The notes under the pieces: model-generated | Told to the model about the DNA's origin: nothing | What the model saw: only the letters and a program-made list of their open reading frames with translations | Database searches by the model: none | Shown here: piece after piece, positions 1-64,000 of the stretch | How the letters are laid out: each line of letters opens with the position of its first letter | Numbering within the stretch: position 1 is the stretch's first letter | IMG/VR virus record: IMGVR_UViG_2895374923_000001 | Coordinates: 27,860 to 91,859 of that record | DNA from: a virus | Taxonomy: Duplodnaviria > Caudoviricetes | Length of the DNA stretch: 64,000 nt | Strand: one strand, 5' to 3' | Translations under genes and position numbers: made by a program

Positions 1-1214
1 CTCGGGTGCTCGGCATCCTCGGGCGAGGTGATGCCCGCCTTCTCCAAGGGGACCAGCAATGAGCCGGCCGGGCCCTTCACATCCAGGCCGATCGCGACCG
101 GATCCCAGCGCTCCCTCAGCGCCACCAGCCGATCCACCACCCAGTCCGTTCCCGGCCGATGGTCGGCGACCTCCACATGACCGAGCCCATCACTGCGCAG
201 CCCATACACGGAGATGCAGGACGAGTCCCGCGACGGGGTGACATCCACGGCGAACGCCACATCACCCTGCCGGCGCGACTCCGGGTCGGTCAGCTTCAGC
301 CACGCCTCGACACTCAACTCGCTCGCGCCGTCGCTGGCCCGTGGCAGCCACGCGCCCAGCCGCTCGACGGAGAACTTGTCGCCGAGACCGGACGGCTTGG
401 CCTCGTCCTCGACGAACTCCTCGGTGATCCGGATGCCCAAGCTTGGGTTGCACGCGTACCACAAGTCGCGGTCCCGGGCAGCTCGCCGCCGGTCGGCCTC
501 GTTCGTGACATCCAGGTCGGCGCCCCAGTCGAAGTGCGCGATACGGTCAGCGCCCGCTTCGCCATCCGCGCGCAGGCCGTACGCCCACGCCGCCGGGTCA
601 TCAGGTGGGGTGCCGAAGAACCACTCCTGCGGGTTCGGCTGAGCCGACAGGGTCGGCAGCATGGCCGCCCGTTGTTGGGCGGTCAGCTCTTGCGCCTCGT
701 CGAGCACGTTCTTGCCGCCCGAGAAGCCGCGACCCGACGTCCGGCTGCGGGCCACGAACCTCAACCGTGCGCCGCCGGCCGACTTCGTCAGCTCGATGCC
801 CTGCTCTCCATTCGCCTGCCAGTAGCGGTTGACGCGCCGGTCCAGGTCCGGGGTCTGCTCGCACAGGCCCTTGATCCGCAGGTAAGCCTCTTGGGCAGTT
901 TTGTACTCGTGCGCGCTGTGCAGGATCAGCTTCTCGCCGAGCAGGAACAGCCAGCCGAGTTCCAGCGCCTCGATGATGCCGCCCTTGCCGTTCTGCCTGG
1001 GCACCCAGCACGAACACTTCGTGGCCGCCCACCGCCCGTCAGGGCGTTCGCCCAGGCCATGCGTCAGCACGAACTGCTGCCAAGGATCGAGCACCAGCCC
1101 CGCGGACTCGGCCAGGTCGATGAACTCCGGAGCCGCACTCACGGCGTAGCCAGGCCACCTACCCACCCGCGGCGTTTGCGCGCCGATCCGCACGTCTGGA
1201 AGCAAGCTCGTCAA
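1..1214 (-). CDS. terL: Terminase large subunit (runs off left edge; not in ORF track)
   Basis: Manual translation from TTG 1214: MTSLLPDVRIGAQTPRV...LDPWQ...VPRQNGKG (Walker A)...RGFSGGKNVLDEAQ (Walker B); homologous to 34995..36425. Confidence 0.93.
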   Translation of the reverse strand, partial: MTSLLPDVRIGAQTPRVGRWPGYAVSAAPEFIDLAESAGLVLDPWQQFVLTHGLGERPDGRWAATKCSCWVPRQNGKGGIIEALELGWLFLLGEKLILHSAHEYKTAQEAYLRIKGLCEQTPDLDRRVNRYWQANGEQGIELTKSAGGARLRFVARSRTSGRGFSGGKNVLDEAQELTAQQRAAMLPTLSAQPNPQEWFFGTPPDDPAAWAYGLRADGEAGADRIAHFDWGADLDVTNEADRRRAARDRDLWYACNPSLGIRITEEFVEDEAKPSGLGDKFSVERLGAWLPRASDGASELSVEAWLKLTDPESRRQGDVAFAVDVTPSRDSSCISVYGLRSDGLGHVEVADHRPGTDWVVDRLVALRERWDPVAIGLDVKGPAGSLLVPLEKAGITSPEDAEHP

Positions 1215-1404
1215 GGCGACTCACCTCCTTGCCGCCGGGCAGGCTCTCCAACTCCGCGATGGTCGAGCGCAGCTCTTTCGCGAGGGCGGCTGTGTCGCGG
1301 CCGGACGCATCGCGCAGCTCGGCGGCGAGCTTGTCCCGGATGGCTTCCAGCGAGGCCCGGCGGTCGCCGCTCAGCACGGCCGAGGCAAGATCAAGCTCAC
1401 TCAT
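1159..1404 (-). CDS. terS: Terminase small subunit
   Basis: SGDRRASLEAIRDKLAAEL...AALAKELR; lies between HNH and terL; close homolog of 34811..35071. Confidence 0.85.
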   Translation of the reverse strand: MSELDLASAVLSGDRRASLEAIRDKLAAELRDASGRDTAALAKELRSTIAELESLPGGKEVSRLDELASRRADRRANAAGG

Positions 1405-1419
1405 GATCACCGCCTAGGG

Positions 1420-1495
1420 TTTCGCGGGGAGAGAAAAACGGACGCCTAGTCGCGGGGTCATCCAGACCCTTGGTCAAAAGTCCCTGACCTGCGGA
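1420..1495 (-). other. Putative cos/packaging site of the left element
   Basis: HNH-terS intergenic region with GCAGGTCA, GACCCCGC and TTTCTCTCCCC motifs that also occur at 34680-34772. Confidence 0.6.
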
Positions 1496-1505
1496 AACGC
1501 GGAAG

Positions 1506-1805
1506 CTACCAGTCTTGCGAGGTTCGCAGGGGTGTGCTGGTCAGGAGCTTGTCGCCCTTCTCCTGGTTGCATTTGCGACCACACACGGGGCATGGGGCGT
1601 TGGCTCCGTGGCTTGGCCGCATGGCGTGGGGGTCTACGGGCTGGTGTGGGTCCAGGCTGATGGGGATGAGGTGGTCGGCTTCGCCTGCTCCGTGGTGTCC
1701 GCAGATCCAGCAGTCCGTGCCGTAGATGAGGAACATCTGCTTGCGTGCTCTGCGGTAGGGGCGTCCGCTGCGGTGCCTGACGTTGCGCTGTCTACTCGTG
1801 GTCAC
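1506..1805 (-). CDS. Terminase-associated HNH endonuclease
   Basis: CWIC...EADHLIP...SH...CNQEKG, ends RTSQDW; directly upstream of terS. Confidence 0.85.
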   Translation of the reverse strand: MTTSRQRNVRHRSGRPYRRARKQMFLIYGTDCWICGHHGAGEADHLIPISLDPHQPVDPHAMRPSHGANAPCPVCGRKCNQEKGDKLLTSTPLRTSQDW

Positions 1806-2088
1806 CGTTGTGGCCTGGGGGTTGAGGGCACCAGCGGTACGGGTCGGGTGGGTTGAGCAGGACACCGCACTCGGTGGCTGGTGAGGCGACGGGGCTGTGG
1901 TCACCGTGGTGGTTGGCAGGTTCACGGCACCACTGCTGTTCGTTGCGTGGGTCCACGGTTCCGCATTCGCCTGGTCTGGCGTCGCCGTGTCGGCGTTCTC
2001 CGGTGGCGAGGTAGGTGAGGACTTGGGAGGCGGTCATGCCGTGTGGTGTGCCGACTGCTGAGGCTATCTCGGTGAGAGCGTCCGTCAT
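1792..2088 (-). CDS. Small protein with two C-x11/12-C-x5-HxGDH putative metal-binding repeats
   Basis: ECGTVDPRNEQQWCREPANHHGDH and ECGVLLNPPDPYRWCPQPPGHNGDH. Confidence 0.6.
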   Translation of the reverse strand: MTDALTEIASAVGTPHGMTASQVLTYLATGERRHGDARPGECGTVDPRNEQQWCREPANHHGDHSPVASPATECGVLLNPPDPYRWCPQPPGHNGDHE

Positions 2089-2242
2089 TGCGTCACCTGC
2101 TCTCTGGTGTTGGGGAGGTGAGGCCCGCACGCTCGGGGGTACGTGGGGCCTCACCTCGTGCCGTGCGGGGCACCCTCGGGCCTGCACGGCTGGCGCAGCC
2201 GGGTCCCCCTCCGGCGTGCGCGGCTTCTGGTCTGGGTACGGG

Positions 2243-2275
2243 AGAAGCCCCAGCTCACGGGGAGCTGGGGCTTCT
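2243..2275. terminator. Strong hairpin in the late leader (terminator or attenuator)
   Basis: AGAAGCCCCAGCTC-acggg-GAGCTGGGGCTTCT, 14-bp perfect stem. Confidence 0.55.
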
Positions 2276-2310
2276 GGACAACCGTGACCACGCTATCGAT
2301 TCACAGCATG

Positions 2311-3087
2311 TCACCTGGTGGTTGCGTGCGCAACTTTATGGCGCATGAGGGTGGCGATGTCGGTCAGCCGGTAGAGGTTGCGGCCCTTGTCGTCTACGCC
2401 TGCGGGGGTGAGTTTGCCGCGTGCGGCCCACGTGCGGATGAGGTCGGGCTTGATCGGTCGGATGAGGATGGACAAGGTGAACGCTGCCTCGGGTGGGGCC
2501 ATCATCGACACCTGGAGGGTGGCGAGCATGGCCTGCTTGCTGGCTTCTACGTCGTGGTGAAGGTGTTCTCCTTCGGCGTCTACGCAGGTCTGGCAGTAGG
2601 CGAACTCGGCTCCCTGCTTGGCGTACAGCGCGGTCCCGCAGACGGTGCACTGTCCGGCGTAGATCCTGGGGACGGGCCGGTCGATGACGTGGCGTACGGC
2701 GCGTACGGCGTCGCGGATCTCGGTGACGGCGTCGGGGCCGGCGGGGTGGTGGCGGAGCCACTCAAGGTGTTCGAGTAGCCATCGACTGAGGGGTGCGAGG
2801 CCGTCGAGCGGTTGGGGGAGGCCGCGCTGGTCGGCGATGAGCGTGCACCAGGAGGCGAGGAGCGCCTTGAGCGCGCGGCCTCGTGCCTCGGCGTCGAAGT
2901 TGGCGGGCATCTCGATTCGGGTGGGTCCGCCTCCGCCGAGGCTCGTTTGCTTCGAGAGGGCGATGTCGAGTTCGTGGTCGAGGCCGGGGACGTCTTCGAG
3001 ATCTCGGCGTAGCGCGTGGGTGCAGCGCGTGCAGACGTTGGCCAGGTCGGCGACCTCGGCGCCGCAGAGCTGACAGGTTACGGTCAT
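2311..3087 (-). CDS. Putative late-transcription regulator (Zn fingers plus C-terminal HTH)
   Basis: CQLC/CTRC, CTVC/CQTC and IRTWAARGKL...GRNLYRL; last gene before the packaging module; homologous to 32970..33635 plus 33632..33895. Confidence 0.65.
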   Translation of the reverse strand: MTVTCQLCGAEVADLANVCTRCTHALRRDLEDVPGLDHELDIALSKQTSLGGGGPTRIEMPANFDAEARGRALKALLASWCTLIADQRGLPQPLDGLAPLSRWLLEHLEWLRHHPAGPDAVTEIRDAVRAVRHVIDRPVPRIYAGQCTVCGTALYAKQGAEFAYCQTCVDAEGEHLHHDVEASKQAMLATLQVSMMAPPEAAFTLSILIRPIKPDLIRTWAARGKLTPAGVDDKGRNLYRLTDIATLMRHKVAHATTR

Positions 3088-3108
3088 CGGTCCCCCTGAA
3101 GTCGAAGC

Positions 3109-3142
3109 CAGCCCTGCACGACTTGGGAGCCGTGCAGGGCTG
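3109..3142. terminator. Intergenic hairpin
   Basis: CAGCCCTGCACG...CGTGCAGGGCTG. Confidence 0.5.
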
Positions 3143-3149
3143 CGGAAGG

Positions 3150-3608
3150 CTATCGGCCCATGACCTGGGCGACGGCGGTCAGCATGCCTTCGTCGAAGGG
3201 CATGGTCGGGTTCATGAGGAATGCACGGTCGGGGAACCACCATTCGGAGATGTCGCCGCCGTAGTCCTGGTGGAAGGCGCCGCTGAGGGTCTTGCCGTCC
3301 TTGACCGCGTAGCGGGGGCCGAACTTGCGCTCGTGTGCTCCGTCGCGGCTGTTCATCGTCATGAGGAAGCCGGGGAACTTGGCGGCGTCGAGATAGACGG
3401 CGGCGCCCACCTCATAGTTGGGTCCGCCTTTCAGGTTGCTACGGGCGATGTCGGCCAGCTCTTCGGCTTCGACAACGGGTGCGCCGACCACGAACCAGGT
3501 GAGGGCAGCGCCGTACCCGGCGTGGAACTCGCTGGTGTACGAGCGGTCGATGACGCTGAAGTCGACGAAGGGTCCGCGGTGGATGCGCCGAATGGGTGTG
3601 GGCTCCAT
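3150..3608 (-). CDS. Hypothetical protein
   Basis: ATG with GAGG RBS, in tandem with neighbours. Confidence 0.65.
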   Translation of the reverse strand: MEPTPIRRIHRGPFVDFSVIDRSYTSEFHAGYGAALTWFVVGAPVVEAEELADIARSNLKGGPNYEVGAAVYLDAAKFPGFLMTMNSRDGAHERKFGPRYAVKDGKTLSGAFHQDYGGDISEWWFPDRAFLMNPTMPFDEGMLTAVAQVMGR

Positions 3609-3615
3609 GGCTGCC

Positions 3616-4032
3616 TCAAAGGTTGACGGCGATGTAGACGCCCTGCATGACGCCTTGCCAGAACGCGGATTCGGAGTGGAAATACCAAGTGCGTTCCCAC
3701 GGGATGTCGCTTTTCCAGGCGTTGCCGAGTTCGGCTTTGCGCTGGGCGGTGTAGGTGGGCCCATGGAGGACTTCGACGCCTTGCCCGGCCTGTTCGAGGT
3801 AGGCGAGGAACGTCGGATAGAGGCTGGCGTCGAGCCAGTACGTGGACCAGTCGCCGTCTTCTCCGGCCCGGATCTCCATGTGGATGTCGGCGAGTCGCTG
3901 TGCCTCCTGCTGTGTGGGATGGGTCTTCACCCAGCCGAGGGCGGTTTGGAGGCCGACGTTGAACTCGGTGATGTAGTCGTGGGCTTCCTTGCCCACGTTG
4001 AGGATTGTGGTCCTGATGGGTGTGATGGTCAT
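3616..4032 (-). CDS. Hypothetical protein
   Basis: Translationally coupled ORF. Confidence 0.65.
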   Translation of the reverse strand: MTITPIRTTILNVGKEAHDYITEFNVGLQTALGWVKTHPTQQEAQRLADIHMEIRAGEDGDWSTYWLDASLYPTFLAYLEQAGQGVEVLHGPTYTAQRKAELGNAWKSDIPWERTWYFHSESAFWQGVMQGVYIAVNL

Positions 4033-4430
4033 TGCGCGGCCTCCTTTACGGCGTGCTCCTTGATCCGGTTGAGCCCGGCGAACGTATGGATGACCTTGTG
4101 GGCTTCAGCTCGGAGGGCGCGGAACTGGGCGGCGAGACACACCATCGCGGTGTCGATATCACTCGCGCTGAGCTTGCTCGTAGGGATCATGACATGGGCG
4201 CCGTCGTCGCGGATGACGTCTACGCACCCGGCCATGGCGATCGTCTGGTCGCGGAGGTTGAGCGCTTCGTCCATGAGGGCGGTGTGTTCTTCGAGGATGT
4301 CGGCGGCGGTCATCTCGGGAGAGGTGTCCTCGAACCCGAAGGCGTAGTCGACGCGGCTTTCCGCTGACCAGGTGGTCATGAGGGTCTTGGCGTAGTGCTC
4401 GGCCAGAGCGGCGAGCTGGTTGTTGGTCAT
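4029..4430 (-). CDS. Hypothetical protein
   Basis: AGGAG RBS, coupled to the next ORF. Confidence 0.7.
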   Translation of the reverse strand: MTNNQLAALAEHYAKTLMTTWSAESRVDYAFGFEDTSPEMTAADILEEHTALMDEALNLRDQTIAMAGCVDVIRDDGAHVMIPTSKLSASDIDTAMVCLAAQFRALRAEAHKVIHTFAGLNRIKEHAVKEAAQ

Positions 4431-4481
4431 ACGATGCTCCTGACTGGCCGGGCCCGATGTGAGCGGGCCCGGCCGTAGTTG

Positions 4482-5012
4482 TTAGCTGGTGGGAACGTGC
4501 TCCGGCGCGCAGTCGAGATCCGTGCAGGCGTAGGACGGGCGCAGCAGGTGGAAGTCTCCGTAGATGCCGTTCCGTAGGTCGTGAACCGTCCACTCGGTGG
4601 CCGCGGTGGCGGTGCCGCTGGTGTTGTCCACGGCGATCAGGCCGTGGTGTGTGTCGATGTGGACGGCAGTGAGCCCAGAGAGGTGGATGGTGAGGACACC
4701 TTCTGTCAGCGCCATCTCGTGGGCGTGCTCGTGCTGGCGGCGCCTGAGATTCGCCGAGGTGATGAAGTCCTTGAACATGTCGTCGGTGTAGCGGGCAGGC
4801 AGCCTCTCGAACACTGGGTCACAGGTCGCGGCTTCGCAGGCCAGGAAGCGGTTGCGGCCGTCGATGAGGACGGTCCCGTCGTAGTTGAGCGTGATGGGCT
4901 GGCGCAGACCTTGCCGCTTGATGTCGGCGACGAGCGCCTCGAAGTCTGCTCCTTCCATAAGAGGGAAGGCTGCGAGCGCCGGGTGGATGGTGAACGGGCC
5001 GAGCTGGTTCAT
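4482..5012 (-). CDS. ParB/Srx N-terminal-domain protein
   Basis: IHPALAAFPLM...LVADIKRQGLRQPI...LIDGRNR...ITSANLRRR. Confidence 0.8.
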   Translation of the reverse strand: MNQLGPFTIHPALAAFPLMEGADFEALVADIKRQGLRQPITLNYDGTVLIDGRNRFLACEAATCDPVFERLPARYTDDMFKDFITSANLRRRQHEHAHEMALTEGVLTIHLSGLTAVHIDTHHGLIAVDNTSGTATAATEWTVHDLRNGIYGDFHLLRPSYACTDLDCAPEHVPTS

Positions 5013-5076
5013 GGTGATCTTCCTGTCTCGTGAGAGGGTGATCGGGGCCGTGCCCGCCGTAATCGGGCACGGCCTC

Positions 5077-5418
5077 CTACTTCGTGGCCTGCTCGGTGAC
5101 GGCCCGGTAGATGGCCGTCGTCAGGGCGGGGTCGTGGCTGGGGCAGCGCGGACCGATGCCCTGGTGGAGGCGCACCTTGTGGGTGGTACCGCAGTACGAC
5201 TGCGTGGAGGCCGACCAGTACGAGCAGTGCCGGACCGTGAGAACGACAGGGGTCTCCTCCTTGTAATCCCTCTCGTTCACCCGGAGCTTCTGCAGTTCGC
5301 GGAGGGTATGGCCCTCGCCGCCCATGTAGCTGCAGCGTGGGCAGCAGTGGGGGCGCGGTCGGCCGGGAAAGGGGTCCTCCGGCTTCACTCCGGGCGCCGG
5401 GATTTGGTTTGCGGACAA
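5077..5418 (-). CDS. Hypothetical Cys/His-containing protein
   Basis: ORF in operon; start uncertain. Confidence 0.45.
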   Translation of the reverse strand: MSANQIPAPGVKPEDPFPGRPRPHCCPRCSYMGGEGHTLRELQKLRVNERDYKEETPVVLTVRHCSYWSASTQSYCGTTHKVRLHQGIGPRCPSHDPALTTAIYRAVTEQATK

Positions 5419-5420
5419 GG

Positions 5421-5678
5421 TCAGTCCTCCTTGGGGCCGGTGTAGGAGCTGTTCAGGTTGCGGAGGCGTTCGGTCATTTCGTTGACTCGAACGGTGTTGC
5501 GCTGCAGGTCGGCCAGCCGCTCCTCGTGGAGCTTCCGGTTGCGCTCCCACGCCTCGTTCCGGTCGGCGCGCGCCTGCTTAAGGGACTCCTTGAGTCCCCT
5601 CCGGTCGGAGATCAGGACTCCGATCAAGATGGCGGCGGCCATCACCACGTAGATGAGGATGATCACTGCGGTTTGCAT
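5421..5678 (-). CDS. Small membrane-anchored coiled-coil protein
   Basis: Hydrophobic N-terminal helix; GAAAGG RBS. Confidence 0.65.
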   Translation of the reverse strand: MQTAVIILIYVVMAAAILIGVLISDRRGLKESLKQARADRNEAWERNRKLHEERLADLQRNTVRVNEMTERLRNLNSSYTGPKED

Positions 5679-5695
5679 GGCGGTCTTGCCTTTCG

Positions 5696-6226
5696 TTAAG
5701 CCGCGGTCGCGGCGTTAGTGAAGCGGGTACGGGGAGTGCCCGAGTAGCCGGGCAGATTGGCGATGCGCCACTCGTGGGCGACCTCAGCGGCCTTCTCCTT
5801 GTCGGCGAAGGTGCCGAGGTAGAGCGAGCGGCCGTTGAGCTTGGCCTGGGCCACCCACTTGTTGCCGGCGCGGACGACACCGCGCATACCGGTGGAGGAG
5901 AGGGCTCGGCGGTTCCCGGCGTTGGACTGGTGGGTGGCCCAGCGGAGGTTGCTGAGCCGGTTGTCGAGCGGGTCGCCGTTGACGTGGTCGACGAGGCGTC
6001 CGTCACCGCGGCGGGCGTTCATCAGCCAGCGGTGGAGGGGCGTGTCCTGCTGCTCCACTCTCAGTGCGGCGTAGCCGTGGCTCCCGAGGTGGAGCCGCCG
6101 CTTGCCGAGACGTTCGGCGCCCTCGGGGCACAGCCACACGATCACGGGGCCGTTCCGGGTGGAGGCGGGGACGGCGACGGCTGAGGGGTCTTCGAGGTGG
6201 AGCGGAGGTTGGAAGTTGGCTGACAT
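5696..6226 (-). CDS. HNH endonuclease with AP2 DNA-binding domain
   Basis: LHRWLM...VDHVNGDPLDNRLSNLR, then STGMRGV...WVAQ...YLGTF. Confidence 0.9.
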   Translation of the reverse strand: MSANFQPPLHLEDPSAVAVPASTRNGPVIVWLCPEGAERLGKRRLHLGSHGYAALRVEQQDTPLHRWLMNARRGDGRLVDHVNGDPLDNRLSNLRWATHQSNAGNRRALSSTGMRGVVRAGNKWVAQAKLNGRSLYLGTFADKEKAAEVAHEWRIANLPGYSGTPRTRFTNAATAA

Positions 6227-6297
6227 CGGATTCCCTACTTTCCGTGTCGGATGGCCGGTGTATGGCTAGCCATGTGTCGGCGCAGGTCAGACCGGGT

Positions 6298-6381
6298 GTG
6301 TAGGGATGTGCATGGTTTTCCGTAACTCGCTACGCGCGCACACGCATGAGAGATTCCGGGAAACCCTTCACAGCCCTACAC
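6298..6381. repeat. Long imperfect inverted repeat directly downstream of the helicase gene; probable replication origin
   Basis: GTGTAGGGATGTGCATGGTTTTCCG / CCGGGAAACCCTTCACAGCCCTACAC. Confidence 0.55.
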
Positions 6382-6390
6382 TCCTGCAGG

Positions 6391-7758
6391 TCAGCGGCCC
6401 TCTTCCTCGTCGTCGCCTTGACGCTCGACAGTGAGAACGAGCCCGCGGTAGATGAACCCGCCGCTGGTCCGGACCTTCTCGAAACCGCGCTTGGCCATGG
6501 ACTCGGCGAACATGACCTCGCTGCTGGGGACTTCGCCGCTGGCGAGACACCAGCTCGACCAAGCGGCGTAGAGTTCACGGGCCTTCTCGCGGCCCGCGTT
6601 CGTGGAGTGCGTACGTTCGGATAGGAACCGCGCCATGACGTCGCTGGTGGCTTGGTACTTCTGGGTGCGGACTCGTACTGCTTCGGGTGGATCGAGGCCC
6701 TTGTCCTGGTAGTCCCGCCACCCTTGATAGGCCCACGCGAGTACAGCGGGAGCAGCGGCTTTGAGCCTGTCGGGCAGGTCGCTGTCTCGCTCGTCCTCGG
6801 GGATGACGACGTCGAAGGGGACCACCAGGATTCGCCGCCACACGGCCGGGTCGTCGCCGCTGACGATCGGGAGGAAGTTCGTCAGCATGATCAGGGTGTG
6901 GGACGGATCGAACGTGATCGGGTTCTTGTGCATGAGGTTGGCCTCGATGGGGTCGCCACCGACGAGCCGCTTCATGGTCGCTTCAGCGAACCGGCGTCCC
7001 TTCTCCGTCTCTGAGCAGAAGACGAGGCGGGCACCCCGAAGGCGCATCTTGAACGCGCCATGCCGTTCGTGCTTGGACTCCATCAAGATGGCCGGGTCCA
7101 CTTCAATGGCGTAGTCGCCGAAGGCGGCCATCAGGGCATCCCTGAGGGTGCCCTTGCCGTTGGCACCTGTCCCCGTCCAGATGGGCATGACGTGCTCGGT
7201 GACCTTGCCCAGCATGGAGTAGCCGACAAGCCTCTGAACGAAGGCGCGAACGTCTTCGTCCGGCAGGATCTTCAGGAGAAAGGAGTCCCACTCGGCGTTC
7301 TCGTCTGAGTGGAGATTCCCGCCCGCGACCTTGGTGATCAGATCATTCCGGTCGTTTGGCCCACTGGACCCGGTTCGCAGGTCGAGCGTGCCGAAGGGTG
7401 TGTTGAACAGGAAGGCGTTGGCGTCGAGCTGGTCCGATGCGATCGCGAGGGGCTTGATGTTCGCAGCGATGCGGAGGACGCCCTCCAGCCCGGAAGCGGA
7501 CTCGCATCTCCCTGCATCCTCTAGGAGCGCCTTCTTGGCGTCCTTGTTGAGCCGCGCGGCCTGGTTGCGGGCATCCTTCACGGTCTTGATGGCGCAGCGG
7601 TGCGCCCCGCCGTCCTTGTCCTCGGCCCACCGGGTGTTATCCCAGCGGTACCAGCCAAGCCCGTGGACGTAGCGGAGGGCGTCAGCGTGCTGGCTGGTGA
7701 ACCGTTCTGCGATCCGGAGTTGCCCCCTGTGCTGTTCCTGGACCGTGTTGCTTCGCAC
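6391..7758 (-). CDS. P4/D5-family primase-associated SF3 helicase
   Basis: GWYRWDNTRW, GTGANGKGT Walker A, LRGARLVFCSE, MKRLVGGDPIEA. Confidence 0.92.
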   Translation of the reverse strand: MRSNTVQEQHRGQLRIAERFTSQHADALRYVHGLGWYRWDNTRWAEDKDGGAHRCAIKTVKDARNQAARLNKDAKKALLEDAGRCESASGLEGVLRIAANIKPLAIASDQLDANAFLFNTPFGTLDLRTGSSGPNDRNDLITKVAGGNLHSDENAEWDSFLLKILPDEDVRAFVQRLVGYSMLGKVTEHVMPIWTGTGANGKGTLRDALMAAFGDYAIEVDPAILMESKHERHGAFKMRLRGARLVFCSETEKGRRFAEATMKRLVGGDPIEANLMHKNPITFDPSHTLIMLTNFLPIVSGDDPAVWRRILVVPFDVVIPEDERDSDLPDRLKAAAPAVLAWAYQGWRDYQDKGLDPPEAVRVRTQKYQATSDVMARFLSERTHSTNAGREKARELYAAWSSWCLASGEVPSSEVMFAESMAKRGFEKVRTSGGFIYRGLVLTVERQGDDEEEGR

Positions 7759-8792
7759 TAGCGGACCCCCTGCAGGCGGCGCGGGTGGCGCATGCCGGCG
7801 GTCAGGCCGGACCTGATGGTTCTCGTGATCTGGGAAGGCCCGCAGTTGGGATCAACGTCGAGGCCGACGCCGTACGCGGCGTCAGTGAGGGCGCGCTCGG
7901 CGGCGGCCTGGTCGAGGGCGCCCGCGCCCACGAGGGTCCCGAGGATGAACGCGCTCTTGTTGAGCTGGTCGCATCTGCCCGGCCGACCCTTGCCGCCCTT
8001 GGGGGCATCCATGATCGCCTGGACCTCACCAGCTACGGCGGCCGAGACATACCGGTCGCGAAGCTGAGGAAGGTCAGGAGCCCGGCGGGCCTTCTCTGGA
8101 AGAGGCTTCTCGCGCAGGTAGTCCGCGAGCCGATGGTGAAGCGGCGTCAGGGGGAGGCGGATCGTGTCCCGGTCCCACCTGTACGCCTGGCCGGTCTTGC
8201 TGCTGACGGACGGCGCGGTGACGAAGTAGCCCCCGTCCGCCTTGACATCGAGTCCGCGGCCCAGCCGGTTGGAGCCACCCTTGATCCGTCCGCCGGGGTG
8301 GGCGTACAGGAGGTGCATGCCGCCAGACGGGGTGCGCTGCACGACGGTGTCCGGGAGGTAGCCCGCTTTCCGTCCGCGCTCGGCAGCGGCGTAACCGTCG
8401 ACGCCGTGCCCGGCCATGCTGTCGATGTCGAGGACGACGAGCCCGGACGGTGCCCCTGTCCGGATGGCGACAAGCCCACGCGGGATCAGCCCGGCCATCT
8501 CCCGCAGCCTCTCGGGGTCGCTGGTGGCTGCGTAGAAGCCATGGCACGTGACGTGTGTGCACGCCTCGCGCTGGTCGTTGGTGAGGTGGTGCTTGTCGCA
8601 GTAGTCGCAGTTCTTGGTCGGAACCTTGCCGGAACTGAGGAGGAACGGCTTCCAGCCACACGCTGCGTAGGCGAGCAGCGCCTCATACGCCGAGGTTTCC
8701 GGCGTGATGCTGATCGTCGCGGGTGTCGCCGCGAGCTGGTAGTAGGAAATGGTCGTAGCGCCGTTGGCGGCGCCGGAAATTGGCGTCACCAC
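7758..8792 (-). CDS. Bifunctional DNA primase/polymerase
   Basis: CHGFYAATSDP, IRTGAPSGLVVLDID, RTPSGGMHL, GLDVKADGGYFVTAPS. Confidence 0.92.
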   Translation of the reverse strand: MVTPISGAANGATTISYYQLAATPATISITPETSAYEALLAYAACGWKPFLLSSGKVPTKNCDYCDKHHLTNDQREACTHVTCHGFYAATSDPERLREMAGLIPRGLVAIRTGAPSGLVVLDIDSMAGHGVDGYAAAERGRKAGYLPDTVVQRTPSGGMHLLYAHPGGRIKGGSNRLGRGLDVKADGGYFVTAPSVSSKTGQAYRWDRDTIRLPLTPLHHRLADYLREKPLPEKARRAPDLPQLRDRYVSAAVAGEVQAIMDAPKGGKGRPGRCDQLNKSAFILGTLVGAGALDQAAAERALTDAAYGVGLDVDPNCGPSQITRTIRSGLTAGMRHPRRLQGVR

Positions 8793-8846
8793 GGTCCCCC
8801 GGGTTCTTAGTTCTGGTTGTACGTCGGGGGAAGAAGGGGACCGTGG

Positions 8847-9188
8847 CTAGCCAACAGCGAGGGCGTCGTCGTGCGACGCCTCAGCCTTCATCCACTCGAT
8901 CCACGCAGCGAAGCACTCCACCGGAATACGGCGGGAGCGCGGCGTGGGCTTGACGCTCTTGAGACGCCCGGACTGAATTGCCCTGCGGATCGTGCCCTTG
9001 GACAGGGACGACTCCTGCTCAACACGGCGAGGAGTCATGAGCCGCGGGAGGTGCGCGTACGCGCTGAGGTCGATCTCGATCGGGTGGTTCGTGGACGACT
9101 TGCGCAGAGGGCGCTTCGGGGCAGCATCCGACAAGGGGGTTCCGACGTGCGTCTGTGCACACGTAGAATCAAGGCCGACTTGGCCCAT
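8847..9188 (-). CDS. Excisionase-like HTH protein
   Basis: LMTPRRVEQESSLSKGTIRRAIQSGRLKSVK...RRIP; AGGAGAA RBS. Confidence 0.75.
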   Translation of the reverse strand: MGQVGLDSTCAQTHVGTPLSDAAPKRPLRKSSTNHPIEIDLSAYAHLPRLMTPRRVEQESSLSKGTIRRAIQSGRLKSVKPTPRSRRIPVECFAAWIEWMKAEASHDDALAVG

Positions 9189-9375
9189 GGTGGTTCTCCT
9201 TGTTCCTGGAAGTTCAAGCGGGGTCATGCTGGGTTAAGTTGTCGGCCCCCTCAGTGGGATCGTGCGGTAGCAGGAGTTGCACCTCCTGTTACCTGCACCC
9301 CGCTGGGGGGCTTTGTGCTTTGCGGACACCAAGAGTCTCCGGGATTCCCCCAGACCCCTCCTTGGTCCACTACAT

Positions 9376-9404
9376 AAGCTAACGGGTCCGATGGTGGTTC
9401 ACAA
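9376..9404 (-). promoter_or_regulatory. Putative leftward promoter for the xis-pri-rep operon
   Basis: - strand TTGTGA-N17-TAGCTT. Confidence 0.5.
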
Positions 9405-9510
9405 CTCGCCTCGACCCTTGCAGCTTGCGCAAGGCGCAGGACGGGAGCCCAAGGACTTATGCGCATCCGCATAGCGCGACACAGAACGGCGTGTTCGAAT
9501 CCTTCTGGGC

Positions 9511-9867
9511 ACGTTGCTACTCGTTGCTACTCGTTGCCACTCGTTGCAGGAGACGAGGCTGATCGAGAGCGAAGCAATGTAACGCAGGACAACGCAAGCA
9601 GATGACTGAAGATGCATGAAGATCAGAGATAGTCAGAGATCGCCTGGTAGCAAGGCAGTCCTGGGCAGTTTTAGGCACCCGGACGGTGCGAAGGCTCCTC
9701 TGAACTGGTAGGGAACAGTAGGGAACAGAAGGAATCGTGTCGGCCTGGGGTTTCATGACAGCCCGCCATTCCTAAGCAGTGATCTCCGATGTGCACTTCT
9801 TCGCACACCCCAGGCAGTCCAGGAGATCCATGGGAGTCCCTAGAGTCTGTATAGGTCTGTAGAAGAC
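9511..9867. repeat. Array of about 7 different 10-bp-period tandem repeat clusters (operator-like)
   Basis: CGTTGCTAC-like x4, AACGCA x2-3, TGAAGAT x2, TCAGAGAT x2, GGCAGT x2-3, GTAGGGAACA x2, GTCTGTA x2. Confidence 0.8.
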
Positions 9868-9896
9868 TTGCGGCCATGCATGATGAAAGCTACCTT
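9868..9896 (+). promoter_or_regulatory. Putative promoter of the regulator-integrase operon (leaderless ATG 9904)
   Basis: TTGCGG-N17-TACCTT, with an in-frame ATG 7 nt later. Confidence 0.55.
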
Positions 9897-9903
9897 CTCA
9901 TGC

Positions 9904-10542
9904 ATGAGCTGTCCGCGATGTGCGCACCCTTGGCGCGTTCTGGACGCTCCTAACCCCACTCTGGAGATGCTCTTGACCGAGTTCGCCGACTGGCTCAGCA
10001 CGACCGCGAGGGGCCTCGGCTACCGCACGGACGCCCAGCTCGCTGCCGCCCTTGAAGTGCAGCAATCCACTGTCACGCGGTGGCGCAAGGGCAACCAGCC
10101 GCAGATCAAGCACCTGATCGAGATGGCCCGCCTCTTCCAGATGCCGGTGGCTCCCCTGCTTGTCCTGGCAGGCCACGTGCCGGCGGACCTCTTGGGGGGT
10201 GTAGAGCCTGCTGGGCTGCCAATGACGGAAAGTGTGCGACGGATTCGTGATGCGCCGCTGACTGACCTGCAGAAGAAGGCGTTGACCGTCTACTGGGACA
10301 AACGTCTCGCTGACGAGCGCCAGAAGTTGTCATATCTCATCGACTGGATCGCGGCCGGTGACAGCACGTCTCGGCAAGAGGCAGGTGACTCGCTGTTGGA
10401 CCTGATCACGCAGGGGGTCCGATCGCAGGCAGCCACTCACCTCATGGAACTGATCGAGACCCTTGTCGCAATCGAAGCGACGCCGCGAAAGCGACGCCGC
10501 CGCACAGTCCGCCAGGACTCCCCCGACGACATACCGGAGTAG
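9904..10542 (+). CDS. XRE-family repressor of the left element
   Basis: FADWL...DAQLAAALEVQQSTVTRWRKGNQP...LLVLAG; divergent from xis; start uncertain (9868-9967). Confidence 0.85.
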   Translation: MSCPRCAHPWRVLDAPNPTLEMLLTEFADWLSTTARGLGYRTDAQLAAALEVQQSTVTRWRKGNQPQIKHLIEMARLFQMPVAPLLVLAGHVPADLLGGVEPAGLPMTESVRRIRDAPLTDLQKKALTVYWDKRLADERQKLSYLIDWIAAGDSTSRQEAGDSLLDLITQGVRSQAATHLMELIETLVAIEATPRKRRRRTVRQDSPDDIPE

Positions 10543-10544
10543 CC

Positions 10545-11849
10545 ATGGCCGAGAGGAAGCCACGGACCCGAGGAAACCGCGAAGGCCGCCCCTACCAGCG
10601 CGCCTCTGACGGTCTATGGGTAGCGACCGTCTACCTACCGAACGGCCGAAGGAAACCCATCTACGGCAAGACCCGCGCGGAAGCAGTCAGCAAGAAGAAG
10701 ACGGCCGAGAAGGAGATCGCTGCGGGCCAGCCGGTCACTGCGGGGCGTACGGACACCCTCGCCCACTACCTGCTGAAGACCTGGGTGGGCGTGACCCTCC
10801 CACAGCGCGTCGCCGCCGGCCGACTGGCACCGAGCACACTCGACAGCTACCGCGAGAAGGTCGACCTGCACATCGTCCCGCACCTGGGCAAGGTCAAGCT
10901 GGTCGATCTTTCCACGAGACACATCCGGACCTGGTTACTGGAGTTGGCCGACAAGCCCAGCGGCAACCGGCGCCGCAAGCTCCGGCCGGGCGAGAAGAAG
11001 CTCCCCGAGCCCGAGAAGCTGTCGGCCCGGACTATCGCCTACTGTCACGCCGTGCTGCGCAAGGCGCTCGCCGACGCGGTGGATGACGAGATCATCGGGA
11101 AGAACGTGCTCACTCTGGTGGACGCGCCCTCGGTGGACAAGAAGGAGTTCAAGCCCCTCACCAAGGAGGAGGCTGCACGCTTCCTGGTCGAGGCCGCGCA
11201 TGACCGGCTGTGGGTGTACTGGCTAGTGCTTCTGGCCTTGGGCCTGCGCCGCGGCGAGGGACTCGGAATGCGGTGGTCGCACATCGACCTCGACGCGGGC
11301 TCCGTACGCCTGGAGAAGTCAGTTCAGCGGCTGCGCGGCGAGAAGAACGAAGCAACGGGCAGACGGAGCGGCCAACTGGTCGAGAAGCGGCTGAAGACCG
11401 TCGCAAGCAAGGCGACCGTGGCCATCCCCTCGACTGCTCTCCAAGCGTTGAAGGACCTGCATGAGACGCAGGAGGCCGACCGCGAGGGAGCCGACGTATG
11501 GATTGATCCCGACCTCGTCTTCTGTACCAGCCTCGGCACCCCCCTGGAGCCTCGCAACGTCAACCGGGCCTGGTACGCGCTGTGCAAGCGCGCAGACCTG
11601 CGTCAGGGGGATGACGAGGACGGGCTGAGGGTGCATGACCTCCGGCACGCCTGTGCCAGCTTCTTGTTCGCGAAGGGCAACGACATCAAGACGATCCAGA
11701 GTGTGCTGCGTCATGCCCGCCAGTCGACCACCAGCGATCTTTACGTGCACATCTTCGACGAGGTGAAGCGGAAGGCCGCCAAGACCATGGACAGCGTGCT
11801 GGTGGATCTCACGCAACAGCGCGCGAAGCGCAGGAAGGCGGCCTCATGA
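10545..11849 (+). CDS. int: Tyrosine integrase with N-terminal arm-binding domain
   Basis: REGRPYQRASDGLW...YGKT; LGLRRGE, HDLRH, LRH, DLYVH. Confidence 0.95.
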   Translation: MAERKPRTRGNREGRPYQRASDGLWVATVYLPNGRRKPIYGKTRAEAVSKKKTAEKEIAAGQPVTAGRTDTLAHYLLKTWVGVTLPQRVAAGRLAPSTLDSYREKVDLHIVPHLGKVKLVDLSTRHIRTWLLELADKPSGNRRRKLRPGEKKLPEPEKLSARTIAYCHAVLRKALADAVDDEIIGKNVLTLVDAPSVDKKEFKPLTKEEAARFLVEAAHDRLWVYWLVLLALGLRRGEGLGMRWSHIDLDAGSVRLEKSVQRLRGEKNEATGRRSGQLVEKRLKTVASKATVAIPSTALQALKDLHETQEADREGADVWIDPDLVFCTSLGTPLEPRNVNRAWYALCKRADLRQGDDEDGLRVHDLRHACASFLFAKGNDIKTIQSVLRHARQSTTSDLYVHIFDEVKRKAAKTMDSVLVDLTQQRAKRRKAAS

Positions 11850-11876
11850 ATCGCCTCGTCCAAGATCAAACGCACG

Positions 11877-11897
11877 CGTTGCTACACACGTTGCTAC
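11877..11897 (+). promoter_or_regulatory. Putative integrase arm-type sites
   Basis: CGTTGCTAC direct repeat (11877, 11889) between int and tRNA. Confidence 0.6.
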
Positions 11898-11949
11898 ATA
11901 CGCGATCTTGGCATTCTGCGCGATCAAGGAAGTGCCTGGTCAGTACAAG

Positions 11950-12023
11950 CGCGCCCTGCAGGATTCGAACCTGCGACCGTCGGATTAGAAGTCCGATGCT
12001 CTATCCAGCTGAGCTAAGGGCGC
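11950..12023 (-). tRNA. tRNA-Arg, anticodon TCT (reads AGA); likely att site
   Basis: GCGCCCTTAGCTCAGCTGGATAGAGCATCGGACTTCTAATCCGACGGTCGCAGGTTCGAATCCTGCAGGGCGCG folds as a cloverleaf; CCA not encoded. Confidence 0.96.
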
Positions 12024-12139
12024 CAGAAATGCAACGTTGACCAGCAATGTCGCCGGTCCCATGAGAGAGTAACGCATCCGCACACTGCGCCAACAGCATC
12101 GGATTCCGACTCCGAAAATGATCTTGGAGACGCCCTCTC

Positions 12140-12691
12140 ATGGACCGACGCCGAAACTCTACCCCGCTTTATGCCCGTACCACCCTTAAGATCGCCGTGC
12201 TCGAGGCCGCGTCCCGTGGGGAGTTGGACAACCCCGAGGCCGTCATCGAATCCCTCATGCCGGCGGCCGACGCATTCGAGGCCGACGCACGAGAGCAGCT
12301 GCGCGCGCTTCACTCCCGGCTCGCCGAGCAGCAGGCGGCACACGAGGCGGAACGTGAACGCTGGGCCGACGAGAAGGCGCGCCTGATCAGGCAGTGCCAG
12401 CGTGCGGAGCGTGACCTGGTGGCAATCTCCGGCTGCCCGCAGAACGGCCCGCTGGAGGATCCGCATGGGTTCTACGTCTACTACCTCTGGGATCACCTTC
12501 AGCGAATCCTCTACATCGGCCGCTCGGCCAACATCTTCCGCCGCCTCGGCGAGCACGTTCTCAAGCGGGGCATCGGCATCTACCGAATTACGACGGTGCA
12601 GTGTCCCGATGCCGCCACCATGGAGCGCCTGGAGATGCAGGCGATCGCCGAGCATCAGCCGGAGTGGAACGTTCAGGGGGTGTCGGCGTGA
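12140..12691 (+). CDS. Coiled-coil plus C-terminal GIY-YIG nuclease-domain protein
   Basis: YVYYLWD...LYIGRS...RRLGEH...LEMQAIAEHQPEWN. Confidence 0.75.
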   Translation: MDRRRNSTPLYARTTLKIAVLEAASRGELDNPEAVIESLMPAADAFEADAREQLRALHSRLAEQQAAHEAERERWADEKARLIRQCQRAERDLVAISGCPQNGPLEDPHGFYVYYLWDHLQRILYIGRSANIFRRLGEHVLKRGIGIYRITTVQCPDAATMERLEMQAIAEHQPEWNVQGVSA

Positions 12692-13692
12692 TGGCCCGGC
12701 GCCCGGCCAAGGCCGCCAGATCCCCCAGACTCGCCGCACTCCTCGACTCGTGGGTGCTGGCGCTGGAGTCGGCCAACCGCTCCCCCGGCACCATCACCAG
12801 CTACCGCCACACGGTCACCCTGCTCACGACCTACCTGAGCCGGCACGAGCTGCCCGACACGGTCGCGGGCGTCGGGGCCGCGGAGATCCGCGCCTTCCAG
12901 CTCGCCACCCTGACCGGCTGCCGGGCCGGCGACGAGGCCGGCGGCGAAGGCGCGCCCTGCCCGTGCGGCGTTCGGCGGAGCAGCGCCGGCAATGCCGACA
13001 AACACCATCGCAATCTGAAGGCGTTCTTCAACTGGCTGATCGCCGACGGCGAGCTGGCCGGCCCGCATCCCATGACGACCGTCGCCCGCCCCACCGTGCC
13101 CGACGAGGCCGAGCCGGTCCTCACCGACGACGAACTACGCGACGTCCTCAATGAGTGTTCCGGCACCTCGTTCGAGGAGCGCCGCGACACGGCCATTCTT
13201 AGGATCTTCATGGACACCGGCGCACGCCTGGACTCCCTCGGCGGCCTGCGCTACAGCTCCGACCCCGAGGAGTCCGACGTCAACCTCGGCAAGAAGCTCT
13301 TGCGCATCCGGAAGAAGGGCGGCGACGTGATCTATGTGCCGCTCGGTAAAAAGGCGGCTCGCGACCTTGACCGTTACCTGCGCATCCGTGCCCTTCACCC
13401 GGACGCCGACAGCGAGTGGCTGTGGCTCGGCAAGCGCGGACGCCTGCAGAACTCCGGCATCCAGCAGATGCTCAAGCGCCGCGGCACCCGGGCCGGGGTG
13501 AACAACCTCCACGCCCACCGCTTCCGGCACCGCTTCGCCGACGACTGGCTGTCCGCGGGCGGTAACGCGCAGGACTTGATGCGGATCGCGGGATGGTCCA
13601 GCATCCAGATGGTGGGCCGGTACGGCAGGGCGGCGGCGGACCGGCGGGCGTGGCAGGCGCATGCTCGCCTGTCACCTGGTGACCGGATTTAG
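12691..13692 (+). CDS. int: Tyrosine recombinase/integrase of the prophage (Xer-like, no obvious arm domain)
   Basis: FMDTGARL, LHAHRFRH, AGW, GRY. Confidence 0.92.
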   Translation: MARRPAKAARSPRLAALLDSWVLALESANRSPGTITSYRHTVTLLTTYLSRHELPDTVAGVGAAEIRAFQLATLTGCRAGDEAGGEGAPCPCGVRRSSAGNADKHHRNLKAFFNWLIADGELAGPHPMTTVARPTVPDEAEPVLTDDELRDVLNECSGTSFEERRDTAILRIFMDTGARLDSLGGLRYSSDPEESDVNLGKKLLRIRKKGGDVIYVPLGKKAARDLDRYLRIRALHPDADSEWLWLGKRGRLQNSGIQQMLKRRGTRAGVNNLHAHRFRHRFADDWLSAGGNAQDLMRIAGWSSIQMVGRYGRAAADRRAWQAHARLSPGDRI

Positions 13693-13954
13693 CCCTTACC
13701 TGAAGGCAATACCGCCGTAGCCTTTCTCTTTAAGTTTTAACTACGCAATTCGGCGCGAATTCCACAATTCGGCGCGACCGTTGTCACGCTCGGCGATGCC
13801 ATCGTCCGGGATCGTGAGGATTGACAGGTAACTGTAAGGAACGGTCCGTTCACAGAGGGCGCGGCGAGGCGTAGTCTCATCCAATCGCGTCTCGCTGTGG
13901 GAATCGAGATCGGTGATCGGGAATCTCGGGGGTCCCGGCCGGAAGGCAGGAGCA

Positions 13955-14338
13955 GTGACCCAGAAGCACCACCCTCGGCGCATCCTCAACTGCGCCGCAG
14001 CCGTCACGATTGGGGCCCTCATCGTCGAGCTGTACGTAGGCGTTCTCACACACCGGACCTTTCTGGTCCTCCTGGCGGGGGCAGCCACGATCGTCATCGT
14101 GATCGCCCTGCAGTGCCACGCCGATCGCGTCGAGGCCGTCACCCGGGAGCAGGCCACGACGATCAAGAAGTACTCGCTCACCCTCGATCGAGTGCTCGAC
14201 GTGGGCCTGCATGGCGTCGCGTCGGCCCAGGCCGAGGCGCGCGGGTTCTACGACAGCCCGGGCGTGCACGTCTCCGACAGCCCGATTGATGTGCGGTCGG
14301 ACACTGGACCGTTCCAGATGCACAACGGGCGCAACTGA
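13955..14338 (+). CDS. Small two-TM membrane protein
   Basis: Two hydrophobic helices; AGGAG RBS. Confidence 0.6.
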   Translation: MTQKHHPRRILNCAAAVTIGALIVELYVGVLTHRTFLVLLAGAATIVIVIALQCHADRVEAVTREQATTIKKYSLTLDRVLDVGLHGVASAQAEARGFYDSPGVHVSDSPIDVRSDTGPFQMHNGRN

Positions 14339-14360
14339 CGACACGGTGCCGGCCGGGTGT

Positions 14361-14987
14361 TCACTCGCCCGGCTGGCGCCTTTCCCGATCCCGGCGTCGC
14401 CGCTCGGCGCGGAGGCGTTCGGCCTCGAAGATCTCGGCCCGGCGCTCCAGATACTTCTTGATCAGACGCTGCTTGACCTCGTCGGGGATGTCCTCAGCCT
14501 CGATCGCCGCGATGTGCCTGTCCTTCGGCAACGCGTCGGGAATGACCAGATCGCCCTCGTCCGCCAGGCCGGCCTCAAGGAGCAGCTGAGCCAGCGAGCG
14601 ACTTTCAACGCGCGCCAATTCTTTGAGGTCGGCGACCGCCTGGCGCGCCTCGTTCGGCACCAGAGGTAGGGCAACTTCGGCCGAGTCTTGGCGTAGAAGA
14701 TCTCTCAGGAAATCGGCGGCGTCCGTTCTTCCGGCTTCGGCAAGTTCCTCGGGCGTGAGCTTCGCAGCTCTCGCCATGTGAGCCAGAGTCGAGGCTGGCG
14801 CGATCACCTCTCGTGGAGGCTGGTCCTTGCCCATCGACTGGTACCCGCGCTCGATGTGGCCCCAATAGTCGGCAGTGATGCCTGCTTGCTCGGCCGCGTC
14901 ACCCATGGAGAGTTTGGGCCGCAGGCGCTGACGTGCTACTCGCAGCAGAGCGCCTTCCTTGGTGGACGGCGTGTGCTCGCGGGCCAT
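14361..14987 (-). CDS. Prophage immunity repressor (XRE HTH)
   Basis: LSMGDAAEQAGITADYWGHIERG...STLAHMARA; divergent from cro. Confidence 0.85.
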   Translation of the reverse strand: MAREHTPSTKEGALLRVARQRLRPKLSMGDAAEQAGITADYWGHIERGYQSMGKDQPPREVIAPASTLAHMARAAKLTPEELAEAGRTDAADFLRDLLRQDSAEVALPLVPNEARQAVADLKELARVESRSLAQLLLEAGLADEGDLVIPDALPKDRHIAAIEAEDIPDEVKQRLIKKYLERRAEIFEAERLRAERRRRDRERRQPGE

Positions 14988-15000
14988 GCCCGTCCCCTCA

Positions 15001-15150
15001 TCAGACTTATACAGACCTATATCCGCAGCATAGTGCACTGATGCAGCTCGCCAGACAACCCCCTACACCGCCATTCATTCATCACTACAGATCACTACTG
15101 AAAAATGCAGGCGAGGTCTGTTGTAGAAGTCTGTATAAGTCTGTAGTGTT
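15001..15150. promoter_or_regulatory. cI/cro switch: 10-bp-phased GTCTGTA/CTGTAG operator repeats and cro promoter
   Basis: CAGACTTATACAGACCTATA (15002-15021), ATCACTACAG/ATCACTACTG (15081-15100), AGTCTGTATAAGTCTGTAG (15128-15146); TTGTAG-N17-TAGTGT, then leaderless ATG 15157. Confidence 0.7.
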
Positions 15151-15156
15151 CTTCTC

Positions 15157-15411
15157 ATGACGACGATTCCCCGTCCTCCCAAGCTGCGGAGCCCTGGTCG
15201 CCCCCGCTACGCCAACGGCCTGGCCGTCCGCGAGAAGCGCGTGAAGGCCAAGCTCACTCAGGTTCAGCTCGCCGAGCTCGCCAACATCACCCAGCCGCAC
15301 GTGTCCGCTATCGAACTCGGGCGTTCCAGCCCTGGCGTCGAGGTCCTCCACCGACTGGCCGACATTTTCAAGTGCGAGGTCGGCGAGCTGATGATCAAGG
15401 CGGAAAGTTGA
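15157..15411 (+). CDS. Cro-like XRE regulator
   Basis: LTQVQLAELANITQPHVSAIELGRSSP. Confidence 0.9.
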   Translation: MTTIPRPPKLRSPGRPRYANGLAVREKRVKAKLTQVQLAELANITQPHVSAIELGRSSPGVEVLHRLADIFKCEVGELMIKAES

Positions 15412-15698
15412 CCGCCCAGTCGGAGCGCTCGAACCTCGCGAGCATCGCCGCCAACGAGCGCTGGGCCCGCGAGCGCGACCGGACCGCGGCCACGGCCGCC
15501 ATGCGCGCCAAGAGCCCCGCTTCGATCGAGTACTGGCTCAAGAAGGTCAACCCCGACGGCCAGCTGCCGCACGCCGAAGCGATCAAGCTCGCCGAGAACG
15601 CGCAGAAGGCGCACTTCAAACGGCTCGCACTCGCCAGCCGCCGTGCAAAGGCCGCCAAGCGCAAGGCGGCCCAGGCCACCGCAGGCGACCCCTCCTAA
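15408..15698 (+). CDS. Basic hypothetical protein typical of actinobacterial mobile elements
   Basis: AANERWARERDRTAAT...VNPDGQL...AHFKRLALAS; coupled to cro. Confidence 0.7.
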   Translation: MTAQSERSNLASIAANERWARERDRTAATAAMRAKSPASIEYWLKKVNPDGQLPHAEAIKLAENAQKAHFKRLALASRRAKAAKRKAAQATAGDPS

Positions 15699-15770
15699 CG
15701 AAGTGCGGGCCCCAGCAACGCCAGCAGCCGGGACCCGCGACCGCAACCTCCCATCCCGAAAGGTGCGGCC

Positions 15771-16460
15771 ATGCCGACCATCCTTCCATCCACACCCGAA
15801 CAGAGGCTCGCGCAGCTGCGCAACCTCGGCCGCAAGCTCGACCTGTACCGCAGCGAGCTGCGCAAGCAGGGCGGCTACGTCCCGGCGCCCATCATCGCCG
15901 GCCACCGCATGGTGGCATCGGTGGTCCGCGAGCTGGCCGACGTCATCGGCGGCACCCCCGGCAACCAGCTGGCCAACGACCTCCGCAAGGCCCTGGCCAG
16001 CGACGAGGGAGTCAGGGACGAGCTGACCAGGCTGCACGACGCCAGCGACACCGACTACCGCCACCACGCCGCGCTGCTGCGCGACTCCGCCCTACAGCAG
16101 GCCGAACACGCGAGGGCCGCGCTCAACGACGCCGCCATCGCCATCCGCGCCGAGCGGGGCGACGCCCTCGCGGGCGCGATCGACCGCATCCTGGCCACCC
16201 TCGCCACCTACACGGACAAGCACGGCACCGACAAGGGCGGCCACCACCAGCGCAGCATGCTCGTCGCCGCCATGCTCACCGCCCGGCACGATGTGCCCCC
16301 GCAGGAAGCAGTCGAGCTGGCCCGTCACGGCTTGGGCGACGAGCGCGTGGACGCCAGCTACCAGGAGAGCCGCGACCTGCTGGAGCGGGCCGAACGCATC
16401 CGCCAGGACGCCGAGAACCTCTCGGCCGCAACGCAGGTCCCGGCGGGTGAGACCCGATGA
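15771..16460 (+). CDS. Phage hypothetical protein
   Basis: GAAAGG RBS, coupled operon. Confidence 0.7.
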   Translation: MPTILPSTPEQRLAQLRNLGRKLDLYRSELRKQGGYVPAPIIAGHRMVASVVRELADVIGGTPGNQLANDLRKALASDEGVRDELTRLHDASDTDYRHHAALLRDSALQQAEHARAALNDAAIAIRAERGDALAGAIDRILATLATYTDKHGTDKGGHHQRSMLVAAMLTARHDVPPQEAVELARHGLGDERVDASYQESRDLLERAERIRQDAENLSAATQVPAGETR

Positions 16461-16843
16461 CGACCACCGACGCGGCCACGGACCAGCGACACCGGCAGCA
16501 GCTCGCCGTCGCAGCCCTCGCCCACCTGCTCACCCTGCCCGCACCCGACTGCTTGACGTGGGACATCCGAGGCGACGGGACGATCCACGGGCAGCTGCCC
16601 GCCGGGTCGCCGGACGCGACCCGAGTCCGGCTCGCCCAGTGGGCCGCCATTCTCGAAGAACCCCAGTGGAGCTACCGCGTCTACACGGTCGCCCCGGACC
16701 ACGCGCACCTGTCGGTGGCCGGCACCTTCCTCGGCCGCCACGTCGAGATCTGGGACGGGATCGACGCAGTCCCCGAGGACCAGGTGGCCGAGCTCACCAC
16801 GCCGCCGCAGCCCGCCGGGCAGGACGAGGCGGTGACGGCATGA
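16457..16843 (+). CDS. Phage hypothetical protein
   Basis: ATGA overlap. Confidence 0.7.
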   Translation: MTTTDAATDQRHRQQLAVAALAHLLTLPAPDCLTWDIRGDGTIHGQLPAGSPDATRVRLAQWAAILEEPQWSYRVYTVAPDHAHLSVAGTFLGRHVEIWDGIDAVPEDQVAELTTPPQPAGQDEAVTA

Positions 16844-17190
16844 CGACCTCATCCACCCCCGCCCTCTACACCCGCACCGAGGTGGCCGCCGTCCTTCGCG
16901 CCACCGCCGACCGCTTCGACCAGCTCACCTACGACCGCGTCGGCCTCCTCGACATCAGCCACGAGAGCCGCATCATCACCACCCGGCGACACGGCAGGCC
17001 CGCCGAGTACTGGCTGCGCCTGGAGACCCTCAACCACCTGGAGGCGTGGCTGCGCGCGACCCGGCAGCCGCACAGGTGGCTGACCACCTACACCGTGCTC
17101 GTCGGCCGCCAGGAGGTCGCCGCCCACATGCGCGCCTGCGCCGACGCCATCGAGACCGCCCAGAGCGGCGAGGCGGTGCCCCATGGCTGA
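16840..17190 (+). CDS. Phage hypothetical protein
   Basis: ATGA overlap (MTTSSTPALY). Confidence 0.65.
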   Translation: MTTSSTPALYTRTEVAAVLRATADRFDQLTYDRVGLLDISHESRIITTRRHGRPAEYWLRLETLNHLEAWLRATRQPHRWLTTYTVLVGRQEVAAHMRACADAIETAQSGEAVPHG

Positions 17191-17563
17191 CCTCCTGGCC
17201 CGCATCGCGCTCGCCACCGGCCTGCGCAAGCTCGCCGACGCCTACGTCACCCACGAGCTCCCCCTGCCGTGGGACGGTCTCGGCCGGCACGTGAAGATCT
17301 TTTTCCACGAGGGTGATCTGGCGAAGATGGCCGCTCTCACGGCCGTCCTGGATGACCCGATCGTGAAGATCGAGGAAAGCAACACGACCTGGCTGGAGGT
17401 CCGCGGCAGCCTCGCCGGTCTGCGCATCTGTCTGGCCGGGCCCGCTGACGAGCTTTGTGAGCGCAGGGTTTCCGGCGTCCACAAGGCGTCGGACGGCAGC
17501 CTCCACGAGATCACCGAGTGGGTCATCCCGGCCGCCCTAATTCGGGCGGGTGAGGCCCGATGA
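17183..17563 (+). CDS. Phage hypothetical protein
   Basis: Coupled ORF. Confidence 0.7.
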   Translation: MADLLARIALATGLRKLADAYVTHELPLPWDGLGRHVKIFFHEGDLAKMAALTAVLDDPIVKIEESNTTWLEVRGSLAGLRICLAGPADELCERRVSGVHKASDGSLHEITEWVIPAALIRAGEAR

Positions 17564-17961
17564 TGCACGACCAGCCCCACCCCCTCGCCGGCCCCACCCC
17601 CGCCCAGGTGCTGCGCGACGCCGCCAATGCGGTCGAGCAGTACCCGCGTGTGGAGGCCCTCGACGCGATCACGATGGCCGCCGCCGTACTCACCAGCACC
17701 CACCACGCCGCCCGGCCGCTCGCCCAGGACGCCCGGGCCGCGCTCGCCCGCCAGCTGTGCTACGCCGCCGACCGCGACCACGCCGCCGACCTGGCCGCCT
17801 GGGACAAGACCACGCCGCGCGAGGAGATCGCGGCCGCCATGCGAGAGGCCGCCGACCAGGCCGAACGCAGCGTGCCGGTCCGCGGCGGACCCGCGCTCGA
17901 CCCCACCACCGAAGACGACTACCGCGCCGAGCAGCGCGACTACGACGGCGGAGGCGCCTGA
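17560..17961 (+). CDS. Phage hypothetical protein
   Basis: Coupled ORF. Confidence 0.65.
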   Translation: MMHDQPHPLAGPTPAQVLRDAANAVEQYPRVEALDAITMAAAVLTSTHHAARPLAQDARAALARQLCYAADRDHAADLAAWDKTTPREEIAAAMREAADQAERSVPVRGGPALDPTTEDDYRAEQRDYDGGGA

Positions 17962-18977
17962 TGGCCATCCGATCACGCAAGCCCACCGGCCGCGCCCCCT
18001 GGCCCCTCATCCTCATCGAAGGCCCCGAAAAGTGCGGCAAGAGCTGGGCCGCCGCCCAGCTCAGCGCCAGCGACAAGGTCGGCCAGACCTACTGGCTCGA
18101 CCTCGACGAAGGCGCCGGCGACGAGTACGGCGCCATCCCCGGGGCGCGCTACGAGGTGCTGGAGCACGACGGCACCTGGGCGTCGATCATGTCCCAGGTC
18201 TCCGACGTCCGCGACGAAGCCGCCCGCGCCCAGACGGCCGGCGAGCCGCCCGTCGTCCTAGTCATCGACAGCATGACCGCCGAGTGGGAACTGCTGAAGA
18301 ACTGGGCCGCCAACCGCGCCAAGAACTCCACCAGCAACCAGAAGCGGCTCCAGGCCGACCCGCACGCCGAGGTCCAGGTCACGTTCAACCTGTGGAACGA
18401 CGCCACCGCCCGCCACCGGCGGCTGATGACGATGCTGATGACGTTCAGCGGCATCGTCGTCATGACCGCCCGCGGCAAAGAGGTGGCGGCCATGGACGCC
18501 GCCGGCCGCCCGGTCGAGGGGTCGAAGGAGTACAAGGTCGAGGGACACAAGACCCTGGCCTTCGACGCCTCTCTGTGGCTGCGGCTGTCCCGCGAGCACG
18601 CGCCCATGGTCATCGGCGCCCGCTCAGTGCACGCCGGTATCCGGCCCGGCATCGACAAGCCGCAGCCCATGAACGACTTCACCCTGGAGGCGCTGATCTT
18701 CGAGGCGCTGCGCTGCGGCGTGGGCAAGTCCCAGGCACGCCAGATCACGCCAACCCAGGCGGGCACCGAAGCCCCCGACATGGACGAATTGTCAGAGGTC
18801 GCCCGCGAGATCCTCAGCCTGGCCGAAGACGCCTCAACCGTCGATGAGCTGACCACCTGCTGGAAGGCGACCGGCGCCGCGCTGAAGGCCGGGCAGATCA
18901 ACCAGGCCGAGGCCGACTTCATCGCCCGCCGGATCAAGGCGCTCGGCGCCGAGCTCGGGGCCGGTGAGGCCGCGTGA
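17961..18977 (+). CDS. AAA-family ATPase (Sak4/AAA_24-like recombination protein)
   Basis: GPEKCGKS Walker A, LVIDS Walker B. Confidence 0.8.
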   Translation: MAIRSRKPTGRAPWPLILIEGPEKCGKSWAAAQLSASDKVGQTYWLDLDEGAGDEYGAIPGARYEVLEHDGTWASIMSQVSDVRDEAARAQTAGEPPVVLVIDSMTAEWELLKNWAANRAKNSTSNQKRLQADPHAEVQVTFNLWNDATARHRRLMTMLMTFSGIVVMTARGKEVAAMDAAGRPVEGSKEYKVEGHKTLAFDASLWLRLSREHAPMVIGARSVHAGIRPGIDKPQPMNDFTLEALIFEALRCGVGKSQARQITPTQAGTEAPDMDELSEVAREILSLAEDASTVDELTTCWKATGAALKAGQINQAEADFIARRIKALGAELGAGEAA

Positions 18978-19513
18978 GCCCGAAGGAGCAGGCGCTGCGC
19001 CTGGCCGTCGTCCGCGTCCTGAAAGACCTGCTCGCGGCGGCCGACGCCGGCGACCGCGAGCAGGTAGCCGCCGAGTGGCTGCCCGGCGACCGGCTCGGCG
19101 GCGCCATCAACCGGCAGGCGGTCGGCCACGTCCAGCTGAAGAACGGCACCAAGACCGCTTCCGTCACCGATCCGAAAGCGTTCGAGAACTGGGTGACCCT
19201 CAACCGGCCGGAGGAGTGGGAGACGATCACCACCACCCGGGTACGGCCCGCCTACCTGTCAGCCGTACTGGACGCCGCCAAGAAGACCGGCGACGCCGTC
19301 ACCTCCGACGGCGAGCCGATCCCCGGCATCACCGTGAAGACGGGTGACCCGACGGTCGCGGTCACCCTGGCCAACGACGCCCACCAGGTGGTGCGGCAGG
19401 CGTGGGAGTCGGGCGAGCTGTGGGAGCTGATCGGCTCCGTCCTGCCCGCCCTCGACCCCACGCCCGGCCCGGCCGAGCCCGTCGACGAGCCCGCGGCGGC
19501 CGGCGATGGGTGA
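18974..19513 (+). CDS. Phage protein (Gam/gp157-like C-terminus)
   Basis: TRVRPAY...SDGEPIPGITV. Confidence 0.55.
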   Translation: MSPKEQALRLAVVRVLKDLLAAADAGDREQVAAEWLPGDRLGGAINRQAVGHVQLKNGTKTASVTDPKAFENWVTLNRPEEWETITTTRVRPAYLSAVLDAAKKTGDAVTSDGEPIPGITVKTGDPTVAVTLANDAHQVVRQAWESGELWELIGSVLPALDPTPGPAEPVDEPAAAGDG

Positions 19514-19793
19514 CCTGCGCTCCGCCGCGCTGGCGTACGTGCGCGCGGGCCAGGTCCGCGCGCACACCGTCGCCACCCCGCCCGGCGCCCCCGCCCCGGT
19601 CCTGGTCGTGGCGACGGTCCACGGCCACAACGGCCGCTACCAGATCGTCTACGACGCCACCCGCCCGCCCGAGGACCGCTGGTCATGCCCGTGCCGTCAC
19701 AGCGACCTGTGCCCGCACATCGCCGCCGTCGGCCTGTGGGCCGGACACCCGGGCCTTGCCGCCCGCACCATTCCCGAGAGGACCCGCCTGTGA
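19506..19793 (+). CDS. SWIM zinc-finger protein
   Basis: WSCPC...LCPHIAAV. Confidence 0.75.
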   Translation: MGDLRSAALAYVRAGQVRAHTVATPPGAPAPVLVVATVHGHNGRYQIVYDATRPPEDRWSCPCRHSDLCPHIAAVGLWAGHPGLAARTIPERTRL

Positions 19794-20029
19794 CCAGCCG
19801 AGGCCGCCACAGCCCGGTTCCCGCCCCGCCGAGGCCGAGCCAGCACACCACCCAGATCCGCGTCATCGGCCCAGCCCACGCCGTCGAGGCCGTCAAAAGC
19901 CTGCTCGCCATGGCCGACGACTCGCTACCCGGCTTCAAGGTCCTCAAGGTCTCCCGCGACCAGAGCGCCGAACGCGCCGGCCACGTCCGCATCTACATCG
20001 ACGTCCGGGTGGAGAAGGCCGATGGCTGA
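19790..20029 (+). CDS. Phage hypothetical protein
   Basis: GTGA overlap. Confidence 0.55.
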   Translation: MTSRGRHSPVPAPPRPSQHTTQIRVIGPAHAVEAVKSLLAMADDSLPGFKVLKVSRDQSAERAGHVRIYIDVRVEKADG

Positions 20030-20162
20030 CCAGCCCACCATGCCGCGGCTGCTCACCAGAGTCGAGGTCGCCGCCCGCTTCGGGGTGGACCCGCACACGG
20101 TGACCCGCTGGCCGCCGACCGTCCTGCCCTACACCCACACGCCCGGCGGCCACCGCCCCTAA
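20022..20162 (+). pseudogene. Truncated BldC-like (MerR-type HTH) gene, 46 aa
   Basis: LLTRVEVAARFGVDPHTVTRW...TPGGHRP*; lacks the BldC C-terminal helix. Confidence 0.65.
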
Positions 20163-20177
20163 ACCAAGGAGAGCCTG

Positions 20178-20684
20178 ATGCCCACCAGCCGTGAGACCCG
20201 GATCGCAGAGGGGACCGTCTCCGCGATCGACTTCTTCTCCCGCCTGATCGGCGCCATCGAGTCCGGCAACTGGCACTACGCCGACGACAAACTCAGCCAG
20301 CTCGGCCGCACGCTCGGCGAGCTCGACCAGCAGCTGACCCGGACCGACCAGCCCGCGTCCGGCCAGCCGGTGGCCGCCTACGTCGCCGAGCACTCCCAGC
20401 ACTACCGCATCGGCCGCGCCCTGTACGGCACCCCCAAGGAGCGGGCCACCGAGCCGGAGATCCGGCCGGAGGTCGCCGCGCACGTACTCCACCACTTCGG
20501 CTGCGACAGCGGAGTGCCGACCTCCGGGTTCAAGACCGCGCTCATGGCGGCCATCGCCCAGGCCGACGCGCCCAACCGCGAGCACCTGGCCAAGGCGTTC
20601 CCCGACTATGTGGCCGCCTTCAACCTCGCCCAGACCACAAGCCACGGCACCGCCGCCCTGCAGAAGCTCGCTTCCCGGGACTGA
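20178..20684 (+). CDS. Phage hypothetical protein
   Basis: AAGGAGAG RBS. Confidence 0.7.
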   Translation: MPTSRETRIAEGTVSAIDFFSRLIGAIESGNWHYADDKLSQLGRTLGELDQQLTRTDQPASGQPVAAYVAEHSQHYRIGRALYGTPKERATEPEIRPEVAAHVLHHFGCDSGVPTSGFKTALMAAIAQADAPNREHLAKAFPDYVAAFNLAQTTSHGTAALQKLASRD

Positions 20685-20686
20685 TC

Positions 20687-21022
20687 ATGAGCGACGAGCC
20701 CAACGACCGCGTCCCCAGCCAGGACGCCATCGCCGAGGAAGGCGAGCACGAGCAACAGCCGGCCTGCGAGTGCGGCCCGGACGACTCCTGTACGGCGTGC
20801 GTGCCCTGCGACGTCTGCCGCGAAGACGAGGAGGAGTGCGGCTGCGACGGCGACGGCTGCTACTCGTGCGACGGCTCCGGCTACCGGATCCCCGAGCACT
20901 GCTGCGACTGCGGCGGCTCCCCCTACTGCGTGAAGTGCCACACGTGCGGCGTCGAGTGCATCGGCGAGTGCCGGTGCCCGGTGACCGTCCAGCTCTCGGA
21001 CGGCGGCCGGCTCGTCCTGTAA
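20687..21022 (+). CDS. Acidic Cys-rich (19 Cys) metal-binding protein
   Basis: Repeated CxC/CxxC motifs. Confidence 0.7.
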   Translation: MSDEPNDRVPSQDAIAEEGEHEQQPACECGPDDSCTACVPCDVCREDEEECGCDGDGCYSCDGSGYRIPEHCCDCGGSPYCVKCHTCGVECIGECRCPVTVQLSDGGRLVL

Positions 21023-21112
21023 AGCCCGGTGGGTTCCCGCCGCTCGGGGTTCGGCGGGAACCCACCACCCTCCCGAACAGCACAGCCAGCTCAGCCGGAA
21101 GGAACGACCCCC

Positions 21113-21403
21113 ATGAACCACCCTACGTCCGCCAACGCCGTCGGATACCCGGTGTTCGACGTCGCCGGCCGCCTCAACCTCGAGGGCCACGCCGAGTTCC
21201 TCGGCGTCAAGCTCCACACCGACCGGCCGCCCACCAGCGCCCTACGCGTGATGGGCGTGGACATCGAATTCAGCGACCCGGCCGAGGCCGACCGCTTCGC
21301 CCACGTCGCGAAGGTCATGGCCGACCAGCTGCACCTGGCCTACGAGCGCGGCATCGCCCGCGAGCCCATCACCGCCGACACCGCCCCCCGGAGCGACACA
21401 TGA
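21113..21403 (+). CDS. Phage hypothetical protein
   Basis: GAAGGA RBS. Confidence 0.65.
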   Translation: MNHPTSANAVGYPVFDVAGRLNLEGHAEFLGVKLHTDRPPTSALRVMGVDIEFSDPAEADRFAHVAKVMADQLHLAYERGIAREPITADTAPRSDT

Positions 21404-21768
21404 CCAGCCACCCGCCGTACCAGCCCGCCACGCCCGCCGAGCGGGTCGGCCCGCAGGCAAAGCGCACCCTGCTCACCGACGCCCGGCACCAGCTGGCCAG
21501 GCTCGACCAGCAGATCCGCGACCTCGACCAGAGCATCGCCGACCTGCAGGCCGACCGCGCCGAGGTGGCCGACGCCCGCAGCCTGGCAGCTGAGACGGTC
21601 GCGCACTACCAGAAGAAGATCTCCGACGCTCCCGAGTGGACCGGCCCGCAGACCGGAGCGATCAACCTCCCTCCGGCCACGGCCAACGCCGACGAGATCC
21701 TCGGACTGCCCCGCGCATCGAAGGCCCGCCAGCTCGTCAACCCGCAAACGCCTGAGGCGGGGTCGTGA
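21400..21768 (+). CDS. Coiled-coil hypothetical protein
   Basis: ATGA overlap; heptad pattern. Confidence 0.65.
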   Translation: MTSHPPYQPATPAERVGPQAKRTLLTDARHQLARLDQQIRDLDQSIADLQADRAEVADARSLAAETVAHYQKKISDAPEWTGPQTGAINLPPATANADEILGLPRASKARQLVNPQTPEAGS

Positions 21769-21952
21769 ACCGCCTCCGCGAGCTCTGGCGGCGGCTGACC
21801 CGCCAGCGCCGCCCCGGCCGCCACCGCACCCCTGAGCAGGCCACTCACGCCATCACCGCGCTGGCCGAATCGTGTGAGTTCTTCGGCCGCGCCTTCGCCC
21901 GCAACGAGCCCCGGCGCCCGCGGGTGATCCCTCTCGACCCCGGGGGCCGCAC

Positions 21953-22399
21953 GTGATCACCGTGGACCTGCAAACGCTGGCCGGCATCGTCGTGATCATC
22001 GGCTCGATCATCACGCTGACCGCGGTCATCTGGCGGCTGCCCGAGAGCCTGACCGGCAACGCGGAAGCCCGCCGCCGCCACCCGTGCAACCGGCCACTCG
22101 CCGACCGGCTGGATGCCGACGACACGGTGTGTACGCCAGCGGGCCACCCGGAGCCGTGGTCGGACCGACCGGAGGCCATCGACGCGGCGCTGGCCGAGCT
22201 GCACAACCGGCTGTGGCCCGGCGAGGAGTACCGCGCGACGCTCACCTGCCGGACGCCGGAGCTGACCGGGTACCACAGCGTGGCCGAAGCGATCGAGGAC
22301 ATCGGCCCGACCGCGGCCACATACAGCTGCCGCTGCGGCCAGGTACACGCCCGCCGCCGCAAGATCCGCCTCACCTGGCTGGGAGGCCGCCGTGGATGA
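21953..22399 (+). CDS. Membrane-anchored hypothetical protein
   Basis: N-terminal TM helix; coupled. Confidence 0.55.
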   Translation: MITVDLQTLAGIVVIIGSIITLTAVIWRLPESLTGNAEARRRHPCNRPLADRLDADDTVCTPAGHPEPWSDRPEAIDAALAELHNRLWPGEEYRATLTCRTPELTGYHSVAEAIEDIGPTAATYSCRCGQVHARRRKIRLTWLGGRRG

Positions 22400-22835
22400 C
22401 CGCCTCCTCGACCCGCACCGGCTCATCCTGCCCCTGTACCACGCCCGGGACAGCCGGGGCTGGACGCAGGAGAAGATCGAAGACACCGCGGGCATCAACA
22501 GGCGAACCGTCTCCGAGGCCGAATCTGGCACCGCCTGGCCGAAGCTCAACCCGCTGATCTGGTGGGCGGGAGCTCTGGATCATCACCTCACCGCCATCAC
22601 CCGCCAAGGGCGCCACACAGTCACCGACATGCGCATGCTCGCCTACCTCCTCTACCTGGAGCGCGACAGCCGCGGCTGGTCCCGGACCACGACCGCCAAG
22701 ACGGCGGGCGTCTCGCCGGAACGCCTGACCGTGTGGGAGGACGGCCAGCACGACCCGCAGCTGCGGAAGCTGCTGCGGTGGGCGGCCGCACTCGACACCC
22801 GCTTGGCTATCGAGCCCGCGCGCAGGCCCTCATGA
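22392..22835 (+). CDS. Tandem double-XRE HTH regulator
   Basis: Two copies of RDSRGW...AG...E.G...P.L..L..WA.ALD. Confidence 0.85.
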   Translation: MDDRLLDPHRLILPLYHARDSRGWTQEKIEDTAGINRRTVSEAESGTAWPKLNPLIWWAGALDHHLTAITRQGRHTVTDMRMLAYLLYLERDSRGWSRTTTAKTAGVSPERLTVWEDGQHDPQLRKLLRWAAALDTRLAIEPARRPS

Positions 22836-22992
22836 GCAGCCCGCCGCGCCGCGCTCTCGGGACAGCGTGCGCTGCGGCGGGCCTGGCGCTGGCCGCCGCT
22901 GCGGGGCTCGCGGCCTGCGGCACGGCCAGCGCCCCCACACAGACCCCATCGCCTGCCCCGCAGGCACCCCCTACGCCCACCTGGAGCACACC

Positions 22993-23400
22993 ATGAGCAC
23001 ACCCACCTACCGCCCCGGCGAACGCCTGCAGATCATCCTCGACGTGGAGGTGATCGCACCGCCGGACGAGTCCGGCACCTACCTCCTCAAGGCCGGCGCG
23101 CTCGAGCTGGACCTGCCGCTCGGCGACCCCGCTTTCAACGCCGAGATCCACCGCGCCATGCCAGCCGACGGCATCCCCAAACCGTGCGAGATCTGGGCCG
23201 ACGCCCACGGCGCCGAACTCTGGGCCGTCTACGTCGCTGAGGACGAAGTCCACCTCATCGACTACCTCGGCTACAACCGGCATTGGCGACACGTCCACGC
23301 CGACCCCGAGACCGGCCCTATCCGCCTGGTGCGCCCGGCGCCCGGCAAGCCGGGACCCGCGTGCACGACACCCGCCCCGATGACAGCGGGACAGTCCTGA
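22993..23400 (+). CDS. Phage hypothetical protein
   Basis: GGAG RBS. Confidence 0.6.
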   Translation: MSTPTYRPGERLQIILDVEVIAPPDESGTYLLKAGALELDLPLGDPAFNAEIHRAMPADGIPKPCEIWADAHGAELWAVYVAEDEVHLIDYLGYNRHWRHVHADPETGPIRLVRPAPGKPGPACTTPAPMTAGQS

Positions 23401-23894
23401 TGGACCCCCTCTACTGGGTCGGGCTCGTGATCCTCGCTGTGTGGCTCGGCTGGCGCGCCTGCACCTGGCGGCACAGCCAGGCGAGCCCGGACGAGCCCGC
23501 CCACCACGAGTGCACCGCCCCGGCCGACACCGTCGAGGCGCTCGAGGCCGACCTCGAGCAGGCGCGCAAGCGGCTCGCCGCCGGCGCCCGCGAGCGAGAG
23601 GGACTGCGCGCAGAGCTGACCGCCGCACACCTGGCCTACCGGTCCGCCGAAGCCGAGCTCAAGCACGTACGCGCCCAGACCTCGACCGCGGTGGACGAGG
23701 GCTTGCTGAAGCGGATCGACGAGCTGGAGGCCCTCAACGCCCTGCTCACCGACAACCCGTCCAGGTCCGAGGTGCTGCGCCTGCGGGAGACCATCCGCCG
23801 CCTGGACGCCGAGGTGACCCGGCTCAGCCTGGCCAGCCAGGCCGCCGACGTCGGCGTCGCCGCGCCCTGCCAGTGCACCGCCGCCACCACATGA
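23400..23894 (+). CDS. Membrane-anchored coiled-coil protein
   Basis: TM helix followed by heptads. Confidence 0.65.
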   Translation: MDPLYWVGLVILAVWLGWRACTWRHSQASPDEPAHHECTAPADTVEALEADLEQARKRLAAGAREREGLRAELTAAHLAYRSAEAELKHVRAQTSTAVDEGLLKRIDELEALNALLTDNPSRSEVLRLRETIRRLDAEVTRLSLASQAADVGVAAPCQCTAATT

Positions 23895-24241
23895 CCACGG
23901 AGCCCAAGATGAGCACACCACTCGCCACCCGGCTGGCCCTGGCCTGCGGCCTTGCGCTGAGCGTCAGCATCATGACCATCGTCCGCCTGGCCGGCCGCCC
24001 CGACACGATCGACCCGCCCAGCGTCGCCCTAATCAGCATCAGCCTCGCCGCCGCGGGCGCGCTGTGGTCGGCCGTACGCCGCATCCGCCGCCGCGGTGGC
24101 CTCGCCTACATCAGCACCGCCAGCGGGCACGCGGCCCTGTACTGCAGCACCTGCAACCTGCACCTGGACGCGCTGAAGGAAGGCGCCCGCCTCGACGCCC
24201 TGGCCGGCAAGCGCGCCAACCACACCTGCGACCACTCATGA
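23891..24241 (+). CDS. Two-TM protein with C-terminal CxxC
   Basis: ATGA overlap. Confidence 0.55.
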   Translation: MTTEPKMSTPLATRLALACGLALSVSIMTIVRLAGRPDTIDPPSVALISISLAAAGALWSAVRRIRRRGGLAYISTASGHAALYCSTCNLHLDALKEGARLDALAGKRANHTCDHS

Positions 24242-24425
24242 GCACGGCCACCGAACACCCCGTCAGGATCCTGGTCGCCGTCGAGCTCGCCGCCGGCGCC
24301 TGGGTCCAGGCCGTCTGCCGCACCAGCGGCTGCCCGTGGCGCGGCCCAGCCCGGCCGGAGCGCTGGCTGGTCGAGAGGGACCAGAACAGCCACCGCCAAG
24401 ACCACCTCGAGCCCAGGCGGTAGAC

Positions 24426-24848
24426 GTGACAGACGCCCTGTTCGACATCGATACCCCGCCGCGGCCGCCCGCGCCGGAGCGCGAGTCGGCCACGGTACGG
24501 CGCACCCGCCGCCAGGCCGAGCAGTTGGCCCGCGGGATCCACCCGCTGGCCGGTCGCGGCCTGCACGAGCAGGCCGCCCCCGCCGACGACCGCGACGAGG
24601 TCGGCCGCCGGTGCGGCAACTGCCGCTGGCGGCGGACGCTCAACTACCGGAGCGGCAGCTACCCGAAGTGCGTCCACCCCGGTACCCGAAGCGCCGAGGA
24701 CTACGAGGTCCTCGGCCCGCCCCGGGCCGCACACAGCGAGGCCAGCGACTGCCGCGCCTGGTGGCCGGCATGCCGCGACCACGAGCCCGGCGACCCCCGC
24801 CTGCCCGACGCCATGCGCTGGGTGCCCGACCCGGCGGTGATGCGCTGA
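24426..24848 (+). CDS. Phage Zn-binding hypothetical protein
   Basis: RGIHPL...RCGNC...YPKC...DCRAWWPAC. Confidence 0.7.
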   Translation: MTDALFDIDTPPRPPAPERESATVRRTRRQAEQLARGIHPLAGRGLHEQAAPADDRDEVGRRCGNCRWRRTLNYRSGSYPKCVHPGTRSAEDYEVLGPPRAAHSEASDCRAWWPACRDHEPGDPRLPDAMRWVPDPAVMR

Positions 24849-25294
24849 TGCCCGCCTCTGCCTGGTCGCTGCACCACACCGACGAAGCCCGCGCCCACTC
24901 CATCACCCACGTGCCATACGCCGACCGGCAAGGACAGCAGGCCGAGCGGCGCGAGCGAGTCAAGGTCGCGCTCATGGTGCTGCTGCGCGTCGAGGGGGCA
25001 GCCCTGATCCTCGACATCCTCGGCATCCCGGCCGACGAGATCGCGCTCGCCCGCCGCGTCCACGCCCGGCTCCTCGAGGAGATGGGCCTGACGCCGCGGC
25101 CCGAGCCGTCGCCGACGGTCCCCCCGGCCGCAGCCGACGGTCCGGCAGCCAGGTGGTGTCCGCGCTGTCGTACCACCAAGACCGAGGCCGACTTTCACCG
25201 CAACGCCTCCAGACCCGACGGCCTGGCCGTCTGGTGCAAGCCCTGCATGGCCGAGGTCCGCACCCGCACCCCGGGAGCGGGGGCGGCCCGATGA
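24848..25294 (+). CDS. Protein with C-terminal Zn-ribbon DNA-binding motif
   Basis: WCPRCRTTK..DFHRNASRPDGLAVWCKPC. Confidence 0.65.
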   Translation: MPASAWSLHHTDEARAHSITHVPYADRQGQQAERRERVKVALMVLLRVEGAALILDILGIPADEIALARRVHARLLEEMGLTPRPEPSPTVPPAAADGPAARWCPRCRTTKTEADFHRNASRPDGLAVWCKPCMAEVRTRTPGAGAAR

Positions 25295-26475
25295 CGCCCG
25301 ACGCCAAGACCCTCAGCCGCCTCGCCGACGCCTACGGCGATCCCGCCACGACCATGCGGGCGCTGATCGATGCCTGCGCCCATGCGTGTGGTCTGGCCCG
25401 CCCCTACGAGCTGCCGCCCGCGGACGTCGATCTGACGCCGCTGGGCGATCTCGCCGCGTGGGGTGCCTACGAGCTGGGCACCAGCTACGAGCAGATCATC
25501 GCCAAGGACGACCGCGACCAGCAGGGCGCCTTCTACACCCCGGCGCCGGTCGCGGACTTCCTGGCCCGGTTCGCCCTCGGCCTCGACGTACGCGGCGGCC
25601 TGTACGCCACCCCGGATGACGCGCTTGACGCGCTCGTGCTGGACCCGTCCTGCGGCGCCGGCGTCGTCCTGGAGCACGCCGCCTGGGTCACTGCCGTCCT
25701 GTACGCGGCACTGCTGTGGGAGCGGCCCGACCCGCCCCGCTACGCCATCAACACCGTGCTGCCCGACGTCTACACCGCCACCGTCTACGGCGTCGACATC
25801 GACCCGGTCGCCGTCGAGGTCGCTCGCGCGGCGTGCTGGCTGGATGTGGGCGGCCGGGCGGCGTTCGACTTCATGGCCGACAACATCACCGTCGGCGACC
25901 CGCTGGCCGGTCATCTGCCCGCCGCGCTCGACAAACGGCTGGCCGAACCGGTCCCGCTGCACATCGTCGGGAACCCGCCCTACCGCGAGCACGCCAAGGG
26001 CGCCGCCCCGTGGCTCGAAGCCCGCCGAGTAGCGGGCGCCGAAGAGCTCACGCCGCGGCCGTCGATGGACGAATTCCGGGCTAGCAGCCGCACCGACGGC
26101 AAGTTGGCCAACCTATGGACGTTCTTCTGGCGGTGGGCCCTCTGGCAGGCCCTGGAGGCCCGTCAGCAGCCCGGTGTCGTGGCGCTCGTCACCCCCAGTG
26201 CCTATCTGTGCTCCGACACCTTCGCCGGAATGCGCGAGCACCTACGCCGCACCGCCGACGAAGGCTGGATCATCGACCTCACGCCCGAGGGTCACCAGCC
26301 GCCAGTCCCCACCCGGATCTTCCCCGGTGTCAAGACCCCCGTCGCCGTCGGCATCTTCGCATGCCGCGGTCCGGCCGACACCGGCACCCCGGCGCCGATG
26401 AAGTACATGGCGATCGAGGGCGCCCGCGAGGAGAAGTTCGCCGCGCTCCGTCAGCTGGTGGGGGTGGCGGCGTGA
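25291..26475 (+). CDS. Orphan N6-adenine DNA methyltransferase (type ISP/IIG-like MTase core)
   Basis: GAFYTP, VLDPSCGAG, YGVDIDP, VGNPPY. Confidence 0.9.
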   Translation: MTPDAKTLSRLADAYGDPATTMRALIDACAHACGLARPYELPPADVDLTPLGDLAAWGAYELGTSYEQIIAKDDRDQQGAFYTPAPVADFLARFALGLDVRGGLYATPDDALDALVLDPSCGAGVVLEHAAWVTAVLYAALLWERPDPPRYAINTVLPDVYTATVYGVDIDPVAVEVARAACWLDVGGRAAFDFMADNITVGDPLAGHLPAALDKRLAEPVPLHIVGNPPYREHAKGAAPWLEARRVAGAEELTPRPSMDEFRASSRTDGKLANLWTFFWRWALWQALEARQQPGVVALVTPSAYLCSDTFAGMREHLRRTADEGWIIDLTPEGHQPPVPTRIFPGVKTPVAVGIFACRGPADTGTPAPMKYMAIEGAREEKFAALRQLVGVAA

Positions 26476-26669
26476 CGCCCGAGCAGCTGCACGCCGCCCT
26501 CGAGGAGCACCGCCTCGCGCACGACCTCACCCGCTGGGAACTCACCGTCGACCTCGACTGCGGGCTCTCCGATCTCCGGGACATGCGCATGGGCCGCGTC
26601 AGCGCCAACCTGCGCGACCGGGCCGAGGAGTGGCTGCGGCGAAAACAGAACCAGCCCAGGAAGGAGTGA
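26472..26669 (+). CDS. Small HTH-like protein
   Basis: GTGA overlap. Confidence 0.5.
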   Translation: MTPEQLHAALEEHRLAHDLTRWELTVDLDCGLSDLRDMRMGRVSANLRDRAEEWLRRKQNQPRKE

Positions 26670-26709
26670 CCGAGACCACCCCTGACACCGAAGGACGGCA
26701 AGCAACACC

Positions 26710-27597
26710 ATGACGTGGTTCAAGGTTGACGACTCGTTCCACTCCCACCCGAAGATCCTGGCGAGCCGACCGGCGGCGCTGGGCCTGTGGGTGGTCGCCG
26801 GCTCCTGGTCAAGCGCGAACCTCACCGAGGGGTTCGTGTCAGACCAGGTGCTCCCGCGGCTACTCCCGGGCGCGGCCAAGCTGGCGCGCGAGCTGGTGAA
26901 CGTAGGGCTGTGGACGCGAACGAAGGGCGGCTACCACTTCCACGACTGGACCGATTGCCAGCCAACGAAGGAAGAAGCCACCGCAGCGCGACGAAAGAAG
27001 TCACTCGGCGCGAAGCTGGGCAACCACCGACGATGGCACGCAGACAGGGGCGTCCGTGACCCCGAATGCCCCTTCTGCCTGGACGAACGCGGAAAACCAG
27101 GATCAGATAACCGATCGGACTCCGATCACTCCAGCGATGCCGAAGCGAATCGCAATCCGATTCCCCCGTCCCGTCCCGTCCAGTCCCCGAAGGGGACTAG
27201 GACGGATACAGGTAGTCAGTCATCGTCCCGCCGTAACGCGCACGCGAGAGACGACGAGGACGACACCATCGATCGCGCCATCATCACCCTCCTGCACGAG
27301 CTGGCCGGCGCCACCGTCGACGGCTGCTGGGCCGCCCGCGTGCGCCGCCGCATCCTCGACGGCCACAACATTCGGCACAGCCGCCTGGCCTACGTCACCG
27401 CCTCCGTGCGCAACGCCCCCGCCAAGTGGCTACCGCCTGACCAGCAGCCACCCGAGGTGACACCGCTCCGCGTGGTGCCCGACCGGCCGGAGTGGTGCGG
27501 CACCTGCGACGAACGCACCCGGCTGCTCGACGTGCCCGGGGCGCCGATCGCGCGATGTCCCGTCTGCCATCCCCTAGCCCATCGGAGGAGCTCATGA
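26710..27597 (+). CDS. Phage replication initiator
   Basis: MTWFKVDDSFHSHPK...GLW...FHDW; low-complexity middle; C-terminal WCGTCD...RCPVCHP. Confidence 0.75.
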   Translation: MTWFKVDDSFHSHPKILASRPAALGLWVVAGSWSSANLTEGFVSDQVLPRLLPGAAKLARELVNVGLWTRTKGGYHFHDWTDCQPTKEEATAARRKKSLGAKLGNHRRWHADRGVRDPECPFCLDERGKPGSDNRSDSDHSSDAEANRNPIPPSRPVQSPKGTRTDTGSQSSSRRNAHARDDEDDTIDRAIITLLHELAGATVDGCWAARVRRRILDGHNIRHSRLAYVTASVRNAPAKWLPPDQQPPEVTPLRVVPDRPEWCGTCDERTRLLDVPGAPIARCPVCHPLAHRRSS

Positions 27598-28157
27598 CCA
27601 CCCTCGACCCGTACGAGGCGACCCTCCAGCACATCGAGCTGATCGCCCGCAAGCGCCAGAAGCTCCTCGCCGTGCAGCGCGACGCCGAACGGCAGGTTCT
27701 CCACCGAGCGGGCCGGGATTACGTTGCCGGCCTGCTGCCGCCAGAAGCGCTCGTCGCGCTCTACCAGCGCTATCGCGATCTCATCGCGATCAACGCCTGG
27801 CGGGCAACGACGGACCTGTGGTACGCCGCGATCCCCGTTCGGCCCGAGCAACTGCGCATGCGCACCAGCCCAAGGCCCAACATCGACGGGACCTGGCGAG
27901 GGGACTTCCCCTTCGCCGAAGACTGGCGGCCGCCCACCGGCCAGAGCGTCGTCTACGTGCTCTACGACGCCGCCTCGACGCCCTGCTACGTCGGTAGCAC
28001 TGACCAGTTCAACGCCCGGCTGAACGCACACTCACGCGGCAAGAGCTTCACCCGATGGATCGCCTACCCGTGCGACGACCGCGAGGCCGCCTACCAGCTC
28101 GAAGACCGCCTGCTGAAGGAGCACAAGCCGTACCTGAACAGGAGGGCCGGCCGATGA
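27594..28157 (+). CDS. GIY-YIG nuclease-domain protein
   Basis: VVYVLYD...YVGST...RLNAH...LEDRLLKEHKPYLN. Confidence 0.8.
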   Translation: MTTLDPYEATLQHIELIARKRQKLLAVQRDAERQVLHRAGRDYVAGLLPPEALVALYQRYRDLIAINAWRATTDLWYAAIPVRPEQLRMRTSPRPNIDGTWRGDFPFAEDWRPPTGQSVVYVLYDAASTPCYVGSTDQFNARLNAHSRGKSFTRWIAYPCDDREAAYQLEDRLLKEHKPYLNRRAGR

Positions 28158-28543
28158 GCCCCTGCCCGCACGGCCTGGCCAACCCGTTCATGTGCCCCGA
28201 CTGCCGGGCCGCCGACCGCCGCCGCAGCGACAAGCCGCCGGCCGACATCCACCGCGCCAGCGCCGAGCTCGTCGCCCTCGCCCTCGCCGTACGGCCCGAC
28301 TGGGACGAGGCCGACATCCGCGCCGCCCTGGCCGGAGCGCACGCGGTCGGCCAGACCTGGGAACAAGCCCTGGTCGGCCTGGCCCGGCTCATGGTCGACG
28401 GCCGCGCCGTACCACGCGAGCTCGTCCCCAACGCCCGCGACCCCCTCGCCCTGCGCCGCATCCCCGAGCCCGACGTCGCCCACCGCGGCGCCGAGCTCGC
28501 CCGCGAACTCCTCACCCAGCCCGACCAGCCTGGAGAAGTCTGA
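28154..28543 (+). CDS. Phage hypothetical protein
   Basis: ALAVRPDWDEADIRAAL; coupled. Confidence 0.65.
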   Translation: MSPCPHGLANPFMCPDCRAADRRRSDKPPADIHRASAELVALALAVRPDWDEADIRAALAGAHAVGQTWEQALVGLARLMVDGRAVPRELVPNARDPLALRRIPEPDVAHRGAELARELLTQPDQPGEV

Positions 28544-29070
28544 TGAAGGCTCTGTCCATCAAGCAACCCTGGGCGTTTCTCATCGCCTCCGGGCACAAGG
28601 ACATCGAGAACCGCAGCAAGGGCACCTCGCACCGTGGCGTCATCGCCATCCACGCCAGCCTCACCCTGAACCGGGGATTCCGCATCCCTGTCCGAGAAGG
28701 GGCGGTCGCCCTCGACGAGGTCGGCGGGCTGGGCAACCTCTGGGAGCCGCGCTACGCCGTCGACGGGCTCGCGCCGACACCGTCGCCGCTGCTCGCGTGC
28801 GGCGCCATCATCGCCGTCGCCGAGATCGGTCACGACCACAACAGCCACGACGGTCAGGACGGCTGCTGGGACAGGCCACGCTGCTACGACCGTGAGCATG
28901 GCGTGTGCTCGCCCTGGGCGGTCCCCGGGCAGCACCACTGGCCCATCACGAACGTCCGCCCCCTGCCGAAGCCAGTAGTCGCGCGCGGCTCGCTCGGGCT
29001 GTGGAAGGTACCGCCGGACATCGAGGCCGCCGTCCATCACCAACTCAAGACCAGCGAGCCCGAGCCGTGA
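28543..29070 (+). CDS. ASCH-domain protein
   Basis: MKALSIKQPWAFLIASGHKDIENR...ARGSLGLW. Confidence 0.9.
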   Translation: MKALSIKQPWAFLIASGHKDIENRSKGTSHRGVIAIHASLTLNRGFRIPVREGAVALDEVGGLGNLWEPRYAVDGLAPTPSPLLACGAIIAVAEIGHDHNSHDGQDGCWDRPRCYDREHGVCSPWAVPGQHHWPITNVRPLPKPVVARGSLGLWKVPPDIEAAVHHQLKTSEPEP

Positions 29071-29078
29071 GGGGCGCC

Positions 29079-29618
29079 ATGCCGGCGGACCAGCCCGGCC
29101 TGTGGGACCTGCCCGAGGTACGGCCCGCGACGCCCACCCGGCCGCCGCGGCCGCGCATCCACGCCTCCGCGCCCCGCCGGGCCAAGACCCAGCGCGAGCG
29201 CGACTGCGACCCGCGCTGCCTCGTCTGCGGCCACCCCGAAGGCCGCGGCCTATGCACGCCACGCTGCGCCGTCGTCTGCGTCCACGCCGCCCAGCCCTAC
29301 CGCGCCGAGGTGTGCATCGCCACCGTCCACGTCACCGCCCAGCTCGCCGTCGGCCTGCCCGGCGCCCGCCCCGGCCGCCACCTCGCCGTCGTGGACCCGT
29401 GCCCGCGCTGCGGCCAACGCCATGCCCATGCCGAGCGATACGGCCGCGCCTGGAGGCTCGCCCCCTGCGGCCAGCCGTACATCGTCCACCTACCGCGCCC
29501 CGCCGCCCCCGGCCCGGCCGCCATCGATGAGCCGCCCCCAGCCGGGCGACAGACCACCACCACCCGCGGCGCCGCCCTCGCACGCCAAGCCCTCACCCGA
29601 ACCGAAGGAGTCGCATGA
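29079..29618 (+). CDS. Cys/His-rich hypothetical protein
   Basis: CLVCGH, CPRCGQRHAH...RLAPC. Confidence 0.55.
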   Translation: MPADQPGLWDLPEVRPATPTRPPRPRIHASAPRRAKTQRERDCDPRCLVCGHPEGRGLCTPRCAVVCVHAAQPYRAEVCIATVHVTAQLAVGLPGARPGRHLAVVDPCPRCGQRHAHAERYGRAWRLAPCGQPYIVHLPRPAAPGPAAIDEPPPAGRQTTTTRGAALARQALTRTEGVA

Positions 29619-29884
29619 TCCCGCTTCAGATCCGCCCGAACCTCGAAACGGCCCCATGGGACGACATCACCGACGACAACCTGGCCGACGGGGGCACGAT
29701 CGAACGCGTCGGACTCCTGCCGAACGCCACCAGAAGGGGGCGACCGGCCTTCGTGCTCGTCGTCCGCCTGCCGGACGGCCGCGCCGTCCTCGCCCAAACC
29801 ACCTGGGCCCTGATGGAAGGCGCCGTCCGCGCACTGGGCGCATCGCCGGTCGCCGATCTCGACCGGCGGGAGCACGGATCATGA
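29615..29884 (+). CDS. Phage hypothetical protein
   Basis: GAAGGAG RBS. Confidence 0.7.
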   Translation: MIPLQIRPNLETAPWDDITDDNLADGGTIERVGLLPNATRRGRPAFVLVVRLPDGRAVLAQTTWALMEGAVRALGASPVADLDRREHGS

Positions 29885-30132
29885 CCCAGCTCGGCCCAGG
29901 AGCGAGCAAGCTCCTGCGCATCATCAACGACCACGACGAGGGCGAAGGCGTCGAGTTCGTCCCCGCCCCCTACGGCCGGTGGCGACTTGCAGGAAGCACC
30001 TACGTCGTCAACACCCGGACCTTCCGAGTCCTCGCCGCCCGAGGGCTGATCGACGTCGGCAACGGCCACACCGACCCCGTCCGCGCCACCCAGGCCGGCC
30101 GCGACCATCTCGCCACGAGGGGGACCCTGTAA
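29881..30132 (+). CDS. Small wHTH-like protein
   Basis: TRTFRVLAARGLI...TQAGRDHL. Confidence 0.6.
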   Translation: MTQLGPGASKLLRIINDHDEGEGVEFVPAPYGRWRLAGSTYVVNTRTFRVLAARGLIDVGNGHTDPVRATQAGRDHLATRGTL

Positions 30133-30574
30133 TGGACGTGATCACGATCGTGCCCGGCCGGGATCCCGACGCACCCACCGACTGCCTCATCTCCTGGCAG
30201 GGGCACGACTGGACGGCGTCCGTCGAAGTCGTGCGCGCCACAGCCGTAGACCTCTTCACCGTCGCCACCTGGGCCGACGTGATGATGCACGCGACCCTCA
30301 AGCTCAAACTGGACCCGCACACGGCGAGCGAGTTCACCGGCACCCGCCCCGCTCCGCCCGCCGGGCCGTACAGCGGTGCGCCGACTGCAAGCGCCGCATC
30401 TGGTCGGCCAAGTCGCTCCGCCCGCGGCTCGGCGTCCTGCTGGGCGAGGGCTGCTACCGCAAACGGGTCCAAGCTGCCCGCCGCCGCGGCGTCCGGATCC
30501 GCGTACGAGACCCGGGCCACATCCCCACCCAGCTCGTCATCTTCGTCTTCCCCGACCCCGACCAGGAGACCTAG
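30132..30574 (+). pseudogene. Frameshifted or deletion-fused gene(s)
   Basis: MDVITIVPG frame degenerates near 30340; the -1 frame reads QRCADCKRRIWSAKSLRPRLGVLLGEGCYRK to TAG 30574 with no evident start of its own. Confidence 0.55.
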
Positions 30575-30579
30575 TGATC

Positions 30580-30834
30580 ATGATCCCTGTACGCCTGCCC
30601 GCCACCTTCGAGCCCTACATCGTGCGCGACGACTGCACCCTAAGCGCCGACCACCCGCTATACGGCAGCCCCTGCCCCGTCTGCCCGACCCCGCTCGGCA
30701 CCGACGGCAAGCCCGTCGCCCTGGTCGCCGTCGGCATCGACCCGGACGATCGCAAGCCCGTCGGCTGGATGACCGGTGCGGCCGTCGCCGTCCACACCGC
30801 CTGCGCGCGCCGGCCCCGGCCGGACAGCCAGTGA
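30580..30834 (+). CDS. Small Zn-binding protein
   Basis: CPVC...VHTAC; AGGAG RBS. Confidence 0.65.
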   Translation: MIPVRLPATFEPYIVRDDCTLSADHPLYGSPCPVCPTPLGTDGKPVALVAVGIDPDDRKPVGWMTGAAVAVHTACARRPRPDSQ

Positions 30835-31124
30835 ACCGCCGCCTCGGCATCGCCCTCGCCGTCGCCGTACCGATCGCCTACGGCTTCGGCCACATCGCCA
30901 TGGCCACCGCGAACTACGTCGTGCTCGCAGCCGTACTCGGCTACCTGCTGACCATGGTCGCCATCCTGCTCGTCGTCCGGCGCCGCCAGATACGCCGCCG
31001 GAACCGGCCGTGATCTGGCCCTGGCACCGGCACCGCTGGGTCACGGTCGAAAACACCGGCCGCGTGATCACCCAGAAGTGCGCGACATGCCCGAAAACTC
31101 GCGTACGAGTCCTCTAGGAGACCC

Positions 31125-31604
31125 ATGAGCACCGACGGCCCTCTCGCACGCCTGGGCACAGCCCTCAAGAAGCGGGCCCGAGCCGACTACCTGCGCAAAC
31201 TCTGCTGCTTCGCCGCACTCGGCTACGCCCTCGCACAAGAGGCGTGGACGATCGCCGCCTTCCTGGTCGCCATCCTCATCGCCTCAATGGTCATCAGCGT
31301 CAAGGCCGCCCGCACCGGGCCACCACGCAGCCTCACCCGCGTCCTCACCGTCCTGCTCACCGGAGGCGCCAACATCAGCGGCGCCACCATCCAGCTCCTC
31401 GTCGGCGGCTCGGCCTGGAGAATCTGCGACCACCTCGACCAGCTCGAAGAAGACGGCTGGATCACCCGCACCATCGAGACATCCGCATCGGCCGACCGGC
31501 CGCCACACCACTACTACGCCCTCACCCGGTATGGCCGCGCCCAAGCCCTCGCCTTGCTCAACCTCGGCACCGAGGCCGCTCGGCCCGGAGGCGACCAGCC
31601 ATGA
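31125..31604 (+). CDS. Membrane plus wHTH (PadR-like) protein
   Basis: TM helices, then LDQLEEDGWI...YYALTRYG. Confidence 0.65.
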   Translation: MSTDGPLARLGTALKKRARADYLRKLCCFAALGYALAQEAWTIAAFLVAILIASMVISVKAARTGPPRSLTRVLTVLLTGGANISGATIQLLVGGSAWRICDHLDQLEEDGWITRTIETSASADRPPHHYYALTRYGRAQALALLNLGTEAARPGGDQP

Positions 31605-32011
31605 CCTACCGGGAGATCACCACCAAGCTGACAGCCGCGACATCCCAGGCCCTCGGCGAGCTCACCGGGCCCTGCAGCTGTACGCCCGCCTCGAAGCCGA
31701 GCAGCCGCCGGACGGCAGATCCTCGCCCACGACCCGGAAGGAGAGACGCATGTCCTCACCTGGCACTGACGACCTCCGCCACCGCAGACACGGACCCGAG
31801 ATCGTGGGCCTTCGCCGGAGCGTCCGGTTCGCTGTGTCGCTGACCCTCTTCGGACTGGGTGCCGACCTCGGCTGGATAGCCATGGAGGCTGCTACGAGGT
31901 TCGCCCTCGACCAGGACTTTGGCTGGGCAGCGGCCTTCGGAGCCGAGGGCATGGCGTTGATGGGCATCGCTCTCCGTGCGTCCCAACGGCAAGTCGAAAG
32001 GACGGCCCAGA

Positions 32012-32356
32012 ATGGATGACAACCTCTACCAGCAGGCGGCCGACCTGCTCGGGCAAAATGCGAAACCCGGCCAGATCCATCTCGCGGCAACGCTCCTGAG
32101 GAGAACGCAGGAGGCCGACCGCTGCTTTCTGGAGGATCACAAGGGACGCCTAGAGCACGCCGAAGGCCAGGTGAAAGACCTTCGAGCCGCCCTGGAGCGC
32201 ATCCGTGAGGTCCACCGCTGCGTCACCCACAGGAAGCCTCGCGGCGAGGAAGTTTCGACGTGCGCCCACTGCAGCGAGGACTCCTACCCGTACTACGAGG
32301 TGCTCTGGCCCTGCCCAACCATCGCGGCCCTCAACGGCCCCCAGGAAGAGACATGA
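32012..32356 (+). CDS. Phage hypothetical protein
   Basis: CAHC...WPCPT motif. Confidence 0.65.
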   Translation: MDDNLYQQAADLLGQNAKPGQIHLAATLLRRTQEADRCFLEDHKGRLEHAEGQVKDLRAALERIREVHRCVTHRKPRGEEVSTCAHCSEDSYPYYEVLWPCPTIAALNGPQEET

Positions 32357-32655
32357 GCACGCGCGCCAGGTGCGATCACTCCTCCGCCGTACCCGTCGAG
32401 TCCGCGCTCACCGGCGAGACCCTCGCAGCGCTCTGCCCCACCTGCGACACGCAGCTGCCGGCCGAATTTCTCGGCTGCGAGCACGCGAACGCCATCGACA
32501 TCTACACCCTCGCCGGGCCGCCCGGCGAGCAGATCTGCAACGACTGCGGCACCTACGGCTGGTACGGCACAGCCACCACGCCGACCGTCCTCCCGTACCA
32601 GGCCGGCCCAGACGGTCCCGGCATTCCCCCTCGAATCGCTGTGGGAGCACCATGA
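32353..32655 (+). CDS. Small protein with duplicated Zn-ribbon
   Basis: CDH...LCPTCD / CEH...ICNDCG. Confidence 0.6.
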   Translation: MSTRARCDHSSAVPVESALTGETLAALCPTCDTQLPAEFLGCEHANAIDIYTLAGPPGEQICNDCGTYGWYGTATTPTVLPYQAGPDGPGIPPRIAVGAP

Positions 32656-32954
32656 CGAGTAAACCGCCGGTCCCCGGCGTCGCTGACCCATTCCCCCTCA
32701 TCCCCGTGGATGAGAACGCCGACAGCCCCTTCAGCCTCATCCTGCGGATTGGCTGCCGCGCCGCCGACGGCTGGGCCGTGCGCTCCTGGGCACAGCTCAC
32801 CATCGGCATGTCGCCCAGGGACATCGCACGAAGCCAGATCCGCGAAGCCCTCCTTCACCTCCTCGAACTGGGCCTGATCGACATCGACGAAGACCGGCTC
32901 GACGCCGTCGAGAACCACCCACTGCCCGCCTGGAGGGAGGCCGCCGGTGGCTGA
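32652..32954 (+). CDS. Phage hypothetical protein
   Basis: ATGA overlap. Confidence 0.55.
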   Translation: MTSKPPVPGVADPFPLIPVDENADSPFSLILRIGCRAADGWAVRSWAQLTIGMSPRDIARSQIREALLHLLELGLIDIDEDRLDAVENHPLPAWREAAGG

Positions 32955-32969
32955 GATCGAGGCACGACC

Positions 32970-33635
32970 ATGACGCGCCGCGCCGTCGCACCGGCGCTAT
33001 GCCTGGCCACACACCGGCATGACCCGGAGCGGCCACGCCAGGCCGCACCCGGGCTCAACCTGTGCCCCGGCTGCCACGTCGGCCTGGCCCGCCACCTGGC
33101 CGACCTGCCCGGGCTGCACGACGACGTCCTCGACCAGCTCCCCGCGAACGGGACCGTGGCCGGGCCCGCCGTGTCCGGCAGCCCCGGCCAGCCCCTGCCA
33201 TACAATCCCGCCGCCGGCGACCTGCTCTCCCAACTCCGCCACGACCTGACCTGGCTGACCCGGCTCGTCGCCGAACAGCGCGGCCTCACCACACCCCCAC
33301 CACGACCGCCAGACCAATGCGCCTGGCTCTCCCGCCACACCGACTGGATCGCCGCCCATCCCGACGCCGGAGCCATCAAAGGCACCCTGACCGAACTCGT
33401 CGGCCGCGCCTGGGCCGTCATCGACCCCGCCCGGCGCCCCCTCCTCATCGGGCCCTGCCTCGAAACCATCGACGACCAGCCCTGCGACGGAACCCTGCGC
33501 GCCACCGTCCGCCGCGACGGCGACCCCACACCCTCCGAGATCTACTGCGACACCTGCCCCCTGAGCCTGGACACCACCCAGTGGCACCGATTCGGCAAGC
33601 GCTACCTGGCCGAGCGCGCGAGGATAGCCGGATGA
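32970..33635 (+). CDS. Putative late regulator, Zn-finger part
   Basis: LCPGC...DLPGLHD...WLSRHTDWIAAHP...GPC...CDGTL...YCDTC; homologous to 2311..3087. Confidence 0.7.
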   Translation: MTRRAVAPALCLATHRHDPERPRQAAPGLNLCPGCHVGLARHLADLPGLHDDVLDQLPANGTVAGPAVSGSPGQPLPYNPAAGDLLSQLRHDLTWLTRLVAEQRGLTTPPPRPPDQCAWLSRHTDWIAAHPDAGAIKGTLTELVGRAWAVIDPARRPLLIGPCLETIDDQPCDGTLRATVRRDGDPTPSEIYCDTCPLSLDTTQWHRFGKRYLAERARIAG

Positions 33636-33895
33636 ACGCCGACGACGCGCTGAACGGGGCCGCGGCCCAAGCCGCTGCGCAGTACGGCATGAGCGCCGAG
33701 CAGGCCCTCGCCTACCTCACCACCACCGACGCCCAGCGCATATACGACATACCAGCCCGCACCATCCGCCGCTGGATCCACGAAGGCCGCCTCACCCACC
33801 AGCGCGACGGACGCACCATCCTCGTCTCCTGCGACGAACTCGACCAGCTCGCCGACATTCGCGCAGGCCGGCGCTTGCCACGAACACCCAAATGA
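33632..33895 (+). CDS. HTH (MerR/excisionase-like) DNA-binding protein
   Basis: LTTTDAQRIYDIPARTIRRWIHEGRL. Confidence 0.75.
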   Translation: MNADDALNGAAAQAAAQYGMSAEQALAYLTTTDAQRIYDIPARTIRRWIHEGRLTHQRDGRTILVSCDELDQLADIRAGRRLPRTPK

Positions 33896-34058
33896 CCCCA
33901 TCATCTGAATAACCTCAGATCACTTGTCGGCCCGGCCAAGCCCGGGCCATCGTCATGCCAGGCACCTGGTGGGGGCCAGGCGTCGGGCCCGGCCGGCACG
34001 AAGGTGCGGGCGGAGCGGCCGAGCCCGACACCCCCGCCCCTGCCGCAGAAGGGCCGTC

Positions 34059-34196
34059 ATGCCCCAGCTGATCCTCTACCTCGTGATGCTCATCTGCTTC
34101 GCCCTGGCCGCCTTCAACATCGGCGGACGCATCAACCTCATCGCGGTCGGCCTCACAGCCTGGGCACTCGCCCTCGTCTGGGACGCCATCCCCTAA
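34059..34196 (+). CDS. Small two-TM protein (45 aa)
   Basis: MPQLILYLVMLICFALAAFNIGGRINLIAVGL. Confidence 0.6.
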   Translation: MPQLILYLVMLICFALAAFNIGGRINLIAVGLTAWALALVWDAIP

Positions 34197-34399
34197 CTCC
34201 AGCGCAAGCCGGGGCTCATCAACAGGGGGCCACCCCACCAGCCCCAGGCCACAGCACACGGCCGCCCTCCCCACCCCACCGCCACGCTGCCCGAGACACC
34301 AGCACCACGCATCAACCCAACGCGCTGGACCCCAGCGCGCACCTGGCCCACACCACCTCCGGACACCACCCGCCCCCACCCCCGCGCAAGGGATCGAGC

Positions 34400-34675
34400 A
34401 TGGCAGCCAAGGCAGGACGCAGCGGCTCACGCTACCGAGAGCTGCGCGCATGGCTGAAGGCCCAGCCCCACGGCTGGATCTGCTGCCGATGCCAGCACCC
34501 CATCGACCCTGAGCTCCCGCCCCGACACCCGATGTCTTGGACACTCGACCACCTCGTCGCCCTCGTACATGGTGGTCCACTCCTCGACCGAACCAACGCT
34601 CGCGGCGCGCACTACTCCTGCAACAGCCGCCACGGGCGCTCCATCCAAGACGCCACCACCTCACGCCGGTGGTAA
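34400..34675 (+). CDS. Terminase-associated HNH endonuclease
   Basis: CCRC...TLDHLVALVHGG...AHYSCNSRHG...TSRRW. Confidence 0.9.
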   Translation: MAAKAGRSGSRYRELRAWLKAQPHGWICCRCQHPIDPELPPRHPMSWTLDHLVALVHGGPLLDRTNARGAHYSCNSRHGRSIQDATTSRRW

Positions 34676-34679
34676 AGCT

Positions 34680-34772
34680 GCAGGTCACAGGCCCGGACGG
34701 GTAGGGGGGCACCATGCCCGCGAAGACGATCAATACCCCTGGGAGACCCCGCCCTCTCCCATTTCTCTCCCC
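34680..34772 (+). other. Putative cos/packaging site of the prophage
   Basis: HNH-terS gap; GCAGGTCA...GACCCCGC...TTTCTCTCCCC. Confidence 0.6.
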
Positions 34773-34810
34773 AAGCGGTTGCTTGGGCGGCCAAGTGGTT
34801 GCTTGGTCTC

Positions 34811-35071
34811 ATGGCTGAGCTGGTCGAAGAGGTCGGGTCAGGCGACCGGCGCAGGGCGTTGAAGGCGTTGAGGGACAAGCTGGCGGCCGAGCTTTCGGGC
34901 TCGGAGGGGCGGACGTCGGCCGCGCTGGCGAAGGAGCTCGTGGCCGTGCTGAGGGAGCTGGATTCGCTGCCGTTGCCGAAGGAGGCGAGCTCTGTTGACG
35001 ATCTCGCCGCCAAGCGTGCTGCTCGGCGCGCAGGCGCCTCGGGTCTCGACGGTTCCACCTCGGTTCAGTAG
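34811..35071 (+). CDS. terS: Terminase small subunit
   Basis: Position; homology to 1159..1404. Confidence 0.85.
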   Translation: MAELVEEVGSGDRRRALKALRDKLAAELSGSEGRTSAALAKELVAVLRELDSLPLPKEASSVDDLAAKRAARRAGASGLDGSTSVQ

Positions 35072-36425
35072 CGCCGGCCAGGAGGCGGTCGAGCTCGCGG
35101 CGAGCGCGGGCCTGCATCTGGATCCGTGGCAGGCGCGCGCCCTGGATCTGGCGCTGGGTGAGCGTGCTGACGGCACGTGGGCGGCGTTCGAGGTGGGGCT
35201 GATCGTCGGCCGGCAGAACGGCAAGGGATCGGTGCTGGAGGCCAGGGAACTGGCCGGCCTGTTCCTCTTCGGCGAGCGGCTGCTGCTGCACTCGGCGCAC
35301 GAGTTCAAGACCAGCGGCGAGGCGTTCCTGCGGGTGAAGGCGCTGATCGACAACACCGATGATCTGCGGCGCCGGGTGGCGCGGATGCGGACCTCGCACG
35401 GCGAGGAGGGCATTGAGCTGATCGGCGGCCAGCGGCTGCGGTTCGTGGCCAGGTCCACCGGGTCGGGCCGCGGTTTCTCGGGCGACACGGTGATCTTGGA
35501 TGAGGCGTACGCGTTGACGGCGCCGATGATGGCCGCGCTGCTGCCGACGCTCAGCGCGAAGCCGAATCCGCAGGTCTGGTACGCGTCGTCGGCGCCGCTG
35601 CGCACCAGCGAGGTGCTGAAGAAGATCGTGGCGCGGGGCCGTGAGGGGTCGCCGCGGATGGCGTACCTGGAGTGGTCGGCGCCGCAGTCGGCCGCGTTGG
35701 ACGATCGTGAGGCGTGGGCGCAGGCCAACCCGGCGCTGGGGATCCGGATCAGCTCGGAGTTCGTCGAGGCCGAGCGGGTGGCGCTGGAAGAGGAGGAGTT
35801 CGCCCGGGAGCGGCTGGGCATCGGGGCGGACGACCAGTCCGGCATGGTGATCGACTTGGGCGCGTGGGCGGCGCTGGCCGACCCGGCGTCGCAGATGGCG
35901 GATCCGGTGGCGTTCTGCATGGACATGACGCCGGAGCGGTCGGTCGGGTCGATCGCGGCGGCCGGGCGGCGCGCGGACGGGCGGCTGCACGTCGAGGTGG
36001 TCGAGCACCGTCCGGGCACGGCGTGGATGGTGGCCCGGCTGCAGGAGCTGCGGGAGCGGTGGAAGCCGTGCGCAGTCGTGATCGACCCCGCCGGGCCGGC
36101 AGGGTCGCTGATCGCCGAGGTGGAGGCGTCCGGTGTCGAGGTGGTCAAGCCGTCGGCGCGCGAGCACGCGCAGGCGTGCGGCCAGCTGTACGACGCGGTG
36201 ATGCCGTCGCAGGGCGAGCCGACGCTGCGGCATCTGGGCCAGCTGCCGCTGAACACGGCGCTGGCGGGCGCCCGCAAACGGGATCTGGGCGATGCGTGGG
36301 CGTGGGCCCGCAAGGGCGTCTCGGTGGACATCAGCCCGCTGGTGGCGGTGACGCTCGCGGCGTGGGGGCACGCCACCCGTGCGCATCTGGAGGGGAGATC
36401 GACGCCATGGGTCGCGTTCGGCTGA
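34995..36425 (+). CDS. terL: Terminase large subunit
   Basis: LDPWQ, GRQNGKG, ILDEA, VDISPLVA. Confidence 0.95.
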   Translation: MTISPPSVLLGAQAPRVSTVPPRFSSAGQEAVELAASAGLHLDPWQARALDLALGERADGTWAAFEVGLIVGRQNGKGSVLEARELAGLFLFGERLLLHSAHEFKTSGEAFLRVKALIDNTDDLRRRVARMRTSHGEEGIELIGGQRLRFVARSTGSGRGFSGDTVILDEAYALTAPMMAALLPTLSAKPNPQVWYASSAPLRTSEVLKKIVARGREGSPRMAYLEWSAPQSAALDDREAWAQANPALGIRISSEFVEAERVALEEEEFARERLGIGADDQSGMVIDLGAWAALADPASQMADPVAFCMDMTPERSVGSIAAAGRRADGRLHVEVVEHRPGTAWMVARLQELRERWKPCAVVIDPAGPAGSLIAEVEASGVEVVKPSAREHAQACGQLYDAVMPSQGEPTLRHLGQLPLNTALAGARKRDLGDAWAWARKGVSVDISPLVAVTLAAWGHATRAHLEGRSTPWVAFG

Positions 36426-36428
36426 GCG

Positions 36429-36578
36429 ATGCGCAGAACTGAGGCGGCGGCGCTGCTGACGGCGGCGCTGGCGATGGTCGTGGGTGGGCTGGTGTGGCTG
36501 CTCGGCGCCATCGGCCTGATCATCCCTGGGGTGCTGCTGGCCGCGTTCGTCCTGCTCGTCGTCGAAATCAAGGAGTGA
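36429..36578 (+). CDS. Small membrane protein between terL and portal
   Basis: 49 aa, hydrophobic; typical position. Confidence 0.6.
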   Translation: MRRTEAAALLTAALAMVVGGLVWLLGAIGLIIPGVLLAAFVLLVVEIKE

Positions 36579-36582
36579 ACGC

Positions 36583-37887
36583 GTGAAGCTCTGGCGGTCA
36601 CTGCTCGGCCGAGACGATGAGAAGCGGTACAGCTTCTCCGACTGGGCCGCCGACAAGATGCTGTTCGGCGGCATGACCTACCCGCTGCTCGGCGGCGGAT
36701 GGTCGAAGTCGGAGGAGATCGAGCAGACGTTCCCCGGCTACGTGCAGGGCGCCTACAAGGCCAACGGCGTGGTTTTCGCCACCGTCTTGGCCCGGCTGCT
36801 GCTGTTCACCGAGGCGCGTTTCCAGTGGCAGCGCATGTCCGGCGGCCGGCCAGGCGACCTGTTCGGCACCCCAGACCTGGCGATTCTGGAGACGCCCTGG
36901 CCGAACGGGACAACGGGCGAGCTGCTGGCCAGGATGGAACAGGACGCCAGCCTCGGCGGCAACTTCTACGCCGCCCGCGAGACTGGCCGGATACGCCGGC
37001 TGCGGCCGGACTGGGTGTCGATCATCCTCACCGCGCCGCCGGACGAGGCCGTCGAGTCGGACGTGGCCGGCTATCTGTATCGGCCGGGTGGAATCGGCTC
37101 CCGGGCGGAGGGCCAGATCTACCTGCCGGACGAGGTGTGTCATTGGTCGCCCGTGCCGGATCCGGAGGCGCAGTACCGGGGCATGTCGTGGGTGACGCCG
37201 GTGGTGCGCGAGGTGCAGGCGGACAAGGCCGCGACGCTGCACAAGTCGCGCTTCTTCGACAACGCCGCCACGCCCAACCTCGCGGTGTCGTTCAAAGAGA
37301 GCGTCACCAAGGAGCAGTTCAAGGAGTTCATGGAGGCGATGAACGCCGCCCACCAGGGCGTCGACAACGCCTACCGGACCCTGTATCTCGGGGGCGGCGC
37401 GGACGTGACCGTCGTCGGCGCCGATCTGCGCCAACTCGACTTCAAGCAGACCCAGGGTGCCGGGGAGACGAGGATCACCGCCGCCGGTGGTGTCCCCGCG
37501 GTGATCGTGGGCCTGTCCGAGGGGCTGCAGGCCGCCACCTACAGCAACTATGGGCAGGCTCGCCGCAAGTTCGGCGACCACTGGGCGCGCCCGCAGTGGC
37601 GTTCGGCCGCCGCTGCTTTGTCGGTTCTCCTTCCCGCGCAGGGCGGCGGCGTGCGGCTCTGGTACGACGACGCCAACATTGCCTTCCTGCGTGAGGACCG
37701 GAAAGACATCGCCGAGATCCAGGCGATGGAGGCCCAGACGATCCGCACCCTTGGCGACGCCGGATACGAGCCTGATTCGGTGAAAGCTGCCGTCAAGGCC
37801 AACGACTGGAGCCTGCTCGTGCACTCGGGCCTCTACTCGGTTCAGCTTCAACCCGCCGGGACGCAACCGGCCCTGCCTGCCGCATAG
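36583..37887 (+). CDS. Portal protein (HK97-like)
   Basis: LGGNFY...LRPDWV...YRGMSWV...FFDNAATP. Confidence 0.92.
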   Translation: MKLWRSLLGRDDEKRYSFSDWAADKMLFGGMTYPLLGGGWSKSEEIEQTFPGYVQGAYKANGVVFATVLARLLLFTEARFQWQRMSGGRPGDLFGTPDLAILETPWPNGTTGELLARMEQDASLGGNFYAARETGRIRRLRPDWVSIILTAPPDEAVESDVAGYLYRPGGIGSRAEGQIYLPDEVCHWSPVPDPEAQYRGMSWVTPVVREVQADKAATLHKSRFFDNAATPNLAVSFKESVTKEQFKEFMEAMNAAHQGVDNAYRTLYLGGGADVTVVGADLRQLDFKQTQGAGETRITAAGGVPAVIVGLSEGLQAATYSNYGQARRKFGDHWARPQWRSAAAALSVLLPAQGGGVRLWYDDANIAFLREDRKDIAEIQAMEAQTIRTLGDAGYEPDSVKAAVKANDWSLLVHSGLYSVQLQPAGTQPALPAA

Positions 37888-37895
37888 GAGCACTC

Positions 37896-38693
37896 ATGGA
37901 AACCCTGCGCGAGCTCGATCTGGTTCGCGCCGTGCCGGCGTGCGTGGAGCTGCGCGCAGACGGCGACGGCGGCGAAGGGACCGACACGCTCGGCACCATG
38001 GTCGGCCACTTCTCCGTGTTCGACACCTGGTACCGGATCCGCTCGTTCTGGGAGGGCGACTTCATGGAGTCGATCGCCCCGGGCGCCTTCCGCAAGACGA
38101 TGGCCGAGCGGCGCGATCAGATCGTGGTGGCCTTCGACCACGGCTATGACCCGGTCATCGGCGACAAGGTGCTCGGCCCGATCGACGACCTGCGCGAGGA
38201 CGGGACGGGCGGCTACTACGAGGTCGGGCTGCTGGACACCAGCTACAACCGCGACCTGCTGCCCGCCCTCAAGCGCGGCCTGTACGGCTCCAGCTTCCGC
38301 TTCCAGGTGATCAAGGACGAGTGGGACGACGAGCCCGAGCGCTCCGACCACAACCCCGACGGCGTCCCCGAGCGCACCATCCGGGAGGTGCGCCTGTATG
38401 AGTTCGGGCCCGTCACCTATCCGGCCAACCCCGCCGCGACCGCCGGGATGCGCTCGATGAGCGGCATGACCGACCAGTACTACGAGCGCCTGCGCGCCAG
38501 AGGCGCCCAGCAGATCGACGACCTGCTGGCGCGAGCGCGCGCGCTTCGCACTCCCGACCTCGCAGCCGCCCCCGCGGGCACTGCGGAGCAGGGAGCCGCA
38601 CCCGTTGCCGACGAGCCGGTGAACCACCACTCGCGCGGTCTGTCCGTGAGCTCCAGGAGCCGACTCCTGGAGCTTGAGTTCCTTGCTTCATAG
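37896..38693 (+). CDS. HK97-family prohead protease
   Basis: GHFSVF...ESIAPGAF...FDHG...SFRF...LYEFGPVTYPANP. Confidence 0.92.
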   Translation: METLRELDLVRAVPACVELRADGDGGEGTDTLGTMVGHFSVFDTWYRIRSFWEGDFMESIAPGAFRKTMAERRDQIVVAFDHGYDPVIGDKVLGPIDDLREDGTGGYYEVGLLDTSYNRDLLPALKRGLYGSSFRFQVIKDEWDDEPERSDHNPDGVPERTIREVRLYEFGPVTYPANPAATAGMRSMSGMTDQYYERLRARGAQQIDDLLARARALRTPDLAAAPAGTAEQGAAPVADEPVNHHSRGLSVSSRSRLLELEFLAS

Positions 38694-38703
38694 GGAGCAG
38701 ACC

Positions 38704-40110
38704 ATGAATCCGAGTGAGAGGCTGGCAGCCGTCGAGGACGAGCTGCGGGCCATCCACGAGGCGGCCGGAGACGAGCCGCTCACCGACGAGCAGCAGGCCC
38801 AGTGGGATGAGCTGCGCAGCGAGCGCGGCCGGCTGCAGGAGACGATCCGCCGCCAGGAGGAGCGCCGGGAGGAGGTGCGCAGCCTGGCCGAGCGGCCCGG
38901 CCGTACCGAGGCCGGCGACGGCGCCCGCGGCGCCCCGCAGGTTATGACGAAGGTGGACCCGTTTGCCGTGCTGGAGGATCGCAGCCTGCACGGCGGCGAC
39001 CTGCAGCGGGCGCTGACCGACGCCAATCTGAAGGCGCTGGAAGAGCGTGACCTGGGCGGTGCCGACAACGAGCGGCACGTCGAGACGCTGCTGCGGCGGC
39101 ATGGCGGCGACACCCGGTGGGCATCCAACCTGCTCGCGCGCTCCCGGCCGGAGTACGAGGCCGGGTTCTCCAAGATGATGACGGGCAGGCAGGAGTACCT
39201 GACCTACGAGGAGCGCGCCGCGATGGCCGTCGGTACGGCTACCGCCGGCGGGCTGCTCGTGCCGACCCACCTGGACCCGACGCTGATCCTGACCAATGCC
39301 GGGACCTCGAACGTGATCCGTGGCATCGCGCGGGTGGTGACGCTGACGGTCGGCAATGTCTGGCACGGCGTCACCACGGCGGGCGTGACCGCGTCGTGGG
39401 ACGGCGAACTCGTCGAAGTATCCGATGACACGCCGGCGCTCGCCGCCGCGACCGTCTCGACCGTGCAGGCGCAGTCGCTGGTGCAGGCGTCCATCGCCGC
39501 GTTCGAGGACATCGCCGGCCTCAGCTCGGACGTGCTGATGCTGTTCGCCGACGCCCGCGACCGGCTGGAGGGCGCCGCGCACGCGACCGGCTCCGGTTCC
39601 GGTCAGCCGAAGGGCATCTTCACCGCGGTCAACGCCTCCGCCTCGCTGCAGGTCACCTCGACCACGGCGGCGACGATCGGCCTGGTCGACCTGCACTCGC
39701 TGTATCGGACGCTGCCGGTGCGTTGGCGCGGCCGCGGCACGTGGCTGACCAACCCGCTCTACAGCCTGGCAATCAAGGCGCTGGGCACCGCGGTGTCGGC
39801 GAGCTTCTCGACCGACATCACGCAGGCGATGGCAGGAAGCCTGCTGGGCCGGCCGCTGGTGGAGTCGGACGACGCGCCGACTACGCAGACCACGACCGCG
39901 CTCGACAACGAGATCATCTTCGGAGACTTCTCCGGATACACGATCGTGGACATGCCGGGTGGGTTCTCGGTGGAGTTCATCCCGCACATGTTCAACACCG
40001 CCAACAACCTGCCGGACGGCCGCAGGGCCTGGTTCGCATACTGGCGCAACGGCGCCGACGCGACCAATCTGGCCAGCTTCCGGATGCTGGTGGACAAGAC
40101 CAGCGCCTGA
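38704..40110 (+). CDS. Major capsid protein (HK97 fold, delta domain)
   Basis: Coiled-coil N-terminus, GGLLVP, G.G.GQPKGI, LLGRPL, IIFGDFS. Confidence 0.93.
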   Translation: MNPSERLAAVEDELRAIHEAAGDEPLTDEQQAQWDELRSERGRLQETIRRQEERREEVRSLAERPGRTEAGDGARGAPQVMTKVDPFAVLEDRSLHGGDLQRALTDANLKALEERDLGGADNERHVETLLRRHGGDTRWASNLLARSRPEYEAGFSKMMTGRQEYLTYEERAAMAVGTATAGGLLVPTHLDPTLILTNAGTSNVIRGIARVVTLTVGNVWHGVTTAGVTASWDGELVEVSDDTPALAAATVSTVQAQSLVQASIAAFEDIAGLSSDVLMLFADARDRLEGAAHATGSGSGQPKGIFTAVNASASLQVTSTTAATIGLVDLHSLYRTLPVRWRGRGTWLTNPLYSLAIKALGTAVSASFSTDITQAMAGSLLGRPLVESDDAPTTQTTTALDNEIIFGDFSGYTIVDMPGGFSVEFIPHMFNTANNLPDGRRAWFAYWRNGADATNLASFRMLVDKTSA

Positions 40111-40187
40111 CGTGTGGAGGCCCTGGCGCGCTGCGGGGCCGGGGCCTCCATCACCTTCCCGCCGGCCCCTACTAAGGAGATGTCGCC

Positions 40188-40445
40188 ATGCCGATGCGCG
40201 TGCGCGAACGCTACAAGGCCGAACCGTGCGCCCTGCTCGACCCGAAGAGCGGCGCCCACATCGTGCCCGACCCGACCCGCCAGTACGCCGACGACGATCC
40301 GGTGGTGCTCAACGCGCCCTGGTACTTCATCGCCGAGGGCGAGCAGGACGAGCCTGCGCCGGACTCTGTGCGGATCGCCGAGGTCGAGCAGGCGACGACC
40401 GCGCCCGGCGAGCGGCGGACGACGCGGCGGCCGAAGGCGAAGTGA
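40188..40445 (+). CDS. Small capsid-adjacent protein
   Basis: VEQATTAPGERR motif; TAAGGAG upstream. Confidence 0.75.
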   Translation: MPMRVRERYKAEPCALLDPKSGAHIVPDPTRQYADDDPVVLNAPWYFIAEGEQDEPAPDSVRIAEVEQATTAPGERRTTRRPKAK

Positions 40446-41248
40446 AGCGCGGCAGCGTGGTCGTCGGGTTCCTCGACGACGGCCAATGGGCGGCATCGTT
40501 CGGGCTGTCGTATCGGGACCTGTGCCTATATGACGTGATGTCGCAGCAGCGGATCGTGCGCGAGGGCGGCCGGGAGTTGCGGCAGATGTGCGGGACGGGC
40601 GGCATCGCCGAGGGCCGCAACGAGGTAGCCAGGAGCTTTCTCGACCAGACCGACGGCGAGTGGCTGTTCTTCGTCGACACCGACATGGGCTTCGCCCAGG
40701 ACACCGTGGACCGCCTGGTGGCCGCCGCCGATCGCTACCGGCGGCCGGTCATGGGCGGGCTGTGCTTCGCCCAGCGCCGCACCGGGACCGGCGAGCTGTA
40801 CGCGCCGGAGTTCGCGATCGTGCCCACCTGCTACGCCTACGCGGAGCTGGAGGACGAGCTCGGGTTCGTGCCGATGCCGGACTACGGCCGCGACCAGGTC
40901 GTCGAAGTGGCCGCCACCGGCGCTGCCTGCCTGCTGATCCACCGGCGGGCGCTGGAGAAGATCCGCGAACGCTACGGCGAGGCGTGGTTCGACCCGATCA
41001 CCCACCCGACCGGGCTGCGAGGCGGGCGCCGCGTCTTCTCCGAAGACCTGTCGTTCTGCGTCCGCTGCCAGGCCGCCGACATCCCGGTGCACGTGGACAC
41101 GCGGGTGAAGACGAGCCACGAAAAGGGCGGCATCTATCTGACCGAACAGGCGTTCGACCGCCAGCAGAAGGGCAAGGAGGTGGGCGATGGCGCTGGGCGA
41201 CCCCTACGCGACGCTGGCACAGCTGAAGTCGTACCTGCAGGTGTCTGA
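40442..41248 (+). CDS. GT-A/GT2-like glycosyltransferase
   Basis: GRNEVARSFL...WLFFVDTDMGF (DxD)...TGAACLLIHR...FSEDLSFC. Confidence 0.85.
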   Translation: MKRGSVVVGFLDDGQWAASFGLSYRDLCLYDVMSQQRIVREGGRELRQMCGTGGIAEGRNEVARSFLDQTDGEWLFFVDTDMGFAQDTVDRLVAAADRYRRPVMGGLCFAQRRTGTGELYAPEFAIVPTCYAYAELEDELGFVPMPDYGRDQVVEVAATGAACLLIHRRALEKIRERYGEAWFDPITHPTGLRGGRRVFSEDLSFCVRCQAADIPVHVDTRVKTSHEKGGIYLTEQAFDRQQKGKEVGDGAGRPLRDAGTAEVVPAGV

Positions 41249-41798
41249 CGCCGTCGACGACGGCGAGCTGACCGGTGCGCTGACCTCCAGCTCGCGCGAG
41301 ATCGAGAAGCACTGCAACCGGCAGTTCAACAAGGCGACCTCGGCGACGGCCCGCATCTACTACCCCGACAGCGCCTGCCTGGCCTACGTCGACGACTTCT
41401 GGACGACGTCCGGCCTGGTCGTGAAGACCGACGACGGTGACGACGGCACGTTCGAGACGACCTGGGCCACCACCGACTTCCAGCTCGAGCCTCTGAACGC
41501 AGTCGTGGACGGCGAGAGCGGCTGGGCGTACTGGAGGATCCGGGCCATCTACAGCCGGTGCTTCCCCATCACCAGCCGGCGGGCGCCGCTGCAGGTGACC
41601 GCGCAGTGGGGCTGGGCCGCCGTGCCGGCGCCGGTGCAGCAGGCGTGCCTGATCCTCTCAGCCGAGGTGTTCAAGCTCAGGTCGGCGCCGTTCGGGGTGG
41701 CCGGGTTCGGCGAGTATGGCGCGATCCGCGTGCGGGAGAACCCGAAGGTGTGCGCGCTGCTGAAGCCGTATGAGCGCAACCGGATCCTGGTCGGCTGA
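41187..41798 (+). CDS. Head-tail adaptor
   Basis: YATLAQLK...SREIEKHCNRQF...GWAAVPAPVQQAC. Confidence 0.85.
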   Translation: MALGDPYATLAQLKSYLQVSDAVDDGELTGALTSSSREIEKHCNRQFNKATSATARIYYPDSACLAYVDDFWTTSGLVVKTDDGDDGTFETTWATTDFQLEPLNAVVDGESGWAYWRIRAIYSRCFPITSRRAPLQVTAQWGWAAVPAPVQQACLILSAEVFKLRSAPFGVAGFGEYGAIRVRENPKVCALLKPYERNRILVG

Positions 41799-42217
41799 TG
41801 GCGCCGACTATCGCGCAGGTGATGCAGGGCATCGAGGCCCGGCTGGCCACCATCGCCGGGCTGCGGGTCGACGACGTCGTGCCCGACCAGATCAACCCGC
41901 CGGCCGCGCTGGTCGGGGTGCCGCCGATCCCGACCTACCACCAGACGATGGGCCGCGGCCGGTTCATGCTCGAGCCGACCGTGACCGTGCTGGTGTCGGC
42001 CGCGGTCGACCGCGCCGGCCAGCTGGCGCTGGCCGGCTACGCCAACCCGACCGGGCCGCTGTCGGTGCTGGCCGCCATCGAGGGCGACCGCACGCTCGGC
42101 GCGGTGGTCGAGGACTGCATCGTCATCGACTTCCGGCCGCTCGGCCTCGAAGAGGTGGGCCAGATCGGCTACTACGGCGGCGTCTTCACTCTGCGCGTCA
42201 TCGCGCTCGGAACCTGA
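41798..42217 (+). CDS. Tail terminator/completion protein
   Basis: RLATIAGLRV...PPAA...AIEGDRTLG. Confidence 0.75.
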   Translation: MAPTIAQVMQGIEARLATIAGLRVDDVVPDQINPPAALVGVPPIPTYHQTMGRGRFMLEPTVTVLVSAAVDRAGQLALAGYANPTGPLSVLAAIEGDRTLGAVVEDCIVIDFRPLGLEEVGQIGYYGGVFTLRVIALGT

Positions 42218-42228
42218 GGTGGGTGGCT

Positions 42229-42456
42229 GTGGCTGAGGAGCTCTCGTTCGCCGAGAAGATCCGTACCGTCGGGCTCCTGTCACGCGGGCGGTCGGGGCCT
42301 CGAGTGCGTGAGGGGCGCCGCGCGGACGGGGTGCGCGTCAAGGCGACGATCGACGAGCTCGGCAACACCACCACCGAGCACGCCACCCGCGACGACCGGG
42401 TCGATGTCGCACTACGCCCACAAACGATCACCGTGTTGCGGAATGGAGAGTCGTGA
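42229..42456 (+). CDS. Hypothetical structural-region protein
   Basis: GAGGTG RBS; coupled. Confidence 0.55.
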   Translation: MAEELSFAEKIRTVGLLSRGRSGPRVREGRRADGVRVKATIDELGNTTTEHATRDDRVDVALRPQTITVLRNGES

Positions 42457-42692
42457 TGTCCTCAGCAGAACGCGCGGCCGGCCTGCGCGCTCAAGCGGAC
42501 GCACTCGAGCGCCTGGCGGAGCTCGAGGCGGACCTGGCCACGGCCAAGAGCGCCCATGCCGCAGACCCGACGCCGGAGAGCAAAGCGGCCAAGCAGGAGA
42601 CGGCGCTGGCTCTGCGTCAGGCCCGCGCGCTCGTCCGTGAGGACGGAGTGGCGGTCGGCGGCGACGCTTTCATCAGCACCGAGGGAGACTGA
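42456..42692 (+). CDS. Small helical protein
   Basis: Coupled ORF. Confidence 0.65.
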   Translation: MSSAERAAGLRAQADALERLAELEADLATAKSAHAADPTPESKAAKQETALALRQARALVREDGVAVGGDAFISTEGD

Positions 42693-42695
42693 GTC

Positions 42696-43145
42696 GTGGC
42701 CATCACCGCATCGGGCCTGTACGTGGCCACGTTCGTCGACGTGCTCGACACCACCCAGCTTGCGCTGGACCTCGACCTTGAGACGCACAAGGTCGCCATG
42801 TTCACCAATAGCATCACGCCGAACTTCACCTCGGACACGGCCTACGGCGCCTCGCCGTACGACGCCAACGAGGTGTCCGGCACCGGCTACAGCGCGGGTG
42901 GCGTGGCGCTGACGTCGACGACGTTCACCGGCGCATCGGGTACGTCGACGTTCGACGCCGCGGACACCTCGTGGTCGTCCTCGACGATCACCAACGCGCG
43001 CGGCGCGCTCATCTACGCCGACGCGCTGGCCGGCAACAACGCAATCTGCCTGGTGAACTTCGGCGCCGACTACTCCACGCAGGCCGGCCTGTTCCTGATC
43101 ACCTGGAGTGCCTCCGGCATCTTCGCCATCGACCTCACCCCGTAG
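42696..43145 (+). CDS. Putative fibre/collar-associated structural protein
   Basis: NEVSGTGYSAGG...FDAAD.SW...ARGALIY...NFG.D. Confidence 0.7.
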   Translation: MAITASGLYVATFVDVLDTTQLALDLDLETHKVAMFTNSITPNFTSDTAYGASPYDANEVSGTGYSAGGVALTSTTFTGASGTSTFDAADTSWSSSTITNARGALIYADALAGNNAICLVNFGADYSTQAGLFLITWSASGIFAIDLTP

Positions 43146-43153
43146 GAGATGTG

Positions 43154-43417
43154 ATGGCCGTCCTGAGCGCCCTCGCCCGGGCCCGCACCGCAGCTCAGTG
43201 GATGCGGGAGAACAAAGAGGTCTGCACCTTCAGCAAGACCGATCTGCGTGCGGCGATCGACGCTGCCGACGACTGGCTCGAGGCCAAGCTGCCCGAGTAC
43301 AACCTGGCCCTCCCGGCCGCATTCCGGAGCGCGGCGAGCCCCGATCAGAAGGCGTGGGTGCTCGCGTTTGTGCTGTGGCGGCGGATCGGCCGGCTGCGCG
43401 CGGATGAGGATGGCTGA
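43154..43417 (+). CDS. Hypothetical protein
   Basis: AGGAG RBS. Confidence 0.65.
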   Translation: MAVLSALARARTAAQWMRENKEVCTFSKTDLRAAIDAADDWLEAKLPEYNLALPAAFRSAASPDQKAWVLAFVLWRRIGRLRADEDG

Positions 43418-43920
43418 TGGCGACGGTCTACTGCCCCCTCATGCCGGAGGGCGCGTCCTTCCTCACCTCCTCCTTTCCCGCCTTCCGGACCATCCCGGGC
43501 ACGAACTTCCCCGTCACCGTGCTGGCTTACGACGCCGCGGCCCAGGAGAACGCCTACTGGAAGTTCATCCCGTTCAACTACGGATCCGGCAACCTCACGC
43601 TGGAAGCCTTCTGGTACGCCGACACCGCGTCGTCCGGCGTCGTGCGGTGGGACGCGGCCATCGCCGCCATCACCGCGAACACCGACAGCCAGGACGTCGA
43701 AACCGATGGGCTGGCGACCGCCCAGGCCGTCGACGACACCCACCTGGGCACCACCGGCCAGCGGCTGCACTCGGTGACCCTGACGATCTCCAACCTCGAC
43801 TCGATCGCCGCCCTGGACGCCTGTTTCATCCGGGTCTCCCGCCTCGGCAACCACGCCAACGACACCATGGCGGGCGACGCCTTCCTCGAGCGCGCCTACC
43901 TGAGCTGGTCCGACACCTGA
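43417..43920 (+). CDS. Beta-rich structural protein
   Basis: Coupled ORF; composition. Confidence 0.65.
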   Translation: MATVYCPLMPEGASFLTSSFPAFRTIPGTNFPVTVLAYDAAAQENAYWKFIPFNYGSGNLTLEAFWYADTASSGVVRWDAAIAAITANTDSQDVETDGLATAQAVDDTHLGTTGQRLHSVTLTISNLDSIAALDACFIRVSRLGNHANDTMAGDAFLERAYLSWSDT

Positions 43921-43930
43921 CGAGGCGAGC

Positions 43931-46372
43931 GTGGCGCACCGGTTCAACGCCGACAACCAGGACTACTTCCGGACCGCGGCCTGGGGGCAGACCGCGCAAT
44001 GGTCGATCTGCATCTGGGCCAAGATCTCCACCGACCGCAACACGTACAGCACAATCTGGTGCGTCGACAACGGCACCGGCGACCTCTACGTGCTGCAAAG
44101 CAACAGCGACGGCACCACAATGGAGCTGCTGGATGACGCCCTGACCCCCAAGGGCAGCCTGGCCATGACGGTGGGCACCTGGTACTACTGGGGCGTCTCG
44201 ATCAACGGGGCCGCCGGGACGATCGTCACCCGCCCCGCCACCAGCAACACCTTCACGCTCACCACCTGGGCCTCCGGGCTGTCACCGCACACCACCATTC
44301 AGACCATCGGCATCGGCGAGTCAGCCTGGAACGGCGAGTGGTTCAACGGCTGCGTCGCCGCCTGCAAGATCTATCGCAACGCCAGCCTCACCCAGGCCGA
44401 GCTCGAAGAAGAGTCGTGGACGATCCTGCCGCGACGGACCACGGACCTGTACGCCTGGTATCCGTGGACGGTCCCGAGCCAGGTCGACTATTCGGGTAAC
44501 GGCAACACCCTGAGCGGTGGAGGCGCGAGCCCCACCACCGAGGATGGCCCGCCCATCTCCTGGGCCGGCGCGGCACCGCTCATCTTCCGGCCGCTGAGCG
44601 CCAACGCCACCGCCACGCCGCCGGTCATCGCAGGCACCGCATCGTGTCCGGCGCCGTCCCTGTCGGCCGACGCCGGCGTCACGCCCGGTGTCGTCGCCGC
44701 CAGCGCGGCAGTGCCGGCCGCGACCGTCTCGGCGGGCGCGACCGCGGCTCCGGGCGTCATCTCGGCCGGCGCGTCCATCGCCGCCCCCGCGCTGTCGGCA
44801 GGCTCGACGGTCGCCGTCGACGCCGTGGCGGCCGCCGCATCCACGCCGCCGGCCACGCTGTCGAGCGGCGCCGCCACCGCGCCCGACGTGACTACCGCCG
44901 CGGCGACGGTCGCCGCGGCGGCGCTGACCATCGGCCCAGAGGCTGCGGCAGTGGCCGTTGCCGCGTCGGTACCCGGCCCGGGCCTGTCGGCCGGGGCGTC
45001 TGCGGCGCCGCCCGCGGCCGAGGCGGTTGCATCGGCGCCGAGCGTCACCGTCTCGGCCGGGGCGACGCCTACGCCGCCGGCCGCCGCCGTAGGGGCTTCC
45101 CTTTCTGCAGCGGCGGTCTCGGCCGGTGCCGGCGCCGGTCCGCCGGTGGTCACCGCCTCCGCGGCGGTTCCGGCTCCGGGCCTGGCGGCCGGTGCGGGCG
45201 TCGAGGCGGTCACGGTTTCGGCGGCTGCCAGCTTGCCCGCGGTGGCCGTCACCCAGGGTGCCGAGGTGGCCGCCGCGCCGGTGACGGCCCTGGCGACGCC
45301 GGCGGGGCCGGTTGTTTCCGCGGGCGCGACCCATTCGGCGGCCGCGGTCACAGCGGCAGCCACACTGGCCGCGGCGTCGCCGTCCGCAGGCGCCACGGCC
45401 GGACCGGCGCTGGTCCAGGTCGCGGCCGCCGTATCGGGCGTGACGGTGTCGGCTGGAGCTTCCGCCGCACCCGGGGCGGTGCCGGCCGCCGTGGCGCTGC
45501 CCGCGCCGGGCGTGGCCACGGCCGCAAGCGCGGCGCCGCCCGTCGCGACCGCCGCCAGCTCGCTCGCCGCGGCGACGCTGTCGGCGGGCTCCGGCGTGAG
45601 CTCCTCCGTCGTAGCCGGCAGCGCCGAGGTGTCCGCGCCGGCCGTATCGGCGGGAGCGGGAGCCGCACCGGCGCACGTCGCGGCCACGGCGGCGCTGCCC
45701 GAGGCGGTGGTGTCGATCGGCGGCGACGCCGGCGTCAACGCCGCGGCGGTGGCCGCCACGGCCGCCGTCGGCGTCCCGGCGCTGTCAGCCGGGGCGACAC
45801 CGGCGGCCGCCGCGATCACAGGCGCGGCCTCCATGCCGGCAGCGGTGCTTTCGGCGGGTGCCGCGCTCGCGCCGCCGCTCCTCGCGGCTACGGCCGTGCT
45901 GGCGGCCGCGAGCCTGTCGGCCGGAGCCGCAGCCGGCCCGGGGCCGGTCGTGGTCGCCGTCGCCATCCCGGCGCCGCTCGCGGCGGCCGGTGCGGGCGTG
46001 GGGCCCGCGCTGGTGACCTGCCTGGTGGCGATCACCGCGCCGGACGCTGCGGCGTCGAGCAGCGTGAGCGCGACCGTGGTCACGGCCGCGGTATCGCTGC
46101 CGGGAGCAGCCGTTTCGGCCGGCGCGGCGCCTGCCCCGGCCGTGATCGCGGTGAGCGTGCAGGTCGGCGCCGAGGCAGAGACCGGCACAGCGCTGGCCGA
46201 CCTCGACGCCGAAGCCCTCGTGGCCGGACTGATCCAGGCGGTCGTGCAAGTCGTCGCCCGGCGCGACGCCGAGGCGCTCGTCGTCGCCCGGCGGGAGGCC
46301 GCCGTGCAGGTGGCCGGCGGCCGCGACGCCGATGTGACCGTGGCAGCCCGGCTGGATGCCGCCATCACCTGA
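43931..46372 (+). CDS. Fibre-like protein: N-terminal LamG/ConA-like domain plus ~24 Ala/Val/Pro/Ser-rich 22-aa repeats
   Basis: WSICIWAK...GTWYYW...FNGCVAACKIY...LTQAEL; repeat GATAAPGVISAGASIAAPALSA. Confidence 0.75.
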   Translation: MAHRFNADNQDYFRTAAWGQTAQWSICIWAKISTDRNTYSTIWCVDNGTGDLYVLQSNSDGTTMELLDDALTPKGSLAMTVGTWYYWGVSINGAAGTIVTRPATSNTFTLTTWASGLSPHTTIQTIGIGESAWNGEWFNGCVAACKIYRNASLTQAELEEESWTILPRRTTDLYAWYPWTVPSQVDYSGNGNTLSGGGASPTTEDGPPISWAGAAPLIFRPLSANATATPPVIAGTASCPAPSLSADAGVTPGVVAASAAVPAATVSAGATAAPGVISAGASIAAPALSAGSTVAVDAVAAAASTPPATLSSGAATAPDVTTAAATVAAAALTIGPEAAAVAVAASVPGPGLSAGASAAPPAAEAVASAPSVTVSAGATPTPPAAAVGASLSAAAVSAGAGAGPPVVTASAAVPAPGLAAGAGVEAVTVSAAASLPAVAVTQGAEVAAAPVTALATPAGPVVSAGATHSAAAVTAAATLAAASPSAGATAGPALVQVAAAVSGVTVSAGASAAPGAVPAAVALPAPGVATAASAAPPVATAASSLAAATLSAGSGVSSSVVAGSAEVSAPAVSAGAGAAPAHVAATAALPEAVVSIGGDAGVNAAAVAATAAVGVPALSAGATPAAAAITGAASMPAAVLSAGAALAPPLLAATAVLAAASLSAGAAAGPGPVVVAVAIPAPLAAAGAGVGPALVTCLVAITAPDAAASSSVSATVVTAAVSLPGAAVSAGAAPAPAVIAVSVQVGAEAETGTALADLDAEALVAGLIQAVVQVVARRDAEALVVARREAAVQVAGGRDADVTVAARLDAAIT

Positions 46373-46387
46373 GCGAGGGAGCCCTTT

Positions 46388-46732
46388 GTGACGACGCGCC
46401 GCGATCTCACGCTCATCCAGGTCAACGACGAAACCGTCGACCTGGCCATCACCCAGCACGACTCGGGAGCGGCGCAGGATCTGACCGGCGCCACGGTCGA
46501 GTGCTACCTGAAGCCGACCGCGCAGACCGCCGACGACGGCGCCGGCGTGACGAAGCTGTCGACCGCAACCGGCGAGATCACCATCACCTCGGCCGTCGGC
46601 GGCACCTGCCAGATCGCCGTGCCCGCCGCTGCGCTGACCACCGCCGGCACGCGCTGGTGGCGCGCCGACGTGATCCTGTCGGGCAAGCGCCGGACCTGCG
46701 TGTACGGGCCGCTGCACGTCGTGGACGCCTGA
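46388..46732 (+). CDS. BppU-N-like fibre adaptor/baseplate protein
   Basis: AQDLTGATV...GEITIT...G...V. Confidence 0.7.
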   Translation: MTTRRDLTLIQVNDETVDLAITQHDSGAAQDLTGATVECYLKPTAQTADDGAGVTKLSTATGEITITSAVGGTCQIAVPAAALTTAGTRWWRADVILSGKRRTCVYGPLHVVDA

Positions 46733-46766
46733 TCTGAGCCCTGCCATCTGAGTTGAAGGAGACGAC

Positions 46767-46949
46767 GTGCCCAGATATCGCGTGATCGGGCCCTGCGAGG
46801 TCGCGGGCGTGCAGCCCGGCGGCGTCATCACCGAGTTCCCCGCCGGCGTCAACGTCGAGGCGCTCATCCAGGGCGGCCACATCGAGCCCACCGAGGACAA
46901 GCCCGCCGAAGCCAAGCAGGCAGCCAAGCCTAGGGGCGGCACCCAGTGA
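46767..46949 (+). CDS. Small tail-region protein
   Basis: YRVIG...EALIQGGHIEP. Confidence 0.7.
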   Translation: MPRYRVIGPCEVAGVQPGGVITEFPAGVNVEALIQGGHIEPTEDKPAEAKQAAKPRGGTQ

Positions 46950-47674
46950 GCTCGTTCGCCTTCACCGACGCCACCACCTACGTCGCGGGCTACGACTTCA
47001 CGACCGACCTGAACCAGATCACCCTCAAGGTCGACGTCGAGGAGAAGGACTGCACGACCTTCGGCGGCGGCGGCTTCCGGTCTCGGCTGGCCGGCCTGCG
47101 CAACATCGAGGCTGAGCTGCAGGGCTACTGGCAGTCGGCCACCTCCGGCGCGGTGGACCCCGAGAGCTTCCCCGACCTCGGCGTCGTGGACCGGCCGGTC
47201 ACGATGACGCCGACCGGCGCCGCGGGATCGGCCGCCTACATCTTCCAGGCGGGAAAGTTCTCCTACCAGATGTTCGGCCAGGTCGGCGAAGTCACCCCGT
47301 TCACGCTGTCGTGCCTGGGCACCAACGGGGTCGGCGTGGCCCGCGGTCAAGTGGCCGCGGCCAAGGGCGCCGTGTCCGCGACCGGCGCGCTCGGCTCCGT
47401 GCTCAACCTGGGCGCCCCCACCTCGACCCAGTACGTGTACGCGGTCCTGCACGTCTTCTCGGCCGGGACCACGATCACCGTCCAGGTCCAGTCCGACGAC
47501 AGCGCGGGCATGGGCTCGCCGACCACGCGCGGCACCATCGGCCCGATCACCACGACCGGCGGCACCTGGATGACCCGTGTCGCCGGGCCGTTCGTCGGTG
47601 AGACGCACTGGCGGATGAACGTCTCGGCGATCACCGGGACGTTCAGCGTGGCCGGCGCCATCGCCGTCCAATAG
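46946..47674 (+). CDS. Tail-tube-like protein with extra C-terminal beta domain
   Basis: DCTTFG...RLAGL; paralogous to 47735..48142. Confidence 0.7.
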   Translation: MSSFAFTDATTYVAGYDFTTDLNQITLKVDVEEKDCTTFGGGGFRSRLAGLRNIEAELQGYWQSATSGAVDPESFPDLGVVDRPVTMTPTGAAGSAAYIFQAGKFSYQMFGQVGEVTPFTLSCLGTNGVGVARGQVAAAKGAVSATGALGSVLNLGAPTSTQYVYAVLHVFSAGTTITVQVQSDDSAGMGSPTTRGTIGPITTTGGTWMTRVAGPFVGETHWRMNVSAITGTFSVAGAIAVQ

Positions 47675-47734
47675 CCCACCCGACCCCTTTTAGCCATCGC
47701 GAGCGCGGTGGCTTTCGTCGTTCAAGGAGAAGCG

Positions 47735-48142
47735 ATGGCCTCGTTCGCGTTCATTGATTGCCGCGTCGAAATCAACTCCGTCGTGCTCAGCGCGTTCGCC
47801 CGCTCGGCGACCCTGAAGGTCGAGGCGGCCGAGCTCGACGACACCGCCTTCGGCGACACCTTCCATTCCCGGATCGGCGGCCTGAAGGACTGGTCGGTCG
47901 ACATCGAGTTCAACTCCGACTTCGCCGCCTCGGCCGTCGACGCCACCCTGTGGCCGCTGCTCGGCACCACCACCACGGTCAAGATCCGCGCCACGTCGGC
48001 GGCGATCTCGTCGACCAACCCCGAATACTCCGGGACCGTGCTGGTCAAAGAGGTCAACCCGATGGGCAACAGCGTGGGTGACCTGGCGACGGTGAGCGTG
48101 TCCTGGCCGGGCGCCGGCACGTTGTCGAGGGCGACCGCGTAG
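47735..48142 (+). CDS. Major tail tube protein
   Basis: DDTAFG...RIGGLKDWS...TNPEYSG...VGDLA. Confidence 0.8.
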   Translation: MASFAFIDCRVEINSVVLSAFARSATLKVEAAELDDTAFGDTFHSRIGGLKDWSVDIEFNSDFAASAVDATLWPLLGTTTTVKIRATSAAISSTNPEYSGTVLVKEVNPMGNSVGDLATVSVSWPGAGTLSRATA

Positions 48143-48615
48143 TGGAGTTTCGGGGGCACGAGGCGCTGGAGCGGCTGGCGCTGGATATGCGCAAGTACGG
48201 CTCCAAGGAGATCGAGCGCCGGGCCCGCGCCGAACTGCGCAAGGTCGCTGTGCCGCTGCGCGAGGCCGAGAAGGCCGCGGTCCGCGCGCTGCCATCGAGG
48301 TCGAGCGGTAGGCTGCGCGCCGAGATCGCCAAAGCAACCGTGATCCAGGTCTCGATGAACACCCGCTGGAACGGCGTGACCGTGTGGGTCAACCCCAAGC
48401 GCATGCCCGCCTCCCGGCGGAACCTGGGCGCCTACATGGAGGGCGTGAGCCCGTTCCAGCGCTGGCGGCACCCCGTGTATGGGCGCCGGTCGGCCGCCTG
48501 GGCGGTGCAGCGTGCCAAGCCGTGGTTCTACCGGACAGCGCGCGGCTCGGAGCGGCGGGCAGAGCAGGCGATCGATCGGGTCGTTGACCAGATCGCGAAG
48601 GAGCTGGGCTCGTGA
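48142..48615 (+). CDS. Neck/tail component (HK97 gp10-like)
   Basis: WRHPVYG...W.VQ..KPWF. Confidence 0.65.
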   Translation: MEFRGHEALERLALDMRKYGSKEIERRARAELRKVAVPLREAEKAAVRALPSRSSGRLRAEIAKATVIQVSMNTRWNGVTVWVNPKRMPASRRNLGAYMEGVSPFQRWRHPVYGRRSAAWAVQRAKPWFYRTARGSERRAEQAIDRVVDQIAKELGS

Positions 48616-49120
48616 CGATCATCAGGTTGGAAGACCCCGACGGCAAGGTCCACGAGTGGGAGTGGGACGGCATGCCCACGCTGGCCGAGGCCCGCGTGAT
48701 CAAAGCCCACACCCGGATGTCGACGTACCAGTTCCTCGACGCGCTGGTCGAGGGCGACGCCGACGCGCTCACGGCGCTGCTGCTGATCCTCTACCGCCGT
48801 AGCGGCGAGCAGATCCCCTTCGACGAGATCGACTGCGACCTGAGAAAGCTGCACTTCATCGAGCCCGACGAGGGCGACGACCAGCCCGACGCGCAGGGCC
48901 TGGGCGAGGCTGCCGCGGAGGGAAAAGGCCCGACGTCCTCGACCGCCTCTGGGGCGACGAACGGGGAGGCGTAGAGGCCCAGGTGCTGGCCTACTCGCTG
49001 GGCTTGGCGCAGCGCTTCGGCATCACCTACCTGGACGCTTGGGATCTTCCGGTGGACGTCTTCTGCGAGTTCACCGCCGTGATCGACCGCATGAACAAAG
49101 CCGAGGAGCAGAGGGGGTAG
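48612..49120 (+). CDS. Tail assembly chaperone G (48612-48974) and G-T via -1 frameshift
   Basis: In-frame G GGA AAA at 48920-48926; -1 frame open to TAG 49120, just before the tape measure gene. Confidence 0.85.
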
Positions 49121-49121
49121 C

Positions 49122-52100
49122 GTGGGCCGCGTTGTCGCCGTCGACCTGGTCGGCCGGGACGTCACCCTCTCCAAGACCATCAAGTCGGCGCGCGAGCGCG
49201 TCACCGACCTGCACAAGACCATCGAGCACGCCAACCGCAAGCAGCGCGAGAGCCTGGATGCGCTCGGCCAGGGCGCGGTCGTCTCCGGCGCGGCCCTGGT
49301 GGCCGGGTTCGGGGTCGCGGTCAAGGCGACGATGGAGTTCGACAAGGCCATGAGCCACGTCGGGGCCGTCTCCAACGCCTCGGCCAAAGACCTGGACGGG
49401 CTGCGCAAAGCCGCGCTGCAGGCGGGCAAGGACACGAAATACTCGGCCACCGAGGCCGCCCAGGCCGAGGCCGAACTGGCCAAGGTCGGCATCTCCGCGG
49501 CCGACATCATGGGCGGCGCGCTCAAGGGCGCCCTGTCGCTTGCCGCGGCGGGCCAGCTGGAGCTGGAAGAGGCCGCCACGCTGTCCGGCCAGGCGATGAA
49601 GATCTTCAACCTGCAGGGCAAGGACGTCGAGCGGGTCGCCGACGCGCTGGCGGCGGGCGCGAACAAGTCCGCCGCCGACGTGCATCAGCTGGGCGAGTCG
49701 CTGAAGGCCGGCGGACAGATGGCGGCGCAGGCCGGGCTGGATCTGGAGGACACCGTCGGTGTGCTGGCCGCGTTCTCCGACAACGCCCTGATCGGCTCCG
49801 ACGCCGGCACCTCTCTCAAGACGATGCTCATGCATCTGGCCAACCCCACGAACAAGAGCGCGGACCTGATGGAGGAGCTTGGCCTGTTCGCCTACAACGC
49901 GCAGGGCAGTTTCGTCGGGCTGGAACATCTGGCCGGGCAGCTCAAGGACAGGCTCGGCGGGCTGACCCAGCAGCAGCGCGACGCCGCGATGGCGCAGATC
50001 TTCGGCTCCGACGCCATGCGCGGCGCGGCGATCCTGTACAAGATCGGCGCGGAGGGTGTGCGCAAGTACACCGACGCGGTCTCCGAGCAGGGGGCGGCCT
50101 CGAAGGTGGCCGCCAAGAACATGGACAACCTCGCCGGCGACCTGGAGAAGCTGAAGGGCAGCGTCGAGACGGCGCTGATCGAGGGCGGCTCGGCCTCCAC
50201 CGGGGTGCTGCGCCGCCTGGTGCAGGCCGCTGACAGCGTCGTGAACGCGTTCTCGGCGATGCCGTCCGGGGCGCAGGGCGCGGTCGTTTCGATCGCCGGG
50301 GTGGCGGGCGCCGCCAGCCTGGCCGCGGGCGGGCTGATCTTCCTCATCCCGAAGATCGCCGAAACGAAGGCGGCGATGCTGGCGCTCGGCATCACCGCCG
50401 ACGGGCTGAAGGCCAAGCTCGCCACCCTGGGCAAGGCGCTGGCGCTGATCGCCGCGACAGTGATCGCGGTCGACCAGGTCAACAAGCTGACCTCGACCCT
50501 GGCCGGCGCTCACGTGGAGGCCGACCAGCTCACCGAGGACCTGAAGAAGCTGGCCGCCACCGGCAAGCTGTCGGGCAAGATGTCCGAGCAGTGGACCGGC
50601 GCGTTCGACGATGCCGCCGACGCCCCGAAACGCTTCGGCGACGCGATCCGGGAGATCGCCGACCCCACCCTGTGGGAGCGGCTGATGAGCCACCCCATCG
50701 ACGCGATGGCCGACGCCCTGCCGATCCTTGACGGCAACTTCCAGCAGCTGCAGCGCAAAGTCGAATCGGTGGACAAGGCGCTGGCGGCGATGGCGACCTC
50801 AGGCAACGTCGAGCAGGCCAAGCAGGCGTTCGGGAAGATCGCCGAGCAGGCCAAGGCGGCCGGCGTCCCCGTCAACCGGCTGGCCGAGGTGTTCCCCCTC
50901 TACACCGCGGCCGCCAACAGCTCGGTGGCCAAGACCAACGCCGCGGCGGTGACACAGCAGAAGCTCGCCGCCGACTCCCAGAAGGCCGCCGAGTCCATCG
51001 ACCGCCAGCGGGCCGCGCTGGACCGCTTGAACAACGCGCTGCTGGAATCACGCGACGGCGAGCTGGAGTTCGAGGAAGCCCTCGACAACGTGACGTCGGC
51101 GTTCAAAGAGAACGGGGCCGCGGTCAACAAGAGGACCGGCGCGTTCAACATCGACACCGCCGCAGGCCGGGCCAACGAGCGCGCAGTGATCGCGGCGGCG
51201 CGGGCGGCCCGCGATCACGCACTGAAGGTCTTCGACCAGACCAAAAGCGCCAAGGACGCCAACGAGGCGTTCAAGAAGCACATCGAGAAGCTGGTCGGCG
51301 TCAAGGGAGCCTCCAAGGAAGCACGCCAGGCGATCAAGGACCTGATCGCCAAGTACATCGAGATGCCCAAGGCGATCAACGACGCAACCGACAAGATCAA
51401 GACGCCCAAGAAGGTGCAGATCAAAGTCTCGGCCGACGGGACAACCTTTACAGCAGGCAAGGTCCGGGCCACGATCTTCGCCAAAGGCGGCGAGGTGCCG
51501 ATGCAGCCGGGCGGCTCGCGCCACAAGGACAGCGTGCACGCCATGCTTCGGGTCGGCGAGCACGTGTGGACGCCAGAGGAGGTTGACAAGGTCGGCGGTC
51601 AGCAAGCCATGCTGCGCCTGCGGCAGATGGTCCGCTCCGGCCGGACGCAGCTGCCCGCCTTCGCCCAGGGCGGCCCTGTCGGCTACAAGACACTCCCCAC
51701 CCCGTACCGGACTGGCCCCTCGCTCACCCAGCTGCGCGGCTACCTCGCCAGGCGAGAGAACGCCTACCAGCGGATGACCAACGCCATCGGCACATTCCTG
51801 GCCAAGGAGATCACTGCCCGCATGGGCGGCGTCGGCCTGAAGGCCGTGCAGGCCGCCCGAACCCAGATCGGCGTCCCCTACAGCTGGGGCGGCGGCGGCC
51901 CAGGCGGTCCCGGCTACGGGTTCGCGCAGGGCGCCGGGATCCGCGGCTTCGACTGCTCCAGCCTGATGCAGTACGGCTGGTACAAGGCCAGCGGCAAGGT
52001 CATCCCGCGCACCACCTACGGGCAGTGGCCGTGGACCAGCCACATCTCCAAGCCCGCCCCGGGCGACCTGGGGTTCACCAGCTGGGGCCGCAACGGCCCG

Positions 52101-52442
52101 GGCCACGTCGTCATGTACTCCGGCCCCGGCCGGGTCATCCAGGCGCCCTTCACCGGCGCCCGCGTCAACGAGGGCCCCGGCAGCGGCTACCGGTGGGGCC
52201 GGCCGCCGATCGGCCGCTGGCGCGGCGGCCGGGTGCAGCCGGGCCAGGCATACATGGTCGGCGAGCGCGGCCCGGAGATGCTGCACGTCGGCTCCCCGGG
52301 CCGCATCCAACCCAGCGCGGGCGGCCTGACCATCACCGGCGATGTGCATTTCCACGGCGTCAGCGACATCCGCGCGATGGTCCAGGAGCTGCAGACCTAC
52401 GCCAAGAACACCGGTGGCATCACGTTGAAGCTGCGCACCTGA
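49122..52442 (+). CDS. Tape measure protein with C-terminal NlpC/P60 peptidase domain
   Basis: TP901-like core (FDKAMS...YSATEAA...GSDAGTSLK); GVPYSWGG...FDCSSL...GHVVMY. Confidence 0.93.
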   Translation: MGRVVAVDLVGRDVTLSKTIKSARERVTDLHKTIEHANRKQRESLDALGQGAVVSGAALVAGFGVAVKATMEFDKAMSHVGAVSNASAKDLDGLRKAALQAGKDTKYSATEAAQAEAELAKVGISAADIMGGALKGALSLAAAGQLELEEAATLSGQAMKIFNLQGKDVERVADALAAGANKSAADVHQLGESLKAGGQMAAQAGLDLEDTVGVLAAFSDNALIGSDAGTSLKTMLMHLANPTNKSADLMEELGLFAYNAQGSFVGLEHLAGQLKDRLGGLTQQQRDAAMAQIFGSDAMRGAAILYKIGAEGVRKYTDAVSEQGAASKVAAKNMDNLAGDLEKLKGSVETALIEGGSASTGVLRRLVQAADSVVNAFSAMPSGAQGAVVSIAGVAGAASLAAGGLIFLIPKIAETKAAMLALGITADGLKAKLATLGKALALIAATVIAVDQVNKLTSTLAGAHVEADQLTEDLKKLAATGKLSGKMSEQWTGAFDDAADAPKRFGDAIREIADPTLWERLMSHPIDAMADALPILDGNFQQLQRKVESVDKALAAMATSGNVEQAKQAFGKIAEQAKAAGVPVNRLAEVFPLYTAAANSSVAKTNAAAVTQQKLAADSQKAAESIDRQRAALDRLNNALLESRDGELEFEEALDNVTSAFKENGAAVNKRTGAFNIDTAAGRANERAVIAAARAARDHALKVFDQTKSAKDANEAFKKHIEKLVGVKGASKEARQAIKDLIAKYIEMPKAINDATDKIKTPKKVQIKVSADGTTFTAGKVRATIFAKGGEVPMQPGGSRHKDSVHAMLRVGEHVWTPEEVDKVGGQQAMLRLRQMVRSGRTQLPAFAQGGPVGYKTLPTPYRTGPSLTQLRGYLARRENAYQRMTNAIGTFLAKEITARMGGVGLKAVQAARTQIGVPYSWGGGGPGGPGYGFAQGAGIRGFDCSSLMQYGWYKASGKVIPRTTYGQWPWTSHISKPAPGDLGFTSWGRNGPGHVVMYSGPGRVIQAPFTGARVNEGPGSGYRWGRPPIGRWRGGRVQPGQAYMVGERGPEMLHVGSPGRIQPSAGGLTITGDVHFHGVSDIRAMVQELQTYAKNTGGITLKLRT

Positions 52443-52443
52443 C

Positions 52444-54309
52444 ATGGCGTTCCCGATCCTGAACGTCGCGATCGACTTCGAGAACAACGGCACCTTCACC
52501 GACGTCAGCGCCTACTTGATGCACTTCAAGATCAATCGCGGGTCCAGCCGGGTGGACGGGCCGCTGATCCGGTACGAGGCCGGCACGTGCGAGCTGAAGC
52601 TCAACAACTCCGACAGGCGCTTCGACCCCAGCAACGGCTCGGGCCCGTACACGCTTCCGTCCGGCAGCGCGGCCTCGGGCATCCAGCAGGCCGCGTGCTC
52701 GATCACGCAGGTGGTCGGGCATGGCTTCTCCGTGGCCGTGGCCTCGACGGACCCCGAGACGATCGAGGCGAGCCTGCGCGACTCCACCGTCGCCACCTCC
52801 ACCTCGACGAGCTACACCTGCGCCAAGCCGACCGGCACCGCCTCCGGCGACATCCTGGTCGCCTACCAGTCCGCGGACTGGGGGAACGCCTCGTCCATGT
52901 CCACGCCGACCGGCGGCGCCACCTGGCAGCCGCTCACAAGCCGGGACGCGGGCGCCAACAACTTGCACTCCAAGGTCTGGTGGAAGGTCGCGGGCGCCTC
53001 AGAGCCGTCCACCTACACCTTCGCGCAGGCGTCCGGGTCGGACGGGGTGACCATCGTCGCGGCCATCCGGGACGCCTCCGGCACACCGACCTTCGACTCG
53101 ACCGACAACCCTGGCACCGCCTACTTCGACACGCCCTCGCTGGTCCCGTCCGGCACGGCCGACTATGAGATGCGGTTCGTGTCTGCTGTCGGCGGCGGCT
53201 CTGGGGCGTCGTGGGACTGGACGGCCACGGACTCCTACACCGAGGCGGAGGACGCCCAGAGCACGTCGTTCACGACCGCTTCCATGGCTCACAAGTCGTT
53301 GTCGGGTCTGTCCAGTGGTTCCGGCGGCACGCTGGTCAAGCCCATGCGCCCGGTCAGGGTCAGAGCGATCTGGAACTCGGTGACATACGACCTGTTCAGA
53401 GGGTATGTGGACGCCTGGAAGGTCATCTGGGACGGTCCGAACTACAGCGAGGTGACCGTGCCGTGCACCGACGCTTTCAAGATCTTCTCCAACTTCGACC
53501 GGCGCTCCACCGACGCCGTCTCGGCCCCCTCCGAGCTGTCCAGCGCTCGCGTCAGCCGCATCCTGGACAACGCCGGCTGGTCGGCCAGCCTGCGCAGCAT
53601 CGCGACCGGCGACGTCACCCTGCAGGCGACCACGCTCGACGGCAACCTGATGGACGAGCTGCTGATCACCAACGAGACCGAGGTCGGCGAACTGTACGTC
53701 ACCGCGGACGGGAAAGTGTTCTTCAGGAACCGGGCGGCGATCAACAACGACTCTCGCTCCACCACCTCGCAGGCGACCTTCGGTGATGCCGGCGGCTCCG
53801 AACTGCCGTACACGGACCTGACGCTGGCCAGCGATGACACCCAGCTGGTCAACAGGGTCATCATCACCCGGGTGGGCGGCTCCGAGCAGGTGGCCGAGGA
53901 CACCGCCTCACAGGAGGAGTTCCTCGTCCGCACCTGGGAGCGGTCGGACCTGCTGTTCAACAGCGACAGCTCCGCGCTGAACATGGCGCAGTGGGTGCTG
54001 TCGCTGAGCGCGCAGCCCGAGCAGCGCTTCGAGACCATCACGATCATGCCGCAGTCCGACGAATCCAACCTGTTCCCCCAGTCCCTGAACAGGCTGATCG
54101 GCGACCGGATCACGATCCGGCGACGGCCACCCGGCGGCGGCGACATGATCGAACAGGACTATTTCATCCGCGGCATCGAGCACGACGCGAGCCCCGCCGG
54201 CCCCTGGTACACGACCTGGACCCTGCAGAGCTCGGCTGCCGGCGGCAGCTTCTTCCTCATCGGCGACTCGACCAGAGGCCGCCTCGATCTGAATCCGCTG
54301 GGATTCTGA
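52444..54309 (+). CDS. Minor tail (hub/distal-like) protein with inserted Ser/Thr-rich domain
   Basis: First gene after TMP; LNNSDRRFDP...KPMRPVRVRA...LFRGYVD. Confidence 0.8.
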   Translation: MAFPILNVAIDFENNGTFTDVSAYLMHFKINRGSSRVDGPLIRYEAGTCELKLNNSDRRFDPSNGSGPYTLPSGSAASGIQQAACSITQVVGHGFSVAVASTDPETIEASLRDSTVATSTSTSYTCAKPTGTASGDILVAYQSADWGNASSMSTPTGGATWQPLTSRDAGANNLHSKVWWKVAGASEPSTYTFAQASGSDGVTIVAAIRDASGTPTFDSTDNPGTAYFDTPSLVPSGTADYEMRFVSAVGGGSGASWDWTATDSYTEAEDAQSTSFTTASMAHKSLSGLSSGSGGTLVKPMRPVRVRAIWNSVTYDLFRGYVDAWKVIWDGPNYSEVTVPCTDAFKIFSNFDRRSTDAVSAPSELSSARVSRILDNAGWSASLRSIATGDVTLQATTLDGNLMDELLITNETEVGELYVTADGKVFFRNRAAINNDSRSTTSQATFGDAGGSELPYTDLTLASDDTQLVNRVIITRVGGSEQVAEDTASQEEFLVRTWERSDLLFNSDSSALNMAQWVLSLSAQPEQRFETITIMPQSDESNLFPQSLNRLIGDRITIRRRPPGGGDMIEQDYFIRGIEHDASPAGPWYTTWTLQSSAAGGSFFLIGDSTRGRLDLNPLGF

Positions 54310-54310
54310 C

Positions 54311-54823
54311 ATGGCGTTCGGTACCTGGACGGACGGCAACCAGCTGGGCGCGACCGACGTCAACACGAAGATCGTTCAATGCCTGTTCGTGGACAAGACG
54401 GCGCACGAGACCGTCACGAGCAGCGAGACCATCCAGAACGACAACCACTTGAAGTTCACGGCGGCGGCCAGCACGAACTACTGGATCAAGGCGCTGATCA
54501 TCGTGGACGGGGCAGATACCGGCGGCGGGATCGAGTTCGGCTGGTACGGGCCGTCCGGCGCGACCTTCGATTGGTGCTCCGACGCGCTCGGCGACGACGC
54601 GGACGGGTTCGGCCCGGTCTCCCGCACCCGCCAGCAGATCGGCAACCTGCCCGCCATGGCGACCAACGGCGTCGCCACCAACCTGATCATCCCGGCGGTA
54701 GGCGTGCTGAAGGTCAGCACCACCGCCGGGGTTTTCGGCTTCCGCTGGGCGCAGGACACCAGCAACGCGACCGCGACCAGAGTCAATACCGGTTCCGGCA
54801 TGATCGTCACCAAGCTGGTGTGA
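54311..54823 (+). CDS. Minor tail/receptor-binding paralog 1
   Basis: ETVTSS.T.Q.D..L...NYW...FRWAQ..S. Confidence 0.75.
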   Translation: MAFGTWTDGNQLGATDVNTKIVQCLFVDKTAHETVTSSETIQNDNHLKFTAAASTNYWIKALIIVDGADTGGGIEFGWYGPSGATFDWCSDALGDDADGFGPVSRTRQQIGNLPAMATNGVATNLIIPAVGVLKVSTTAGVFGFRWAQDTSNATATRVNTGSGMIVTKLV

Positions 54824-54830
54824 GGCAGCC

Positions 54831-55343
54831 ATGGCCTTCAAGACCTTCGGCGTCAACGAATACCTGACCAGCGCGGACGTCAACGCCTACCTCACCCAGC
54901 AGCAGGTCGCCCGCAAAACCTCGACGGAAAGCGTCACCTCGTCCACGACGCTCCAGGACGACAACGATCTGTTCATGACGCTGTCGGCCAGCACGAACTA
55001 CTGGCTCGACGGGATCCTGATCACGGACGGCGCCGTCGGCGGCGACTTCAAGCTCCAGTTCGTGCTGCCCTCAGGCTGGATCCGGTGGATCGCCAACGGC
55101 CCGGTAAGCGGTGCGACCGCCACCGTGACCGACACCGACAGGAACTGGAAGGTCACCGCGACCAGCACCGTGATGGGAACCATCGCCTCAGGCACCTCCA
55201 GCATCGTGCACGTGGCCGGCATCCTCCGCATCGGCACCTCCGGCGGGACGTTCAAGCTGCAGTGGGCCCAAGGCACCAGCTCCGGCACCGCGACCAGAGT
55301 GTTCGCCAACTCCTTCCTACGCTGCACAAGGATGCTCGCCTGA
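54831..55343 (+). CDS. Minor tail/receptor-binding paralog 2
   Basis: FKTF..NEYLTSADVN; ESVTSSTTLQDDNDL; LQWAQ. Confidence 0.75.
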   Translation: MAFKTFGVNEYLTSADVNAYLTQQQVARKTSTESVTSSTTLQDDNDLFMTLSASTNYWLDGILITDGAVGGDFKLQFVLPSGWIRWIANGPVSGATATVTDTDRNWKVTATSTVMGTIASGTSSIVHVAGILRIGTSGGTFKLQWAQGTSSGTATRVFANSFLRCTRMLA

Positions 55344-55861
55344 TGACCGGCTTCAAGACCTTCTCCACGAACGAGGTGATGGACGCCTCGGAGATGACCA
55401 CGTACCTCGTGCAGCAGGCCGTCATCATCAAGTCGGTGGACGAGTCCGTCACCTCGTCCACGACACTGCAGGCCGACAACGAACTCGTCGTCGCCGTCTC
55501 GGCGAACACCGACTACCTCGTCGAGTGCTTCCTCATCTACGGCGCCGATCCGGCCGGGGACATCAAGACCGACTGGGACGGGCCAGCCAGCGCCACAATG
55601 GACTGGGTCGCCGACGCGATCACACAGTCCGCGACGGCAACGGTCGACCAGGTGAGCCGCACCGCGCAGTCGATCAGTGGCACCCCGTCGCACGGCGGCA
55701 TCACGAACAACTCGACGAACCTGGTCGCCCTGCACAAGGGCATCGTCCGCGTCGCCGGCACCGCGGGGAACCTGACCCTCACCTGGGCGCAGCAGGCGTC
55801 CTCCGCCAACGCGACCTTCGTCCGCGCCAACAGCACCTTGATCGTCACGAGGATTTCATGA
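55343..55861 (+). CDS. Minor tail/receptor-binding paralog 3
   Basis: FKTFSTNEV; ESVTSSTTLQADNEL; LTWAQ. Confidence 0.75.
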   Translation: MTGFKTFSTNEVMDASEMTTYLVQQAVIIKSVDESVTSSTTLQADNELVVAVSANTDYLVECFLIYGADPAGDIKTDWDGPASATMDWVADAITQSATATVDQVSRTAQSISGTPSHGGITNNSTNLVALHKGIVRVAGTAGNLTLTWAQQASSANATFVRANSTLIVTRIS

Positions 55862-56199
55862 GCAAAGCCCAGCCTCCCGGCCTGCCCGTCGACCTAGTGT
55901 CCGCCGTCTACTTCTGCCCCGGCTGCGGCGGCAAGCACACCTTCGGCGCGGCCTTCTTTGCCGAGACCGGCCAGAATCCCGACGTCTGCCCCGGCTGCGG
56001 TGCGGCCCTCACCCCGGACGATCGCATGTTCCACGTCGAGGCCGACACCGAGGCCGAGCTCGCACAGAAGAAAGCGGCTCTCTTCGCCCGGCGCGACCAG
56101 GCGCTGCCCGCCACGCCGAAGCCGGCCGACCCGGAAGAGCTGAAGCGGCAACGCATCCACAACCTCGAGGCCGAGCTCGCCCGGCTGAAGGACGACTGA
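55858..56199 (+). CDS. Zn-ribbon plus coiled-coil protein
   Basis: CPGCG...CPGCG. Confidence 0.65.
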   Translation: MSKAQPPGLPVDLVSAVYFCPGCGGKHTFGAAFFAETGQNPDVCPGCGAALTPDDRMFHVEADTEAELAQKKAALFARRDQALPATPKPADPEELKRQRIHNLEAELARLKDD

Positions 56200-56213
56200 C
56201 CCACGGAGGGCCG

Positions 56214-56705
56214 ATGCCGAACCACGTGTGTTCCCTCATCGCCAGGTCACCGCAGCTCATCCCAGCCGGGCCGAACTACACGCTGCTCCGGTTCCCGTAC
56301 GGCAGCACGACCGGCGAGTCCTACGACGCCGACGGCATGCACAACCCGGCCCAGCCCGACGGCGTCACCAGCGCCTACCCGGACCTGCGCAGCGGCCTGA
56401 TCTGGCCGGCGCATGACGCCTGGGCGCAGCTGTACGCGATGGTGCAGTGGGAAGACGGCACCTACGACGAGGTACGGGATCGGTTCACGCGCGACCCGCT
56501 GGCCCTGTTCGGGCCGCCGGACTCCACGTGTACCGAGGACTACGCGGCCACGCCGGGCGGCCAGTACCGGTCCAAGAGCTGGGGCATGTTCGTGCACCCG
56601 GGTGTCCCCCTCGGCCTGATGGTCCGCCACAACGCCTCCACCGCGGTGGCGGTCACGCTGGCCGAGTTCAAGCTCGCCTACCACCTGGATCCGGACCCCG
56701 CGTGA
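56214..56705 (+). CDS. Hypothetical beta-sandwich protein
   Basis: GGAGG RBS. Confidence 0.7.
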   Translation: MPNHVCSLIARSPQLIPAGPNYTLLRFPYGSTTGESYDADGMHNPAQPDGVTSAYPDLRSGLIWPAHDAWAQLYAMVQWEDGTYDEVRDRFTRDPLALFGPPDSTCTEDYAATPGGQYRSKSWGMFVHPGVPLGLMVRHNASTAVAVTLAEFKLAYHLDPDPA

Positions 56706-57130
56706 AGAACCCGCTGACCCATCTGGTCTACCGGCTGCCCCTCTGGGTGCAGACCCAGCCGCTGGACACGATGTTCGCGCTGCTCGGCATCGTCCCGGGG
56801 ATTGCCTCGCTGACCGGAATCGCCTCCTCGCGCGCCCTGGCGCTGATGCCGTGGTGGGCGGGCCGGCTGTGGGGGCTGGTTCTCCTGGTCGGCTCGGTGT
56901 GCTGGCTGGTCGGCGCCGCCGGTGTCCGCGAGCGCGACGGGCTGCTGGTCACCACCCGGCGGCCGCTCATGGTGCTCGGTCTGCGGCTGCTGTCTCTGGC
57001 ATGTCTGATCTACGGGGTATCCATCATCGCCTTCGGCGGTCTGTCCGGGCTGCTGGCCTCCTACCCGCTGGTCGTCGGTGCGGTCGGCCTGCACATCCGC
57101 AAGGTCGGACTCACCCGGAGCAGGCTGTGA
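56702..57130 (+). CDS. Four-TM lysis-region membrane protein
   Basis: Hydrophobic helices; GTGA overlap. Confidence 0.7.
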   Translation: MKNPLTHLVYRLPLWVQTQPLDTMFALLGIVPGIASLTGIASSRALALMPWWAGRLWGLVLLVGSVCWLVGAAGVRERDGLLVTTRRPLMVLGLRLLSLACLIYGVSIIAFGGLSGLLASYPLVVGAVGLHIRKVGLTRSRL

Positions 57131-57462
57131 GCGGCGACGTGCTCGGCGTGCTCGGCACGGTCCTGGCGGCGCTGCTCGGCGGCGGCCTGATCACCGGCCT
57201 GCTGACCTACCTGCGCGACCGGCGCCGCGACAAGGGCGAGCAGTCCATCGGCGTGGTCACCAGCCTGGAGCGGCTCAACGACAGGCTCACGCAGCAGGTG
57301 GCCGACCTGCAGACCGCGCTCGATGAGGAGCGGCGCCTGCGCCGGACCCTGGAAGACAAGATCGACGAGGAGCGGCGGGCGCGGCGCGCGCTGGAGGCAC
57401 GGCTGGAGGACCGCATGGCGCTGCTGGAACGACGCACCGAGGAAGGAGAGGCAGAGTCATGA
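57127..57462 (+). CDS. TM plus coiled-coil lysis-region protein
   Basis: N-terminal TM, heptad C-terminus. Confidence 0.7.
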   Translation: MSGDVLGVLGTVLAALLGGGLITGLLTYLRDRRRDKGEQSIGVVTSLERLNDRLTQQVADLQTALDEERRLRRTLEDKIDEERRARRALEARLEDRMALLERRTEEGEAES

Positions 57463-58208
57463 CCGTAATCACTCGTAGGCAGTGGCGCGCCCGAGCCCCC
57501 AGGAAAGTCTCCAGGATCAGCAAGACGCGCGGGGTGAAGGTCCACTACGTCGGCGGGCGCGTCGACCCTCGCCTCACCGGCGACCATGATCGGTGCCTGG
57601 ACCTCATGCGGCAGATTCAGGGCTGGCACATGGACGGCAACGGCTGGAGCGACTTCGCCTACAGCTACGCGGTCTGCCCGCACGGCGACATCCTCACCGG
57701 CCGGGGCCCCGGCGTGCTGGTGGCCGCCAACGGCCCCGGCAACAATCAGGCGCACTACGCCGTCCTCGGCATGGTCGGCGCCACCGGCCTGGTCGAGCCG
57801 ACCGACGCCATGCTGGTCGGCATCCTCGACGCCATCGAGATCCTTCGAGAGCGCGGCGGCGCTGGCCGCGAGATCAAGGGCCACCGCGACGGATACGCCA
57901 CCGATTGCCCTGGTACCGCGTTGTACGGCTGGGTACGGCGCGGTGCCCCGCGGCCCGGCGGCGCGCCGGCGGACCCCAACGCCTGGCCCGGCCGCCTGCT
58001 GGAGTACCCGCCGATCACGCGCGGAGAGGATGTCCGCCGCTGGCAGGAGGCCGCCGTACGGCTGGGCTACGGCCTGGCGGTGGACGGCGCGTACGGCCCG
58101 GACTCCCGGACGGTCTGCCGCAACATCCAGCGCGCCGCCGGCCTGGAGGATGACGGCATTGTCGGGCAGCTCACCTGGGCCGCCACGGTCAACCCGCCTG
58201 CCAAATGA
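57459..58208 (+). CDS. Endolysin: N-acetylmuramoyl-L-alanine amidase plus PG-binding domain
   Basis: ITRRQW.AR, VHY, HMDGNGWSDFAY, GHRD...TDCPG, VDG.YG...DGIVG..TW. Confidence 0.93.
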   Translation: MTVITRRQWRARAPRKVSRISKTRGVKVHYVGGRVDPRLTGDHDRCLDLMRQIQGWHMDGNGWSDFAYSYAVCPHGDILTGRGPGVLVAANGPGNNQAHYAVLGMVGATGLVEPTDAMLVGILDAIEILRERGGAGREIKGHRDGYATDCPGTALYGWVRRGAPRPGGAPADPNAWPGRLLEYPPITRGEDVRRWQEAAVRLGYGLAVDGAYGPDSRTVCRNIQRAAGLEDDGIVGQLTWAATVNPPAK

Positions 58209-58328
58209 TCAAGCCCTTATAGTTTTCCGCCCCGACGTCAGGGGCACCCCCAGCCCCTCTATGCCCCTCGACCTGGGCTCCTACGTGGCTGGTTCCACTT
58301 TCCCCACCCCGACTGAGGGGAGATCATC

Positions 58329-58580
58329 ATGTCTCAGCGACGACTTTTGACCGGCACCTACTGGCTCGACACCGGCGAACGCATGCTCCGCGCGGCGACC
58401 GCGGCCGCGCTCGGCTTGATCGGCACCGGGACGGTGGGCATCGTGGACATCGCCTGGCCGGCGGTCGGCAGCATCGCTGCGGGCGCCGCCGTGGTGTCCC
58501 TGCTGATGTCCATCGTGGCGGGCGCCGGGGGCGACCCGGCAACCGCGGGGTTCACCACCCGGACTGGGCCACGCATGTAG
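58329..58580 (+). CDS. Holin (r1t-like)
   Basis: YW.DT.ER...VDIAW...VSLLMSI. Confidence 0.85.
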   Translation: MSQRRLLTGTYWLDTGERMLRAATAAALGLIGTGTVGIVDIAWPAVGSIAAGAAVVSLLMSIVAGAGGDPATAGFTTRTGPRM

Positions 58581-58624
58581 GCGGATCACGCCATACTGGC
58601 TGTGGGCGGATTCCGGTCGGTCAC

Positions 58625-58662
58625 ACGAAGCCCGCCCCCGGGTCTCCGGGGGCGGGCTTCGT
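58625..58662. terminator. Bidirectional terminator ending the late operon
   Basis: ACGAAGCCCGCCCCCGG-gtct-CCGGGGGCGGGCTTCGT between convergent genes. Confidence 0.85.
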
Positions 58663-58684
58663 CGCGTTCTCAGCTATCTGGCCT

Positions 58685-59128
58685 TCACATGGCCATCTGA
58701 AGGTTCTTCAGCGGTAGGACGGTCTGCGGGCCGCTCTCGACCTTGGTCACGACTGCGTGCATCACGCCGACGTACAGGTCGCGGGTCAGGTCCTTGCGGG
58801 GCACGATGACGGTCATCTCCAGCCGGTCGCCGACGGCGAGGGCGGCTGTGATGTCGCAGCGGGTCAGTGCGTGGTCGAGGGCCTTGCGGAAGTCGGCGCC
58901 CTCGGCCTCGGCCAGTCGCTCGACTAGTTCGTCGTCGACGGGGGCGTAGATCCAGATGTTGACGTCCCAGGCGTGCCCTTCGAGGCAGTCGAAGACGTAT
59001 GCCTGGTCGTGCTGGCGGAGTAGGCCGGTGATGGGCCGGTCGTGGCGGTCGTAGACCTCGATCAGTTCTGCGTTGTCGGCCGGCTCCCAGGGAAGAGCGC
59101 CGAAGCGGAGGTCTATCTGTTTAGACAC
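58685..59128 (-). CDS. Hypothetical protein; candidate immunity/antitoxin
   Basis: GTG 59128 with GGAGG RBS, overlapping the upstream stop; acidic. Confidence 0.6.
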   Translation of the reverse strand: MSKQIDLRFGALPWEPADNAELIEVYDRHDRPITGLLRQHDQAYVFDCLEGHAWDVNIWIYAPVDDELVERLAEAEGADFRKALDHALTRCDITAALAVGDRLEMTVIVPRKDLTRDLYVGVMHAVVTKVESGPQTVLPLKNLQMAM

Positions 59129-59534
59129 GGTCGGCCTCCATCCAAATAGGCGAGCTAAAGCATTCATCGAACTGGGCACTTTCATACTCGGTCCATTCTG
59201 TGCCTGCGTCCAGGCTGACCGATACGTGGCGGGGGTTACTTTTACCGCCGTCGTGGGTGACGGTGAATCCGGCTTGCCGTAGTTGACCTGCGGTTGTGTG
59301 TCGTACGCCGTCGCCGATGGCGGGGCTGCGGCGCCTGACGATGAGGTCGATCATCTGCTTGACGTCCAGATGTCCGAGTGTCAGGGACATGGCGGCTTCG
59401 TTGGGGCGCAGGTGGTTGCGGAAGGGCACGATGCAGATGCCGGGCGCCAGTTTGCTGCCGAGCTGGGTGAGCACGGCGTCGTCGGGAAGGGGTGGCCGCG
59501 GCGGCCGGTTCGCCTTCGGTGAGGGATGCGGCAT
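59121..59534 (-). CDS. Candidate Tse2/ART-like toxin-domain protein
   Basis: LPDDAV...TTAGQLRQAGFTV...NPRHVSV resembles polymorphic-toxin tips. Confidence 0.5.
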   Translation of the reverse strand: MPHPSPKANRPPRPPLPDDAVLTQLGSKLAPGICIVPFRNHLRPNEAAMSLTLGHLDVKQMIDLIVRRRSPAIGDGVRHTTAGQLRQAGFTVTHDGGKSNPRHVSVSLDAGTEWTEYESAQFDECFSSPIWMEADRV

Positions 59535-59865
59535 AGGCGGTCATCTTCGCTGGCACGCATGATCGCTCGCAGCGGAATGAAAGGCTCTCACGTTCTGATG
59601 CGCACCTGGCGAGCTGCAGGCGGTGTCTTTGCCGATACGATCAGCTCGATTCGCTGCGCTGGGGGCGCACGATGGCGGGGCCCGGCGGCTGCGGGCCGGG
59701 CATGCGCAAGGCCCGTCCACCACAGTGGGCGGGCCTTCGTCGCGTTGTGGGCTCTCCCGCGGTGTGGTCTGCGGGAGAGCCCCTGGAGGAGAGGCTGCCG
59801 CACAGCCTCTGTGTCTGGTGAGACGCCGCGGGCGTCCCGGTTGTTCGCGGCGTACCATCGGCGGT

Positions 59866-60144
59866 GTGGATGAGCAGGTGTGGACCGTGGCCTGGTGGGG
59901 CTCCGGCTGGGGGGTGTGGCGCGGCGAGGAGCCCGACCTCACCGCCCCTCCCGTGTACGCCACCGGCAACCTCACCCACGCAGCTCCGGAAGCCGCCTCA
60001 AGTTGGGCGCTTGGTGTGGTGCCGAGTCATCCCAGGCTGAGTGTTCAATGCCGGTTCCGCGGCGATCCGGATGGCGAGGCCAAGTTCATCGCTCGTATGC
60101 GGGAGCGGCAGTCGCGCCCCTGGTGGCGGCGATTGTTCGCCTAG
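59866..60144 (+). CDS. Trp-rich hypothetical protein (leaderless)
   Basis: TACCAT -10 at 59853, GTG 7 nt later. Confidence 0.5.
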   Translation: MDEQVWTVAWWGSGWGVWRGEEPDLTAPPVYATGNLTHAAPEAASSWALGVVPSHPRLSVQCRFRGDPDGEAKFIARMRERQSRPWWRRLFA

Positions 60145-60623
60145 TTGCTGAGGTCGCGGGCGTTCTCGCAGTCCACGCTCGCCTCCTGGGTGTCGCTGGC
60201 GCGGAACTCCTTGCCGGTGTCGAAGGTGCCCGCCTGCGAGACGTGCGCCTTGTAGCGGCCCGACCAGCAGGGCGAGTGCGCGTAGGAGTAGGCGTGGTCA
60301 CGGCCGGGTAGCTCGGCGAACTCCCGGCTGCCGACGTCGAGCCACGTTCCCCCGAAACGGCTCTCCTTGTAGGACAGGGCGATCCGGGTGATTTGGGTGG
60401 CGACGACGGTGGGGCTGTTGCACTGCTGGTGCACCTGGACGCGTACGCGCGGGGCCTCGCCGGCGAACCTGACGGCCTCGATGTGCACGGCCTGGAAGCA
60501 GCCGACGCCCGGCGCCCCTGCGGGCGGGGGCGGGGCGTCGGTGGTGCCGCTGCAACTGGTCGGTGCTGCGGTCAGGGTGAGGGTTGTGCCGATCGCTGAG
60601 ACGACTCTGATGAGCGGTGTCAT
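60141..60623 (-). CDS. Secreted protein or lipoprotein
   Basis: Signal-like N-terminus ending TSC, Pro linker, Cys-containing beta domain. Confidence 0.65.
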   Translation of the reverse strand: MTPLIRVVSAIGTTLTLTAAPTSCSGTTDAPPPPAGAPGVGCFQAVHIEAVRFAGEAPRVRVQVHQQCNSPTVVATQITRIALSYKESRFGGTWLDVGSREFAELPGRDHAYSYAHSPCWSGRYKAHVSQAGTFDTGKEFRASDTQEASVDCENARDLSN

Positions 60624-60731
60624 GGCTTGTCCTGTCTGGCTGACAGATGAGATAGCGAGCGGGTGGTGGACGGGTCCACCTGTGTGACGCTGGGGGCGGC
60701 CCGGCGGGTTCGCGCGGGCCGCCCTGGGCCG

Positions 60732-60782
60732 CTACCCGGTGGTGGAGCCTGCTCCACCCCAGTTGCTGTCGTGGTCGCGCAT
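60732..60782 (-). CDS. 16-aa peptide MRDHDSNWGGAGSTTG
   Basis: Near-perfect SD GGAGGAGGTGAT, upstream TAGAGT -10, downstream hairpin 60694-60724. Confidence 0.5.
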   Translation of the reverse strand: MRDHDSNWGGAGSTTG

Positions 60783-60835
60783 GTGATCACCTCCTCCCGC
60801 CCCGGGGGATCTTGTGTCCCGGGGAGACTCTAGGG

Positions 60836-61075
60836 TCAGGCGGCCAGGCCGACCTTGAGGCGGCGGCGCTGTGGTGGGCTGAGCCCGGCCCGGATGCCGT
60901 ACGGCTCGTCTCGCTCGAGCGCGTCTTGCAGACACGGCTCGCGCACGGGGCAGCTCTGGCAGATCTGCCGGGCGGCGATGGCGTGCTCGCCCGCCTCCGG
61001 GAACCACGCTTCTGGGTCCGCTTGGGCGCATAGGGCGGAGTCCTGCCAGGAGCCTGTGGCGTCGGTGTCAGACAT
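60836..61075 (-). CDS. WhiB-family transcription factor
   Basis: W...ALCAQADPEAWFPE...ICQSCPVREPCL...YGIRAGLSPPQRR. Confidence 0.92.
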   Translation of the reverse strand: MSDTDATGSWQDSALCAQADPEAWFPEAGEHAIAARQICQSCPVREPCLQDALERDEPYGIRAGLSPPQRRRLKVGLAA

Positions 61076-61102
61076 GATCACTCCTCGATGGGGGTCCGGG
61101 GT

Positions 61103-61266
61103 TGTGGCGGTGGCCCCTGCCACGGGGTGCCACGCCGGGGTGCCACGGGCCTGCCACGGGCCTGCCACGGCGGGTGCCACAGGGGGTGCCACAGGGGGTG
61201 CCACGAGGCCGTGGCACCTCCCCTGACCTGTAGGCCCCCGCGTCCGGCCCGTTACGGGTGCCACGC
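61103..61266. repeat. clt-like locus (TraB recognition repeats)
   Basis: Nine direct TGCCAC copies (61118, 61128, 61141, 61152, 61163, 61175, 61187, 61199, 61259) plus one inverted (61211), immediately 3' of traB. Confidence 0.85.
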
Positions 61267-61279
61267 GCCCGCCGGCGTG

Positions 61280-63334
61280 TCACGCGTCCACCAGCCCGCG
61301 GTCGCGCTCGCTCACGAGCCGGTCGGGGAGCAGGATCCAGACGCCGCCCTCGCGGCGCAGGAGTCCGTCCTCGTAGAGCCTGCCGGCCACCTTCTGCGCC
61401 CAGGGCCGGGAGTAGCCGAGGGCTTCCCAGATGGGGCGCATGTCGGCGGTGGCGATCTCGGTGCGGCCTTCCTCGGCCCACTCGCACAGCGTCTCCAGCA
61501 TTCGGCGGCGTGCCTGCTCGGGGGACGCCTTCGGCTTGGCCGGGGGCGGGGCGGGGAAGGTGATGCTGGGGTCGGCGCTCGAGACGATCGGCTGGCGGGG
61601 GTCGATGTCGTCGTCGCCTGGCTCGGGGTGGATGCCGGCCTCGCGCAGCGCCTTGTCGGCCTGGCTGTTGTCGGCCGCGGTGCCCTTGTCGCGCTCGTCT
61701 CGGGGGTCGTCGTGGCTGTGGCCGTTGCTATCGCTCGCGGGTGCGGCGGCGCGGGCTCGTGCGGCGGCGACGATGCGGGCGGTGAACTCGTCGTCCGGTG
61801 TGGTCTTGGTGTGGGTGTGCTCGGCGACGTGGGCCCGCATGGTGGCGTAGCGCTCGGCGTCGGTCTCGCCCCAGTTCCAGGTGTGCAACGGTACGGTGGC
61901 GAGCTCGGCCGCCAGGCCGTTGACGTCGATCAGCGCACGGCCGGGGAAGTCCGCCTTCCAGTCTTCCGGGGAGCTGCCCGGTGCCAGCTCGGCGCTATTC
62001 TGCCGGTCGGTCAGGGACCGGCCTGCCGCCGCGGCGGTCATCATCCCGAACGTCATCCGGCCGAACTGCCCCTTCACCACGCCGATGTCGTCGACTTCGC
62101 TGTGGTGCAGGTCCTGCAGGGATACGAACACCCGGCCGCCGGCGGACCGGATCTCCTTCAGTGTGGACTTGAACGCATCCCAGTCCTCATCGCTCATCTC
62201 GAGGACGAGCTTGGGGAACTCCTCCAGCCAGACGATCCAGTACTTCAGGCCGCAGCCTTGGCGCCAGGAGGCGTAGCCGCGCTCGGCCAGCCACTTCGTG
62301 CGCCGGGGGATTTCGGCGTTGATGCCGTTCAGCAGGGCGATTCCGCCCTGGGCGGTGTATTCGACGACGTGCAGGGCCGGGGCCAGGACGCCGAGCGTCT
62401 GGGAGTCCTTGGCCGGGTCGCTGGCGAACACGGCTGCGTCGGTGCGGGTGATGGCCTCGCCGAGCCAGCCCCAGGCGCCGCCGAACCCTTTGCCGGCGCC
62501 GGTGGTGCCGGTGAGGGCGACGTTGCCGTCGATGATGACGACCTCGCACACGTCCAGGGTCTGGAATAGGCCGAGATGGGCCGGGTCGGCGATGCTTGCG
62601 CCCGGGCGGGAGGGGCCGGGCCAGCGCGGCGGGGTGTCCAGCGCGGTCGGGTCGGACAGGTCGATGTGGAGCTCGCGGCGGGAGGTGCGCGAGGGTGCGC
62701 CGTTGAGGGCGCCCGGGGGGAGGTTCGCCCCGGACTCGACCGTGGCCAGGCCGCCGTTCTGGAGGAACTGTTCGGCGTCTTCGCCGGGGTCGAGCCGGAG
62801 CACTCCGGAGATCTTGTGCAGGCCCGCCTTGGTGGTGCGGACCGTCATCGGATCGGCTTGGGTCTCGCGGGCAGCGAGCGCGAACACCGCCTGCAGCGGG
62901 TCGTCGGCGGCCGCGATGGCCTTGGGCCCGCCCGCCTGGGGGTCGCGCGCGGACTCCTCGACCAGGATGCGCAGCACCCAGGAGATGGCCAGCGTCAGCC
63001 ACAGCAGGGCGCTCCACTGCCAGATCGCGGCGAACGGCAGCAGTTCGTGCGCGAGGCAGGCCCCGGACACGGCGGCGGCGGTGCCGGCGAGATGCAGGCG
63101 GATCTTGCGCGGGCGTGTCCGGGCGTGGACCCATAGCCACGCGGTCAGCAGCGTGCCCAGGACGACGAGTACGACCCGACCGGCGGGGGTGTCGGGGGTG
63201 AAGGCCGTGGTGATGCCGATCAGCCCGGCATAGCCGATGAAGGAGACGAGCCCCACCATGATCGGTAGCGTGCGGGAGACGTAGCGGTGGGTGACCTGGG
63301 CCCGCACGGACTCCGCCGGCTGTTCCTTGCTCAT
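61280..63334 (-). CDS. traB: TraB conjugative FtsK/SpoIIIE-like dsDNA translocase
   Basis: N-terminal TMs, GTTGAGKG Walker A, IVWLEE Walker B, RSAG...SLQ, C-terminal wHTH (SRPWAQK...GLL). Confidence 0.9.
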   Translation of the reverse strand: MSKEQPAESVRAQVTHRYVSRTLPIMVGLVSFIGYAGLIGITTAFTPDTPAGRVVLVVLGTLLTAWLWVHARTRPRKIRLHLAGTAAAVSGACLAHELLPFAAIWQWSALLWLTLAISWVLRILVEESARDPQAGGPKAIAAADDPLQAVFALAARETQADPMTVRTTKAGLHKISGVLRLDPGEDAEQFLQNGGLATVESGANLPPGALNGAPSRTSRRELHIDLSDPTALDTPPRWPGPSRPGASIADPAHLGLFQTLDVCEVVIIDGNVALTGTTGAGKGFGGAWGWLGEAITRTDAAVFASDPAKDSQTLGVLAPALHVVEYTAQGGIALLNGINAEIPRRTKWLAERGYASWRQGCGLKYWIVWLEEFPKLVLEMSDEDWDAFKSTLKEIRSAGGRVFVSLQDLHHSEVDDIGVVKGQFGRMTFGMMTAAAAGRSLTDRQNSAELAPGSSPEDWKADFPGRALIDVNGLAAELATVPLHTWNWGETDAERYATMRAHVAEHTHTKTTPDDEFTARIVAAARARAAAPASDSNGHSHDDPRDERDKGTAADNSQADKALREAGIHPEPGDDDIDPRQPIVSSADPSITFPAPPPAKPKASPEQARRRMLETLCEWAEEGRTEIATADMRPIWEALGYSRPWAQKVAGRLYEDGLLRREGGVWILLPDRLVSERDRGLVDA

Positions 63335-63341
63335 TTTCGTC

Positions 63342-63785
63342 CTAGTCGTCGAGGGTGAACGCCGGGCGCCGTACGGTGCGCTTGGTCTTCTTGCCCTGCT
63401 TGGCGGCCTGGCGCTCCTCGTCGTCCTCCAGCGCGGCCAGCACCTGCTCGAAGTCGCGGTTGAGCTTGACGGCGTTCTTGGCGAACGCCTCGGCCAGCCG
63501 CTGCAGCGTCTCGCCTCGCTGTCGGAGCCTGCGCGTGCGGTAGCGGGCGGCCATCCGGCCCATCTTGTAGGTGTCGCGGATCATCGCGACGAGGTTGTCG
63601 TCGAGGTCTTCGACCGATCCTTCGACTCCCACTTCCAGCCGCATTCCGACGGCGCGCAGCTGGTCGGCGAAGTCGGCGACCGCGCTGGGTGAGGTCATCG
63701 GGATGGCGAACAGGGTCCGCAGGTCGGCCTTGGATTTGCCGGTTTGGGCGCGGCCCTTCCACACCATGCGCTTGCGAAGGGTCAT
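63342..63785 (-). CDS. TraA-like plasmid transfer protein
   Basis: Helical ~150-aa protein directly upstream of traB. Confidence 0.6.
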   Translation of the reverse strand: MTLRKRMVWKGRAQTGKSKADLRTLFAIPMTSPSAVADFADQLRAVGMRLEVGVEGSVEDLDDNLVAMIRDTYKMGRMAARYRTRRLRQRGETLQRLAEAFAKNAVKLNRDFEQVLAALEDDEERQAAKQGKKTKRTVRRPAFTLDD

Positions 63786-64000
63786 GCCGTACTCCAGGAC
63801 GAGGGATGAAGCTGCCGGGCCAGCCGGCGGAGCAGAACACGGGCGGGCGGCCCGCCGGCCAGCGCGGCGGCCAGGTCAACGCTCCAGACGATCGCGCCCG
63901 CGATGAGCGCGCCCAGGGCTTGGAGGGCGATGATCCATAGGTGGACGGGCGCGCCCAGGGCGAGGCGCAGGAGGTAGAGCGCCCACCAGACGGCGATCAC
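63782..64000 (-). CDS. Membrane protein (partial), possibly Spd-like
   Basis: Hydrophobic C-terminus coupled to the traA-like gene. Confidence 0.45.
   Translation of the reverse strand: MIAVWWALYLLRLALGAPVHLWIIALQALGALIAGAIVWSVDLAAALAGGPPARVLLRRLARQLHPSSWSTA

Follow-up and report, generated by a model that had tools for sequence, protein, structure and literature searches.

Co-resident prophages are known to influence one another mostly through protein-protein contacts (antirepressors) or small-molecule signals, and in homoimmune pairs operators in two co-resident prophages are read by one repressor. To our knowledge, there are few examples of a DNA site in one phage that directly reads the repressor or Cro of another. 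[quoted passage not shown] P2 C-type HTH repressors are described as reading non-palindromic direct repeats at the early promoter, with operators that differ between heteroimmune relatives (PMC2995052, PMC1904268). Antirepressor cross-talk coordinates induction among the Gifsy prophages of Salmonella and between a Listeria phage and a monocin (PMC3121763, PMC9043618); both systems act protein-to-protein on repressors, whereas the link considered here would be a DNA site.

How prophages sense one another in polylysogeny is the question addressed in this work. We analysed a stretch of 64,000 nucleotides (the window), which begins at base 27861 of contig 2 in an 11.39-Mb Nonomuraea genome of 71% GC and covers parts of two prophages, named A and B, inserted head-to-head. 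Next to a promoter of A lies a segment nearly identical to DNA of the B switch, and we present it as a specific candidate for inter-prophage wiring in an actinobacterium. The genes and switch region of A in the window are:

1..1214, minus strand: 3' part of the large terminase gene, which starts at 1214 and runs off the left window edge (the portal to endolysin genes lie outside)
8847..9227, minus strand: excisionase-like HTH_17 protein, first gene of the leftward (lytic) operon
9228..9835, no strand: long switch region, with several unrelated 10-bp-period direct-repeat arrays and a conserved leader hairpin at ~9245-9311
9904..10542, plus strand: XRE-type regulator, putative prophage repressor (Pfam HTH_3, PHROG repressor families)
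10545..11849, plus strand: tyrosine integrase, followed by two arm-type repeats at 11877-11900

The original prediction, made from the window, took A for a satellite and B for its helper, and contrasted the pair with SaPI-type derepression. A satellite (PICI or cf-PICI-like) that senses a helper prophage through binding of helper CI or Cro would agree with the A genes visible in the window, which are only int, regulator, xis, primase-polymerase, helicase, HNH and terminase genes, and the shared site that it invokes is real. However, the 46-bp att repeat of A (window 11947-11992) has an exact copy 25 kb left of the window, at contig 2 2400-2445. In a BLAST search of the contig with the tRNA region, the two repeats (2400-2445 and 39807-39852 of contig 2) are 37.4 kb apart, and no internal att copy was found within A. 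The genes to the left of the switch are all minus-strand, in the order Xis-like protein, primase-polymerase, D5-type helicase, HNH endonucleases and large terminase, and beyond it, in the same orientation and left of the window, portal, protease, major capsid, major tail, tape measure, minor tail and endolysin. The same complete synteny at the same tRNA site is seen in a relative of A in the genus (G024), with head proteins 71–87% identical. Satellites are small (roughly 7–20 kb between their own att repeats) and need a helper for virion and lysis genes that they lack in part or entirely; A is larger and carries the full set. A is therefore a complete temperate phage of 37.4 kb, B is not its helper, and the comparison with SaPI/PICI derepression does not apply; we regard the satellite reading as practically untenable. 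The window edge cuts through a full prophage, and the early arm left inside it passed for an actinobacterial satellite, a tempting mis-annotation that is hereby corrected. Two HNH endonuclease genes are found in A (1506-1925 and 5696-6226), one of them adjoining the terminase genes; an HNH endonuclease beside terminase is the usual partner of cos-type packaging.

The second prophage, B, is also complete and measures ~59 kb. The tRNA gene and the B genes are:

11947..12023, minus strand (tRNA 11949-12023): tRNA-Arg(TCT), with the A att repeat in its 3' half (11947-11992) and the B att repeat in its 5' half (11982-12023)
12601..13692, plus strand: tyrosine integrase of B
14361..14987, minus strand: CI-like repressor of B (HTH_31, without S24 peptidase domain; supported start ATG 14987)
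15157..15411, plus strand: Cro-like HTH_3 protein of B
34995..58208, plus strand: structural and lysis genes of B (terminase, portal, protease, capsid, tape measure, endolysin)

Both prophages are temperate and of siphovirus type. In each, a tyrosine integrase gene adjoins an att repeat that duplicates part of the tRNA gene, and both have complete head, tail and lysis modules and a divergent repressor/early-gene switch. The repeat of A comprises the 3' 44 nt of tRNA-Arg(TCT) and a further 2 nt, that of B the 5' 42 nt, and the second att copy of B is at window coordinate 71200-71241 (contig 2 99060-99101), 7 kb right of the window; the A and B repeats have 11 nt in common, in the anticodon loop. 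One tRNA gene is used from both halves by two integrases, and as a consequence of this head-to-head insertion the two switches are 5.3 kb apart. The intact tRNA gene lies between the two int genes, so that its upstream region is prophage B DNA, and tRNA is the only known RNA family detected in the region. Between the tRNA and the integrase gene of B there is an ORF with a GIY-YIG nuclease domain (12140-12691), which overlaps the 5' end of the integrase ORF. ARAGORN also called a tRNA-Arg(CCG) at 49252-49328, inside the B tape-measure gene; since the PHROG tape-measure match begins upstream of the call, it is probably a false positive.

A and B have tail and lysis proteins 75–81% identical and terminases 48% identical, with no early or regulatory protein in common. 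Their distal tail and endolysin genes (52444-58208 against contig 2 11653-16970) share 77% nucleotide identity over 3.8 kb, and outside them the two genomes are much more distant. This identity indicates a recent exchange of modules and probably a common receptor; by their shared tail and lysis proteins, the two lineages have met and recombined in the same hosts.

The shared DNA and the promoter beside it are located as follows:

9836..9864, plus strand: candidate B-type operator copy of prophage A, one degenerate unit (9836-9844) and then two perfect ones (9845-9854, 9855-9864)
9868..9907, plus strand: promoter of the A repressor-int operon (-35 at 9868-9873, 17-nt spacer, -10 at 9891-9896)
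14999..15021, minus strand: predicted cI-proximal operator pair of B, two units toward cI, ending 11 nt before the cI start codon
15116..15149, plus strand: predicted cro-proximal operator of B, three units covering the cro promoter

Both sites are built of 10-bp head-to-tail units with the core TCTGTA, the period being 10 bp in A and 10–13 bp in B, and the two perfect units of A have the same spacing and orientation as those of the B operator. On inspection no dyad symmetry was found in the units, which are direct repeats, unlike lambda-type operators, whose dyads are read by a dimer. B additionally has a single unit on the minus strand near 15085-15093. By direct reading, 9844-9862 and 15128-15146, both on the plus strand, are identical at 18 of 19 positions, and the sole mismatch (position 11, G vs A) sits at a unit position that is also variable among B's own units. 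The 12-mer core 9850-9861 is the exact reverse complement of 15010-15021, in the repeat upstream of the prophage repressor. Both matches had been called correctly in the original prediction, and so had the promoter geometry: the A site ends 5 bp before the -35, and the B site fills the spacer of the cro promoter (-35 at 15121-15126, -10 at 15144-15149, start codon 7 nt after the -10). In A, the -10 is framed by an 8-bp inverted repeat (9876-9883 / 9898-9905), the likely operator of A itself; the promoter hexamers and this inverted repeat are conserved in relatives whose regulators are 37–64% identical. A strict sigma-70 scan of the A and B switches detected neither promoter, and the promoter calls are therefore based on conservation in relatives.

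The match had been judged too good for chance, and the statistics agree. With up to three mismatches allowed, the 19-mer occurs in the 64-kb window only at 9844, at 15128 and, on the minus strand, at 14999-15017, while 100 shuffles gave no occurrence. When the 676-bp switch region of A is compared with the 169-bp switch region of B, the top 19-mer scores 18. The best score in 3000 dinucleotide-preserving shuffles was usually 13–14, reached a maximum of 17 once, and was never 18. A plain BLAST against the whole genome gives E=6, which is not significant; the significance comes from the AT-rich composition of the match together with the fact that the hit falls in the switch region of the other prophage. 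Counted over the whole genome at the same tolerance, the 19-mer has no copies beyond these three sites in the A and B switches, which argues against a host-factor motif. A host regulator, for instance a response regulator, whose site is exploited by both prophages would explain why two unrelated switch types share a core, and direct repeats with a period of 10–11 bp are typical of winged-helix response regulators. Yet even the relaxed pattern CTGTA-N5-CTGTA occurs genome-wide only at the two plus-strand sites of the 19-mer, against 15 occurrences of the reversed control pattern. GTCTGTA-N3-GTCTGTA was present in 3 of 109 other species of the genus, all within unrelated GC-rich repeats. A host site thus seems highly improbable. 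Scans for the exact motif in other actinobacteria and in viral contigs gave chance hits only, in low-GC taxa.

In B, the units are placed as in a lambda-type layout, three over the lytic promoter and two separating the cI promoter from the cI start, between divergent cI and cro genes. We looked for the same placement in nine relatives of the B CI, namely that of a soil metagenome contig (L043, 65% identity) and eight others in the genus, 38–48% identical over the HTH domain. The N-terminus of the B CI aligns with the 65% identical homologue, which supports the start at 14987. L043 and seven of the eight distant relatives carry tandem units with a CTGTA or CTCTG core, ~10 bp apart, within 30 nt before cI, so that the cI-proximal arrangement of B recurs; L016 has a different tandem repeat upstream of cI, and L015 has only a single CTGTA, near the mapped start. 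In three of them (L043, L007 and L008) units are also found on the cro side, in opposite orientation. The cro promoter has the same geometry in B and L043 (-35, 17 nt with two units, -10, start codon 6–7 nt on), and the CI recognition helix is nearly identical in the two. From this family-wide placement, the shared promoter geometry and the near-identical helix, the units are the predicted cognate operators of B's CI/Cro-type switch. No relative of the B CI with a solved structure was found.

Homologous repressors would be a simple reason for shared operators, and a homoimmune pair was considered. Both candidates were rejected, as the A and B regulators are without similarity. BLASTP of the A regulator against B CI or Cro gave E of 1 or more, neither the A regulator nor the Xis-like protein nor the integrase resembles B CI or Cro, and no CI or Cro homologue was found anywhere in prophage A. 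The A regulator has an alternative start at 9967, used by public gene calls (189 aa).

The position of the units in A can be compared with the corresponding position in other A-type elements. The 25–30 bp that adjoin the -35 on its upstream side vary from one A-type relative to the next: G024, L103 and L116 have an arm-site-like repeat, G074 has a palindrome and A has the B-type units, whereas the length between the conserved blocks on either side is constant or shifted by exactly 10 bp. The recognition helix of the A regulator is invariant in relatives 52–60% identical overall, and the wHTH domain of the Xis-like protein is nearly invariant. Since the DNA-reading parts do not vary and the site does, the conserved DNA-binding proteins of A do not explain the A-specific site, and among the proteins of the genome only B CI and Cro would be expected to read it. 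An A-type element from another data set (L102, regulator 64% identical to A's) carries, directly upstream of its -35, a segment identical at 22 of 23 positions to the cI-upstream segment of L043. The identity extends beyond the repeat units into the flank, and the best of 1500 shuffles scored 20. A sister of this element (L115) has a more diverged version of the B-type-like segment, which looks partly decayed. Given the L102/L043 identity, B-type switch DNA appears to have entered the same A-type spot more than once, or to have been kept there and re-matched.

These observations also bear on the possibility that the copy in A was left behind by recombination or short-patch gene conversion between two related, host-sharing phages now 5 kb apart; it might then bind a protein but would have no selected role. 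Module exchange between A and B, the turnover of the stretch upstream of the -35, a hot spot in A-type phages, and the decayed look of the L115 segment would all be expected of such a relic. On the other hand, both units in A are intact and exactly phased at 10 bp, with the mismatch only where the units vary naturally. The patch is surrounded by A-type sequence on both sides, which would require two crossovers in ~30 bp, and the same position in L102 holds a segment matched to a different B-type phage. We consider a relic improbable.

A more serious competitor is that the units belong to A itself, as an operator native to the A type that is bound by the XRE regulator or the Xis/Cox-like HTH_17 protein of A. 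The match with the B operator would in that case imply that the A protein has access to the B switch as well, with cross-talk running from A to B, or that proteins of A and B compete for one set of sites. Direct repeats one helical turn apart, a spacing found in the units of both A and B, are the typical targets of Xis/Cox-like proteins. The recombination directionality factors (RDFs) P2 Cox and 186 Apl are described as binding such repeats and regulating the switch (PMC3936717; PMC7498355). The A switch has a layout like that of P2 and 186, with a repressor-int operon facing a xis-led lytic operon. Further, A-type switch regions contain a conserved block, perhaps the lytic promoter, surrounded by long phased arrays of 10–11-bp units, many of which begin with CTGT, and in or near these arrays G024, G074 and L100 have one TCTGTA pair each, on the other strand and at another place. 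The G024 pair is 17/19 identical to that of A; the pairs of G024 and G074 are unique within their own genomes, and no B-type CI was found in either genome. The motif may therefore be an old intrinsic feature of A-type phages, and not a capture from B. Against this reading, the site differs from relative to relative while the DNA-reading parts of the regulator and Xis are (nearly) invariant, and conserved TGCRYR-type motifs and the inverted repeat at the -10 already offer the invariant regulator an operator. An Apl/Cox-like RDF would be expected to bind at the att sites too, but no TCTGTA-type unit was found near either att site of A, nor anywhere else in A or B. Moreover, two non-homologous proteins that read a 19-mer identical at 18 of 19 positions would need an explanation of their own. 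On balance, an intrinsic A-type operator seems unlikely to us, although not remotely so.

We therefore return to binding by B proteins, which is the most economical reading since the site is of B type, no host motif accounts for it and A regulators include no CI or Cro homologue. With moderate confidence, we propose that B CI or Cro occupies the A site beside the -35 of the repressor-int promoter and so couples the two prophages. The core of the original prediction, that CI or Cro of one element reads the DNA of the other, is in keeping with these results once satellite and helper are replaced by two complete phages. In a double lysogen, B CI would sit on the A units, at about -60 to -40 from the likely start of the repressor-int transcript, where it could help or hinder RNA polymerase; the effect would be activation from a -35-adjacent position, or repression by spreading over the -35. 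On induction of B, CI would be lost and Cro would appear, and either change would alter the supply of A repressor. Expression of the A repressor and integrase would thus depend on the state of B, and A would be held or released with it. The logic would be that a prophage gains by leaving a cell that its neighbour is about to lyse. Looping between the A and B sites, 5.3 kb apart in cis, is conceivable. Which of the two B proteins would read the units is suggested by position alone, and since the A units lie outside the core promoter, a regulatory effect of their occupation is not guaranteed. A short candidate site, which differs little from its source, is unique in the genome and lies precisely beside a conserved promoter, makes the proposal testable.

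Set against the described systems, the A/B locus shares with P2 Cox and P4 the tandem repeats about one helical turn apart beside a promoter of a different co-resident element. It differs in that A and B are both complete phages and that an XRE-type CI or Cro, in place of an RDF, would be the binder. P4 also has six or more units whose binding changes its state, against two to three units known from sequence only in A/B. As with Stx Cro and phiNP, a heterologous Cro is predicted to act on the control region of another prophage in a polylysogen. For phiNP there is a measured effect and a modelled site, whereas here the site is 18/19 identical and known from sequence alone; unlike phiNP, the A/B pair resides in an actinobacterium, has direct-repeat operators and is adjacent on one tRNA gene. 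The B operators resemble those of the P2 C-type in being direct repeats of an HTH repressor, with a unit spacing here of 10 bp and no sequence relation found between B CI and solved structures. Unlike homoimmune pairs, A and B have unrelated repressors, and A has one small orphan copy beside its own, different operators.

The placement of units in several A-type elements allows a broader, more tentative suggestion, which we think possible but doubtful: the A-type lineage of Nonomuraea prophages may keep a B-type operator pair in its own switch as a listening post. Position and orientation would vary, at the lysogeny promoter in A and L102 and at the putative lytic promoter in G024 and G074, with flanks matched to particular partner phages. 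If so, an A-type prophage would choose between silence and induction partly by the repressor state of its partner, and would escape a cell that the partner will lyse. A second co-resident pair was sought in the two closest A-type relatives and rejected, as their -35-adjacent repeats and TCTGTA pairs are without genome partners. No species with both A-type and B-type phages was found in 110 genomes of the genus, and in a family-wide sample of species-representative genomes only one (G288) had both hits, which were distant (38% and 44%) and in an arrangement that is not comparable. No relative of the A or B regulator above 65% identity was found in a set of 5.8 billion proteins.

The genome contains a second A-type regulator (46% identity; contig 11 230099-230491) and a second B-type CI-like HTH protein (41% identity; contig 53 589655-589927), which presumably belong to other prophages or remnants; neither locus carries the 19-mer. 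The A switch region measures ~680 bp, and its relatives share the design with reshuffled arrays. We considered whether the other arrays of A match other prophages, as an operator library would, and discarded the idea, since only the TCTGTA pair has a partner in the genome. The leader of the xis-led operon of A contains a long, stable hairpin (9245-9311, minus strand; -54 kcal/mol, z = -4.4) within the sole switch block that is strongly conserved in G024 and G074; attenuation or processing may be its role. Finally, the integrase arm-type repeat (core GTTGCTAC) flanks both A att sites (11877-11900, and contig 2 2538-2556 at A's far end), and its copy after the int stop codon is kept in three relatives. 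It is also present as 3.5 tandem copies with 10-bp spacing inside the A switch (9512-9550), and the similar repeat of G024, L103 and L116 lies directly against the -35 of the repressor promoter; the integrase of A may double as a switch regulator.

Follow-up and report, generated by a model that had tools for sequence, protein, structure and literature searches.

Background

Conjugative plasmid-phages are already known from Streptomyces; as summarized in later papers, they include pZL12/phiZL12 (Zhong et al. 2010, J Bacteriol 192:3747; in PMC3583192 and PMC4487206) and pFP4 (Chen et al. 2012, Plasmid 68:170; in PMC6950372), and a pZL12-like element, pSLE1, has been described that, like pZL12, has parAB (PMC4487206). 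In these accounts, all three are free plasmids, whereas the element described here, which we denote element B, is integrated in a tRNA gene and has a tyrosine integrase; furthermore, its transfer module is of the pSN22/pSVH1 type (traA-traB-clt-spd), unlike that of the pZL12/pFP4-type elements as the same accounts present them. Assignment to the pZL12 type, which is extrachromosomal and has partition genes, was considered and rejected, given that element B lies between att repeats and that ParB was not found on its contig.

Two other kinds of element are relevant to this comparison. AICEs are defined by the presence, within one att pair, of Int, Tra and a Rep of the RepSA, RepAM or Prim-Pol type (Ghinet 2011, PMC3218068). 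PhiNon1 of Nonomuraea gerenzanensis is a 59,257-bp chimeric prophage, integrated in a tRNA gene and also found as a multicopy circle, that was compared with pZL12 by its authors (PMC5431353). It resembles element B in its host genus and its nearly equal size, but its att site is the 3' end of tRNA-Val (PMC5431353), unlike the 5' part of tRNA-Arg(TCT) used by element B; a plasmid-collection record as large as PhiNon1 gave no TraB match.

Results and discussion

A single element integrated at tRNA-Arg(TCT)

The window, that is, the whole stretch of 64,000 nucleotides analysed here, comes from Nonomuraea, a soil bacterium, and not from Streptomyces; the host genome is 11.4 Mb in size. Sequence beyond the window end is numbered here as its continuation, and the corresponding position in L001 is the window position minus 58000. 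Positions 12024-71241 form a single integrated element of 59.2 kb. The tRNA-Arg(TCT) gene occupies 11949-12023 on the minus strand, and its 5' 42 nt (11982-12023) are the attL core of element B; attR is a 42-bp, 100% identical copy at 71200-71241 (L001:13200-13241), so the right att site lies, as the original prediction had anticipated, beyond 64 kb and duplicates part of tRNA-Arg. The ZIP-transporter flank is adjoined by an intact tRNA-Arg(TCT) in nine relatives and therefore is the native position of this tRNA; together, the att pair at the tRNA-Arg ends and the intact tRNA in the relatives delineate one element. The neighbouring element A uses the 3' 46 nt of the same tRNA as its att core, and at least three elements are arranged in tandem at this site.

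No tRNA resemblance above shuffled controls was detected between 12.1 and 71.15 kb, hence no internal att remnant; the region of 58.6-61 kb, in which the att site of the prophage might have been sought, is covered by this comparison. The interval between the holin gene and traB contains no detectable integrase, tRNA fragment or att, in agreement with the initial reading of the sequence. To the right of the tra module, whole-genome integrase and resolvase scans revealed neither another integrase nor a serine recombinase, and a Prim-Pol Rep is likewise missing, so no independent AICE is defined there. All integrases of the contig belong to elements A and B or to a third element to the left of these, and no serine recombinase was found on it.

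The phage part of element B

The phage genes that we recognized are the following.

12140-12691, plus strand: GIY-YIG endonuclease-like ORF between attL and int (Pfam GIY-YIG, E 2e-5; phrog_16880, endonuclease)
12601-13692, plus strand: tyrosine integrase, the sole recombinase found in element B (PF00589, E 4e-24)
14361-15038, minus strand: XRE-family repressor-like gene (HTH_31)
26710-27597, plus strand: phage replication initiation protein (phrog_2447, E 5e-35)
34995-36425, plus strand: terminase large subunit (phrog_9, E 2e-82)
36583-37887, plus strand: portal protein (phrog_12)
37896-38693, plus strand: head maturation protease (phrog_80)
38674-40110, plus strand: major head protein (phrog_10)
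49122-52442, plus strand: tape measure protein (phrog_1533, E 1e-90)
52444-54309, plus strand: tail protein (PHROGs; 81% identical to its element A counterpart)
57459-58208, plus strand: endolysin (phrog_1493, E 1e-45)
58329-58580, plus strand: holin (phrog_443, E 8e-17)

The set expected of a temperate tailed phage (terminase, portal, major head protein, tape measure, lysis cassette, integrase and att sites) is complete, and element B probably is a temperate siphovirus of Nonomuraea. The length of its tape measure matches that of the 1102-aa tape measure of element A. At 59.2 kb, element B is much larger than the sister elements, which span 37-47 kb.

The leftward arm

Between the hairpin downstream of the holin gene and attR lies an 11-kb arm transcribed leftward, in the order small cargo, whiB, clt repeats, traB, traA, Spd-like membrane proteins, WhiJ-type cluster, HAD, excisionase-like gene, GntR, attR.

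58625-58662, no strand assigned: hairpin with a 17-bp stem between the convergent operons (dG -48.7 kcal/mol, z -5.4)
58685-59534, minus strand: two small cargo ORFs (166 aa and 137 aa), family matches not found
60141-60623, minus strand: 160-aa ORF with a signal/lipoprotein-like N-terminus and a homologue downstream of traB in N. longicatena
60836-61078, minus strand: whiB-like regulator (PF02467, E 1e-20)
61106-61265, minus strand: clt-like array, nine direct GTGGCA(C/G)(C/G) repeats on the traB strand, spaced by 10-13 bp, and one inverted
61280-63334, minus strand: traB (684 aa), predicted FtsK-like dsDNA translocase with a membrane anchor and a C-terminal winged helix
63342-63785, minus strand: traA-like gene, preceding traB (weak match to NF041213, E 2e-4)
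63782-64000, minus strand: start of the Spd-like membrane genes, which continue past the window end
up to 64314: small 2-TM ORFs, upstream of traA
64311-65435: 3-TM DUF2637-like protein, upstream of traA
66360-66842: ATPase
67169-68431: XRE
68591-69226: HAD hydrolase
69252-69602: excisionase-like gene (phrog_1840, E 3e-6)
70335-70745: GntR

The hairpin likely is a terminator that acts in both directions and is shared by the late operon and the tra arm, as originally suggested. A whiB gene indeed lies downstream of traB, but it corresponds to the ORF of about 80 aa listed above rather than to the one of 142 aa, which extends into the repeats; homologues of this whiB-like gene occupy the equivalent place in the IMG/VR contigs L127 and L128. 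The traA-like gene noticed at the outset has only a weak family match; its positional counterparts in these two contigs share 86% identity with it. An additional ORF, orf187, sits between the DUF2637-like gene and the ATPase gene. The two prophages whose TerL is closest both lack TraB and have a GntR homologue directly after the endolysin gene, so that the tra arm is seen to lie within the phage genome. With the excisionase-like and GntR genes located beyond the tra module and adjoining attR, the view of the module as prophage cargo is supported structurally by the att pair, the single integrase, these two genes and the comparative data presented below.

TraB aligns with the NCBIfam model plasmid_TraB (NF041214) over positions 22-634 of 639 (E 4e-66), but its score of 224 bits is far below the equivalog threshold of 800 bits; it gives no match to Pfam FtsK_SpoIIIE. 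Three N-terminal hydrophobic segments (residues 23-41, 51-69 and 107-125) form long helices in the AlphaFold model (pLDDT 77). The top PDB matches of this model in Foldseek are the FtsK motor domains 6t8o, 2ius and 6t8b (E 6e-12 and probability 1.0 for 6t8o and 2ius), followed by the conjugation protein TcpA. In the predicted structure, the C-terminal unit 605-668, with helices 605-621, 629-639 and 643-655 and a hairpin at 659-668 (pLDDT 80-92), looks like a winged helix. Of the features named in the original description of this protein as a complete TraB, the N-terminal TMs, a winged-helix-like C-terminus and a Walker B motif are present, but the Walker A motif is non-canonical. In this motif, GTTGAGKG, the lysine is kept whereas glycine replaces the Ser/Thr of GxxGxGK[ST]. 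The Walker B motif, LEE, the arginine of RSAGG and the glutamine of SLQ are retained, and the conserved glutamine is followed by aspartate rather than arginine. Both changes are common to the B subclade, and GKG or GKD is found in four to five other TraB homologues (P0002, P0003, P0005, P0009 and P0012); because of these two changes, the ATPase activity of TraB is not assured.

The clt-like array noticed beside traB withstands scrutiny. Ten copies of TGCCAC/GTGGCA occupy 61110-61265, in the gap from the end of traB to the beginning of whiB, with the first repeat 15 bp past the traB stop codon, and 7 of the 11 GTGCCAC sites of the window fall inside 138 bp at the array. The array is unique in the 11.4-Mb genome, where it is the densest 200-bp window for GTGGCACC, with 7 copies against 2 in the runner-up. 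The GTGGCA(C/G)(C/G) motif recurs behind the traB gene of L127, the product of which is 71% identical. By contrast, GTGGCCCC forms the array behind the traB gene of element A, with a product that is 33% identical, and also the one after the TraB of an AICE on host contig C14, so that the motif covaries with the TraB type (GTGGCACC versus GTGGCCCC). Judging by this anatomy, the C-terminal winged helix of TraB may read the adjacent clt repeats.

Comparison with plasmids and AICEs

In its predicted membrane-anchored, FtsK-like TraB with a C-terminal winged helix, element B resembles pSVH1, pSN22, pIJ101, pJV1 and pWTY27; as in the Streptomyces plasmids, an array of 7-9-bp repeat units adjoins the 3' end of the translocase gene, and Spd-type membrane proteins and a GntR regulator are encoded nearby (PMC3583192, PMC4447253). 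It differs from them in that its TraB is only 25-39% identical to the plasmid TraBs, the repeat word GTGGCA(C/G)(C/G) is new, the Walker A motif ends in GKG, a phage serves as the replicon, and the GntR gene is 6.5 kb from traA instead of being divergent from it.

With AICEs, element B shares integration into a tRNA by a tyrosine integrase, an excisionase(-like) gene and a single Tra translocase for dsDNA transfer, and classic AICEs with related TraA/TraB exist on host contig C14 and in the same family. However, it is a 59-kb element with a complete phage genome, whereas AICEs are typically 9-24 kb, and its att identity block is the 5' half of the tRNA rather than the 3' half. Int and Tra are present, but the initiator is of the phage type, and the AICE Rep types covered by the searches are all missing, which sets element B apart from the AICE class; specifically, there is no Prim-Pol in element B, and the arm ORFs match none of the Pfam Rep families, among them RepAM/DUF3631, whereas RepSA has no Pfam model.

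Recurrence of the layout

A survey of actinomycete prophages for traB, as proposed with the original prediction, showed that the layout recurs. Element A is a mirror image of element B across the same tRNA-Arg(TCT). Two other Nonomuraea species, G113 and G083, harbor att-bounded prophages with the same layout in tRNA-Lys and tRNA-Ile, respectively; their terminase types differ, and the arm order of G083 is that of element B. The prophage-tra layout is present also in Herbidospora, and at least 6 of the 13 IMG/VR contigs with TraB, two of which encode a 71%-identical TraB and share the repeat motif of element B, have convergent lysis or tail genes. In the A-type clade, the dN/dS of traB is 0.27-0.33 and its dS resembles the value for TerL, in agreement with joint inheritance of the two genes under purifying selection. 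Taken together, the comparative data indicate that the tra-phage arrangement is inherited as a unit.

Competing explanations

On balance, we believe that element B probably is a temperate siphovirus in which a dsDNA transfer module of the plasmid/AICE type has become a fixed arm of the genome. A different, and in our opinion unlikely, possibility is that element B is mainly a conjugative AICE, with a defective or domesticated phage part, that moves only by excision and TraB and is not carried by any particles. The order att-tra-(insert)-replication-int-att matches that of classic AICEs of the same family (traA-traB, Prim-Pol, int), element A retains an AICE-type Prim-Pol/D5 replication pair beside its integrase, 59 kb may exceed the head capacity of element B, and none of the 50,697 sequenced phage records, any plasmid-phages among them included, contains a homologue of this TraB, so there is as yet no isolated virion genome with a packaged TraB gene. 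Conversely, the hallmark morphogenesis and lysis genes of element B are all intact full-length ORFs, TerL and endolysin are under purifying selection in the sister elements, and the relatives are classed as viruses by IMG/VR, with CheckV completeness of up to 84%. Even less probable, and indeed hardly credible, is the view of the right arm as a decaying AICE remnant without a phage role, fused to an ordinary prophage by tandem integration and internal att loss. Tandem integration at tRNA-Arg(TCT) is real, with the adjacent elements described above, and the arm contains host-like cargo, namely, the HAD hydrolase and the WhiJ-type cluster, a paralogue of which is on host contig C5; yet no att remnant is detectable within the element, neither the tra genes nor the repeat array is disrupted, and the tra module does not include the excisionase-like and GntR genes, which are located beside attR. 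Moreover, the layout recurs with other integrases, tRNAs and terminase types and with TraB down to 33% identity, and therefore is not explained by a one-off accident.

Finally, TraB and the Spd-like proteins might move phage DNA only across the septa within a single mycelium, after infection or induction, with no mating between strains. The Spd proteins of pSVH1, together with TraB, direct intramycelial spreading, and homologues of SpdB2 on actinophages have been suggested to aid the spreading of phage DNA (PMC4447253); the 3-TM DUF2637-like and small 2-TM proteins encoded upstream of traA are in line with such a role. Nevertheless, plasmid TraB with clt suffices for intermycelial transfer (PMC3583192), and the two uses, which the sequence does not separate, are not mutually exclusive, so we give little credence to a purely intramycelial function.

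A proposed mechanism and its implications

Under the scenario of a siphovirus with a fixed transfer arm, excision by Int/Xis would yield a circle carrying clt; membrane-anchored TraB hexamers, using their C-terminal winged helix, would bind the GTGGCA(C/G)(C/G) repeats and drive the circle, in double-stranded form, into an adjacent hypha; its passage across the septa inside the recipient mycelium would be the task of the Spd-like proteins; and the phage replication genes and the integrase would establish the element in the recipient. Given that element B is equipped with a DNA pump, docking repeats and membrane helpers like those by which actinomycete plasmids pass DNA between hyphae, its spread may be possible both in virus particles and independently of them; of these two routes, virions and mating, the latter would need no phage receptor. 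Extending this idea, tentatively and with slightly more doubt than confidence, we suggest that there could be a widespread lineage of dual-mode temperate phages in Streptosporangiales and other mycelial actinomycetes, which would exit either in virions or as naked dsDNA through TraB/clt, with distinct TraB/clt pairs (GTGGCACC versus GTGGCCCC) letting two of them share one tRNA without cross-talk. The neighbouring elements A and B provide a natural test of TraB/clt specificity.

Such a class falls between the existing annotation schemes: AICE surveys require Int, Rep and Tra and exclude loci in which some of these components are missing, treating them as remnants, prophages or other islands (PMC3218068), and phage databases file TraB under unknown function, as with the PHROGs family phrog_24831. 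If the module works, an integrated phage could reach new hosts by mating, without a phage receptor and without killing the donor, and also could colonise the whole mycelium without lysis. If so, the line between prophages and conjugative elements would be blurred in bacteria that make many antibiotics, and estimates of actinophage host range and gene flow would change.

Extent of the prophage

The sequence analysed corresponds to positions 27861-91860 of contig C2 of the source genome G000 (11.4 Mb, 55 contigs), and was extended by L001, which adds 20 kb past the window end (L001 position = window position minus 58000). The original prediction took the host to be Streptomyces, but it is a Nonomuraea, of the family Streptosporangiaceae. 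The prophage that carries the tra arm, hereinafter element B, integrated next to the following gene:

11949-12023, (-) strand: tRNA-Arg(TCT), used from both sides

The 5' 42 bp of this tRNA gene are repeated perfectly at 71200-71241, that is, beyond 64 kb, where a tRNA-Arg duplicate had been predicted to mark the right att, and its 3' 46 bp are repeated 37 kb leftward, at C2:2400-2445. In nine other Nonomuraea genomes, the intact tRNA-Arg(TCT) gene adjoins a ZIP-transporter homologue, and in the source genome the ZIP-transporter gene follows position 71241, so this side is the native tRNA site and all the leftward DNA has been inserted. Three unpublished genomes that came up in this comparison (G019, G024 and G030) underlie none of the claims made here. 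Contig C2 encodes only three tyrosine integrases, namely, at C2:1563, at 10545-11849 (in element A, the neighbouring prophage on the opposite side of the tRNA gene) and at 12601-13692 (in element B), and a search of the contig for serine recombinases detected none. Together, the att repeats, the native site and the integrase census define element B as 12024-71241, 59.2 kb, with one integrase. Across 12.1-71.15 kb, no resemblance to the tRNA exceeded that of shuffled queries, in agreement with the proposal that no att lies between 58.6 and 61 kb; an internal att or a tandem-integration junction in element B is rejected on the same comparison. Searches within element B for a second integrase, a serine recombinase, Prim-Pol and ParB were also negative; a separate int or Prim-Pol further right, named in the original prediction as the mark of an independent AICE (actinomycete integrative conjugative element), was thus not found.

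The same tRNA gene thus serves two prophages from opposite sides, with element A duplicating the 3' 46 nt and element B the 5' 42 nt; the two att identity blocks share an 11-nt overlap in the anticodon loop. Duplication of the 3' part of a tRNA is the usual att arrangement, and att blocks spanning the 5' half are rare. Given this configuration, both the promoter and the 5' half of the functional tRNA copy have to come from element B. The third integrase gene (C2:435-2069) is located just left of the far att of element A, and its six-frame match is interrupted by an in-frame TGA; this gene suggests that a further element was integrated in tandem and is truncated by the contig end.

Gene content of element B

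In its left part, element B encodes the integrase, an XRE repressor-like protein, a Sak4-like recombinase and a phage replication initiator, together with TerL, portal, protease, major head protein, tape measure, tail proteins, endolysin and holin. Among the tail genes, there is an 813-aa ORF (43931-46372) that had no match in Pfam and PHROG searches; several long ORFs overlap here, so the frame assignment is tentative, and the 45-46 kb stretch within this ORF is 81.5% G+C. ARAGORN calls a tRNA-Arg(CCG) at 49252-49328, within the 5' portion of the tape-measure ORF (49122-52442); as the length of this ORF equals that of the tape measure of element A, the call is likely to be spurious or else a tRNA embedded in the gene. 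The holin, the endolysin and the strong hairpin that separates the two convergent operons were all verified as predicted; the hairpin (58625-58662) was revealed by folding and was not picked up by a consensus terminator scan because no T-run follows it.

The tra arm, transcribed leftward, consists of small ORFs of unknown function, whiB, a repeat array, traB and traA, and, beyond traA, small ORFs with two transmembrane segments, a DUF2637-like protein with three such segments, orf187, an anti-sigma-type ATPase, an XRE protein, a HAD hydrolase, an excisionase-like gene (phrog_1840, E 3e-6) and a GntR regulator (70335-70745) that sits 450 bp from attR. The WhiJ-type cluster of XRE, small ORF, ATPase and orf187 (65744-68431, L001:7744-10431) has a chromosomal paralogue at C5:188228-190923 with 49-67% identity. 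GntR homologues are found near many traB loci, making this gene a candidate TraR/KorA-type repressor of the tra operon, but also after the endolysin in two prophages without TraB. The latter, in genomes G073 and G100, possess the terminases closest to that of element B (about 55% identity) and no TraB-family gene; the position of their GntR gene directly 3' of the endolysin implies that the tra arm of element B lies between conserved phage end-genes rather than outside them.

The predicted clt-like TGCCAC array (61106-61265), clt being the repeat locus that TraB recognises in plasmids, is borne out: ten copies are located between the traB stop and the actual whiB start (about 61078; PF02467), reading GTGGCA(C/G)(C/G) on the traB strand with a spacing of 10-13 bp. 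The densest 200-bp window for GTGGCACC in the entire genome is this traB-adjacent array, with 7 copies compared to 2 in the runner-up. As for the traA-like gene, an ORF is indeed present upstream of traB (63342-63785), with a weak match to TraA (E 2e-4).

The TraB protein

The 684-aa product of ORF 61280-63334(-) aligns with the NCBIfam plasmid_TraB model along its full length (E 4e-66, with a score far under the equivalog cut-off) and contains three hydrophobic segments at its N-terminus. In a fold search with the AlphaFold model (28 homologues as input, pLDDT 77), the best PDB folds were FtsK motor domains and the conjugation protein TcpA (E about 1e-11); the connection to FtsK came from this search only, as a sequence search of the PDB with TraB gave no meaningful match. 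At its C-terminus, the model closes with three helices and a hairpin, the arrangement that a winged helix would show. In the alignment with the host FtsK, GATGAGKS corresponds to GTTGAGKG, VDE to LEE, and ARAAG...ATQR to IRSAGG...SLQD, so that TraB retains the lysine, both acidic residues, the arginine and the glutamine. The claim of a complete TraB stands with regard to the membrane segments, the FtsK fold and the predicted winged helix. The family alignment is full-length at a low score, and in the Walker A motif Ser/Thr is replaced by Gly, a change common to several homologues.

The nearest homologues of this protein are P0002 (72%) and P0003 (57%). Single-protein pattern scans with TraB found no relatives in the genome contig collection or IMG/VR; relatives were recovered there with an alignment-based search. 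TraB also matches, over its full length, phrog_24831 (E 2.5e-27), a PHROGs family labelled 'unknown function', which indicates that TraB-like genes in (pro)phage collections go unannotated.

Related elements in the same and other genomes

Element A (37.4 kb, -25460 to 11992, C2:2400-39850) is a mirror image of element B, with the order int, Prim-Pol/D5 replication genes, TerL, tails and lysis, cargo, traB, traA and far att; its AICE-type Prim-Pol plus D5-like replication pair adjoins the integrase (6391-8792). The identity between the two elements is 47% for TerL, 67-81% for tail and lysis genes and 33% for traB. Six or seven GTGGCCCC repeats follow traB of element A. A GTGGCCCC octamer array also follows traB in the classic AICE on contig C14 (traB, Prim-Pol, int), the TraB of which is 62% identical, so the repeat word tracks the TraB type. 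This AICE (traA, traB, GTGGCCCC array, Prim-Pol, int) is present in identical copies at C14:57315-68446 and C53:19453-30584, which may reflect either a duplication in the assembly or a repeat at the chromosome ends.

Among the 58 TraB loci detected across Streptosporangiales, the majority are classic AICEs. The chromosomal TraB locus of N. gerenzanensis, considered as a possible integrated PhiNon1, likewise looks like a classic AICE (GntR, traA, traB, Prim-Pol) and was rejected. Nonomuraea genome G113 contains an A-like prophage flanked by 53-bp tRNA-Lys repeats, with TraB 71% and TerL 83% identical. Nonomuraea sp. NBC_01738 (G083) carries a 47.3-kb element flanked by 43-bp tRNA-Ile repeats. 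It encodes int, portal and tape measure, and its terminase is of another type (phrog_2). In its arm, HAD, ATPase, orf187, traA and traB succeed one another before the convergent holin and endolysin, in the order of element B; the ATPase and orf187 there are weaker homologues (39-41%) in the same position. The same arrangement recurs in a Herbidospora genome, in which TerL is found 25 kb past traB. TraB relatives were also detected on 13 IMG/VR viral contigs, and in at least 6 of these, lysis or tail genes run convergently no more than 3-9 kb away; a terminase is also present in three of the five IMG/VR records searched. Two of the contigs (L127 and L128) encode B-type TraA (86%) and TraB (71%); they also share with element B the downstream whiB and the GTGGCA(C/G)(C/G) array. 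In the A-type clade, dN/dS of traB is 0.27-0.33 and its dS (0.57-0.61) is close to that of TerL and endolysin (0.67-0.70), which fits co-inheritance of traB and the phage genes under purifying selection.

Implications

Streptomyces is already known to harbour the conjugative plasmid-phages pZL12 and pFP4 (cited in PMC3583192, PMC4487206, PMC6950372), and SpdB2 homologues of actinophages have been proposed to aid the spreading of phage DNA (PMC4447253). In N. gerenzanensis, the chimeric prophage PhiNon1 (59 kb) integrates into a tRNA gene and was compared with pZL12 by its authors (PMC5431353). In the literature searched, no description was found of a complete traA-traB-clt-spd module in an integrated prophage.

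The elements that carry the tra module could just as well be called AICE-like, with a full phage inside them. Involvement of the module in phage dissemination has to be weighed against the odd Walker A motif of TraB, with Gly for Ser/Thr, the size of the 59-kb genome relative to capsid capacity, and the lack of a TraB gene among isolated phage genomes, where tblastn with TraB yielded zero matches in 50,697 records. Judging by gene order and sequence comparison, we regard the tra module as belonging to the genomes of a lineage of integrating temperate phages, in which it forms a conserved arm. By analogy with the pSVH1 paradigm (PMC4447253, PMC3583192), the most likely mechanism for element B would start with excision of the element, after which TraB would bind clt via its winged helix and drive the ATP-dependent transfer of the double-stranded circle into a neighbouring hypha, followed by Spd-assisted spread inside the mycelium. 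By the sequence evidence, the tra module in the prophage is real and recurrent, and this function is predicted for it.
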